Shown here: positions 1-32,000 of the stretch, in pieces
How the letters are laid out: every line of letters starts with the position of its first letter
How positions within the stretch are numbered: the first letter of the stretch is position 1
Position numbers and translations under genes: made by a program
Assembly (NCBI RefSeq): GCF_001457595.1
Contig: NZ_LN831039.1
Coordinates: 1,170,001 to 1,202,000 of the forward strand
Source: Mycolicibacterium smegmatis
Lineage (GTDB): Bacteria; Actinomycetota; Actinomycetes; Mycobacteriales; Mycobacteriaceae
Direction: 5' to 3'
Length of the DNA stretch: 32,000 nucleotides
The notes under the pieces: model-generated
Database searches by the model: none
What the model was told of the DNA's origin: nothing
What the model saw: only the letters and a program-made list of their open reading frames with translations

Positions 1-185
1 CCACTGCTCCGTCGCTCATGACGCTCACCAACCGACTCATGAAGGCCCACCACAGGATTCGCGAGCTCGAAGCCAGCGAGGCCGAGCTGCGCGAGAAAAC
101 CAAGGTGCTCTGCGCCGTCATCGCCAAACTCACCACCGAGGTGCAGTCGCGTTCGGATGCCGAGCCGGTCATGGAGGACGCCTGA
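1..185 (+). CDS. 3' end of an unidentified CDS, 5'-truncated by the window edge. Last 60 codons read ...TLTNRLMKAHHRIRELEASEAELREKTKVLCAVIAKLTTEVQSRSDAEPVMEDA, which looks coiled-coil-like.
   Basis: Frame 3 is open from position 3 to the TGA at 183-185. Third codon positions are strongly G/C biased, as in the confident genes of this window. The stop shares its A with the next ATG (TGATG). Absent from the ORF track only because it has no in-window start. Confidence 0.6.
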   Translation, partial: TAPSLMTLTNRLMKAHHRIRELEASEAELREKTKVLCAVIAKLTTEVQSRSDAEPVMEDA

Positions 186-325
186 TGACCGCCGAACTGT
201 CGACAACCGACCAGACGCTCGGGATCGATCCCGATGCGGTGGACCGCCTCCTTCTCATCGCCCTTCAGCGATGGGAGTCCGATGGAGGTGCCGTCCCCCC
301 TCGAATGGTCCGACAACACGAATGA
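185..325 (+). CDS. Candidate small protein, 46 aa (MTAELSTTDQTLGIDPDAVDRLLLIALQRWESDGGAVPPRMVRQHE), function unknown
   Basis: ATG at 185-187 overlaps the upstream stop (TGATG). TGA at 323-325 lies 9 nt before the GTG of the next gene and runs into its GAGGAG Shine-Dalgarno. It exactly fills the gap between two confident CDSs. G/C third-position bias is only moderate and I recognise no homology. Confidence 0.3.
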   Translation: MTAELSTTDQTLGIDPDAVDRLLLIALQRWESDGGAVPPRMVRQHE

Positions 326-334
326 GGAGACCAC

Positions 335-1462
335 GTGGACGTTTTGGAACGACTCGACCTCGACACCGTCCGAGAACTGTCGCAGCGGACCGACAGGCTG
401 GGAGTGGTGTCGCTGTACTTCAATGCCGACCCTACCCAGAACCTGCAGGTGCAGGCCATCGATCTGAGAAACCGATACCGGTTGTTACATCGCCGCATGG
501 AAGCCGATGGCTCCCAACGCTATCGGGACGTCGCCGCAGCGCTGGAGCGCCGCAGGCCGCTCATCGAGACCCTGATCACCGGAGTCGCGTCGGGCCGCGG
601 GCGCATCATGTTCATCGGGTTGGACGGCGACTGGACCGTGCACTTCGAGTGTATGATGCCGGTGACCAACCGTGTGGTGCTCGACGACGGCCCTTTCATC
701 CACCCGCTGGTGGAAGTTCTCGACGAAGGCCGCCCGGCCGGCGTCGTGGTGATCTCCGCCGACGATGCGCGGTTGCTGGAATGGCGCCTGGGCCAGCTGC
801 AGGAGATCAGTCGCATCGCGCAGCCGTTCGGTCAGGCGCCGCACGAGCGGGCCGGCCAGATGCGCGAACAGCGCCAGGCCCGCGAGCGTGACGGCATGCA
901 GCGATTCGTGACCCAGGTGACCGCGACCGCGACGGATCTCGCCGAGGAGCGTGGGTGGGAACGGATCGTGGTCAGTGGCGGGCAACGCTGGACCGAGCCG
1001 GCCAAGACGAGGTTCGGTCCTCCGCTGCGCGGCAAGGTGCTGGTGGACCGGGGCCTCGGCGGCCTCGACGACGCTGCGCTGACGGCCGCCGTCACCGCGC
1101 GTCTGCACCGGCAGCACAAGTACGACGAACAGCAACTGCTCGACTACTTGTGTGACGCCGGCGGGACCGGTGATGTCGCACTGGGCCTGTCCGAGGTCGC
1201 CGCCGCACTGAACGCAGGCAGGGTCGACCATCTGGTGTACGACCCGGCCGTGCGCTACGTGGGGTCCGTGGGTGCCGACGGGTCGCTGTACGCCGACGGT
1301 GAGATCGCGCCGCACAGTCACGCGGCGACGAAGGACTCCCGATTCACCGAGCGCCTCGTCGACCGGGCATTGGCCACCGGCGCGAGGATCAGCCCGGTGG
1401 AGGGCGCGGCCGGTGCGGTGCTGAAGGACGCCGCAGGCGTCGCGGCGGTGCTGCGCTGGTGA
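335..1462 (+). CDS. eRF1/Pelota-fold protein (bacterial-archaeal eRF1-like, baeRF; Vms1/Ankzf1-type putative peptidyl-tRNA hydrolase), 375 aa
   Basis: GTG start with GAGGAG at 325-330. By-eye collinearity with eRF1 M and C domains: VVVISADDARLLEW vs GFIVMDGSGALFGTL; HERAGQMREQRQARERDGMQRFVTQV vs [26 protein letters not shown] (AGQ at nt 851-859); RIVVSGGQ vs GLVLAGSA; C-terminal GVAAVLRW vs GIGGILRY. Confidence 0.75.
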   Translation: MDVLERLDLDTVRELSQRTDRLGVVSLYFNADPTQNLQVQAIDLRNRYRLLHRRMEADGSQRYRDVAAALERRRPLIETLITGVASGRGRIMFIGLDGDWTVHFECMMPVTNRVVLDDGPFIHPLVEVLDEGRPAGVVVISADDARLLEWRLGQLQEISRIAQPFGQAPHERAGQMREQRQARERDGMQRFVTQVTATATDLAEERGWERIVVSGGQRWTEPAKTRFGPPLRGKVLVDRGLGGLDDAALTAAVTARLHRQHKYDEQQLLDYLCDAGGTGDVALGLSEVAAALNAGRVDHLVYDPAVRYVGSVGADGSLYADGEIAPHSHAATKDSRFTERLVDRALATGARISPVEGAAGAVLKDAAGVAAVLRW

Positions 1463-1509
1463 GTCCGGCCGTAATCCGCAGGGCCGCAACGTCGCACCCG
1501 GGTGACGGC

Positions 1510-1521
1510 CGACACGTGTCG
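1510..1521. promoter_or_regulatory. Perfect 12-bp palindrome CGACACGTGTCG upstream of tspO; candidate operator
   Basis: Exact self-complementarity read in the sequence. It ends 30 nt before the tspO ATG (1552), inside the 89-bp intergenic region. Confidence 0.3.
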
Positions 1522-1551
1522 AAAAGGCGTACAGCGGGTACTAGTTGACGC

Positions 1552-2037
1552 ATGCGACCGATCACCTTGGCCAAGACAGCATCTGCAGTAATCGCGACGG
1601 GAGTCGTCGGCGGGCTCGCGAGCCGCGGGTCACAGACTGCCTGGTATCAGTCGCTGCGCAAGCCGTCGTTCCAGCCGCCGCCTGCGGCGTTCCCGATCGC
1701 GTGGAACCTGCTGTACGCCGATATCGCGTCGACGTCGGCCCACACCATCGACAAGTTCCAGGAGCAGAACCGTGACGACAAGGCCCGCGCCTATTCGGTG
1801 GCTTTGGCCGCCAACCTGATCCTCAATGCGAGCTGGTCGTGGATCTTCTTCAACCGCGGCAAGCTCGGCACCGCTGCCATCGCGGCCGGGGCGCTCGCGG
1901 CCAGCAGCGCCGACCTCACCCGTCGTGCGGTCGACGCGCAGGGCGCACGCGGTGCGATCCTCGCGCCCTACCCGCTGTGGTGCACGTTCGCGACGGTGCT
2001 CTCGACGCGGATCTGGATGCTCAACCGCAAGCGCTGA
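1552..2037 (+). CDS. tspO: TspO/MBR family tryptophan-rich sensory protein, 161 aa
   Basis: Family signature WYQSLRKPSFQPPPAAFPIAWNLLY, then NASWSWIFF and PYPLWCTFATVL. About five hydrophobic segments and typical length. Confidence 0.9.
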   Translation: MRPITLAKTASAVIATGVVGGLASRGSQTAWYQSLRKPSFQPPPAAFPIAWNLLYADIASTSAHTIDKFQEQNRDDKARAYSVALAANLILNASWSWIFFNRGKLGTAAIAAGALAASSADLTRRAVDAQGARGAILAPYPLWCTFATVLSTRIWMLNRKR

Positions 2038-2062
2038 GTTCCCCTGCATGAGTTCCCCGCAT

Positions 2063-2118
2063 CGAGCGTGCGTCCAGGGCGGAATCCGAGCCGGATCTCC
2101 GCCACTGGCGCACGCTCG
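2063..2118. terminator. Long compound hairpin (about 24 bp paired, 5-nt loop) between convergent tspO and menJ. Probable bidirectional terminator without a U-tract.
   Basis: Outer stem cgagcgtgcg (2063-2072) pairs with cgcacgctcg (2109-2118). Inner stems ccag/ctgg, ggcgga/tccgcc and atcc/ggat carry single-nt bulges; loop is gagcc. It ends 2 nt before the menJ stop codon. Confidence 0.55.
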
Positions 2119-2120
2119 AA

Positions 2121-3350
2121 TCAGCTGAACGGCACCCGCTGATCGATCCGCCGCGACGCCAGGCCCGCGGTGCGCCACACGCGAGCGATCCAGTCGGCGT
2201 CCTCGTCGGTCACCAGGTTGCCCATCACCCGGACCGCGATGGTCATCAACGTCGCCGACCGCATCGCCACAGGCCCGGTGACCTGCAGGAAGCGCGGCAG
2301 CGTCAGCAGCAACGCGAGCCTGCGCGCCACCGAGAACCCGCGCGCGTAGTGCTCCTGCAGCAGCGTCGGCCAGGCCGAGGAGTAGTCGGTCACGCCGCCG
2401 GAGGTCATGAGTTCGGCGGCCAGCCGTCCTGTCTCCAGCCCGTAGTCGATGCCCTCGCCGTTGAGCGGGTTGACGCATGCCGCGGCGTCGCCGATCAGCA
2501 TCCAGTTGGGCCCGGCGACGCCCGAGACCGCGCCACCCATCGGTAGCAGCGCCGACAGTCCGGCGCGCGGTTCGCCGACCAGACCCCACTCCTCGCGGCG
2601 CAGGTCGGCGTAATAGGACATAAGTGGCCGCAGGGCCGCATCGGCAGGACGCTTCGCGGTCGCAAGCGCGCCGACGCCGATGTTCACCTCGCCGTTGCCC
2701 AGCGGGAACATCCAGCCGTACCCGGGTAGCACCTTGCCCTCGGGGGAGCGCAGTTCGAGGTGCGACGTGATCCAGGGCTCGGACGCGCGGGGGCTCGCGA
2801 TGTAGCCGCGGATCGCCACGCCGTACACGGTCTCCCTGTGCCAGGTACGGCCCAGCACGCGGCCCAGCGTCGAACGCGCGCCGTCGGCCACGATGAGCTG
2901 CGCGCAACCGACGGTGTTGCCGTCGTCGAGCACCACGGCGTCCACGCGGCCGCTCGAATCATGGGTCACATCAACGACTTTGGTGCCCAGCATCATCTTG
3001 GCGCCGTCGTCGGCGGCGACCGAGCGGATCCGGTCGTCGAGTTCGGTACGCGGCACCGCGCTGCTTGTCGCGGGGAATGACGGACCCGGCCACGGAATCT
3101 CGACGTCGGCGCCGAACCCCGACATGCGCAGCCCGTGGTGGCGGATGCGGGTGTCCAGCCACGAAGCCATCCCGAGGCGCTGCAGTTCGGCCACGGCACG
3201 CGGCGTCAGCCCGTCCCCGCACGCCTTGTCACGGGGAAACTGCGCGGCGTCGACCACGACCACGTCGCGACCTGCGCGTGCGGCCCATGCCGCGGCAGCC
3301 GAACCAGCCGGTCCGGCTCCGACGACGACCACATCCGCTCGGGTGTTCAT
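2121..3350 (-). CDS. menJ: Geranylgeranyl-reductase-family flavoprotein, MenJ-like menaquinone isoprenoid reductase, 409 aa
   Basis: Start MNTRADVVVVGAGPAGSAAAAWAARAGRDVVVVD carries the GxGxxG FAD fold; DKACGDGLTPRAV motif follows. Length and divergent pairing with grcC1 followed by htpX match my recollection of Rv0561c-Rv0562-Rv0563. The 664-aa track ORF is an artefactual upstream extension. Confidence 0.85.
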   Translation of the reverse strand: MNTRADVVVVGAGPAGSAAAAWAARAGRDVVVVDAAQFPRDKACGDGLTPRAVAELQRLGMASWLDTRIRHHGLRMSGFGADVEIPWPGPSFPATSSAVPRTELDDRIRSVAADDGAKMMLGTKVVDVTHDSSGRVDAVVLDDGNTVGCAQLIVADGARSTLGRVLGRTWHRETVYGVAIRGYIASPRASEPWITSHLELRSPEGKVLPGYGWMFPLGNGEVNIGVGALATAKRPADAALRPLMSYYADLRREEWGLVGEPRAGLSALLPMGGAVSGVAGPNWMLIGDAAACVNPLNGEGIDYGLETGRLAAELMTSGGVTDYSSAWPTLLQEHYARGFSVARRLALLLTLPRFLQVTGPVAMRSATLMTIAVRVMGNLVTDEDADWIARVWRTAGLASRRIDQRVPFS

Positions 3351-3359
3351 GGTTCCCAG

Positions 3360-3365
3360 TATGTT
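3360..3365 (+). promoter_or_regulatory. Candidate -10 hexamer TATGTT for a leaderless grcC1 transcript
   Basis: Fits the mycobacterial TANNNT -10. Six nt separate it from the G of the GTG start at 3372, and there is no room or sequence for a Shine-Dalgarno in the 21-bp menJ-grcC1 gap. Confidence 0.3.
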
Positions 3366-3371
3366 GGCAGA

Positions 3372-4379
3372 GTGAGTACCCCAGCGACCGTGGTGGCAGG
3401 CGTTGACTTCGGCGATCCGGCATTCGCCGCCGACGTCCGCGACGGTGTGGCCCGTATCGAGGACCTGATGTCCGATGAGCTGGGCAAAGCCGACGAGTTG
3501 ATGGCCGAGGCCGTCCAGCACCTGTTCCAGGCCGGTGGCAAACGCTTCCGCCCGCTGTTCACGGTCCTGTCGGCGCAACTCGGCCCTGAACCGGACGCCT
3601 GGCAGGTCACGGTGGCCGGCGCGGTCATCGAACTCGTGCACCTCGCGACGCTGTACCACGACGACGTCATGGACGAGGCGCAGATGCGCCGCGGTGCGCA
3701 GAGCGCCAACGCACGCTGGGGCAACAACATCGCGATCCTCGCCGGCGACTACCTGTTCGCCACGGCGTCGCGACTCGTGTCCCGTCTGGGTCCCGACGCG
3801 GTGCGTGTGATTGCTGACACATTTGCTCAGCTGGTCACCGGCCAGATGCGGGAGACACGCGGCGCGGCCGACCACGTCGACTCCGTCGACCACTACCTCA
3901 AGGTCGTCTACGAGAAGACCGCGTGCCTGATCGCGGCCTCGGGCCGGTTCGGTGCGACGTTCTCCGGCGCCAACGACGAGCAGATCGAGCGGCTGAGCCG
4001 GCTCGGCGGCATCGTCGGCACGGCGTTCCAGATCGCCGACGACATCATCGACATCGACAGCGACCCCGACGAGTCCGGCAAGACGCCCGGCACCGACCTG
4101 CGTGAAGGCGTTCACACCCTGCCGGTGCTGTACGCGCTGCGCGAGACCGGACCTGACGCCGACCGGCTGCGTGAACTGCTGGCCGGTCCCATCGAGCGCG
4201 ACGAGGACGTGGCCGAGGCCCTGGCGCTGCTGCGCAGGTCACCGGGGCTGACCAAGGCCAAGGAGACCGTCGCGTCGTACGCGGCGCAGGCCCGCGAAGA
4301 GCTTTCCCACCTGCCGGAGTGCCCGGGCCGTCAGGCGCTCGCGGTGCTCGTGGACTACACGATCAGCCGGGAAGGCTGA
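3372..4379 (+). CDS. grcC1: Polyprenyl diphosphate synthase (trans-isoprenyl diphosphate synthase), 335 aa
   Basis: Both aspartate-rich motifs are present: LYHDDVMDE and FQIADDIIDID. The in-frame GTG at 3372 gives 335 aa, the size I recall for Rv0562. The track start at 3135 would overlap menJ by more than 200 nt. Confidence 0.9.
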   Translation: MSTPATVVAGVDFGDPAFAADVRDGVARIEDLMSDELGKADELMAEAVQHLFQAGGKRFRPLFTVLSAQLGPEPDAWQVTVAGAVIELVHLATLYHDDVMDEAQMRRGAQSANARWGNNIAILAGDYLFATASRLVSRLGPDAVRVIADTFAQLVTGQMRETRGAADHVDSVDHYLKVVYEKTACLIAASGRFGATFSGANDEQIERLSRLGGIVGTAFQIADDIIDIDSDPDESGKTPGTDLREGVHTLPVLYALRETGPDADRLRELLAGPIERDEDVAEALALLRRSPGLTKAKETVASYAAQAREELSHLPECPGRQALAVLVDYTISREG

Positions 4380-4408
4380 TCAGGAACCCAAACGGGTTGC
4401 TGGGCGTT

Positions 4409-4428
4409 TAACTGTCGAGTAACTGTCG
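4409..4428 (+). promoter_or_regulatory. Tandem direct repeat TAACTGTCG-AG-TAACTGTCG (11-bp period) upstream of htpX; candidate regulator binding site
   Basis: Two exact 9-mers at 4409-4417 and 4420-4428, lying 38-57 nt upstream of the htpX ATG. Confidence 0.35.
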
Positions 4429-4453
4429 GGGACATTTCCCAGTTTCTAGCTGA

Positions 4454-5353
<900 letters not shown>

Positions 5354-5388
5354 GTCTGGTTGCACCCGGGGTTCTCTCGCTTTTTTGC

Positions 5389-5431
5389 ACCGCGAGCGAG
5401 CGTGGTTGCTCCGCAACACGCCGCTCGCGGT
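5389..5431 (+). terminator. 19-bp-stem hairpin 36 nt after the htpX stop; probable htpX terminator with a weak U-tract
   Basis: accgcgagcg (5389-5398) pairs with cgctcgcggt (5422-5431). Inner stem gcgtg(g)ttgc/gcaacacgc, loop tcc. A T6 run lies immediately upstream (5381-5386). Confidence 0.5.
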
Positions 5432-5441
5432 CGGCATTTGA

Positions 5442-5683
5442 CGCACGCTCGTGATGCCTGAGCGTGCGCACAGGTTCGCGACGCCCGTGCGAGCCCACGT
5501 CTTTCACTGCTCGTAACGCAGTGGCGGCCGCGAGCGCGTTTTTCCGCCGTGGCGTTACGAGCGGCGTACCCGGACTGGGTGCGGGATCGCGAGCGGATTC
5601 CACGCACGCTCACCGCGGTCGAACGTGCGCGCGCTTGCTGCCCCGCACGGAGTGTCGGGCAGCAGACGCGCACGTTCGCGGTG
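5442..5683. repeat. Three further large inverted repeats (hairpins) in non-coding DNA; REP-like or structured-RNA candidates
   Basis: Second hairpin: cgcacgctc 5442-5450 / gagcgtgcg 5460-5468. Third: ctcgtaacgc 5510-5519 / gcgttacgag 5552-5561, plus ggcgg/ccgcc. Fourth: cgaacgtgcgcg 5620-5631 / cgcgcacgttcg 5667-5678, with inner tgctgccc 5636-5643 / gggcagca 5657-5664 and outer caccg/cggtg. Confidence 0.5.
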
Positions 5684-5918
5684 CCGGGGCGAGCGTCGGA
5701 GGGTCCTCAGCAACCGCGAATTTGTCGAGTTCGCCGCGGCGGAGAATGGGCGCCTGAATTCACCCGGATATCTTCACAACCGGACCGTGCTTACAAAGTC
5801 TGCCCGCGCTACTCGGCGGCGCGAGTGGCGACCATGACGTCGCCCATGCTCACAGTGGTTCTGCCAGTGTGGATTCCGAGACCAGACCGACGCGCGTCTC
5901 CCGATGCGAGGCGCCCGC

Positions 5919-5967
5919 CCAAACATATGAATTCCCTATGACTCTCATGTCGAATTGAAATGTTTGG
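5919..5967. repeat. AT-rich imperfect 49-bp palindrome upstream of the small secreted-protein gene
   Basis: ccaaacat (5919-5926) pairs with atgtttgg (5960-5967). Inner gaattc/gaattg arms and a central atgactctcat. It sits in the lowest-GC stretch of this part of the window, 82-130 nt before ATG 6049. Confidence 0.35.
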
Positions 5968-6048
5968 TTCCGCTATGAACTTCTGGCCCCCAGCTAATTG
6001 CCTTCATACGCTGAAATCACATTCAGCCAGAAAAGAAAGGCAATTCCG

Positions 6049-6348
6049 ATGCGAACCACAATCATCGCCACAGTTACCGCAGGTCTCGCCATGGCCGGCA
6101 TGGCACTCGCCGGCGGTGCCGCGGCCGCACCCACAGGCGACACGTCGGCAGACCAGACCATCCGGCAACTGCAGTCCGAGGGCTACCGCGTCATCCAGAC
6201 CAGGGTGGGCAACAAATCGAGCGCCAACTGCTCGGTGAGCGCGGTCCGGCCGGGTCGTGACGTCACCGAACTGAGGGAGTCGACGCGCGGCAACACCGAG
6301 GAGTTCGTCCGCTACACGACCGTGTACGTCGACCTCAAATGCGACTGA
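6049..6348 (+). CDS. Small secreted protein of unknown function, 99 aa, signal peptide, 2 Cys
   Basis: ATG at 6049 is preceded by GAAAGG about 9 nt upstream. The N-terminus MRTTIIATVTAGLAMAGMALAGGAAAAP looks like a Sec signal peptide. The mature part has Cys in ANCSV and LKCD. The track start at 5998 lacks a ribosome-binding site and would bury the signal peptide. Confidence 0.6.
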   Translation: MRTTIIATVTAGLAMAGMALAGGAAAAPTGDTSADQTIRQLQSEGYRVIQTRVGNKSSANCSVSAVRPGRDVTELRESTRGNTEEFVRYTTVYVDLKCD

Positions 6349-6394
6349 CACGAGACCGCTGGCCCGGCGCATGGGGCCGGGTTAGGGTAGCGGC

Positions 6395-6919
6395 GTGCTG
6401 AGCAGACTGCTGGTTGGACTGGCAAGCGCCGCGGGGGCGGCAGTGATGAGCGTTCCTGGCGTCGCCGCGGCTGATCCGCAGGCCGATCCACCGCCACCCA
6501 CGGTTCCCAACGTCAACGCGTATCCGCCGGTCAAGACCTCGGAGTACGCCGTGATGGACAACAACTGGTACGCCTTCAGCATCGGCGAAGGCATCACGTG
6601 CGTCCTGCAGCGCACCGGCAGCTACGGGTGCAGCGGGCCCATCCCCGCCGCACCCAACGGCGCCAACCTGGTCAGCGGCGGTCCGGGCGTGCCCGGCTTC
6701 GCGAGCTCGCCCGCACCGGTGTTCGCCGTCGTCAGCGACGCCAAGCCGCTGCCGCCGAACACCCGCCTGAGCTATCAGACGATCAGCTGCGGCTTCGATG
6801 GCGTGACGACGGCGTGCATCGATGGACGCAACCAGGCGGGCTTCGTGATCAGCCCGACCGGAAGCTTCGTCATCGGTCAGCAGGAATCGGATTTCAAGCC
6901 GACCTTCCAGATCGGCTGA
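6395..6919 (+). CDS. Secreted protein of unknown function, 174 aa, signal peptide, Pro-rich linker, 4 Cys
   Basis: GTG start. Signal-like N-terminus MLSRLLVGLASAAGAAVMSVPGVAAADP. Two Cys pairs (ITCVLQRTGSYGC and ISCGFDGVTTAC). G/C third-position bias is good. Confidence 0.65.
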   Translation: MLSRLLVGLASAAGAAVMSVPGVAAADPQADPPPPTVPNVNAYPPVKTSEYAVMDNNWYAFSIGEGITCVLQRTGSYGCSGPIPAAPNGANLVSGGPGVPGFASSPAPVFAVVSDAKPLPPNTRLSYQTISCGFDGVTTACIDGRNQAGFVISPTGSFVIGQQESDFKPTFQIG

Positions 6920-6930
6920 GTCAGCCGATC
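6910..6930. terminator. Perfect 10-bp inverted repeat containing both stop codons of the convergent genes
   Basis: gatcggctga (6910-6919), g, tcagccgatc (6921-6930). The + gene ends Q-I-G-stop and the - gene ends G-I-G-stop on the two arms. Confidence 0.4.
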
Positions 6931-8360
6931 CCTTCGAGCGTCTCGACGTCGCTCGTGCCGATGTTGGCGACGACGTGCGGTGACCGCCTGCGCAGGATCA
7001 AGTACCACGCCAGTGCCGCGGCCACTGTGAGGATGAACAGCCACGGGATGACGTTGAGCGGGTAGGGCGGCACCGGATAGACGTTGGCGTAGAACACATA
7101 TGCCATCGACACGATCGCGACGATCGCGGCAGGCCACACGAGGGGGACCCGTGCGTTGATGCTGCGCAGGTACACCACGGCGGCGAGCGCGGCCGCGGCG
7201 TAGGCCACCATGTAGCCATATGTGCCGTAGGTGTCCACCCAGGTGACGACGTCCATCGGCGCGACATCGCGCAGGTACATCACCACCGGGACGGCGATGA
7301 CCAGCGGTGCGACGGTGATCAGGGCCCGGTGCGGCGTCAGATGCGTGGGATGGGTGCGCCCGATCGCCGACGGCACGACGCCTTCCTTGCCCATGACGTA
7401 CAGGATTCGACCGATGACATTCATGGGAGCGACGACCACCGCGAAGAACGACGCAGCGATCCCGAAGTTGAGGATGGGGTTGAACCAGGTGGGCATCCCG
7501 ACGAGCGTCGCGATGTCGTCGAGCGGCTGCGCGGATTCTCCGAGCGCAGGTCCCAGCGCGGCGACCTGCGTGTAGGCGGCGAACACGTACAGGACGCCGA
7601 CGCCTGCCGCGCTCCACATGATCGCGCGGGGTACGGCGCGGTACGGATCCTTGGCCTCGCGGGCGAGGGCGTCGGCGCTGGAGAACCCGACGAACCCGAG
7701 GATCGCCAGCACCATGCCGACGACGATCCCGGACGGTTTCACATCGCTCAGCCGGAACTGGTCGGCGTCGAACGCGTCGGGGCCGAGGTGTACCAGCGTG
7801 ACCACCAGCAGCACCGTGATGATGGAGACCGAGACAAGTTCCAGCACAAGGGAAATACGCGCCGACAGTCTGATTCCCCGGATCGTGAACAGGGTCGCCA
7901 ACGATCCGAGCACGATGGCGAGCACGATCTGCGCGGCAAGGCCACCGACTGCCAGGCCGAGCTGGTTGAGCAGGGTTGCGGTGTAGGCGACCGCCCCGCT
8001 CAGGGATCCGGCCGCGATGCCGAAGCATCCGATCAGCAGGCTCACACCGGTCAGGTATGCACCGAACGGGCCCAAAGCGGTTGCGGCGTAACTGTAGAGC
8101 GAACCCGCAGACGACCGGCGCTTGGCGAACTGGGAGATGCAGTAGCCCACCGACAGGATCACGACGGTGGCAAGCGCGAACGAGATCCAGGTACCGCCGC
8201 TGGCGGTGGTGTAGATCGCCGCGGCGGTGAATGCGATGACGGCGCTCGGTGCGATGTTGGCGATGGCCTGGGCGGCGAGTTCACCGCCGCCCATCACACC
8301 GCGGCGCAGTCCGGCGTCGCCGGTTTCGGTCCGGGGACCGGTCTGAAGAGATTCGGACAC
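6921..8360 (-). CDS. APC-superfamily amino acid/polyamine permease, 479 aa
   Basis: About 12 hydrophobic segments. The N-terminal region GGGELAAQAIANIAPSAVIAFTAAAIY and overall composition are typical of APC permeases. It begins 18 nt downstream of the alcohol dehydrogenase gene on the same strand. Confidence 0.85.
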   Translation of the reverse strand: MSESLQTGPRTETGDAGLRRGVMGGGELAAQAIANIAPSAVIAFTAAAIYTTASGGTWISFALATVVILSVGYCISQFAKRRSSAGSLYSYAATALGPFGAYLTGVSLLIGCFGIAAGSLSGAVAYTATLLNQLGLAVGGLAAQIVLAIVLGSLATLFTIRGIRLSARISLVLELVSVSIITVLLVVTLVHLGPDAFDADQFRLSDVKPSGIVVGMVLAILGFVGFSSADALAREAKDPYRAVPRAIMWSAAGVGVLYVFAAYTQVAALGPALGESAQPLDDIATLVGMPTWFNPILNFGIAASFFAVVVAPMNVIGRILYVMGKEGVVPSAIGRTHPTHLTPHRALITVAPLVIAVPVVMYLRDVAPMDVVTWVDTYGTYGYMVAYAAAALAAVVYLRSINARVPLVWPAAIVAIVSMAYVFYANVYPVPPYPLNVIPWLFILTVAAALAWYLILRRRSPHVVANIGTSDVETLEGIG

Positions 8361-8378
8361 AGTGGTTCTCGATTCTGG

Positions 8379-9515
8379 TCAGGCGGAGGGGATGAGGAGT
8401 TGGCGCAGCGCGTGTCCGGCGGCGAGATCGTCGAGTGCGGCGGCGGCCTCTTCGAGCGGCCGGCGTCCGGAGATCATCGAGGCAAGGTCGAGGTTTCCGG
8501 CCATGACCTCGTCGACCAGTGCGGGGATGTCGCGCTCGGGCACCGCTGAGCCGTAGTTGGACCCGAGGATGCGCTGGTCGGCCTCGGCGAGGGTCAGCGG
8601 GTCGAAGCTTGCGCGCTCGCCTTGCGGGGGCAGGCCCACGATGACCGCGGCTCCGCCGAGTCCCAGTGCGGCGATGGCCTGTTCGGTGGTGGCGATCTTG
8701 CCGATGGCGTCGAATACGTAGTCGTAGCCGTCGGGCAACACCTCCCGCATGGCGGCCACGACGTCGTCGGTGGCAGAGGCGTCCACGGCGTCGGTGGCGC
8801 CCAGCTTGCGGGCGAGCTCGAGCTTTTCGGCGACGACGTCGACGGCCACGATCCGCGATGCGCCGGCCAGTCGGGCGCCCTGTACACAGGCCAAACCGAC
8901 TCCACCGCAACCGATCACCGCGACCGTCGAGCCGGGCTCGACTCCGGCGGTGTTGCGGACCGCGCCGACGCCGGTGGCGATTGCGCAACCCACGATCGCG
9001 ATGTCCTCAAGGGGTGCGTCCTTGCGGACCTTGATCGCACCATTGCGAGGCACGACGACCTGCTCGGCGTACGACGAGACCCCGAGGTAGTGGTGGACGG
9101 TGCCGCGCTCGTTCGACAACCGGGTGGTGCCGTCGTACAGCGTTCCTTTGACCGCGACGACCGAGGCGACAAGCGAGCACTGTGCGGGCCGCCCGGCCTT
9201 GCAGTAGCGGCACTCTCCGCAGCCCGGCACCCAGCTCAACACGACGTGATCTCCCGGTTCGAGGTCATCGACCCCTTCACCGACCGCGGTGACCACGCCG
9301 GACCCCTCATGCCCCAGCACCACCGGGGCGGGTACGTCCCAGGCGCCGGTCGTGACGTGCAGGTCGGAATGGCAGACACCCGCGGCAGCGATCTTCACCC
9401 GCACCTCGCCGGGCCGGGGATCGGCGAGTTCAACCGACTCGACCGAGATGGTGCCGTCGAAAACTGCAGCTCGGATGCTCGTGGAATGTGGACGATCGTG
9501 GTCAGGTGCGGGCAC
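8379..9515 (-). CDS. Zinc-dependent medium-chain alcohol dehydrogenase, about 378 aa
   Basis: Catalytic-zinc motifs GVCHSDLH and GHEGSG; structural-zinc motif CGECRYCKAGRPAQC; Rossmann motif VAVIGCGGVGL. I prefer the GTG at 9515 (AAAGG about 7 nt upstream). The longest-ORF ATG at 9566 has no Shine-Dalgarno and sits inside the operator palindrome. Confidence 0.85.
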   Translation of the reverse strand: MPAPDHDRPHSTSIRAAVFDGTISVESVELADPRPGEVRVKIAAAGVCHSDLHVTTGAWDVPAPVVLGHEGSGVVTAVGEGVDDLEPGDHVVLSWVPGCGECRYCKAGRPAQCSLVASVVAVKGTLYDGTTRLSNERGTVHHYLGVSSYAEQVVVPRNGAIKVRKDAPLEDIAIVGCAIATGVGAVRNTAGVEPGSTVAVIGCGGVGLACVQGARLAGASRIVAVDVVAEKLELARKLGATDAVDASATDDVVAAMREVLPDGYDYVFDAIGKIATTEQAIAALGLGGAAVIVGLPPQGERASFDPLTLAEADQRILGSNYGSAVPERDIPALVDEVMAGNLDLASMISGRRPLEEAAAALDDLAAGHALRQLLIPSA

Positions 9516-9564
9516 CGTATTGCCTTTCTGCTCCGAGGGGCACTCACCGGTATCGTTCAGTGCC

Positions 9565-9588
9565 ATAAAACAGCTCGAGGTGTTTTAT
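9565..9588. promoter_or_regulatory. AT-rich 24-bp near-perfect palindrome ATAAAACA-GCTCGAGG-TGTTTTAT in the divergent adh/regulator promoter region; candidate operator
   Basis: 22 of 24 positions are self-complementary. It is one of very few AT-rich spots in the window. Its right arm overlaps a minus-strand TATAAA -10-like hexamer (plus coordinates 9584-9589). Confidence 0.5.
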
Positions 9589-9666
9589 ACCACTAAACAA
9601 GTGACCGTCAACACAGTGACGACGACGGATGAGGGTGCATTGACGACGGGCAGTACAGAGTCGGGG

Positions 9667-10236
9667 ATGAGTCGCGCAGGCGCGAGGCTGCGGCAGATCC
9701 GTCGCGAACGTGGCATGAGCCTGACCGACGTCGCGGCCAAGGCCGAGGTGACCAAGGGCTTCCTCAGCCTGGCCGAGCGCGGCATGACGAACGTTTCGGT
9801 CCCCGTCCTGATGCGCATATGCGACGCGCTCGATATCGGCATCGGCGACCTCTTCGAGTATCCGACCGCCCCGATCGTCCGTAGCGGTGCCGGAGCACCA
9901 CTGGAGATGGGTGGACACGGCGTCCGCGAGGAGTTGCTCACCCCGAAGACCGAGCATCACGTCCAGGTCATGCGCACCGTCATGCGGCCGGGGGGAGGTT
10001 CGGGTGGTGCGTACCGACTCGATGCCGCGACCATCGTCGCCTACGTTTTGCGGGGCGCGCTCAGCATCACCGTCGACGGCGAAACCGTGGTGCTCAACGT
10101 CGGCGACTGCCTGACCTTCGGCGCCAAGCAGTTACACGATTGGCACAACCCGACCGCCGGGGAGGCCGAGGTGTTGTGGACCATCGCGCCCCCGGTCGGA
10201 GCCGAGGATTTCTGCGCCGCGGTGCGCGGCGGCTGA
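9667..10236 (+). CDS. XRE-family HTH transcriptional regulator with C-terminal cupin domain (PuuR-like architecture), 189 aa
   Basis: HTH region LRQIRRERGMSLTDVAAKAEVTKGFLSLAERG. Cupin motif 2 is present (GDCLTFGAKQLHDWHN). An alternative in-frame GTG lies at 9601; the track start at 9289 overlaps the adh gene. Confidence 0.85.
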   Translation: MSRAGARLRQIRRERGMSLTDVAAKAEVTKGFLSLAERGMTNVSVPVLMRICDALDIGIGDLFEYPTAPIVRSGAGAPLEMGGHGVREELLTPKTEHHVQVMRTVMRPGGGSGGAYRLDAATIVAYVLRGALSITVDGETVVLNVGDCLTFGAKQLHDWHNPTAGEAEVLWTIAPPVGAEDFCAAVRGG

Positions 10237-10252
10237 GCCCGAAACTCACACC

Positions 10253-11278
10253 TCAGAAGCCCGAGCTGTGCACCTCGTGGCCGGTCTTCTCGGCCATGAG
10301 CCCGCGATAGGCCTGCTCAACCGACGACCCGTGGTTGATCACGGCGTCGACCTCTCGCGCGATCGGCATGTTCAGGCCGTACTGGTCGGCGAACTCCATG
10401 ATGACGCTCGCGGCTTTGACGCCCTCGGCGACCTGGTTCATCGACGCGATGATCTCGTCGATCTTCTTTCCCGCGCCGAGTTGTTCGCCGACGTGCCGGT
10501 TGCGGCTGCGCTGGCTGGTGCAGGTGACGATGAGATCACCCATGCCGGCCAAACCGGCGAACGTGTCGCGATGCCCGCCTGCGGCCTCGCCCAGCTTCGC
10601 CATCTCGCGCACGGCACGCGCCATGACCATGGCGCGTGTGTTCTCGCCGATGCCCAGGGAGTAGCCCATGCCGACCGCGATCGCATAGACGTTCTTCAAC
10701 GCACCGGCCATCTCGACGCCGATCACATCGTCGGTGGTGTAGGTGCGGAACCGCTTCGTGCGGAACAGCTCTGCGAGTTTCGCCGCAAGGTGCTGATCGG
10801 GCATGGCCAGCACCGCGGCCGCGGCGTAACCCTCGGCGACCTCACGGGCGATGTTCGGTCCGGCGAGGATGCCGGCCGGGTGCCCGGGCAGCACCTCGTC
10901 GACGATCTGGCTCATCCGCAGGTTGGTGCCCTGCTCCAGACCCTTGACCAGGGACACCACCGGAACCCACGGCCGCAGCTCGCGCGCGAGTTCCTGAAGG
11001 ACGCCGCGGAAGCCGTGCGACGGCACGCCCATCACGATGACGTCGGCGCACGCGGCGGCCTCGCTGAAATCGTTCGTGGCCGTGAGCGAGTCGGGTAGGA
11101 CGACGTCGTCACCGAGGTAGCGCGAGTTGCGGTGGTTCTCGTTGATGTCTTTCGCGGTTTCCTCCGATCGCACCCACTGCAACGTGGGCCCGCGCCGCGC
11201 GCAGATCGAGGCGACCGTGGTGCCCCAGGAGCCACCGCCGAGGACGACGACCTTGGGTACGCGTAGCGATGCTGCCAT
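10253..11278 (-). CDS. gpsA: NAD(P)H-dependent glycerol-3-phosphate dehydrogenase, 341 aa
   Basis: N-terminal VVVLGGGSWGTTVA Rossmann motif; GALKNVYAIAVGM and NRHVGEQLG family motifs. There is no Shine-Dalgarno. A TACGCT -10-like hexamer (plus 11286-11291) lies 7 nt upstream of the ATG, so the transcript may be leaderless. Confidence 0.95.
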   Translation of the reverse strand: MAASLRVPKVVVLGGGSWGTTVASICARRGPTLQWVRSEETAKDINENHRNSRYLGDDVVLPDSLTATNDFSEAAACADVIVMGVPSHGFRGVLQELARELRPWVPVVSLVKGLEQGTNLRMSQIVDEVLPGHPAGILAGPNIAREVAEGYAAAAVLAMPDQHLAAKLAELFRTKRFRTYTTDDVIGVEMAGALKNVYAIAVGMGYSLGIGENTRAMVMARAVREMAKLGEAAGGHRDTFAGLAGMGDLIVTCTSQRSRNRHVGEQLGAGKKIDEIIASMNQVAEGVKAASVIMEFADQYGLNMPIAREVDAVINHGSSVEQAYRGLMAEKTGHEVHSSGF

Positions 11279-11815
11279 GGCGATCAGCGTATTGCGCGAG
11301 CCGCTCGTTGACCGGCACTTCGTGAACTAGGGGTACTGACCCTTGCGCCGAGTGTCGGCTTCTGTGCGAGATTCCACAGGGATGTCGCACACAAGCCAAC
11401 GTTCGACAGTGGCAAAGGCTGCTCCGACACCGATCTCGGCAAAGCATCCAGGCCGATTTTCCCATTCGGCGTACACGGTCGAAGTTAACCGGCATACTCT
11501 GCACGAAAACCGGGGATGGGGACCGTTCCGCGGTGGCTGGTTTGTCCGTACATACGCGGTGCGGCTCGCGCGTCTCGGTGAGAGCCGTCAAAGGTGTTGA
11601 TGCACTACAACTTACGTTGCCGATAATTTATAGCCGACCGCTTCGGTTCGCGGGCCGAGGAAAACGGGAGCCAGCGCCCCGCACGCTGCGAATTCCGTAG
11701 CCAAACGCCGATAAGTGAATGATTATTCGCCTGACTGTTGACGCCGTGAGACGGCCACAGCTACGGTGCCAACCACTGCGAGTTACCCGTGGGGGACGGC
11801 TCGTTACCGGGAGGA

Positions 11816-11848
11816 ATGATGGTGTCGACGCGTGACGGGATCGGATGA
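11816..11848 (+). CDS. Candidate 8-10 codon upstream ORF (MMVSTRDGIG) whose stop overlaps the yrbEA ATG (ATGA)
   Basis: A strong GGGAGGA Shine-Dalgarno at 11809-11815 is followed by ATG-ATG-GTG (11816, 11819, 11822). The TGA at 11846-11848 overlaps the ATG at 11845-11847. yrbEA has no Shine-Dalgarno of its own. Confidence 0.3.
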   Translation: MMVSTRDGIG

Positions 11849-12714
11849 CCACGTCGCCTGACCGTGTGTCGGATGGGGGAGCACCGGAGCGCGGGACCGA
11901 CGCGATCGAGAAGTGGGCCACCGGTTACGTCCGACGCCATCCGATCGCCTCGCTGACCACCGTCGGCGATCAGTTCGTCCTCGGCGTGCGCACCGTCCAA
12001 TACCTGTTCACCGAGCTCTTCACCGGCCGGTTCCAATGGCAGGAATTCATCCGGCAGGGCGCCTTCATGGCGGGCACCGCCGTGGTGCCGACGGTGCTGG
12101 TGGCCCTGCCCATCGGCGTCACCCTCTCCATCCAGTTCGCGCTGCTGGCCGGCCAGGTGGGTGCGACGTCGCTCGCCGGTGCGGCCAGCGGGCTCGCGGT
12201 GATCCGGCAGGCCGCATCGCTGACCGCGGCCGTGCTCATGGCCGCGGCGGTGGGCTCGGCAATCACCGCCGATCTCGGTTCCCGCAAGATGCGCGAAGAG
12301 ACCGACGCCATGGAGGTCATGGGGGTCTCGGTGATCAAGCGTCTCGTCGTGCCGCGCTTCGCCGCGGCCATCATGATCGGCGTCGCGCTGACCGGCGTGG
12401 TGTGCTTCGTCGGATTCCTCGCGAGCTTCCTGTTCAACGTCTACTTCCAGGACGGCGCACCCGGCAGCTTCGTGGCCACCTTCGCGTCGTTCGCGACGAC
12501 GGGCGACATGATCGTTGCGTTGATCAAGGCGGTGATCTTCGGCGCGATCGTGGCCGTGGTGTCGTGTCAGAAGGGGCTGTCCACCGTGGGCGGGCCGACG
12601 GGCGTGGCCAACTCGGTGAACGCCGCGGTGGTCGAATCGATCCTGCTGCTGATGGTCGTCAACGTCGCGATCAGCCAGCTCTACATCATGCTGTTCCCGC
12701 GGGTGGGGCTGTGA
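11845..12714 (+). CDS. yrbEA: Mce-system ABC permease YrbEA (MlaE family), 289 aa
   Basis: MlaE-like membrane core (GAFMAGTAVVPTVLVALPIGVTLSIQF..., EVMGVS motif). First gene of the yrbE-mce array. An in-frame stop at 11833 limits the start to 11845 or the GTG eight codons later. Confidence 0.9.
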   Translation: MTTSPDRVSDGGAPERGTDAIEKWATGYVRRHPIASLTTVGDQFVLGVRTVQYLFTELFTGRFQWQEFIRQGAFMAGTAVVPTVLVALPIGVTLSIQFALLAGQVGATSLAGAASGLAVIRQAASLTAAVLMAAAVGSAITADLGSRKMREETDAMEVMGVSVIKRLVVPRFAAAIMIGVALTGVVCFVGFLASFLFNVYFQDGAPGSFVATFASFATTGDMIVALIKAVIFGAIVAVVSCQKGLSTVGGPTGVANSVNAAVVESILLLMVVNVAISQLYIMLFPRVGL

Positions 12715-12715
12715 C

Positions 12716-13573
12716 ATGACCGCGTCGCCGTACGTCCCGACACTGCTCGCGCCGTGGGTGCGCTTCGGGCAGCGTGCCTCGAAGCCGATCGTGCGCCTCG
12801 GGCACATGCTCGTGTTCTTCGTGCGCGCGGTCGCGGCGATACCGATCGTGCTGCGGCACTACCGCGGCGAGTTCGTGCGGTTGCTGTCCGACATCGCCTG
12901 GGGCAACGGATCTCTCGTCGTCGGCGGCGGTACCGCCGGTGTGGCCGTGGTGCTGGGCATCACCGTCGGCGCCCTCGTCGGCATCGAGGGCTACAACTTC
13001 CTGGACCTGCTCGGCCTCGGACCGGCGACGGGCATCATCTCGTCACTGGTCAACACGCGTGAGCTCGCGCCGATCGCGGCGTCGCTGGCGTTCGCCACGC
13101 AGGCGGGCTGCCGCTTCACCGCGCAACTCGGCTCGATGCGCATCGCCGAGGAGATCGACGCGCTCGATTCCATTGCGATCCGGCCGATCCCGTATCTGGT
13201 GACGACGCGGCTGATGGCCGCGGTGGTCGCGGTGATCCCGCTGTACGTGATGTGCCTGGCGGTGAGCTACCTGACCACCCAGACCGTGGTGTTCCTGATC
13301 AGCGGCGGGTCGACGGGTTCATATCTGCACTACTTCACGTTGATGCTGTCCGGCCAGGACATCCTGTACTCGCTGCTGAAGACCATCATCTTCGTGTGGA
13401 TCGCCTCCACGGTGCAGTGCTACTACGGTTTCTACGCATCGGGCGGCCCGGTGGGCGTCGGTGTCGCGGCCGGACACGCCATGCGGGCCAGCATCACCGT
13501 GGTGATCATCGTCAACATGCTGCTGACCATGGCGTTGTGGTCGGTGGATTCGGGTGCACGGTTCGGCGGTTGA
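12716..13573 (+). CDS. yrbEB: Mce-system ABC permease YrbEB (MlaE family), 285 aa
   Basis: Paralogous MlaE-type sequence (EEIDALDSIAIRPIPYLV motif region). ATG lies 1 nt after the yrbEA stop (TGACATG). Confidence 0.9.
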   Translation: MTASPYVPTLLAPWVRFGQRASKPIVRLGHMLVFFVRAVAAIPIVLRHYRGEFVRLLSDIAWGNGSLVVGGGTAGVAVVLGITVGALVGIEGYNFLDLLGLGPATGIISSLVNTRELAPIAASLAFATQAGCRFTAQLGSMRIAEEIDALDSIAIRPIPYLVTTRLMAAVVAVIPLYVMCLAVSYLTTQTVVFLISGGSTGSYLHYFTLMLSGQDILYSLLKTIIFVWIASTVQCYYGFYASGGPVGVGVAAGHAMRASITVVIIVNMLLTMALWSVDSGARFGG

Positions 13574-13574
13574 C

Positions 13575-15179
13575 ATGGGGAACTCGATCGAACTCGACGG
13601 GCGCGGGCCATCCGAGAGGCAGCTTCTGGCCTGCGGGCTCGCCGTTCTGGTTGTTGCAGGGCTGATCTCGACGGTGCTGCTGGTCAAGGCGACCGGACGG
13701 CTCGACCCGTACGTCCGGGTGGTGGCCGCGCTGATCAACGTCGGTGACGGCCTGCCGCAGCGCTCCGACGTCAAGTACCACGGTGTGCTGGTCGGCATGG
13801 TCGAGGACGTCACCCCAGCCGCACACGGTGAACCCAACTACGTCCACATCAATCTGAATCCCGAGTACGCGTCGTCGATTCCGAGCACGGTGACTGCCCG
13901 AGTGGTGCCCAGCAACGTGTTCGCGGTGTCGTCGGTGCAGTTGGTCGACCGCGACGGCGGGGCAGGCCCGGCGATCTCGGCCGGTGCGCAGATCCCCGAG
14001 GACACCGAACTTCCGACGGTGTTGTTTCAGACCACCATCAGCAAGCTGCGCGACATCCTCGCCGCCACCGGCCGCGGCCGCGAGGACCGCACGGTGGGTG
14101 TGCTCGCCGCAGTCAACGCCGCCACTGAGGGCCGCCGCACCGAATTGCTCACCAGCGGTGCGCAATTGAACCGTCTCATCGACGAGGTCGATTCGATCGT
14201 CGCGACCGACCCGTCCGCACCCACCACGGTGTCGACGCTGATCGAGGCCACCCGCGGTCTGCAACAGACCGCGCCGGAACTGGTCGACGCGCTGCACACG
14301 GCCGTGCGGCCGATGCAGACCCTGGTGGAGCAGCGGTCCCAGCTCGACTCGCTGATCAGCGCGGGCATGAACACCCTCGACACCACACGCACCGCGCTGA
14401 ACAACCACACCGACCGGCTGGTCAAGATCACCTCCGAGCTGACGCCCGTGGTGGGCAACCTGGCCGACACCTCACACCACTGGCTGCCCGCGTTCGTCAA
14501 GCTGAACAACCTGTCCGACAAGTTCTTCGACGAGGTGTGGCGGCCCGAACGCAACGTCGGCAACATGCGGATGAACCTGTCGTTCACCCCGAGCTACACC
14601 TACACCCGCGCGGACTGCCCGCAGTACGGAGAACTCAAGGGACCCAGCTGCTTCACCGCTCCGCTGGTGGTGACGCGGCCCGCGCTGCCCGACCAGATGC
14701 TGCCGCGCAACTACCAGCCGCCAAAGGACCTGGCGCCCCCGCCGGGCACCGTCGTGGGCGAGAACGGGAACCTGGTCGCGGTCGGTCCTCCGCTGATCAA
14801 CCCGAATCCCAGCCTGGCCGACCCGAATCCGCCGCTGCCGCCGTGGATGGCGCCCGCGCCGCCGGTACCCGGCACGGCCAACTCGGCGTTGCCCGTGACC
14901 CCGCCGCCCGGGGTCAACCAGTCACCGTTGGCACCGGTCGCGCCGAAACCGGGCAGCCCGCCCCCACCGGCGCCCGCGCCCGGCCCGCTGCCCGCCGAAG
15001 CCGCGCCGGCGTCGTTCGGCGGCAACGTCGGGCCGGTAGGCAGCGAACAGGAACGGGTGACGCTCAGCGTGATCACCGGTCAGCCGGCCAGCACGGCAAC
15101 CCAGCTGCTGCTGGGGCCGGTGGCCCGCGGCACCACCGTGTCGCTTGCCGAACCCACTGCAGGAGAGGAGCCCCGATGA
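13575..15179 (+). CDS. mceA: Mce protein A (MlaD-domain substrate-binding subunit) with a long Pro-rich C-terminal tail, 534 aa
   Basis: ATG lies 1 nt after the yrbEB stop. N-terminal transmembrane helix LLACGLAVLVVAGLISTVLLV. MlaD core GDGLPQRSDVKYHGVLVGMVEDV. Pro-rich tail at about nt 14700-15010. Confidence 0.9.
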   Translation: MGNSIELDGRGPSERQLLACGLAVLVVAGLISTVLLVKATGRLDPYVRVVAALINVGDGLPQRSDVKYHGVLVGMVEDVTPAAHGEPNYVHINLNPEYASSIPSTVTARVVPSNVFAVSSVQLVDRDGGAGPAISAGAQIPEDTELPTVLFQTTISKLRDILAATGRGREDRTVGVLAAVNAATEGRRTELLTSGAQLNRLIDEVDSIVATDPSAPTTVSTLIEATRGLQQTAPELVDALHTAVRPMQTLVEQRSQLDSLISAGMNTLDTTRTALNNHTDRLVKITSELTPVVGNLADTSHHWLPAFVKLNNLSDKFFDEVWRPERNVGNMRMNLSFTPSYTYTRADCPQYGELKGPSCFTAPLVVTRPALPDQMLPRNYQPPKDLAPPPGTVVGENGNLVAVGPPLINPNPSLADPNPPLPPWMAPAPPVPGTANSALPVTPPPGVNQSPLAPVAPKPGSPPPPAPAPGPLPAEAAPASFGGNVGPVGSEQERVTLSVITGQPASTATQLLLGPVARGTTVSLAEPTAGEEPR

Positions 15180-16231
15180 AGATCCGCGGTGCGCTCATCG
15201 GACTGTCGTTGTTCATGGTCGTGGCGCTGACGCTGACGTGGATGGTCTATGTGACGCTACGTCGCGACGTGGCCGGGCGAACCGTGCCGTACACAGCGGT
15301 GTTCACCGACGTGTTCGGGCTGCGCGAGGGCGACGACGTGCGCATGGCCGGCGTGCGCGTCGGCCGCGTCGAGAAGATCGAACTCGACGGCAAGCACGCC
15401 AAGGTGTCGTTCGTGGTGCAGGCCGACCAGCAGGTGTTCGGCAACACCGTCGCGTCGGTGACCTACCAGAACATCGTCGGACAGCGGTATCTCGGCCTGT
15501 CCCTGGGCAAGGAGGGCGATCCCACGCTGTTGCCCGCAGGCAGCGTGATCCCGCTCGAACGCACCGACCCGTCGTTCGACGTCGGGACGCTGCTCAACGG
15601 CTACGAGCCGCTGTTCAGCGTGCTCGACCCGAAATACGCGAACAACCTCACCGAGGGCGTCATCCAGTCGCTGCAGGGCGACCAGGGCTCCATCACGGCG
15701 CTGATCGACCAGACCGCCCAGCTCACCGAGGCGTTCGCGGGACGCGACGAGGAACTCGGCAGCGTGATCACGGATCTGAACGCCGTGGCCGCCAACCTGG
15801 CCCGGCACAACGACGACCTGGACCACATCGTGTCGGAGGCGCAGTCGGTCGTGGCGACGTTCGAGGCGCGCAGACCCGAGCTGGTGGAGTCGATGGGCTC
15901 GATCGCCAAGGTGGTGCGCCAGTTGTCGACGATCTCCGACGAGGTGTACCCGTCCCTCCATGAAATGGTCCAGCGCCAGCCCGGTTTCGCTGCGCACATG
16001 TTGGGGATCGAACCGCAGTTGGCGTTCGTGGGTGCCAATCTTCCGCTGATGCTGAAGGGATTCGCGCGGATCACCCAGGAGGGCACATACGCCAACGCCT
16101 ACCTGTGTGACCTGAACGCCACCGCGTTCTTCCCGGGGCTCAACGACGTCACGCCGATCATCGTCGACGCGGCGACCCCCGGCAACAAGGCGCAGCACAC
16201 CCCCAAGTGCAGGAGCATGGCCAATGGCTGA
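15176..16231 (+). CDS. mceB: Mce protein B, 351 aa
   Basis: ATGA overlap with mceA, with AGGAGAGGAG upstream. N-terminal transmembrane helix IGLSLFMVVALTLTWMV. MlaD core GLREGDDVRMAGVRVGRVEKIEL. The track ORF starting at 14537 is an out-of-frame extension across the mceA tail. Confidence 0.9.
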   Translation: MKIRGALIGLSLFMVVALTLTWMVYVTLRRDVAGRTVPYTAVFTDVFGLREGDDVRMAGVRVGRVEKIELDGKHAKVSFVVQADQQVFGNTVASVTYQNIVGQRYLGLSLGKEGDPTLLPAGSVIPLERTDPSFDVGTLLNGYEPLFSVLDPKYANNLTEGVIQSLQGDQGSITALIDQTAQLTEAFAGRDEELGSVITDLNAVAANLARHNDDLDHIVSEAQSVVATFEARRPELVESMGSIAKVVRQLSTISDEVYPSLHEMVQRQPGFAAHMLGIEPQLAFVGANLPLMLKGFARITQEGTYANAYLCDLNATAFFPGLNDVTPIIVDAATPGNKAQHTPKCRSMANG

Positions 16232-17264
16232 GGCGCGAAAGGCCAGGCGGCGCAAACCGCTCGAGAGCTACAACCGCCTGTGGCTCGGTGTCGTCGCGGT
16301 CGCCGTGGTGTCGGTGCTGATCGGGGCGATGCTGCTGGTGCGGGTCGCCGACATCGGCTATACGCAGTACACCGCGCGGTTCCTGCAGGCCGCCGCGCTC
16401 AAGGCGGGCAACCCGGTGACGGTGGCCGGCATCCCGGTCGGTGAGGTCAAGAGCATGCGGCTGGCCGGGGACCACGTCGAGGCGAAGATCAAGGTGCGCA
16501 ACGACGTTGGTCTCGGCAAGGATTCGCGCGCCAAGATCATGGTGACGACCATCCTCGGTTCGCGGTATCTGTCACTGGAACCCGCGGGTGACGGGACGCT
16601 CCCGGACAGGACTTTCGACCTTTCGCACACCGACGTGCCGTACGACCTGCAGGAGGCGCTGACCGACGTCACCACGACGTTCGAGAAGGTCGACTCCGAC
16701 AAGTTCGCCGAGACGCTGCAGATCCTCGGTTCCCAGTTGGAGACGCTGCCGCCGGTGATCCCGCAGGCGCTGGAGAACACCCACACGCTGTCGACGATCA
16801 TCGCCCAGCGCCGCGATCAGCTCGGTGAGCTGCTCAAGACCACCGAGCTGATCAGCAACACGCTGTATCGGCAGAAGTCCACCATCGGAAGCCTGATGAA
16901 CCAGAGCAACTCGCTGCTGGCGGAATTCGTGGCCCGGCGCGCGACCTTCCACGCGATGATGGACGCGCTGACCAACCTGGTGCAGACGTTGAGCGGCATC
17001 GTCATCGACGACCGTCCGGAGCTGGAGAAACTGGTCGAGGATCTGCGCCAACTGTCCTCGCTGCTCAGCAAGAACGACGGCATGCTCCGCAGCATCCTGC
17101 AGACCGCACCGATCGCGTTGCGCAACATCGCCAACATGACCGGCACCGGCAACGCCATCGACTTCAACTCCTCCAGCGGCCTGCTGGTCGACTCCTGGAT
17201 GTGCGCGATCAGTGGCCGCGCCAAGCAGTTCGGCATGATCCAGTACTTCCAGGACTGCAAATGA
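16224..17264 (+). CDS. mceC: Mce protein C, 346 aa
   Basis: 8-nt overlap with mceB; AGGAG 8 nt upstream. Transmembrane helix LWLGVVAVAVVSVLIGAMLLV. MlaD core LKAGNPVTVAGIPVGEVKSMRL. Confidence 0.9.
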   Translation: MAEARKARRRKPLESYNRLWLGVVAVAVVSVLIGAMLLVRVADIGYTQYTARFLQAAALKAGNPVTVAGIPVGEVKSMRLAGDHVEAKIKVRNDVGLGKDSRAKIMVTTILGSRYLSLEPAGDGTLPDRTFDLSHTDVPYDLQEALTDVTTTFEKVDSDKFAETLQILGSQLETLPPVIPQALENTHTLSTIIAQRRDQLGELLKTTELISNTLYRQKSTIGSLMNQSNSLLAEFVARRATFHAMMDALTNLVQTLSGIVIDDRPELEKLVEDLRQLSSLLSKNDGMLRSILQTAPIALRNIANMTGTGNAIDFNSSSGLLVDSWMCAISGRAKQFGMIQYFQDCK

Positions 17265-18382
17265 AACTTCTGAGGAACAAGGTGGCCGCGGCGTTGCTCG
17301 CCGCGGTGGTACTCGGTGCCGTGGTGCTGGCGGTCGGCGGTGCCTATGTGAAGCAGCAGATGGGCGCCATCACCGTTACCGCCCAGTTCGACAGCGCAGC
17401 AGGGCTTTACGAGGGCAATGTGGTCGCGGTCCTTGGCATGCCGGTGGGCGAGGTCAAGAAGATCCGCAACAGGAACGGCTACGTCGAGGTGGAGTTCACG
17501 GTCGACAAGGGCGTCAACATTCCCGCCGACGTCCAGGCTGCCACCATCTCCAATTCGATTCTGACCGACCGCCAGATCGAGTTGACCCCGCCGTACCGGG
17601 GTGGTCCGACGCTGCAGAACAACGCCACGATCGGTTTGAACCGCACCCGCACACCGGTGGAGTTCGCGCGGGTGCTCGATGTTCTCGACAAGCTCGCGGG
17701 TTCGCTGCGCGGTGACGGCAAGGGCAACGGCCCGATCGCCGACGTACTCGGTGCCGGCGCGTCCATCGTCGACGGCAACGGCCAGCAGATGAAAGACGCG
17801 CTGGGCGAACTGTCGAACGCGTTGCGGCTCAGCTCAGATCGCGGGCAGGTCACCAAGGATCAGCTGACCACGATCGTGCGTAACCTGAGTGCGCTGTCGC
17901 AGGCCGCGGCCGACAACGACGCCATGATGCGCGAATTCGGCTCCTCCGTGCGGGCGTTGAGCCAGATCGTCGCCGACGAGGATCTGGGCAGCGGCACCAC
18001 CGGCAAGAAGATCAATGAGGTGCTCACCCACACCGGGCAGGTGCTCGAAACCCACCGCGACGCCATCAAGGATCTGGTCGCCAACGGTGACGTCGTGCTG
18101 AACACCGTCGCCGTCGACCACGAACGCGACGTGAAGGAGCTGCTCGACATCGCACCGATGACCTTGGACAACCTGTACAACGTCGCCGACAAGAAGAACG
18201 GCGCGTTGCGGGTGAAGGTGGTCACCGACAAGCTGCTGTTCGACAATCAGCTGATCAAAGAGGTCTGCAACATGATGGGTCTGCGCCAATTGGGCTGCAG
18301 CACCGGCACGCTGCAGGACTTCGGGCCTGACTTCGGATTGAGCTCCATGCTCGACGGACTTGCGGCGATGGGGCAGAAGTGA
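17261..18382 (+). CDS. mceD: Mce protein D, 373 aa
   Basis: ATGA overlap with mceC. Transmembrane helix AAALLAAVVLGAVVLAVGG. MlaD core GLYEGNVVAVLGMPVGEVKKIRN. Confidence 0.9.
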   Translation: MKLLRNKVAAALLAAVVLGAVVLAVGGAYVKQQMGAITVTAQFDSAAGLYEGNVVAVLGMPVGEVKKIRNRNGYVEVEFTVDKGVNIPADVQAATISNSILTDRQIELTPPYRGGPTLQNNATIGLNRTRTPVEFARVLDVLDKLAGSLRGDGKGNGPIADVLGAGASIVDGNGQQMKDALGELSNALRLSSDRGQVTKDQLTTIVRNLSALSQAAADNDAMMREFGSSVRALSQIVADEDLGSGTTGKKINEVLTHTGQVLETHRDAIKDLVANGDVVLNTVAVDHERDVKELLDIAPMTLDNLYNVADKKNGALRVKVVTDKLLFDNQLIKEVCNMMGLRQLGCSTGTLQDFGPDFGLSSMLDGLAAMGQK

Positions 18383-19659
18383 TGGCAGCTTCACCGAAAC
18401 GTCTACGGAAAGTTCGTCTGGTCGCGGCGTTCGCGATGACGGTCATCGTCTCCGGCTGCGCCACAAACGGTCTGGCCGATCTGCCGTTGCCCGCCCCCGG
18501 TGTGGGCAGCGGCGGGTACCGGATCACCGCGATCTTCTCCAACGCGCTGAACCTGCCCGCCAACGCCAAGGTCAAGCTCGCCGGCGCCGACATCGGCGAG
18601 ATGGACTCCATGGTCGCCCGCAACTACACCGCGGTGACCACGTTGCGGATCATGGAAGGCGTGCGACTGCCCGAGGGCAGCACTGCCGAGTTGCGGTCCG
18701 CGACACCACTCGGCGATGTGTTCATCGCCATCAAACCTCCCGCCCCGGTCGAGCCAGGCACGCCGTTGCTCAAAGACGGTGACACCATCGACCTGGACGC
18801 AACCGCCGCCGCGGCCACGGTCGAATCGGTGCTGAGTTCGGCGGCGATCCTCGTCAACGGCGGAGCCGTGCGCAACTTCACCAACCTCATCAACGGCATG
18901 GGCAAGGCGACCGGCGACCAGGGCCAGGCGTTCGGCAACCTGATCCGCAAGACCAACAACACGCTGGCGACACTGACCGCGCGGTCGGAGGAGATCTCGA
19001 CCGCGATGACCGAGACATCACGCCTGGCACAACAGATTTCGGCCAAGAACCAGGCGCTCAGCGATGTGATGGCGCAGGCCCGTCCCGCCACCGACACGCT
19101 GGCGGCCCACACCACGCAGATCGCGGACCTGGTCACCCAGATCGGCGACGTGTCCGACCAGCTGCGCAAGTTCCCGTCGATCGCGGGGGCCGACACCAGC
19201 GGCCGCAGCGTGATCGCCGACGCCAACACGGTTGCGGGAGCGTGGAATGACGTCGCGCTTGCCCCCGATGCGACCCTCTATGCGCTCAACCGGCTGCTGC
19301 CGCCGTTCATCAAGTCGATGAGTTCCGGTGCCATCTCGCTCGACGCGAGCGTCGACCGCCTCATCCTCGGCTCCACACCCGACATCGGCTTCGCAGGCGA
19401 TCAGGGGTTGCACGGTCCCAAGCGCCACGATTGGCACCAGTTGGTCGGCACGCTCAAGTACACGTTGCTGCGCCTGCAGGAGCGAGTGGTGGGCCAAGGC
19501 CCAGGTGTGCCACAGGTTCCGGTGATCCCCAGCCCCACCGAGCCCGGCGAGATCATCGTCGATCCCGGCGCGGCCGCGCCGCCCGAAGACGCTCCGGCAC
19601 CCGAACCGGCGCCCGCGGCGCAGGCGCCGGCACCGCTACCCGCTGAGGCCCCGCGATGA
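18379..19659 (+). CDS. mceE: Mce protein E, lipoprotein (LprK/LprN-like), 426 aa
   Basis: GTGATG overlaps the mceD stop. Lipobox TVIVSGC within the signal peptide. MlaD core LPANAKVKLAGADIGEMDSM. Pro/Ala-rich C-terminus. Confidence 0.9.
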   Translation: MMAASPKRLRKVRLVAAFAMTVIVSGCATNGLADLPLPAPGVGSGGYRITAIFSNALNLPANAKVKLAGADIGEMDSMVARNYTAVTTLRIMEGVRLPEGSTAELRSATPLGDVFIAIKPPAPVEPGTPLLKDGDTIDLDATAAAATVESVLSSAAILVNGGAVRNFTNLINGMGKATGDQGQAFGNLIRKTNNTLATLTARSEEISTAMTETSRLAQQISAKNQALSDVMAQARPATDTLAAHTTQIADLVTQIGDVSDQLRKFPSIAGADTSGRSVIADANTVAGAWNDVALAPDATLYALNRLLPPFIKSMSSGAISLDASVDRLILGSTPDIGFAGDQGLHGPKRHDWHQLVGTLKYTLLRLQERVVGQGPGVPQVPVIPSPTEPGEIIVDPGAAAPPEDAPAPEPAPAAQAPAPLPAEAPR

Positions 19660-20912
19660 TCAACGCAGTCGCCGACCGGATCGTCGGCCTCGTCCGCTTC
19701 GGGTACCGCAAGCGGTCCTGGTTGTCTGCGCTCGGGCTGGTGATGACGCTCGTCGTCGCGACGGCGTACTTGTTCTTCGGTGCGCTGCAGGTGAATCCGC
19801 TCGATTCGGACTACCGCCTCACGGTTCAGCTGCCGGAGTCGGCGGGCCTGCTGCCGGATCAGGACGTGACGCTACGAGGTGTGCCGATCGGCCGCGTAGA
19901 ACGTCTCGACATCACGCCGTCCGGGGTCAATGCGATCGTCAAGGTGAAGTCGACGGTGCGGATCCCCGAGGCCAGCGACGTTCGGGTGTCGGGGTTGTCG
20001 CCGGCCGGTGAGCAGTACATCGACTTCATCGACGTGCCCGCCGAGAGTTCGAGCCGGTTCCTGGCCGACGGTGCGGTGATCCGGCAGGGGCAGGCCACTG
20101 TCCCGGTCAGCCTCGCGAATCTGCTGGCCGACGCCGACGGTGCGCTCGGGCAGGTGGACACCGCGAAGATCGAACTGATCAAGCGCGAGTTGAGCCTGAC
20201 CGACGCCGGCCCGCAGAAGCTCGCCGATATCGTCGACGGCGGAACGTTCCTGCTGTCCACGCTCGATTCGGTGCTGCCAGAGACCAGTTCGCTGCTGCGG
20301 ACCGGCCGCGTGGTGTTCACCTTGATGGCCGACAAGAATCCCGGCATCAGCGTCGCCTCGGACAATCTCACCGAAACCTTCACGGGCATGGACAAGATGC
20401 GCGAGGGATACCGTCGACTGACCAACCAGACCCCGGAGACCCTGGCGGCGGTCGACAACCTGTTCGTCGACAACTCCGACACCATGGTGCAGCTCTTGGG
20501 CAATCTCACCACCGCCTCACGGCTGCTCTACCTGCGGGTGCCCGCGCTCAACGCGCTGTTCCCGTCGTACCGCACCTCGGTGCTCGACGCGCTCGGCACC
20601 GCGATCCACGACGGTGGTCTGTGGGGGACGGCCGAACCGTACCCGCGCTACACCTGCGACTACGGCACACCGAAACTGCCGCCGTCATCGGCAGATTTCC
20701 CGGAGCCGTTCATGTACACCTACTGCCGCGACGTCCATCCGGGCGTCCTGGTCCGCGGGGCGAAGAACGCGCCTCGGCCTGCGGACGACGACACCGCGGG
20801 GCCGCCACCGGGCGCTGATCTCGGTCGCCAGACCGACCCCACGCCCAGGGGCCGCTACACCATTCCGACGCCCTACGGGGGACCGACGCTGCCGATCGAA
20901 CCGCCTCGGTAG
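19656..20912 (+). CDS. mceF: Mce protein F, 418 aa
   Basis: ATGA overlap with mceE. Transmembrane helix LSALGLVMTLVVATAYLFFGA. MlaD core GLLPDQDVTLRGVPIGRVERLDI. Confidence 0.9.
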   Translation: MINAVADRIVGLVRFGYRKRSWLSALGLVMTLVVATAYLFFGALQVNPLDSDYRLTVQLPESAGLLPDQDVTLRGVPIGRVERLDITPSGVNAIVKVKSTVRIPEASDVRVSGLSPAGEQYIDFIDVPAESSSRFLADGAVIRQGQATVPVSLANLLADADGALGQVDTAKIELIKRELSLTDAGPQKLADIVDGGTFLLSTLDSVLPETSSLLRTGRVVFTLMADKNPGISVASDNLTETFTGMDKMREGYRRLTNQTPETLAAVDNLFVDNSDTMVQLLGNLTTASRLLYLRVPALNALFPSYRTSVLDALGTAIHDGGLWGTAEPYPRYTCDYGTPKLPPSSADFPEPFMYTYCRDVHPGVLVRGAKNAPRPADDDTAGPPPGADLGRQTDPTPRGRYTIPTPYGGPTLPIEPPR

Positions 20913-20938
20913 CCACGCCCCATACGAAGGAGATGACC

Positions 20939-21625
20939 GTGAAACTCAAAACCGACAAGCGCAGGGATGTCTTCGACGAGGCCGTCGAGGACACCGAGGA
21001 CGCCGAGGTTGAGGCACTCGATGTCGCCGAGTCGGAGGACACCGCAACGGAACCCGAATCCGACGAGGTCACCGGTCCTTCCGGCGAGAAGCCGTCCGAC
21101 AAGCCTTCCGACGAGAAGCCGGCTGAAACGGTCACCAGCCCAAACCAGCGTCGTGGCGTCGTACTGGGCGTTGCCGCAGGCATTCTGGTCGCCGCACTGC
21201 TGGGCGGCGGCGGGTTCGTCGGCTGGCAGCTGTGGCAGACCAAGCAGGTGATCGCGGCCGGAAACCAGGCCAGAGACGCCGCGGTGAACTACGCCCAGGT
21301 GCTCACCAGCATCGACTCGAACAAGGTCGACGAGAATTTCGACCAGGTGCTCGCAGGCGCCACGGGGGAGTTCAAGGACATGTACTCGCAGTCGAGCATG
21401 CAGCTGCGCCAGTTGCTGATCGAGAACAAAGCCACCGCGCACGGCGTGGTGGTGGAGTCGGCCGTGCAGTCGGCGACCAAAAACAAAGCTGTGGTGCTGC
21501 TCTTCGTCGACCAGTCGGTGCAGAACACGGCCGTGCCGGATCCCCGCATCGACCGCAGCCGCATCAAGATGACCATGGAGAAGGTCGACGGGCAATGGAA
21601 AGCAAGCAAGGTCGAGCTGCCCTGA
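20939..21625 (+). CDS. Mce-associated membrane protein (Mam/Mas type): acidic N-terminal region, one transmembrane helix, C-terminal globular domain; about 228 aa
   Basis: GAAGGAG at 20926-20932 is well spaced for the GTG at 20939; the ATG at 20933 directly abuts it and is the alternative start. Layout is an acidic low-complexity stretch, then GVVLGVAAGILVAALLGGGGFVGW, then a roughly 120-aa domain, as in Mce-associated proteins downstream of mycobacterial mce operons. Confidence 0.8.
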   Translation: MKLKTDKRRDVFDEAVEDTEDAEVEALDVAESEDTATEPESDEVTGPSGEKPSDKPSDEKPAETVTSPNQRRGVVLGVAAGILVAALLGGGGFVGWQLWQTKQVIAAGNQARDAAVNYAQVLTSIDSNKVDENFDQVLAGATGEFKDMYSQSSMQLRQLLIENKATAHGVVVESAVQSATKNKAVVLLFVDQSVQNTAVPDPRIDRSRIKMTMEKVDGQWKASKVELP

Positions 21626-21627
21626 GC

Positions 21628-22416
21628 ATGAAGCGTTTCGGCCCTCTCATCGGCGCGGCACTGACCGTCGTCGCGCTCGCAACCGCCGCATCCGCGGGGG
21701 CGTCGGTGGTGTCGTTCTGCGACGACCTCGCCGGCCGGATGGACGGGCCCTACTGTCACCTGTCGATCGAGTCCGACCGCAAGGCGACACGTGACATCAA
21801 GGTCGCGATCCCCGGCGAGCTTGTCGACGACCCCGTGGCGGGCCCCGTGGTGCGCGACTATCTGAGCACGCTTGTGGGCAACTGGATGAAGGCCGGCCAG
21901 AAGATGGTCGCCGACAGCTTCGGCGAGGAGAACTATCAGATCTTCCGGCACGGCGATGCGCTGTCGGTGGTGTTCCGCGAGACCTACCACGCCGACGGAC
22001 CGGACTTCAACAACGCCTATCGCACTTTCACTTTCGACATGGCCGAGGGCCGGCGCCTTCAGCTGGCCGATCTCATGAAGCCGGGTGTGGATCCGTTGAC
22101 CGCGATCCCGCCGCTGGCGCAGCCGTTCATCGTGCAGGCACTCGACCAGGCGCCACCCCCGCACCAGCCGGGCACCTACCCGTTCGTGTTCGATCGCTGG
22201 TTACCCGACAAGGTGTACTCCGGCGCCTACAAGGCATGGGCCCTCACGCCCGACGAACTGATCATCTACATGCCGGATTACCCTGTCGCACGCGACCGGC
22301 CGACCGATTTCACCCCCGGCGTCATGCAGTGGTCGATGGACGGTGGCACCGTGCAGGCACACATCCCGCTCGCCGCGCTCGCCCCGATCCTGCAGCCGCG
22401 CTACGGGGGCGCCTGA
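21628..22416 (+). CDS. Secreted MPT64-like (DUF3298-type) protein, 262 aa
   Basis: ATG lies 2 nt after the Mam stop. Signal peptide MKRFGPLIGAALTVVALATAASAGA. By-eye matches to my recollection of M. tuberculosis MPT64: SFCDDLAGRMDGPYCHLSIES vs TYCEELKGTDTGQACQIQMS; YRTFTFDMAEGRRLQLADLM vs YKAFDWDQAYRKPITYDTLW; a C-terminal ...ALTPDELIIYMPDYPVA... block. Confidence 0.8.
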   Translation: MKRFGPLIGAALTVVALATAASAGASVVSFCDDLAGRMDGPYCHLSIESDRKATRDIKVAIPGELVDDPVAGPVVRDYLSTLVGNWMKAGQKMVADSFGEENYQIFRHGDALSVVFRETYHADGPDFNNAYRTFTFDMAEGRRLQLADLMKPGVDPLTAIPPLAQPFIVQALDQAPPPHQPGTYPFVFDRWLPDKVYSGAYKAWALTPDELIIYMPDYPVARDRPTDFTPGVMQWSMDGGTVQAHIPLAALAPILQPRYGGA

Positions 22417-22568
22417 GCTTCGACGGGTTCATATCGGGTGCGGGGCACGTATCAGGAATGCTCAGTGATGGCACGGTGAAGTGCTGTCATGCAGCAATAT
22501 TCGGTTCCGTGACCGATCCCGTCCCGGCGCATCCGTCGAACTGCGACAGTAGAGATCCGGCAGCTCAC

Positions 22569-22592
22569 GTTACTTCAACTTAATGAAGTAAC
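22569..22592. promoter_or_regulatory. AT-rich inverted repeat GTTACTTCA-N6-TGAAGTAAC next to a TTGACA -35-like hexamer; candidate operator for the second XRE-cupin regulator
   Basis: Perfect 9-bp arms. TTGACA at 22595-22600. It lies 52-75 nt upstream of ATG 22644, which has a GGGGGAGGA Shine-Dalgarno. Confidence 0.5.
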
Positions 22593-22643
22593 TGTTGACA
22601 TAGTGAAGACGCTGGGGAATGCTTTTCAGCGGGGGGAGGACAG

Positions 22644-23249
22644 ATGGGCAAGGCCAAACCGAATGACAACAAAGCGTTGGTCGACGCCATGCTCGGTGAC
22701 CTCGGGTCACGTATCCGCATGTTGCGCAAGGAGCGTCAACTCACCACAGAGCGGCTTGCGGAGACCGCGGGTGTCAGCGCCGGACTCATCAGCCAGATAG
22801 AGCGCGGCAACGGCAACCCATCCTTCGCCACGCTGGTTCAGCTCGCCCACGGGTTGCAGATGCCCATCGGGCAACTGCTCGAAGCTCCCGAGAGCAAGTC
22901 GGTCGTCGTCCGCAAGAACGAGCGGCGCCGACTGGACGGTCACGGGCTGGCCAACGACGACGGCGGGAGCTACGAGCTCCTAACCCCCGACCTCAACGGC
23001 GCCCTAGAGGCCACCTGGGTGGTGACCCCACCCGGCTACGACACGAGCGCCACGCCGTACCACCACCACGGCGAAGAGTTCGGCATCGTCCTGTCAGGCA
23101 CGAAGGACGTCTACCTGGACGGCATCCGTCACCGGCTCCATGCCGGTGACTCAATCCGGTACGCGTCCAACATCCCCCACTGGTATGTGAACCCCTCCGA
23201 GACCGAGGAGTGCACCGCGATCTGGGTGTCTACACCACCCACCTGGTAG
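22644..23249 (+). CDS. XRE-family HTH regulator with metal-type cupin domain, 201 aa
   Basis: HTH region IRMLRKERQLTTERLAETAGVSAGLISQIERG. Cupin motif 1 YHHHGEEFGIVLSG and motif 2 GDSIRYASNIPHWYVN. Confidence 0.9.
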   Translation: MGKAKPNDNKALVDAMLGDLGSRIRMLRKERQLTTERLAETAGVSAGLISQIERGNGNPSFATLVQLAHGLQMPIGQLLEAPESKSVVVRKNERRRLDGHGLANDDGGSYELLTPDLNGALEATWVVTPPGYDTSATPYHHHGEEFGIVLSGTKDVYLDGIRHRLHAGDSIRYASNIPHWYVNPSETEECTAIWVSTPPTW

Positions 23250-23378
23250 CCCTCCCCGGCCGACACCCGGTCGGGCACACCTCTCCTCACCTCAACAACC
23301 ACCGTTCCGTGCGCACCGACGCGTACGGAGCCGGCCGAGTGCGTCCAAAAACCAGACCGGAATACCGGAGAACCCACC

Positions 23379-24686
23379 ATGGCAAGCTCCCCACGGCCCT
23401 TGGCCGCCACGAACGCAACATCACCAGCGTCGGCCGCGCCGCCGACCAGCCGGCGCACCATGCTCGCGCTCGGCCTCGGCAACACCCTCGAGTGGTATGA
23501 CTGGATGATTTTCGGCCTGCTTGCCGCCTACCTCGGCCCGCAGTTCTTCGCGCCCCAGGACTCCGTGTCGGCCACCCTCGACACGCTCGCCGTATTCGCG
23601 GTCGGATTCGTGATGCGCCCGCTCGGCGGCGTGCTCCTCGGCAACCTGGCCGACCGGATCGGCCGTCGCCGCGTGATGCTGCTGTCGGTCAGCTTGATGG
23701 CGGTCACCACGCTGGTGATCGCCGTGATGCCGACGTACGACACGATCGGTGTGTGGGCCGGCGTCCTGCTGCTGGTGCTGCGGATCTTGCAAGGCGTCTC
23801 GACCGGCATCGAGGCACCCCTGTCGACCGCTTACGCCGTGGAGGTCAACCCCGCCGGGCACGAGGGTCGCGCTGCGGGTTACATCAGCTTCTTCGTCAAC
23901 TTCGGCATCCTGCTCGCCTCGCTGGTCAGTTTCCTCACCAGTTATTTCCTGGGCGGCGACGAGATGGCGGCGTGGGGTTGGCGGGTCCCGATGCTATTCG
24001 GCGCAGCGATGGGCTTTTTCGTCCTGTACTTGCGCCGTACCCTGCCCGAGACACTGCACGATGAGGAGAAAGCCGAACAGAACGCCGGCACCTGGGGCGG
24101 TGTTCTCAAGCACTGGATCGGCCTTCTCGCAATGATTTTCGTAGTGGGCGCCGCGCAGGCCTACAACTACGCCTGGAACGTCGGCTTGCCCAGCCTGGCC
24201 CGCAGCACGTTCAACGAGGACCCCACCAGGATCTTCGCGGCCACAACCGCATTCGGCGTCATCCTGCTGATCGGTTCCATCGTCACCGGCCGTCTCGCCG
24301 ACCGGATCACGCTGTCGAAGGCCTTCATCGGCACGCGCCTGCTGGCCATCCCCGCCGTCTTCATGATGCTGCTCTACGCCGGGCCAGGCATGAGCACGTT
24401 CACCGTCGTGCTGCTCGTCGGCGGCGTGTTCCTGGTGGCGAACATGACCCTCTACAACGTCGTTTCCACCAGCCTGATGCCGAAGTACTGTCGCGCGACC
24501 GGCACCAGCCTGGGCTACGGCCTCGCAGTCGCAGCGTTCGGAGGCACCGCCTCCTACCTGTTGGTCTGGCTGCAACGCATCGGCCAACTCTGGGTCTTCC
24601 CGGCCTACACCGCGACCCTCGCCGCGATCAGCGTCGTCCTCTACATCATCGCCCGCCGCAAGAGCGGGACCTTCGCAGGAAAGTGA
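23379..24686 (+). CDS. MFS transporter, metabolite:H+ symporter (MHS) type, 435 aa
   Basis: N-terminal LEWYDWMIFGLLAAYLGPQFF and GNLADRIGRRRVMLLS motifs, as in KgtP/ProP-like carboxylate symporters. About 12 transmembrane segments. GGAGA Shine-Dalgarno 7 nt upstream. Confidence 0.9.
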   Translation: MASSPRPLAATNATSPASAAPPTSRRTMLALGLGNTLEWYDWMIFGLLAAYLGPQFFAPQDSVSATLDTLAVFAVGFVMRPLGGVLLGNLADRIGRRRVMLLSVSLMAVTTLVIAVMPTYDTIGVWAGVLLLVLRILQGVSTGIEAPLSTAYAVEVNPAGHEGRAAGYISFFVNFGILLASLVSFLTSYFLGGDEMAAWGWRVPMLFGAAMGFFVLYLRRTLPETLHDEEKAEQNAGTWGGVLKHWIGLLAMIFVVGAAQAYNYAWNVGLPSLARSTFNEDPTRIFAATTAFGVILLIGSIVTGRLADRITLSKAFIGTRLLAIPAVFMMLLYAGPGMSTFTVVLLVGGVFLVANMTLYNVVSTSLMPKYCRATGTSLGYGLAVAAFGGTASYLLVWLQRIGQLWVFPAYTATLAAISVVLYIIARRKSGTFAGK

Positions 24687-24694
24687 GTGCACCC

Positions 24695-26095
24695 ATGAAC
24701 ACCTCTGAGCTCGCCATCAGTAGCGATCAGCTGGACGCACCAATCGTCAGGCGCTCCGACGTGGTTGTGGTCGGCGGCGGTCCGGCCGGCGTGAGCGCCG
24801 CGGTGGCCGCGGCCCGCAGCGGCGTCGACGTGACTCTCGTGGAGCGCTATTCAGCGCTCGGGGGGCTTGCCTCCGGCGGGATGGTCCTGGTGCTCGACGA
24901 CATGGTGAACGGCAACGAGATCACCGTGCAAGGCATCGTCGACGAATACGTCGAGCGTATGGCCCGTCGTAACCACGCGGTCTACCCGCCGCGCGAAGAC
25001 TGGCACGCCGCGACCGAGCTGTGGAACAAGTGGGGTCGCTACGGCCTCTTCAACTTCCACTCCCACACCAACCCCAAGCCGATCTGCTACGCGGTCGCGT
25101 TCGACCCTGACGGCTGGAAGATCACCTCCAACGAGCTGGTCCGAGAGGCCGGTGTGCACCTGAGGATGCACAGCTGGTTCTCCCGTCCCGTCATCGACGA
25201 CGGCGCACTCAAAGGTGTTGTCGTCGAAACCAAGGCCGGTCCGCAGGCGATCATGGGCAACGTCGTGATCGACACCACCGGGGACATCGACGTGGCCTCT
25301 CGGTCCGGAGCGCCCTACGAGCACGACAAGTATCTGGTCACGCTCGTGTTCCGCCTGGGAGGTGTCGATACCGACGCCGCCGAGAGGTTCGAGCAGGAGA
25401 ACCCGCGTGAGGCCCGCGCGATCAACCGCCGCATCAAGCGGCTTCTCGGTGGAGCTTGGGAGTTGTGGTGGCTGAAGACACCGTTGCCCGGCGTGGTGTG
25501 GTGCAACACCCCGCACATGACCGGCTTCGACGGGGCGGACCCCGAGTCGCTGACGAACGCCGAGTTCGCCGCGAGGGAGCGAATCGACAACGCACTGACG
25601 GCCATCCGCGAGGATCTGCCCGGGTTCGAGAACGCCTACATCCTCGACGTCGCACAGCAGATGGGGGTGCGGCAGACACGGCTGCTGCGGGGTGAATACG
25701 TCGTCACCAAGGACGACGTGGTCAACCGGCGCCATTTCAGCGACAGCGTCGCCCGCGGCCGGGACTACTACACGCCCTACCGGTCTCTACTTCCTCGCGG
25801 GGTGGACCAGCTGCTCGTCGCCGGCCGCCACTACTCCGCGACGCCGGAGGCGCAAAGGATGTCACGCGAGATCCCACCTTGCATGGCACAAGGGCAGGCC
25901 GTCGGCATCGCTGCGGCGCTCGCCGTGGACAAGGGGCTCACCGTTCGTGAAGTCCCCACAAGCGAAATCCAGACGAGGATGCGCGACCAGGGCGCCGACC
26001 CCGGCGACCAGCCGTCCGCCAACGCCACGATCGACGAGGGCAGCGTGGCCCCCGCCGACCACTGCCCCGACCACCACAAGGAGACCGTCCGATGA
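24695..26095 (+). CDS. FAD-dependent oxidoreductase (FAD_oxidored / GIDA-like dinucleotide-binding fold), about 466 aa
   Basis: DVVVVGGGPAGVSAAVAAARSGVDVTLVER is a GxGxxG motif ending in an acidic residue; GDIDVASRSG region follows. An alternative GTG at 24683 overlaps the MFS stop (GTGA). Confidence 0.8.
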   Translation: MNTSELAISSDQLDAPIVRRSDVVVVGGGPAGVSAAVAAARSGVDVTLVERYSALGGLASGGMVLVLDDMVNGNEITVQGIVDEYVERMARRNHAVYPPREDWHAATELWNKWGRYGLFNFHSHTNPKPICYAVAFDPDGWKITSNELVREAGVHLRMHSWFSRPVIDDGALKGVVVETKAGPQAIMGNVVIDTTGDIDVASRSGAPYEHDKYLVTLVFRLGGVDTDAAERFEQENPREARAINRRIKRLLGGAWELWWLKTPLPGVVWCNTPHMTGFDGADPESLTNAEFAARERIDNALTAIREDLPGFENAYILDVAQQMGVRQTRLLRGEYVVTKDDVVNRRHFSDSVARGRDYYTPYRSLLPRGVDQLLVAGRHYSATPEAQRMSREIPPCMAQGQAVGIAAALAVDKGLTVREVPTSEIQTRMRDQGADPGDQPSANATIDEGSVAPADHCPDHHKETVR

Positions 26096-27273
26096 TCAGC
26101 GCCCTCGACGGAGTCGTCGTCCTCGACTTCACCCAGGTCTACATGGGTCCCAGCTGCACGCAGATGCTCGCCGACTACGGCGCCGAGGTGATCAAGGTCG
26201 AGCGCCCGAAAGTCGGTGATTTGAGCCGGAATTCGTTCCCGGACCCCGCAGGACAGGACAATCCGGTGTTCTTCTCGATCAACCGCAACAAGCGCAGCAT
26301 CACCGTCGACACCCGCACCGACGCAGGCAAGGACGTCATCCGCGACCTCGTACGGCGGGCCGACGTGGTAGTCAGCAACTTTCGGCACGGCGTCATCGAA
26401 CGCATGGGTTTCGGCTACGAAGAGTGCAAGCAACTCAACCCGCGGATCGTCTGGGCCTCCGGAACCGGCTTCGGCGAGACAGGGCCCTACGCCCACAAGG
26501 GCGGACAAGACGCGATCGCCCAGGCGTACTCCGGGGTGATGTGGCGCCGCGCCGACGACGCCACTCCGCTGACGGTCTACCCGACCACGTTGTGTGACTA
26601 CACCACGGGTATGCACCTCGCCCAGGGAATCCTGCTCGCGTTGCTCGCTCGGGACCGCACCGGCGAAGGCCAGAAGGTGCAGGTCAACATGTACGACTCG
26701 ATGCTGCACATGCAGATGCAGGAGGCCGCCGGCCAGCTGAACCGCGGCGAGGAGATCAACTGGGCCGCAATGCCATTGACTGGGGTCTTCGAGACGACCG
26801 ACGGCGCCGTGTGCATGGTCGGAGCGTTCAAGGAAAACCCACTCCGTGACATCTCGAAAGCCCTCGGGTTCGACGAGGACCTCTCCACCAGACCGGGCTT
26901 CGACACTCTGGAAGGACAGATCGAGCATCGAAGCGAACTGCAGGAGATCTTCCGCCGACGGTTCGCCCAAGACACCACTGAGCATTTCGTGTCTCGCCTG
27001 GAGGAGCAGGACATCCTCTGCGCACCCGTGCGCACCCTCAAAGAAGCCCTCGACGATCAGCAGACTGTGTGCAACGGCATGGTCGTGGAAATGCACCACC
27101 CGCACGCCGGCACCGTCAAGGTGCTCAACGCGCCGATCCGCCTGAGCGGCACGCCGAACACGACCCGCCGCCCGGCGCCGATGCTAGGCGAACACAACGA
27201 GGAGATCCTGCGCGAGCTCGGATACTCCGACGAGCAGGTCGCCGCCCTCCTCGACGAGGGGACAGTCCGATGA
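26092..27273 (+). CDS. Family III CoA-transferase (CaiB/BaiF/Frc type), 393 aa
   Basis: LDGVVVLDFTQVYMGPSCTQMLADYGAEVIKVERPKVGDLSR signature, with the conserved Asp region GGQDAIAQAYSG. ATGA overlap with the upstream gene; AAGGAGA Shine-Dalgarno. Confidence 0.9.
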   Translation: MISALDGVVVLDFTQVYMGPSCTQMLADYGAEVIKVERPKVGDLSRNSFPDPAGQDNPVFFSINRNKRSITVDTRTDAGKDVIRDLVRRADVVVSNFRHGVIERMGFGYEECKQLNPRIVWASGTGFGETGPYAHKGGQDAIAQAYSGVMWRRADDATPLTVYPTTLCDYTTGMHLAQGILLALLARDRTGEGQKVQVNMYDSMLHMQMQEAAGQLNRGEEINWAAMPLTGVFETTDGAVCMVGAFKENPLRDISKALGFDEDLSTRPGFDTLEGQIEHRSELQEIFRRRFAQDTTEHFVSRLEEQDILCAPVRTLKEALDDQQTVCNGMVVEMHHPHAGTVKVLNAPIRLSGTPNTTRRPAPMLGEHNEEILRELGYSDEQVAALLDEGTVR

Positions 27274-28076
27274 GCGAGAAGACCCGAACGGGGACCGACG
27301 AGATCCGCTACGACGTGAAAGGCCACGTCGCCCGCGTCACCTTCGACCGCCCGCATGTGCTCAACGCGCTCGACGCGAAGAGCACCCAGCGGTGCAACGA
27401 GATCTGGGATCAGATCGAAAACGACCCCAGTGTTCACGTCGTGGTGGTCACCGGCGCGGGCGAGAAGGCGTTCTGCACCGGCGCCGACATGTCGGTCGGC
27501 GGAGTCGGCAAGACCGGCGTTGACTACTGGGCCAGTCTCGACCCGAACGGGTTCGCGGGACTGTCGCTGCGTGAAACGCTCGACGTACCGGTGATTGCGC
27601 GGGTCAACGGCTACGCACTCGGGGGTGGGATGGAGACCGTGCTCGGCGCAGACCTCGTGATCGCCGCGGAGCACGCCACATTCGGCCTCACCGAGCCGCG
27701 GGTAGGCCGCGTTCCGCTGGACGGCGGCATGGTCAAGCTCCGCGAGCGGATTCCGCACACGCAGGCGATGTCTTTGCTGCTCACAGGGCGGAAGGCTTCG
27801 GCGCAGGAGATGGCCGACATGGGCCTGGTCAACGAGGTCGTGCCCATGGCCGAGCTCGACGCAGCCGTCGACCGTTGGGTGGACCAGATCCTCGCGTGCG
27901 CGCCCACCTCGTTGCGCGCGATCAAGCAGGTCGTCACCCGCACTGCCCATCTCTGCCCGAGGGAAGCGCATGCCGCGCGGCTGCCGGCGTTGATGGAGGC
28001 CCTGGTCAGCCCGAACGCCACCGAGGGTGTCGAAGCCTTTCAACAGAAACGCAAGCCGAACTGGAGTGACCGATGA
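27270..28076 (+). CDS. Enoyl-CoA hydratase/isomerase (crotonase) family protein, 268 aa
   Basis: VTFDRPHVLNALD, VVVTGAGEKAFCTGADM, GYALGGGMETVLGADL and FGLTEPRVG motifs. ATGA overlap upstream. Confidence 0.9.
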   Translation: MSEKTRTGTDEIRYDVKGHVARVTFDRPHVLNALDAKSTQRCNEIWDQIENDPSVHVVVVTGAGEKAFCTGADMSVGGVGKTGVDYWASLDPNGFAGLSLRETLDVPVIARVNGYALGGGMETVLGADLVIAAEHATFGLTEPRVGRVPLDGGMVKLRERIPHTQAMSLLLTGRKASAQEMADMGLVNEVVPMAELDAAVDRWVDQILACAPTSLRAIKQVVTRTAHLCPREAHAARLPALMEALVSPNATEGVEAFQQKRKPNWSDR

Positions 28077-28960
28077 ACAAGTTGATGCAACCCGGCGTGT
28101 GGGGTGTGCTGGCCACTCCTTTCTCCGGGTCCACCCTCGAGGTCGACGACAACGGTGTCGCCGCGCTGGCCGAACACGCCCAGGCAGTCGGCGCCACCGG
28201 ACTGACCGTGCTGGGTGTCTTCGGCGAAGCAGCCAAGCTGTCATGGGAAGAACGGCGCCGGGTCCTCGAGACGGTGCTCGACACCACCGAGCTGCCCCTC
28301 GTGGTGGGCTGCACCAGCCTGGCCACCGCGCCTGTCATCGACGAGGCGCGGATGGCCGTCGAGCTGGTCGGTGAACGGCTCGCCGGGGTCATGGTGCAGG
28401 CCAACAGCGCCGACCGCGCCACCCTCGCAACGCATTTGCGCGCGGTCAACGAAGCCACCGGCGCCGACGTCGTCGTGCAGGACTACCCGATCATCAGCGG
28501 TGTTCATGTGTCCGCCGGTGTGCTGGGTGACGTGGTCGCCCAATCGCCGTTTGTGACCGCGGTCAAGGCAGAAGCGCCTCCCACTCCGGTGGCCGTTGCC
28601 GAGCTGACCAGACGCGTCGACGTTCCCGTCTTCGGCGGGTTGGGCGGGATCAACCTGCTCGACGAGCTCGCGTGCGGCTCAGCCGGCGCCATGACCGGGT
28701 TCTCTTACCCCGAGGCGCTGGTCGCCACGGTCCGCGCCTGGCGGGACGGGGATCGGATGAAGGCCCGGGCTGCGCTCCTGGACCACCTGCCCCTGATCAC
28801 GTTCGAGCAGCAGGTGGGCATCGCGCTGGCAGTGCGCAAGGAGTGTTTGCGCCGACGCGGACTGATCGCCGAGTCCGGCGTACGACCACCCGGGCGGAGC
28901 CTGCCCGACTGCCTGGCACCTGTCCTGGCCACACACATCGACACCGTCGAAGGACGTTGA
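28073..28960 (+). CDS. DapA/DHDPS-family class I aldolase-like enzyme, 295 aa
   Basis: LTVLGVFGEAAKLS corresponds to the GTTGE region (here GVFGE). VVQDYP corresponds to the Tyr motif. VTAVKAEAP offers the candidate Schiff-base Lys. ATGA overlap upstream. Confidence 0.8.
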   Translation: MNKLMQPGVWGVLATPFSGSTLEVDDNGVAALAEHAQAVGATGLTVLGVFGEAAKLSWEERRRVLETVLDTTELPLVVGCTSLATAPVIDEARMAVELVGERLAGVMVQANSADRATLATHLRAVNEATGADVVVQDYPIISGVHVSAGVLGDVVAQSPFVTAVKAEAPPTPVAVAELTRRVDVPVFGGLGGINLLDELACGSAGAMTGFSYPEALVATVRAWRDGDRMKARAALLDHLPLITFEQQVGIALAVRKECLRRRGLIAESGVRPPGRSLPDCLAPVLATHIDTVEGR

Positions 28961-29734
28961 ATGGATCTGAAAATCAAGGACCGCGTCGCGCTCGTGCTCG
29001 CCTCCACCGCGGGCCTCGGAGCGGCGACCGCACGGGCACTCGCAAACGAAGGCGCCCACGTGGTCATCACCGGCCGCAACGCCGAGCGCGCCGAGCGACT
29101 CGCTGCCTCACTGCCCTCGGCGACCGCGGTCCCCGTCGACCTCACCGAACCACGAGCAGTCGAGCATCTGCTCACCGCGACGCGCGAGGCCTACGGCGAG
29201 CCCGACATCGTCGTCCTCAACGGGCCGGGCCCCAAGCCCGGCGCCGCTGCCGACCTGGACGCCGAGGACATCGACACCATCGGAGACCTACTGCTGAAAG
29301 CTCATGTGGCGCTGGTGAAGCGGACCCTGCCGCACATGCGCGCACAGGGCTGGGGACGCATCCTCGCGATCGGCTCAAGCGGTGTGCAAGACCCGCTCCC
29401 GATGCTGGTTGCCTCCAACATCGGACGTGCCGGCCTTGCGGCGTATCTGAAGACCCTCGCCTCCGAGGTGGCCGCCGATGGAGTCACCGTGAACCTGCAG
29501 CTGCCCGGCCGCATCGCCACCGACCGTGTCGCTGCCCTGGACGAGGCTGCCGCCCAACGTCAGGGCTGCAGCCCCGAGGAGGTCCGTGCCGCCTCGCAGG
29601 CGAAAATCCCGGCCGGTCGCTACGGGACGCCCGACGAATTCGGTGCGCTTGCCGCTTTCCTGTGCAGTTCCGCAGCCTCGTACATCACCGGCAGCGCCGT
29701 GCGCTGCGACGGCGGCATGCTCGCCCACCTCTAG
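28961..29734 (+). CDS. Short-chain dehydrogenase/reductase family protein with non-canonical cofactor and catalytic motifs, 257 aa
   Basis: SDR layout and length. The glycine motif reads LASTAGLG rather than TGxxxGxG. The position of YxxxK reads S-N-I-G-R by eye alignment (SNIGRAGLAAYLKTLASE vs YSASKAGVIGLTKSLAxE). ATG immediately follows the upstream TGA. Confidence 0.8.
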   Translation: MDLKIKDRVALVLASTAGLGAATARALANEGAHVVITGRNAERAERLAASLPSATAVPVDLTEPRAVEHLLTATREAYGEPDIVVLNGPGPKPGAAADLDAEDIDTIGDLLLKAHVALVKRTLPHMRAQGWGRILAIGSSGVQDPLPMLVASNIGRAGLAAYLKTLASEVAADGVTVNLQLPGRIATDRVAALDEAAAQRQGCSPEEVRAASQAKIPAGRYGTPDEFGALAAFLCSSAASYITGSAVRCDGGMLAHL

Positions 29735-29776
29735 CAGTCCTTGAGCCATACCAACCGAAAGACCCCAGGAGACAAC

Positions 29777-31204
29777 ATGATCAACGCCCAGAACCTGATC
29801 GCAGGGGCCTGGGTCGGCGACCCTGATTTCGAGCGCCGCAACCCCGCGAACCCCGACGAGGTCGTCGCCGTCGCGCCTTCCGCCGGCGCCGCAGACGTGC
29901 ACGACGCAGTGGCTGCGGCCTCGGACGCCCAGCCGGGCTGGGCTGCGCTGAGCCCCACGCAGCGTGGCGCCATCCTCATGGATGCTGCCGACCTGCTCCG
30001 CCGGCGACACGAAGATGTTGCGACCGACCTCACCCGCGAGGAGGGCAAGACCCGCGCCGAGGCGATGGGGGAGGTGCGCCGCGCCATCGACGTGCTGCGG
30101 TTCTTCGGCTCTGCTGGTTGGCGAACAGGCGGCGAGACGCTGCCAAGCACGATGCCGAACACCAGCGTGCACACCCGCCAGGAACCCCTCGGCGTGGTCG
30201 GGCTGATCACCCCGTGGAACTTCCCGATCGCGATCCCCGCCTGGAAGATGGCTCCGGCCTTGGTGTCCGGCAACGCCGTGGTGATCAAGCCTGCCGAGCT
30301 CACACCCTTGTCGGTCAACCACCTGGCCACCGCCCTGGTCGATGCCGGACTCCCCGCCGGAGTGCTCAACGTGGTGCACGGCTCGGGTTCTCTCGCCGGC
30401 GACGCGCTGATCCGCCACCAAGATGTCGCCGCCGTGTCCTTCACCGGGTCCACCGGCGTGGGCATGGCGATCCGTGACGTTCTCAATGCGCGCAATGCGC
30501 GTGTGCAGCTCGAGATGGGCGGCAAGAACGCCTATTTGGTGCTCGACGACGCCGACGTCGAGGCCGCCGCGGCCACCGTCGCAGCAGGCGCCTTCAGTCT
30601 CACCGGCCAGGCCTGCACCGCGACATCGCGGGTTTACGTCACCCCGGGTGTCCGAGAGGTCTTCGTCAAAGCCCTTCGCGAGAAGGCGCGCGCCATCGAA
30701 CCCGGCAACGGTCTGGACCCCGGCACCACCATGGGCCCCGTGGTCTCCGAGGCCCAACTTGCCAAGGATGTCGCGGCGATCCGTGCCGCGTCCGAAGCGG
30801 GGTTCGACGTCGGAGAGGTCCGCGACCACGAGGCCCAGTTCCTTGCGCCGGTTGTGGTCTCAGGCGTCTTGCACGATCATCCGCTTGCCACCGATGAGGT
30901 GTTCGGTCCGGTCGTCGGCGTCATCGATGTGGCGGACTACGAACAGGGACTGGACCTTGTCAACGACTCGTCTTATGGGCTCACGGCCGGGATCTGCACC
31001 CGGGACCTGGGCAAGGCCTACCACTTCGCCGCGCGGGCGCAGGTCGGCGTGGTCAAGATCAATCGTCCGACGACCGGGCTCGACCTGAACGTGCCGTTCG
31101 GCGGGGTTCGCGACTCCTCGACCAACACATTCCGCGAGCAAGGCGAGCGCGCCGTGGACTTCTACACCTGGACCAAGAGCGTCTACATCGGCCACGACCT
31201 GTAA
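29777..31204 (+). CDS. NAD(P)-dependent aldehyde dehydrogenase, 475 aa
   Basis: FTGSTGVG, LEMGGKNA (catalytic Glu) and GQACTATSRVYV (catalytic Cys) motifs. AGGAGA lies 4-5 nt before the ATG at 29777. The track start at 29741 is a TTG without a Shine-Dalgarno. Confidence 0.9.
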   Translation: MINAQNLIAGAWVGDPDFERRNPANPDEVVAVAPSAGAADVHDAVAAASDAQPGWAALSPTQRGAILMDAADLLRRRHEDVATDLTREEGKTRAEAMGEVRRAIDVLRFFGSAGWRTGGETLPSTMPNTSVHTRQEPLGVVGLITPWNFPIAIPAWKMAPALVSGNAVVIKPAELTPLSVNHLATALVDAGLPAGVLNVVHGSGSLAGDALIRHQDVAAVSFTGSTGVGMAIRDVLNARNARVQLEMGGKNAYLVLDDADVEAAAATVAAGAFSLTGQACTATSRVYVTPGVREVFVKALREKARAIEPGNGLDPGTTMGPVVSEAQLAKDVAAIRAASEAGFDVGEVRDHEAQFLAPVVVSGVLHDHPLATDEVFGPVVGVIDVADYEQGLDLVNDSSYGLTAGICTRDLGKAYHFAARAQVGVVKINRPTTGLDLNVPFGGVRDSSTNTFREQGERAVDFYTWTKSVYIGHDL

Positions 31205-31243
31205 GCGCCACCTCGTCCCGTTACCGCTTCCGCCGAGAGCGAC

Positions 31244-31280
31244 GAAAATGCCGTGTGGACACGCTCCACGCGGCATTTTC
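31244..31280 (+). terminator. Stem-loop terminator of the catabolic operon
   Basis: gaaaatgccgtgtgg (31244-31258) pairs with ccacgcggcattttc (31266-31280): 15-bp stem with one G-U, loop acacgct. It starts 40 nt after the aldehyde dehydrogenase stop. Confidence 0.6.
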
Positions 31281-31311
31281 GTTCCTCTCGACGCTAAATC
31301 GGGATAAGCCC

Positions 31312-31336
31312 GGGGGTTCGACTCCCCGCGAGTTCA
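31312..31336 (+). other. tRNA-like T-arm plus acceptor 3' fragment; not an intact tRNA gene
   Basis: GGGGG-TTCGACT-CCCCG contains the canonical GTTCGAnTC T-loop, followed by 7 nt (cgagttc). No complementary 5' acceptor strand or proper anticodon arm is present in the 80 nt upstream. Confidence 0.35.
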
Positions 31337-31411
31337 AAGGGTTACCCAGCACCGATTTGTTGCCACCATGGCCGAGTTCGTCACAAGCTCGTCAATGGGG
31401 GGAGGGCCGTC

Positions 31412-32000
31412 ATGCGGCCACCACGTTCGGTGTTCGCACCGATCGGAGCACTACTGGCCACAGCCGCCCTGGTGCTGACGGCGTGCGGATCATCGGGGAA
31501 TTCCGCACAGACCGTCGACGGCAAGACCGTGGTCCGATATCAGGGCTGGACCGGTCAGGTCGAATTCCAGGAGCTCGCTGAAGAACTCGGCTATTACAAC
31601 ATGATCCAGCTGGACTGGGTCGGCAACACCACCAGCGGGCCACAGGACATCCAGTCGGTGGCCACCGGCGATATCGACGTCGGTTCGGCGTTCAACGGTG
31701 CCGTGGTGAAACTCAACGCCGCGGGCGCCCCGATCACCTCGGTGCTCAGCTCATACGGCGCCGACGAGGGCGAGTACACCGGGTACTTCGTGCTGGAGGA
31801 CAGCCCGATCCGTTCCGCGCGTGACCTGATCGGCAAGAAGGTCGGCATGAACACCCTCGGCGCACACCACGAGTTCCTGACTCGCGAGTGGCTCGCTCAG
31901 CAGGGCCTGTCCAACGACGAGATCAAGACCGTGACGCTGACGGTCGTGCCACCGGTGAACACCGAACAGGCGTTGCGGGAGAAGCAGATCGACGTCGCGG
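31412..32000 (+). CDS. ABC transporter substrate-binding lipoprotein (NitT/TauT, SsuA-like family), 3'-truncated by the window edge
   Basis: GGGGGGAGGG Shine-Dalgarno, then ATG 31412. Signal peptide with lipobox LVLTAC. The frame stays open to the end of the window with strong G/C third-position bias. The segment GKKVGMNTLGAHHEFLTREWL is typical of sulfonate/nitrate-type binding proteins. Confidence 0.75.
   Translation, partial: MRPPRSVFAPIGALLATAALVLTACGSSGNSAQTVDGKTVVRYQGWTGQVEFQELAEELGYYNMIQLDWVGNTTSGPQDIQSVATGDIDVGSAFNGAVVKLNAAGAPITSVLSSYGADEGEYTGYFVLEDSPIRSARDLIGKKVGMNTLGAHHEFLTREWLAQQGLSNDEIKTVTLTVVPPVNTEQALREKQIDVA

Follow-up and report, generated by a model that had tools for sequence, protein, structure and literature searches.

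Balon-type proteins are a third bacterial family of hibernation factors, able to shut ribosomes down while these are still engaged in translation; in mycobacteria, dormancy and drug tolerance are the processes on which they have a bearing. Balon of Psychrobacter urativorans leaves the peptidyl-transferase centre in an inert state, according to Helena-Bueno et al. 2024 (PMC10901736). The same paper describes Msmeg1130 as binding the A site of the M. smegmatis 70S ribosome, co-sedimenting with ribosomes, and recruiting EF-Tu only in the GDP state, with EF-Tu found on 20% of particles with GDP versus 2.9% with GDPCP. Purified Msmeg1130 inhibited in vitro translation about 15-fold, and the protein is described as having neither NIKS nor GGQ and is grouped with GGQ-lacking proteins (PMC10901736). 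In addition, antisense knock-down of MSMEG_1130 led to faster growth (PMC5694894), and MSMEG_1130 is among the hibernation factors able to bind stationary-phase ribosomes in M. smegmatis (PMC13393426). A preliminary description of the present locus had known of no experimental work on a mycobacterial member, a view made outdated by what PMC10901736 and PMC5694894 report on MSMEG_1130.

Herein, we analysed a 32,000-nucleotide stretch of M. smegmatis DNA, referred to as the window, near the left end of which an eRF1-like gene is located (335..1462, plus strand). The open reading frame has a GTG start, a TGA stop, and a product of 375 aa, as initially described. The product passed the NCBIfam equivalog NF052288, "MSMEG_1130 family ribosome hibernation factor", with 577.5 bits against a cut-off of 480, and the alignment ran end to end (residues 5–375 on model positions 1–387 of 387). 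Pfam PF18854, baeRF_family10, was also above its gathering threshold (124.5 versus 27.1 bits, E 5e-36; residues 120–261 on model positions 1–142 of 143). Chain z of PDB 8V9J was identical at 365 of 375 residues (97%, E 1e-241), and chain z of 8V9L was matched as well. In both entries this chain is MSMEG_1130 of strain mc2155 and carries the name "Ribosome hibernation factor Balon". The exact sequence of the window protein occurs in M. smegmatis assemblies and falls in the same 90% cluster as A0QRI6_MYCS2. MSMEG_1130 of mc2155 is the same gene in another strain, with 375 aa, the same start and end, and the same 12-residue loop deletion, and differs by ten substitutions (window residue first: E13D, H52Q, H170Q, D185E, V191L, D201E, T254S, A289T, S311T, and G359D). 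H170Q sits within HERAGQ, where the window protein has H and strain mc2155 has Q. The eRF1-like gene is thus genuine and is the known M. smegmatis Balon homologue MSMEG_1130, whose ribosome-bound structure was published in 2024. Because the hibernation role was published in that year for this very protein, identification at this level adds nothing new; the points added here are a species-specific loop truncation in the structural reference protein and a conserved, unannotated pair of small ORFs packed before the gene. Taken as a whole, we are confident that the locus is best explained as a Balon homologue of the aeRF1 superfamily, with a non-catalytic AGQ that arose as a by-product, encoded by the probable last cistron of a packed run.

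The three-domain eRF1/Pelota-like fold proposed in the preliminary description was borne out by the profile search, by the AlphaFold model compared with Foldseek, and by the baeRF_family10 match. The family profile aligned over the M and C domains with Pelota (E 8e-11), S. pombe eRF1 (E 2e-5), and A. pernix aRF1 (E 2e-5). The AlphaFold model (pLDDT 88.5, pTM 0.82) aligned with aRF1 and eRF1 over about 400 columns at E values of 1e-17 to 1e-13, and reached a TM score of 0.91 against 8v9l_z. All four strings compared earlier by eye with eRF1, VVVISADDARLLEW, HERAGQMREQRQARERDGMQRFVTQV, RIVVSGG, and GVAAVLRW, were found in the product; in the profile alignment, RIVVSGG fell on the "LAGSADF" strand of eRF1 and the C-terminal LRW on LRF of Pelota. 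The likeness to eRF1/Pelota is far above chance. Pfam eRF1_1, eRF1_2, and eRF1_3 gave no match at E ≤ 1 with hmmscan, and the relation to aeRF1 is visible only through profile or fold comparison.

The N-terminal domain (aa 1–119; 335..691, plus strand) corresponds to the codon-reading domain of aeRF1, as seen from the sequence and from full-length Foldseek alignments to aRF1/eRF1 and to the Balon structures. The NIKS string is absent from these 119 residues, in line with the earlier description of the sequence and with what is stated for Msmeg1130 in PMC10901736. The middle domain, an RNase-H-like aeRF1 M domain (aa 120–261; 692..1117, plus strand), is delimited by PF18854 and by the profile matches to the M domains of eRF1 and Pelota. 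The C-terminal domain is of the Pelota type (aa 262–375; 1118..1459, plus strand), ends in the conserved AAVLRW, and matches the C termini of Pelota and eRF1 in the profile comparison. It carries a β-strand insert at about aa 306–335, with model strands at 310–312, 318–320, and 332–334. This insert probably corresponds to the "unique beta-loop" of the Balon C domain, which touches domain III of EF-Tu (PMC10901736).

The gene is preceded by two packed small ORFs. The first, s63, enters the window with its 3′ part (1..185, plus strand) and encodes a predicted helical peptide of 63 aa; as previously proposed, it starts outside the window, only 7 nt before it (position −6), as seen in a contig of the same strain (L001, 9660–9851). 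The second, s46 (185..325, plus strand), encodes 46 aa with the conserved core LIALQRWES[DE]GGA. The TGATG overlap noted earlier was confirmed, ORF 18–185 and ORF 185–325 sharing TGATG at 183–187 with a 1-nt overlap. The 9-nt gap before the GTG start (326–334, GGAGACCAC) was also found, but the Shine-Dalgarno-like GAGGAG is not contained in it; it lies at 324..329 on the plus strand, 5 nt 5′ of the GTG, and straddles the TGA stop codon of s46. Small ORFs are thus packed upstream as proposed, although the run is longer than a three-ORF module: in L001, s63 is preceded by a 47-aa ORF (s47) and by a 423-aa FAD-dependent oxidoreductase, and the gaps and overlaps along oxidoreductase, s47, s63, s46, and Balon are 31, 12, −1, and 9 nt. 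Translational coupling along the run is likely, given how short the gaps and overlaps are. Judged by this spacing, the packed genes may be co-transcribed, and the Balon gene would probably be the last cistron, behind the oxidoreductase and three small ORFs.

The same gene order was repeated only in M. goodii and in one further close species (L067), and was absent from 59 more distant loci carrying a Balon orthologue. s63 recurred in M. goodii and in two other lineages with 69–97% identity, with 9 of 16 and 18 of 32 substitutions at third codon positions. s46 was conserved in M. goodii and L067, with substitutions by codon position of 1, 2, 9 and 10, 8, 22. For s47, non-synonymous changes outnumbered synonymous ones, 7 versus 5 and 17 versus 5. 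At the 59 orthologue loci, tblastn detected neither s47 nor s63, and gave a weak match to s46 in three, 3′ of the gene. ORFs with an s46-like LIALQRWESxGGA core stand beside Balon orthologues in L011, L030, and L057 (three to four other mycobacteria), in a different position. The small ORFs matched no family in Pfam, NCBIfam, or PADLOC, and word-indexed protein searches with them returned relatives from the same narrow clade only. The best match of s63, SCO5555_fam, was rejected at 16.5 bits versus a cut-off of 40. The FAD oxidoreductase was likewise rejected as a conserved Balon partner; only two other loci have it upstream, and there some way off.

Downstream of the Balon gene lies a TspO/MBR tryptophan-rich sensory protein (1552..2037, plus strand; Pfam PF03073, E 6e-34), the MSMEG_1131 orthologue. 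A SigF-type promoter, GTGT-N16-GGGTA, precedes it as a regular-expression match at 1516..1540 (plus strand), and the same element is given for MSMEG_1131 in the SigF regulon, with log2 changes of −5.3 and −4.8 in the sigF mutant (PMC4694148). Since it has its own SigF-type promoter, TspO is a separate transcription unit and a neighbour outside the module. TspO adjoins no Balon orthologue at the 59 other loci and was rejected as a conserved partner. A search for SigF promoters of the cluster (G[TG][TG]T-N14–18-GGG[TA]A, L001 7000–11800) returned only the known TspO promoter, and no sigma-70 promoters or intrinsic terminators were found in L001 7600–11900. No match to the DosR-box core GGGACTNNAGTCCC, allowing up to two mismatches, lay on the upstream side of the cluster within the 21-kb contig stretch; a single match far downstream was at chance level, and control by DosR was rejected. 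The window contained no Rfam families or tRNA.

The loop between the β-hairpin and the long helix of the middle domain (aa 163–176, QPFGQAPHERAGQM; 821..862, plus strand) corresponds topologically to the GGQ loop of aeRF1; in the model it lies between strand 154–162 and helix 177–206 and has a pLDDT of about 65. A173, G174, and Q175 are encoded at 851..859 (plus strand) by GCC GGC CAG, so that AGQ rather than GGQ, as first described, can be read directly. Apart from a few others, M. smegmatis alone has a loop as short as 14 residues, versus 26–29 in 201 of 219 family members, and the typical long-loop pattern, G-[QP]-x-G-G-[GN]-P ... [GAS]-Q, is absent from the M. smegmatis protein. The short loop is an atypical trait of the family's own reference protein and not grounds for exclusion. 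DNA comparison with M. goodii and a third species, together with the protein alignment, placed a lineage-specific, in-frame 36-nt deletion at 859..860 (plus strand). In M. goodii the codons concerned specify IGGGPKGQFHTP, GAT microhomology flanks the deleted segment, and the 12 lost residues, IGGGPxGQFHTP, include the family's own better-conserved loop Gln (the [G/A/S]-Q found in 53 of 84 and 173 of 219 members). In the M. smegmatis cluster, every listed full-length member has 375 aa.

Residue conservation was then compared at two depths. Among 84 diverse family members, G174 was kept in 74, whereas position 175 was Pro in 62 (74%) and Gln in 6; Q175 was clade-specific, being kept in 27 of 32 close orthologues, with H or R in the other five. 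As position 175 is mostly Pro in diverse members, AGQ is no conserved GGQ equivalent. The preliminary description had regarded AGQ as the context of a catalytic Gln and had staked this on its conservation among orthologues; the motif is not so conserved, and its register was made by the 12-residue deletion. AGQ adjoins the helix in the manner of the eRF1 GGQ only because of the 36-nt deletion, which occurred in the M. smegmatis lineage only. We infer from these sequence comparisons that AGQ is a by-product of a species-specific deletion and not a catalytic motif. The helix after the loop has conserved arginines (R183, for instance, in 68 of 84), in agreement with the rRNA contact that Burroughs and Aravind described for baeRF families. 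With the diverse profile, HMMER placed the eRF1 GGQ on the end of the long loop, whereas hhalign with the close-family profile placed HGRGGQ of eRF1 on HERAGQ, a weak match (E 0.27) obtained with a hand-entered eRF1 sequence. Residue-level equivalence of AGQ and GGQ was rejected on this disagreement, and the argument on AGQ therefore rests on conservation and the deletion, not on either alignment.

These data bear on whether the protein could be an active peptidyl-tRNA hydrolase or rescue factor whose AGQ loop reaches the peptidyl-transferase centre, as in eRF1, ArfB, or Vms1-type factors, which we regard as highly improbable. In M. smegmatis, AGQ lies directly ahead of the long M-domain helix, in the same topological place as the eRF1 GGQ, but its Gln is Pro in about three-quarters of the diverse family members, the better-conserved [G/A/S]-Q lies within the residues lost from M. 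smegmatis, and neither NIKS nor another codon-reading motif is present. Frolova et al. 1999 reportedly found that human eRF1 loses its release activity when one or the other Gly of GGQ is replaced, so that AGQ would be a poor catalytic motif. Burroughs and Aravind 2019 (PMC6514570) found the loop glutamine of baeRF family 10 well conserved and wrote that it "could potentially function" in peptide hydrolysis. In favour of this rival, no assay of peptidyl-tRNA hydrolysis by MSMEG_1130 was found in the searched sections of PMC10901736; against it, the published structures are described there as GGQ-less, and what is reported for the purified protein is inhibition of translation, not release of product. 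The absence of catalysis in MSMEG_1130 rests on structure and motif arguments.

The packed small ORFs raise two further readings. Two or three tiny overlapping or near-abutting ORFs before a ribosome-targeting protein might suggest a toxin-antitoxin or anti-phage module that shuts down ribosomes on attack, and baeRF families have been proposed to have arisen in conflict contexts (PMC6514570). We give this reading next to no credence: none of the five proteins (Balon, those of the three small ORFs, and the oxidoreductase) matched PADLOC at E ≤ 0.01; the context in three species is conserved, chromosomal, and housekeeping (a MenJ-like reductase, a polyprenyl synthase, and an HtpX-type peptidase), with no mobile-element genes seen; the small ORFs are missing at most loci with an orthologue; and the phenotype described in the literature is one of hibernation and modulated growth (PMC10901736 and PMC5694894). 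It is less improbable, though still unlikely, that the small ORFs are non-functional as proteins, being leader or spacer ORFs whose translation only delivers ribosomes to the Balon start, or annotation noise. Their lengths of 46–63 aa, the lack of a Pfam, NCBIfam, or PADLOC family, their confinement to a narrow clade, and the excess of non-synonymous changes in s47 all agree with this. However, s63 and s46 keep frame, length, and most residues in three species, while the Balon gene itself is down to 72% identity; substitutions in small ORFs are biased to third codon positions; and the s46-like core recurs near Balon orthologues in three other mycobacteria.

For the preferred reading, a Balon-type hibernation factor, the mechanism would follow the published one. 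According to PMC10901736, the mc2155 protein enters the A site of the 70S ribosome, mRNA or a stop codon not being needed, has modified decoding-site-binding and EF-Tu-binding sites in common with Balon, keeps GDP-form EF-Tu on the ribosome, and blocks protein synthesis. By analogy with P. urativorans Balon, MSMEG_1130 may likewise leave the peptidyl-transferase centre inert. With ten substitutions, the window allele presumably acts like the mc2155 protein in A-site binding, EF-Tu(GDP) recruitment, and inhibition. Of the preliminary description, the fold, the collinear motifs, the absence of NIKS, and the packing were upheld; the catalytic AGQ, the "three-ORF module", and the functional reading were not, the predicted role in ribosome rescue or conflict being replaced in published work by A-site binding, EF-Tu(GDP) recruitment, and translation inhibition (PMC10901736).

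Because the loop facing the peptidyl-transferase centre is truncated in a species-specific way in the protein used for the structures, conclusions on this loop should be extended to other family-10 members with caution. Members with the full loop were found in M. goodii, M. intracellulare, M. kyorinense, and many other Actinomycetota. MSMEG_1130, the structural and biochemical reference for the family, is atypical in this respect. It is conceivable, though doubtful, that full-loop members reach the peptidyl-transferase centre and hydrolyse peptidyl-tRNA, in keeping with the suggestion of Burroughs and Aravind for family 10, and that s63 and s46 are unrecognised partners or regulators of Balon. 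If typical members did hydrolyse peptidyl-tRNA, the conclusion that Balon homologues lack a GGQ-type function would not generalise.

Compared with known systems, the window protein shares the three-domain architecture and the hibernation factor family of P. urativorans Balon (PDB 8RD8, 8RDV, 8RDW), with TM scores of 0.67–0.70 and a family profile match at E 6e-12, but only about 16% identity. P. urativorans Balon belongs to a different NCBIfam equivalog, the AOC03_06830 family, for which the window protein scored 31.5 bits versus a cut-off of 330, and its middle-domain loop is long, forming a "lasso" around A2602 (PMC10901736), whereas that of M. smegmatis is truncated. Rv2629 of M. tuberculosis (PDB 8V9K) is a mycobacterial Balon homologue that occupies the same A site (PMC10901736) and has a TM score of 0.65 to the model. 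It represents another subfamily: the window protein scored 33 bits against the NF052289 cut-off of 320, and phmmer alone fails to link the two. Naming MSMEG_1130 "the orthologue" of Rv2629 (PMC5694894) is loose.

Vms1/ANKZF1 of the VLRF1 clade belongs to the same aeRF1 superfamily. VLRF1 families carry GxuQ or GGxSQ, and their actinobacterial members are without an N domain (PMC6514570). In contrast, the window protein has all three domains, scores only with baeRF families, and has the loop HERAGQM without GxuQ or GGxSQ; the VLRF1 Pfam domain had no match in it. Some of its orthologues are named "VLRF1 family aeRF1-type release factor" by NCBI.

The window protein and aeRF1 (eRF1, aRF1) share three collinear domains and can be aligned at the central strand, at the C-terminal LR[WY], and along the long helix that follows the tip loop. 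aeRF1 has GGQ and NIKS, whereas the window protein has an AGQ that is not family-conserved and no NIKS. MSMEG_1130 partners with EF-Tu(GDP) and inhibits translation (PMC10901736), whereas aeRF1 partners with eRF3(GTP) and terminates it. Pelota/Dom34 resembles the window protein in occupying the A site and in lacking a catalytic Gln, and the two can be aligned over their M and C domains. However, Pelota senses an empty mRNA channel via loop A and promotes subunit splitting with ABCE1, whereas Balon keeps clear of the mRNA channel and preserves the ribosome (PMC10901736).

The Balon gene occupies window positions 335-1462 on the forward strand as an unbroken ORF of 375 codons with a GTG start, in which GCC GGC CAG at nt 851-859 encodes A173-G174-Q175. 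The ORF, peptide strings, AGQ codons and upstream ORFs of the preliminary description were all found where it had placed them, and its observation was therefore positionally correct. The protein matched NF052288, the curated NCBIfam equivalog model titled "MSMEG_1130 family ribosome hibernation factor", end to end with 577.5 bits (cut-off, 480 bits) and passed Pfam PF18854 baeRF_family10 (E 5e-36, residues 120-261). Its sole match among all PDB sequences was chain z of 8V9J/8V9L, the 375-aa "Ribosome hibernation factor Balon (MSMEG_1130)" (E 1e-241, 365 identical residues). It falls in the cluster of the mc2155 protein A0QRI6, and M. smegmatis assemblies, GCA_029221905.1 among them, encode an identical protein. 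Protein comparison with mc2155 revealed differences at 10 codons of the gene (forward strand, window 508-510 etc.; window residue first: E13D, H52Q, H170Q, D185E, V191L, D201E, T254S, A289T, S311T, and G359D), a pattern in the sequence that suggests a divergent M. smegmatis lineage. The AlphaFold model (pLDDT 88.5, pTM 0.82) matched 8v9l_z with a TM of 0.91, P. urativorans Balon with a TM of 0.67-0.70, archaeal/eukaryotic RF1 over ~400 aligned columns (E 1e-17 to 1e-13), and Pelota/Dom34 (E 1e-9 to 1e-7). A profile built from 84 diverse relatives matched Pelota (E 8e-11) and eRF1/aRF1 (E 2e-5), with the central strand and C-terminal LRW aligned as previously proposed. The suggested eRF1/Pelota fold was thus borne out by both profile search and model comparison, and the window protein is an already known object, the structural reference of its family.

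The AGQ motif is real, but its reading as the context of a catalytic Gln is not supported. H170, E171, R172, and G174 were invariant in 32 close orthologues (54-99% identity), and position 175 was Gln in 27 of them and H or R in the other five. When the set was extended to 84 de-redundant relatives (down to ~26% identity), G174 was retained in 74, whereas position 175 was Pro in 62 and Gln in just 6. The leading His of HERAGQ is itself Gln in mc2155. In the close-orthologue alignment, all orthologues except the M. smegmatis sequences carried 12 extra residues right after Q175, giving the loop consensus HERAGQ-IGGGPxGQFHTP-MREQRQ. DNA comparison with M. goodii and a third species revealed a single in-frame 36-nt deletion in M. 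smegmatis at window 859/860 (forward strand), between codons Q175 and M176, with GAT microhomology at the flanks (compare L065, about 6525-6560). Every full-length member listed in the M. smegmatis cluster is 375 aa. The hairpin-to-long-helix loop has 26-29 residues in 201 of 219 full-length family members, M. goodii keeping the long form, and 14 in M. smegmatis. Only because the deletion put AGQ against the helix does the gapless match HERAGQMREQRQ... to eRF1 exist. Two profile alignments differed on which loop residues match GGQ, so neither was used for AGQ/GGQ equivalence. Either Gly of GGQ, when replaced, reportedly left human eRF1 inactive (Frolova et al., in 1999). The deleted IGGGPxGQFHTP holds the best-conserved loop Gln of the family (a small residue, then Q), present in 173/219 members and 53/84 de-redundant relatives. 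An active peptidyl-tRNA hydrolase would draw on the remark of Burroughs and Aravind (2019, PMC6514570) that a loop Gln, well conserved in baeRF family 10, "could potentially" aid hydrolysis. The loop-Gln counts make it most plausible that they meant the Gln lost by M. smegmatis, not Q175; we infer that AGQ has no catalytic role, and consider hydrolase activity highly improbable. In the helix after the loop, R183 was kept in 68/84 relatives, and the conserved arginines there would contact rRNA. Since the deletion is species-specific and lies in the structure-reference protein, the loop that faces the peptidyl-transferase centre is atypical here, and loop-related conclusions from M. smegmatis structures may therefore not carry over to typical family-10 members.

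The packed arrangement upstream was followed on L001, the same strain's contig extending past the window (window position = L001 position minus 9666). Within the window, TGATG at the end of ORF 18-185 holds the start of ORF 185-325 (s46, 46 aa), whose stop codon is spanned by GAGGAG at 324-329 and lies 9 nt from the GTG of the Balon gene. The first ORF of the three-ORF module described previously, s63 (63 aa), indeed begins outside the window, 7 nt upstream of its edge. However, the run is longer, comprising five genes: s63 is preceded by s47 (47 aa) and a 423-aa FAD-dependent oxidoreductase of the D-amino-acid-dehydrogenase type. The three small ORFs lie on the forward strand at L001 9504-9991 (window 1-325 and upstream), and the gaps from oxidoreductase to Balon are 31, 12, -1, and 9 nt. 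The same order was found in M. goodii and the third species (Balon 72% identical). The spacing and this recurrence show that the packing is real; it is clade-specific and not conserved across the family. It probably reflects translational coupling, and the run would be co-transcribed. That the small ORFs are mere coupling devices and not functional proteins seems rather unlikely. They matched no family in Pfam, NCBIfam or PADLOC, their relatives in protein searches were confined to a narrow clade, and s47 and s63 were not found in 59 loci carrying more distant Balon orthologues. On the other side, s63 and s46 keep their frame and most residues in three species, with substitutions biased to the third codon position (per position, 4, 3, 9 and 9, 5, 18 for s63; 1, 2, 9 and 10, 8, 22 for s46, in two comparisons each); coding-type conservation was less convincing for s47. 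Moreover, ORFs with the s46 core (LIALQRWES[DE]GGA) directly follow the Balon gene in L011 (about 6797-6898), M. alsense (L030, 6366-6629) and M. kyorinense (L057, about 6819-6926), and a WEDEGG ORF lies directly upstream in L025 (about 4792). Their position differs from the M. smegmatis arrangement, and the recurrence may indicate a functional link. A biological-conflict module, the other role predicted for such bacterial proteins, has next to no probability in our judgement.

Searches for a DosR box, a sigma-70 promoter, a terminator and a SigF site belonging to the packed cluster found none. In the Balon-TspO intergenic region, a forward-strand SigF-type promoter, GTGT-N16-GGGTA (window 1516-1540), matches the published element of MSMEG_1131 (TspO), which is strongly SigF-dependent (PMC4694148). 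Therefore, TspO is transcribed independently and is a separate unit from the Balon gene; it adjoins no other Balon orthologue among the loci checked. Downstream of TspO, window 2121-5353 encodes a geranylgeranyl-reductase-like flavoprotein (reverse strand), a polyprenyl synthase and an M48 (HtpX-type) peptidase, with synteny kept in M. goodii and the third species, L067. An mce-type lipid-transport operon, ordinary for mycobacteria, follows at 11845-21600, with two MlaE/YrbE permeases and then several MlaD/Mce4_CUP1 proteins. Beyond the window, L001 7880-7999 (reverse strand) holds a Lys/Arg-rich ORF of 39 aa (MADKSGKTLRKPELSLKERRAIKRAKAEESMPIIRKRKG) that is called in several assemblies and has no family match; it is divergent from the oxidoreductase over an AT-rich intergenic region. 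Farther upstream, L001 5782-7706 encodes a ferredoxin, an HTH_20 regulator and an Rv1733c-family membrane protein. In M. tuberculosis, genes of these types are part of the hypoxia (DosR) regulon; a search for the DosR-box core found none near the three genes.

The earlier view that a mycobacterial member had seen no experimental work is outdated, and two of the checks proposed with it, a fold search and 70S co-sedimentation, have already been carried out. Lowering MSMEG_1130 by antisense gave faster growth (PMC5694894, before the Balon paper), and later papers, PMC13393426 among them, count it among M. smegmatis hibernation factors. Helena-Bueno et al. (Nature 2024, PMC10901736) traced Balon to aeRF1 and presented it as a third family of bacterial hibernation factors. 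As a test of mycobacterial homologues, Msmeg1130 and Rv2629 were expressed and solved on M. smegmatis 70S ribosomes. Both bound the A site, co-sedimented with ribosomes, an assay the preliminary description had called for, and cut in vitro translation ~15-fold, on par with RaiA. Msmeg1130 kept EF-Tu on the ribosome (20% of particles with GDP vs 2.9% with GDPCP), and the middle-domain loop of P. urativorans Balon lay around A2602, behind U2585, outside the inert catalytic centre. The initial observation is thus confirmed and its interpretation partly supported. We infer that the window allele acts like the 97%-identical reference protein, which was shown to occupy the A site without need for mRNA, hold EF-Tu(GDP) on the ribosome and inhibit translation; by analogy with P. 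urativorans Balon, the peptidyl-transferase centre would be inert during binding.

What the first reader, a model, noticed from the sequence alone, without database searches (positions are those of the whole stretch)
22644..31204. Eight-gene, translationally coupled CoA-dependent catabolic operon that does not match a pathway I can name
**Gene order.** XRE-cupin regulator, MHS-type carboxylate/H+ symporter, FAD_oxidored-type flavoprotein, family III CoA-transferase, crotonase, DapA-family aldolase-like enzyme, atypical SDR, aldehyde dehydrogenase.

**Coupling.** Four junctions are overlaps: GTGA or a near-overlap at 24683, and ATGA at 26092, 27270 and 28073. One more junction is directly abutting (TGA-ATG at 28958-28963). 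This implies fixed stoichiometry and a single pathway.

**Partial resemblances to known pathways.**
- CaiB/CaiD of carnitine metabolism has a CoA-transferase plus crotonase, but uses an acyl-CoA dehydrogenase.
- Itaconate degradation has a CoA-transferase plus hydratase, but uses a citrate-lyase-like enzyme.
- Hydroxyproline and sugar-acid routes combine an FAD dehydrogenase, a DapA-like dehydratase/deaminase and a 2-oxoglutarate-semialdehyde dehydrogenase.

The combination here is a hybrid of these.

**Plausible logic (inference).** An organic acid is imported, activated by CoA transfer, oxidised and hydrated. A Schiff-base enzyme (Lys in VTAVKAE) then cleaves the C-C bond or dehydrates. Finally the released aldehyde is oxidised.

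The DapA-like protein has GVFGE where DHDPS has GTTGE, so it is unlikely to be a lysine-biosynthesis enzyme.
Basis: partly seen in the sequence, partly recalled or inferred. Interest (0 to 1): 0.6.

Follow-up and report, generated by a model that had tools for sequence, protein, structure and literature searches.

The report
Conserved uncharacterised CoA-dependent catabolic operon
This is a real eight-gene operon (MSMEG_1151-1158 of Mycolicibacterium smegmatis), kept gene for gene in scattered soil actinobacteria, that imports an unidentified organic acid, probably a nitrogen-containing ring compound, and degrades it as a coenzyme-A ester by a route matching no described pathway.

Summary
Eight co-directional genes lie at 22644-31204: XRE-cupin regulator, MHS-type MFS symporter, PF12831 flavoprotein, family III CoA-transferase, crotonase, DapA-family enzyme, atypical SDR and aldehyde dehydrogenase.

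- **Identity:** the genes are MSMEG_1151-1158.
- **Expression:** six of them rise about 4-fold together in nitrogen-starved wild type versus a glnR mutant (PMC4222082).
- **Conservation:** about 70 of 80 related genome loci from many actinobacterial genera carry the cluster (63 with all eight genes). It was found in only 1 of 400 other evenly sampled Actinomycetota genomes, so it is an accessory cluster.
- **Known pathways:** no enzyme reaches a function-specific NCBIfam cut-off, and I found no paper on the pathway.

New clues:
- An adenosine-deaminase-like gene (22 loci) or an unrelated cytidine/blasticidin-deaminase-like gene (20 loci) travels with the cluster.
- One species replaces the MFS with a ThiY-like ABC importer.
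- The DapA-like enzyme is closest to L-2-keto-3-deoxyarabonate dehydratase.
- The ALDH is closest to 2-oxoglutarate-semialdehyde dehydrogenases.

Best reading: CoA-dependent breakdown of an acid, probably an aminated N-heterocyclic one, ending near 2-oxoglutarate. The substrate remains unknown. This scan had already noted the flavoprotein/CoA-transferase/crotonase trio on other genomes, also unassigned.

The parts
22569..22592 (.). Perfect 9-bp-arm palindrome GTTACTTCA-N6-TGAAGTAAC. It sits 2 nt upstream of a TTGACA hexamer (22595-22600). Probable operator of the XRE-cupin regulator.
   Evidence: Sequence read and inverted repeat found. A CTTCA-N6-TGAAG (or TGAAG-AT-CTTCA) motif recurs about 85-100 nt upstream of the regulator gene in many orthologous loci of different genera. 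Binding itself is inferred.
22644..23249 (+). XRE-family HTH + cupin regulator (MSMEG_1151), 201 aa
   Evidence: Pfam HTH_31 (45.6 bits) and Cupin_2 (60.9 bits). The best NCBIfam hit is PuuR at 59 bits against a cut-off of 211, so it is not PuuR. The gene is conserved at the head of the cluster.
23379..24686 (+). MFS transporter of the metabolite/H+ symporter type (MSMEG_1152), 435 aa
   Evidence: Pfam MFS_1 and Sugar_tr. The best NCBIfam hit is TIGR00883 at 281 bits, below its cut-off of 443. In Pedococcus locus L028 an NMT1/ThiY-like ABC importer replaces it.
24683..26095 (+). PF12831 (FAD_oxidored, IbeA-type) flavoprotein (MSMEG_1153), 470 aa. It is the most conserved protein of the cluster.
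   Evidence: Pfam 293.6 bits. Orthologues in all but one locus are 71-92% identical, and mean column identity in the alignment is 79%. No PDB relative was found beyond the N-terminal FAD-binding fold. Foldseek on a moderate model gives only geranylgeranyl-reductase, FixC and PHBH-fold matches at TM about 0.4.
26092..27273 (+). Family III CoA-transferase (MSMEG_1154), 393 aa
   Evidence: Pfam CoA_transf_3 at 378.7 bits over 1-366/366. The best full-length solved relative is succinate-hydroxymethylglutarate CoA-transferase 9br6 at 219 bits. The motif GGQDAIAQAYSG carries the expected Asp; this was read from the sequence and the residue's role rests on family knowledge.
27270..28076 (+). Crotonase-fold enoyl-CoA hydratase (MSMEG_1155), 268 aa
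   Evidence: Pfam ECH_1 at 191.5 bits. Both hydratase-type Glu positions are present (GGGMET and FGLTEPRVG). It falls below every NCBIfam equivalog cut-off, for example CaiD at 178 against 500.
28073..28960 (+). Divergent DapA-family Schiff-base enzyme (MSMEG_1156), 295 aa
   Evidence: Pfam DHDPS at 52.5 bits. The best PDB hit is the uncharacterised 3dz1 (116 bits), followed by L-2-keto-3-deoxyarabonate dehydratase 7c0c/3fkk (64 bits). The shared Lys lies in a K-x-E context. K165 and Y138 are invariant.
28961..29734 (+). Atypical short-chain dehydrogenase/reductase (MSMEG_1157), 257 aa
   Evidence: Pfam adh_short_C2 at 150.5 bits. It reads SN..R where classical SDRs have Y..K, as does its best solved relative 2z1n. 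It travels with the DapA-like gene even outside this cluster.
29741..31204 (+). NAD(P)-dependent aldehyde dehydrogenase (MSMEG_1158), 487 aa from the TTG start
   Evidence: Pfam Aldedh at 488.9 bits. The best NCBIfam hits are 2,5-dioxovalerate dehydrogenase (529 bits, cut-off 750) and GucD (472 bits, cut-off 770). The next family scores 367 bits. The catalytic motifs LEMGGK and GQAC are present.
31240..31288 (+). Long hairpin after the last gene; probable terminator
   Evidence: RNA fold of -36.7 kcal/mol, z = -7.3, with 0 of 200 shuffles folding as well.

Best explanation
MSMEG_1151-1158 is one accessory catabolic operon, induced under nitrogen limitation, for a carboxylic acid that has not been identified. 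The acid is most likely a nitrogen-containing ring compound, probably nucleobase-like.

**Shown:**
- gene content;
- translational coupling;
- conservation as a unit;
- co-induction.

**Inferred mechanism:**
1. The MHS symporter imports the acid.
2. The family III transferase makes its CoA thioester. The donor is probably a dicarboxylyl-CoA such as succinyl-CoA, or the pathway's own product-CoA.
3. The PF12831 flavoprotein performs a redox step on the thioester.
4. The two-Glu crotonase adds or removes water at the beta carbon. This either opens a ring or expels a heteroatom, or it leaves a 4-hydroxy-2-oxo-type acid after CoA is passed on.
5. The DapA-like enzyme forms a Schiff base through Lys165 and dehydrates, deaminates or cleaves that acid to an oxo-aldehyde.
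6. The atypical SDR adjusts one carbonyl or hydroxyl.
7. The aldehyde dehydrogenase oxidises the aldehyde to a 2-oxo-dicarboxylate, most likely 2-oxoglutarate.

In many relatives an extra nucleoside-type deaminase removes an exocyclic amino group first, or acts on a released fragment. The XRE-cupin protein probably represses the operon at the CTTCA-N6-TGAAG palindrome until the substrate is present.
For: **One unit.**
- Families and overlapping junctions.
- About 70 of 80 related loci carry the cluster in conserved order, 63 with all eight genes, across Mycobacterium, Nocardioides, Terrabacter, Nocardia, Nonomuraea, Amycolatopsis, Streptomyces, Arthrobacter and others.
- Six genes are 3.7-4.4-fold higher in nitrogen-starved wild type than in the glnR mutant.
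- A second study reports MSMEG_1151 up 2.96-fold.

**CoA chemistry.**
- The transferase is full length with the expected Asp motif.
- The crotonase has both Glu positions.
- A second PF12831 gene in the same genome sits directly after an MFS gene and an acyl-CoA synthetase gene. This links the flavoprotein family to CoA esters.
- Earlier scan notes report the flavoprotein/CoA-transferase/crotonase trio in other phyla.

**Nitrogen-ring substrate.**
- Two unrelated deaminase folds occur with the cluster. PF00962 is present in 22 loci and a homotetrameric cytidine/blasticidin-S-deaminase type in 20 loci.
- In Cnuibacter the second type occupies the post-ALDH slot that PF00962 occupies elsewhere.
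- The replacement ABC importer's binding protein is nearest to 4nmy and to ThiY.

**Tail towards 2-oxoglutarate.**
- DapA-like similarity to L-KDA dehydratase.
- The ALDH's clear best hits are the two 2-oxoglutarate-semialdehyde dehydrogenase models.
Against: - No substrate was identified, and none of the chemical steps was tested.
- GlnR dependence is modest (about 4-fold) and probably indirect. The operon is not named in the main text of the paper listing the 53 ChIP-seq sites, and a GlnR-motif scan of the window was at chance level.
- GlnR-dependent genes also include carbon-uptake genes, so nitrogen control does not prove a nitrogenous substrate.
- The M. smegmatis copy has no deaminase gene. 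The deaminases could be regulatory hitch-hikers.
- The flavoprotein model is only moderate (pLDDT 65), and its fold matches do not say whether it oxidises, reduces or oxygenates.
- The ALDH and the DapA-like enzyme are below all function-level cut-offs.
- The DapA-like/SDR pair and the trio each occur alone elsewhere. They could therefore be two modules with separate substrates.
Confidence: 0.5

Rival explanations
1. Weimberg- or glucarate-like oxidative route for a hydroxylated C5/C6 (di)carboxylic acid without nitrogen. CoA-transferase plus crotonase replace the usual sugar-acid dehydratase: dehydrating a 2,3-dihydroxyacyl-CoA gives a 2-keto-3-deoxy acid. The DapA-like enzyme then acts as the keto-deoxy-acid dehydratase, and the ALDH acts as 2-oxoglutarate-semialdehyde dehydrogenase. 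The flavoprotein and the SDR adjust the oxidation state or the stereochemistry.
For: - The DapA-like enzyme's nearest characterised relatives are L-KDA dehydratases.
- The ALDH's best hits are 2,5-dioxovalerate dehydrogenase and GucD.
- The transporter and the transferase resemble dicarboxylate-handling proteins.
- In Nocardiopsis a 73% identical DapA-like gene sits beside MFS, two MaoC hydratases, a ThDP enzyme, a CoA-transferase and an FGGY kinase. That is a hydroxy-acid/CoA context.
- In locus L091 the DapA-like/SDR pair lies between an L-2-hydroxyglutarate oxidase equivalog and an FAH-family hydrolase.
Against: - It gives no integral role to the flavoprotein, yet the flavoprotein is the best conserved protein and is fixed next to the transferase and the crotonase.
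- It does not explain two kinds of nucleoside-type deaminase genes.
- It does not explain the ThiY-like binding protein.
- It does not explain the nitrogen-limitation response.
Confidence: 0.2
2. Beta-oxidation-like hydroxylation of a C6 2-oxo- or 2-amino-dicarboxylate, such as 2-oxoadipate or 2-aminoadipate from lysine breakdown.
1. CoA is placed on the distal carboxyl.
2. The flavoprotein desaturates the ester.
3. The crotonase hydrates it to a 4-hydroxy-2-oxo acid.
4. The DapA-like enzyme cleaves that acid as a class I pyruvate aldolase.
5. The ALDH oxidises the released semialdehyde.
For: - The transferase is closest over its full length to the glutarate/adipate-type enzyme SUGCT, and to succinate-glutarate and mesaconate transferases.
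- The crotonase is of the hydratase type.
- Only a C6 skeleton places the new hydroxyl at C4 of a 2-oxo acid, which is the DapA-family aldolase substrate type. This is inference from chemistry.
- The DapA-like/SDR pair occurs with an aminotransferase and 2-hydroxyacid dehydrogenases elsewhere.
Against: - There is no aminotransferase or amino-acid dehydrogenase in the operon.
- The ALDH is closest to 2-oxoglutarate-semialdehyde dehydrogenases, not to malonate-semialdehyde dehydrogenases (292 bits for MMSDH).
- The deaminases and the ThiY-like importer remain unexplained.
- A PF12831 protein acting as an acyl-CoA desaturase has no precedent that I could find.
Confidence: 0.1
3. Two functionally separate modules that are merely co-transcribed. 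One is an importer-flavoprotein-transferase-crotonase module for one acid. The other is a DapA-like/SDR/ALDH module for a different 2-oxo acid.
For: - The trio occurs without the tail in other genomes.
- The DapA-like/SDR pair occurs without the trio in L091, L092 and Streptomyces L007.
- In Streptomyces L006, L039 and L040 the two halves are divergently arranged.
Against: - The two halves stay adjacent in about 70 loci of many genera, even when rearranged.
- In the window they are joined by a 4-nt ATGA overlap at 28073.
- Genes of both halves are co-induced to the same degree.
- A DHDPS-family gene also neighbours distant PF12831 relatives, and an earlier scan note reports the same.
Confidence: 0.1
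4. A carnitine/crotonobetaine-type (CaiB/CaiD) or itaconate-type pathway already known under another name.
For: - A CoA-transferase III plus a crotonase is the CaiB/CaiD core.
- The public annotation calls MSMEG_1155 'carnitinyl-CoA dehydratase'.
Against: - The CaiB model scores 141 bits against a cut-off of 413, and the CaiD model 178 bits against 500.
- There is no acyl-CoA dehydrogenase or BCCT transporter.
- There is no MaoC hydratase or citramalyl-CoA lyase for itaconate.
- The DapA-like, SDR and ALDH genes have no place in either pathway.
Confidence: 0.03

Closest known systems
E. coli carnitine system caiTABCDE (with fixABCX)
   Same: - A family III CoA-transferase and a crotonase act together on a CoA ester of an imported small acid.
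- CoA is probably recycled between product and substrate.
- A flavoprotein redox step is attached. One of the flavoprotein's better fold matches is the FixC-type subunit of 7koe.
   Different: - The CaiB and CaiD models are far below cut-off.
- The flavoprotein is PF12831, not an acyl-CoA dehydrogenase.
- The transporter is MFS, not BCCT.
- There is a three-enzyme tail (DapA-like, SDR, ALDH) that carnitine metabolism lacks.
Bacterial hydroxyproline route and Weimberg/glucarate routes (flavin dehydrogenase or sugar-acid dehydratase, then a DapA-family deaminase/dehydratase, then 2-oxoglutarate-semialdehyde dehydrogenase)
   Same: - A DapA-family Schiff-base enzyme is followed by an ALDH whose best models are 2,5-dioxovalerate dehydrogenases.
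- A flavoprotein lies upstream.
- The probable end product is 2-oxoglutarate.
   Different: - There is no epimerase, DAO-type dehydrogenase, lactonase or enolase/IlvD dehydratase.
- A CoA-transferase and a crotonase are present instead.
- Both tail enzymes are below equivalog cut-offs.
- The DapA-like enzyme keeps the family Tyr (QDYP) where L-KDA dehydratase has Ala.
Aerobic 'hybrid' CoA-dependent ring pathways (benzoyl-CoA Box, phenylacetyl-CoA Paa)
   Same: The logic is shared: acid to CoA thioester, flavoprotein-dependent attack on the ring, hydrolytic ring opening by a crotonase-fold enzyme, then an aldehyde dehydrogenase acting on the resulting semialdehyde. This rests on knowledge of those pathways and is a resemblance in logic only.
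   Different: - None of the Box or Paa families is present.
- Activation is by transferase, not by ligase.
- The best crotonase hits are not ring hydrolases: the oxepin-CoA hydrolase and BadI models score only about 136 bits.
- The likely substrate is an N-heterocycle rather than a benzene ring.
Flavoprotein (PF12831) + CoA-transferase III + crotonase operons with NitT/TauT-type ABC importers, noted earlier in this scan (e1-4425379, e1-5276069 and others)
   Same: - The same three-enzyme core.
- In one case a DapA-like lyase as well.
- ThiY/NMT1-like binding proteins, as in Pedococcus L028.
- Those operons are also unassigned.
   Different: - Those operons carry a ferredoxin and LysR regulators, and sit in other phyla.
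- The actinobacterial form has an MHS symporter, an XRE-cupin regulator, an SDR, an ALDH and optional nucleoside-type deaminases, and no ferredoxin.

Membership tests
Carnitine CaiB/CaiD system | CoA-transferase is a CaiB equivalog (NF002914, cut-off 413 bits) | tested here: not met
   141.4 bits
Carnitine CaiB/CaiD system | Crotonase is a CaiD equivalog (NF002936, cut-off 500 bits) | tested here: not met
   177.7 bits
Carnitine CaiB/CaiD system | Acyl-CoA-dehydrogenase-type reductase (CaiA) and BCCT antiporter (CaiT) in the cluster | tested here: not met
   No such Pfam families occur among the eight genes.
4-hydroxy-tetrahydrodipicolinate synthase (DapA) | Score over the TIGR00674 cut-off (206 bits) and a GTTGE-type motif | tested here: not met
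   58.6-58.8 bits. The motif is GVFGE. A canonical dapA scoring 250 bits lies at 2.83 Mb of the same genome.
DapA/NAL class I aldolase superfamily | TIM-barrel family match with the Schiff-base Lys and the active-site Tyr | tested here: met
   PF00701 at 52.5 bits against a cut-off of 22.1. K165 aligns with the Lys of 3dz1 and 7c0c. K165 and Y138 are invariant in 15 orthologues.
L-2-keto-3-deoxyarabonate dehydratase | Close sequence kinship and the same active-site pattern | tested here: inconclusive
   Only 64 bits to 7c0c/3fkk. The K-x-E context is shared, but the query has DYP where the dehydratase has DAP.
2-oxoglutarate-semialdehyde (2,5-dioxovalerate) dehydrogenase | Score over the equivalog cut-offs (NF052305 at 750 bits; NF042993 at 770 bits) | tested here: not met
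   528.9 and 471.7 bits. These are the two best hits, well ahead of the next family at 367 bits.
Aldehyde dehydrogenase superfamily | Catalytic Cys and general-base Glu motifs | tested here: met
   GQAC (Cys292) and LEMGGK are present. PF00171 scores 488.9 bits.
Family III CoA-transferase | Full-length PF02515 match and the catalytic Asp region | tested here: met
   378.7 bits over 1-366 of 366 profile positions. The GGQDAIAQAYSG motif is present. The role of the Asp rests on knowledge of the family.
Crotonase-fold enoyl-CoA hydratase | Both catalytic Glu positions of the hydratases | tested here: met
   GGGMET and FGLTEPRVG are present. They were aligned by motif only, not by structure.
Classical SDR | TGxxxGxG cofactor motif and the catalytic Tyr-x3-Lys | tested here: not met
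   The sequence reads LASTAGLG and SNIGR. The same pattern occurs in the best solved relative 2z1n.
Hydroxyproline catabolic cluster | Hydroxyproline 2-epimerase and a DAO-type D-hydroxyproline dehydrogenase | tested here: not met
   No epimerase family is present. The flavoprotein matches DAO only over residues 26-66.
Itaconate degradation (Ict/Ich/Ccl) | MaoC-type hydratase and a citramalyl-CoA lyase | tested here: not met
   Neither family is present among the eight genes.
Direct GlnR regulon | A GlnR box or ChIP-seq peak upstream of the operon | tested here: not met
   A motif scan was at chance level: 84 matches against 99 expected, with only one-mismatch matches upstream of the regulator gene. 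These genes do not occur in the main text of the ChIP-seq paper, which lists the binding sites. Expression is nevertheless glnR-dependent.

The most novel reading that the evidence does not exclude
The operon encodes a previously undescribed CoA-thioester route for an aminated N-heteroaromatic or nucleoside-like carboxylic acid, for example a pyrimidine-, pterin- or nucleoside-derived acid.
- An IbeA/PF12831 flavoprotein acts directly on the acyl-CoA.
- A crotonase opens the ring or expels the nitrogen.
- A KDA-dehydratase-like DapA enzyme funnels the carbon to 2-oxoglutarate.

This would give the first biochemical function to a flavoprotein family with more than a thousand sequence clusters, and to an operon core seen in hundreds of species.
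Probability: 0.3. Interest if true: 0.75.

Novelty: new variant of a known kind. Interest (0 to 1): 0.55.

Why it matters
- **An unstudied enzyme family.** PF12831 (IbeA-type) flavoproteins are very numerous: 1154 sequence clusters at E below 1e-30 to this protein alone. I could find no assigned reaction for them.
- **A testable setting.** Here one sits in a compact operon in a genetically tractable model organism (MSMEG_1151-1158). The operon has its own regulator, operator and transporter. That makes the substrate question directly testable with reporters and deletions.
- **Wider reach.** Solving it would also annotate the same enzyme trio in many other bacteria. It would show how soil actinobacteria scavenge one more class of nitrogen-bearing acids.
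- **Chemical interest.** A CoA-dependent step feeding a DapA-family enzyme would be a new junction between thioester chemistry and Schiff-base chemistry.

Tried and rejected
- **Sequence search of solved structures for the flavoprotein.** It found only the N-terminal dinucleotide-binding fold.
- **AlphaFold model of the flavoprotein.** The model reached pLDDT 65. Foldseek gave generic two-domain flavoprotein matches at TM about 0.4, which does not decide the reaction type.
- **ESM Atlas look-ups.** They returned only generic names.
- **Literature searches.**
  - By gene numbers: only transcriptome lists.
  - By enzyme combination: nothing relevant.
  - PF12831: nothing relevant.
  - Dipicolinate degradation with CoA-transferase: nothing relevant.
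- **Thiodipropionate catabolism in Variovorax.** I checked it as a model for heteroatom release. The cleavage step there is still unassigned, and its 'Fox' flavoprotein proved to be a 2-hydroxyacid dehydrogenase. It is therefore no precedent.
- **Reverse-DapA route from dipicolinate.** Considered and dropped. A crotonase would hydrate at C3 or C5 of the ring, not at C4 as 4-hydroxy-tetrahydrodipicolinate needs. This is chemical reasoning, not a test.
- **The NMT1-like binding-protein gene downstream (31412 onward).** It is not the orthologue of the Pedococcus importer: 30% identity over 83 residues. It also lies beyond the hairpin, so it is not part of the operon.
- **GlnR-box scan.** At chance level.
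- **Contexts of distant PF12831 representatives.** Most lay on contigs too short to be informative.

Full report
**What is there.** The window comes from a 6.98-Mb single-contig genome, at 1,170,001-1,202,000. Earlier notes of this scan call the genome Mycolicibacterium smegmatis.

The region 22644-31204 holds eight + strand ORFs.
- HTH_31 + Cupin_2 regulator;
- MFS transporter;
- PF12831 FAD_oxidored flavoprotein (294 bits);
- family III CoA-transferase (379 bits, full length);
- crotonase (192 bits);
- DHDPS-family protein (only 52 bits);
- SDR (150 bits);
- aldehyde dehydrogenase (489 bits).

The junctions are exactly as described: a GTGA overlap at 24683, ATGA overlaps at 26092, 27270 and 28073, TGA abutting ATG at 28958-28963, and a 6-nt gap before the TTG start at 29741.

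Upstream lies an unrelated yrbE/mce operon. Downstream, a -36.7 kcal/mol hairpin (z = -7.3) closes the unit.

**It is an operon and it is expressed.** The public annotations quoted in PMC4222082 match the eight families in order. That match identifies the genes as MSMEG_1151-1158.
- In that microarray study, msmeg_1151, 1152, 1153, 1155, 1156 and 1157 are 3.7-4.4-fold higher in nitrogen-starved wild type than in a glnR deletion strain.
- A second study lists MSMEG_1151 as 2.96-fold glnR-dependent under nitrogen limitation.
- A zinc-homeostasis study saw MSMEG_1155 and 1156 move together, 4.6- and 5.0-fold.
- The GlnR effect is probably indirect. These genes are not named in the main text of the ChIP-seq paper, and a scan with the published motif was at chance level.
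- A perfect palindrome, GTTACTTCA-N6-TGAAGTAAC, sits 2 nt upstream of a TTGACA hexamer ahead of the regulator gene. A CTTCA-N6-TGAAG or TGAAG-AT-CTTCA motif recurs upstream of the orthologous regulators in several genera. This points to control by the cluster's own XRE-cupin protein.

**Conservation.** The DapA-like protein has hundreds of close relatives in actinobacterial genomes and metagenomes.
- I fetched 80 genome loci around such relatives. About 70 carry the cluster in conserved order, and 63 carry all eight genes, at 50-95% identity. The genera include Mycobacterium, Nocardioides, Terrabacter, Intrasporangium, Nocardia, Nonomuraea, Microbispora, Amycolatopsis, Pseudonocardia, Streptomyces, Streptosporangium, Arthrobacter, Paenarthrobacter, Pseudarthrobacter and Cnuibacter.
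- The flavoprotein is the best conserved member, at 71-92% identity in all but one locus.
- The cluster is nevertheless rare. Only 1 of 24 other genomes sampled in the same genus has a DapA-like relative, and that one is the divergent L091 form. Only 1 of 400 other evenly sampled Actinomycetota genomes has a close flavoprotein orthologue.
- It is therefore a patchily distributed accessory cluster.

**No known pathway fits.** In NCBIfam none of the eight proteins reaches a function-level cut-off:

| Protein | Model | Score (bits) | Cut-off (bits) |
|---|---|---|---|
| CoA-transferase | CaiB | 141 | 413 |
| Crotonase | CaiD | 178 | 500 |
| DapA-like | DapA | 59 | 206 |
| ALDH | 2,5-dioxovalerate dehydrogenase | 529 | 750 |
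| ALDH | GucD | 472 | 770 |
| MFS | MHS model | 281 | 443 |

- A canonical dapA (250 bits) lies elsewhere in the genome.
- The itaconate and carnitine systems lack counterparts for half of the genes, and this operon lacks their defining enzymes.
- Literature searches by gene number, by enzyme combination and by PF12831 found no characterisation.
- Earlier notes of this scan describe the same flavoprotein/CoA-transferase/crotonase trio in other genomes. There it occurs with NitT/TauT-type ABC importers, a ferredoxin and sometimes a DapA-like lyase. One follow-up also found no described pathway.

**What the individual proteins say.**
- **CoA-transferase.** It is closest over its full length to succinate-hydroxymethylglutarate CoA-transferase (219 bits). 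In its N-terminal half it is closest to formyl-CoA transferases. Its best NCBIfam models are dicarboxylate transferases. It has the expected Asp-containing motif.
- **Crotonase.** It has both hydratase-type glutamates, so simple hydration or dehydration at the beta carbon is the most likely reaction.
- **Flavoprotein.** It has no solved relative beyond the FAD-binding fold. A moderate model (pLDDT 65) matches geranylgeranyl reductases, FixC-type subunits and PHBH-fold enzymes only loosely. Some database entries call orthologues 'invasion protein'. From memory this reflects the E. coli IbeA family; I did not test that.
- **A second PF12831 gene.** The same genome has one at 4.137 Mb, directly after an MFS gene and an acyl-CoA synthetase gene. 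This supports the idea that these flavoproteins act on CoA esters.
- **DapA-like enzyme.** It keeps the Schiff-base Lys165 and Tyr138. It is nearest to the uncharacterised 3dz1, and then to L-2-keto-3-deoxyarabonate dehydratase, with which it shares a K-x-E context.
- **SDR.** It lacks the Tyr-x3-Lys pair and reads SN..R, like its best solved relative 2z1n.
- **ALDH.** It has the catalytic Cys and Glu motifs.

**Modularity.** The DapA-like/SDR pair occurs without the trio in three settings:
- In another Mycolicibacterium it lies between an L-2-hydroxyglutarate oxidase equivalog (530 bits against a cut-off of 299) and an FAH-family hydrolase (L091).
- In another family it lies between a D-2-hydroxyacid dehydrogenase and an aminotransferase (L092).
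- In Nocardiopsis a 73% identical DapA-like gene stands beside an MFS gene, two MaoC hydratases, a ThDP enzyme, a CoA-transferase and an FGGY kinase.

So the pair handles a 2-oxo acid that different organisms make in different ways. In this operon the CoA-dependent trio is the likely supplier.

**New clue: deaminases.** Clustering of all flanking ORFs showed only one kind of widely recurring extra gene.
- In 22 loci a PF00962 adenosine-deaminase-like gene follows the ALDH gene, abutting it in Mycobacterium sp. 21AC1 (L010). In some Streptomyces loci it lies between the SDR and the ALDH genes.
- In 20 loci (Arthrobacter and relatives) an unrelated deaminase is present instead. It is of the homotetrameric cytidine/blasticidin-S type, with CAE and PCGVC motifs. 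Its best solved match is the putative blasticidin S deaminase 3b8f.
- That gene lies downstream of the divergent MFS gene. In Cnuibacter it sits right after the ALDH gene.
- Both deaminases are divergent. The cytidine-deaminase-like one is below every NCBIfam cut-off. The adenosine-deaminase-like ones score 176-255 bits against the TIGR01430 cut-off of 216.55 and fall far below the specific models.
- Two unrelated folds that both hydrolyse an exocyclic amidine-type amino group on a pyrimidine or purine ring have been recruited to the same cluster. This suggests that the substrate, or a fragment released from it, carries such a group.
- Supporting hints: in Pedococcus the MFS gene is replaced by an ABC importer whose binding protein is nearest to 4nmy and to the formylaminopyrimidine-binding ThiY. 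The operon also responds to nitrogen limitation.
- The M. smegmatis copy lacks a deaminase gene, so this is a hint and not a proof.

**Most likely mechanism.** This part is inferred.
1. The acid is imported.
2. It is converted to its CoA ester by transfer.
3. The flavoprotein performs a redox step on the ester.
4. The crotonase hydrates or dehydrates it. The result is either a ring opened or a heteroatom expelled at the beta carbon, or a 4-hydroxy-2-oxo-type acid once CoA is handed on.
5. The DapA-like enzyme forms a Schiff base and dehydrates, deaminates or cleaves that acid.
6. The SDR adjusts one oxygen function.
7. The ALDH gives a 2-oxo-dicarboxylate, most likely 2-oxoglutarate.

In logic this resembles a cross between three known schemes: the carnitine CaiB/CaiD system, the tail of the hydroxyproline and Weimberg routes, and the aerobic 'hybrid' CoA pathways for aromatic acids. 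It is a member of none of them.

The rivals are a nitrogen-free hydroxy-dicarboxylate route, a 2-oxoadipate-type route, and two independent modules. They are set out separately with their tests.

**Limits.**
- The substrate is unknown.
- The flavoprotein model is of moderate quality.

**Verdict.** This is a real, conserved and expressed operon of unknown substrate, built from known enzyme superfamilies in an undescribed combination. It is moderately interesting because it is a tractable entry point to an unstudied flavoprotein family and to an operon core that this scan keeps meeting in other bacteria.

Noticed in passing
L010:13134-14111 (+); L049:11607-12722 (+); 20 further loci listed: An adenosine-deaminase-like (PF00962) gene is attached to the 3' end of the orthologous cluster. 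It abuts the ALDH stop, or lies between the SDR and the ALDH genes. It occurs in 22 of 80 loci from many genera and is absent from the window itself.
   Followed up: partly
L046:3663-4163 (-); L079 about 13225-13647 (+); 18 further loci listed: A divergent homotetrameric cytidine/blasticidin-S-deaminase-like gene accompanies the cluster in Arthrobacter-type genomes. In Cnuibacter it takes the slot after the ALDH gene that the adenosine-deaminase-like gene occupies elsewhere.
   Followed up: partly
window 22569-22600 and the upstream regions of the regulator genes in L010-L089: The palindrome ahead of the regulator gene has a conserved core, CTTCA-N6-TGAAG or TGAAG-AT-CTTCA. It recurs about 85-100 nt upstream of the orthologous regulators in Mycobacterium, Nocardioides, Intrasporangium, Pseudonocardia, Amycolatopsis and Paenarthrobacter. 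It is probably the regulator's operator.
   Followed up: partly
L099:10584-15021 (G000 at about 4.1336-4.1380 Mb): A second PF12831 flavoprotein gene of the same genome (401 bits to the family, 32% identical to the one in the window) follows an MFS transporter gene and an acyl-CoA synthetase gene. Across an IS110 element lie two more family III CoA-transferase genes, an acyl-CoA dehydrogenase gene and a GntR regulator gene.
   Followed up: partly
L008:1154-10888 (Nocardiopsis): A 73% identical DapA-like gene stands alone next to a divergent cluster of an MFS gene, two MaoC-like hydratases, a ThDP-dependent enzyme of the oxalyl-CoA decarboxylase type, a family III CoA-transferase, a GntR regulator and an FGGY kinase. 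This is another unassigned CoA-dependent hydroxy-acid cluster.
   Followed up: no
L091:8516-12359 and L092:8462-12469: The DapA-like/atypical-SDR pair occurs without the CoA module. In L091 it lies between an L-2-hydroxyglutarate oxidase equivalog and an FAH-family hydrolase. In L092 it lies between a D-2-hydroxyacid dehydrogenase and a class I/II aminotransferase, next to a peptide/opine-type binding protein.
   Followed up: partly
L028:3581-6378 (Pedococcus cremeus): Here the MFS symporter of the cluster is replaced by a three-gene ABC importer. Its NMT1/THI5-type binding protein is nearest to PDB 4nmy and to ThiY.
   Followed up: partly
window 31412-31999 (+) and onward: An NMT1-like binding-protein gene starts about 120 nt after the hairpin. 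It is only remotely similar to the Pedococcus importer protein: 30% identity over 83 residues. It seems to belong to a separate transporter locus.
   Followed up: partly
window 11845-22416: A complete yrbE/mce-type lipid-uptake operon lies directly upstream of the finding. It has an MlaE permease and a run of five MlaD/Mce genes, followed by a DUF3298 protein. A paper reports MSMEG_1141-1150 as cholesterol-induced.
   Followed up: no
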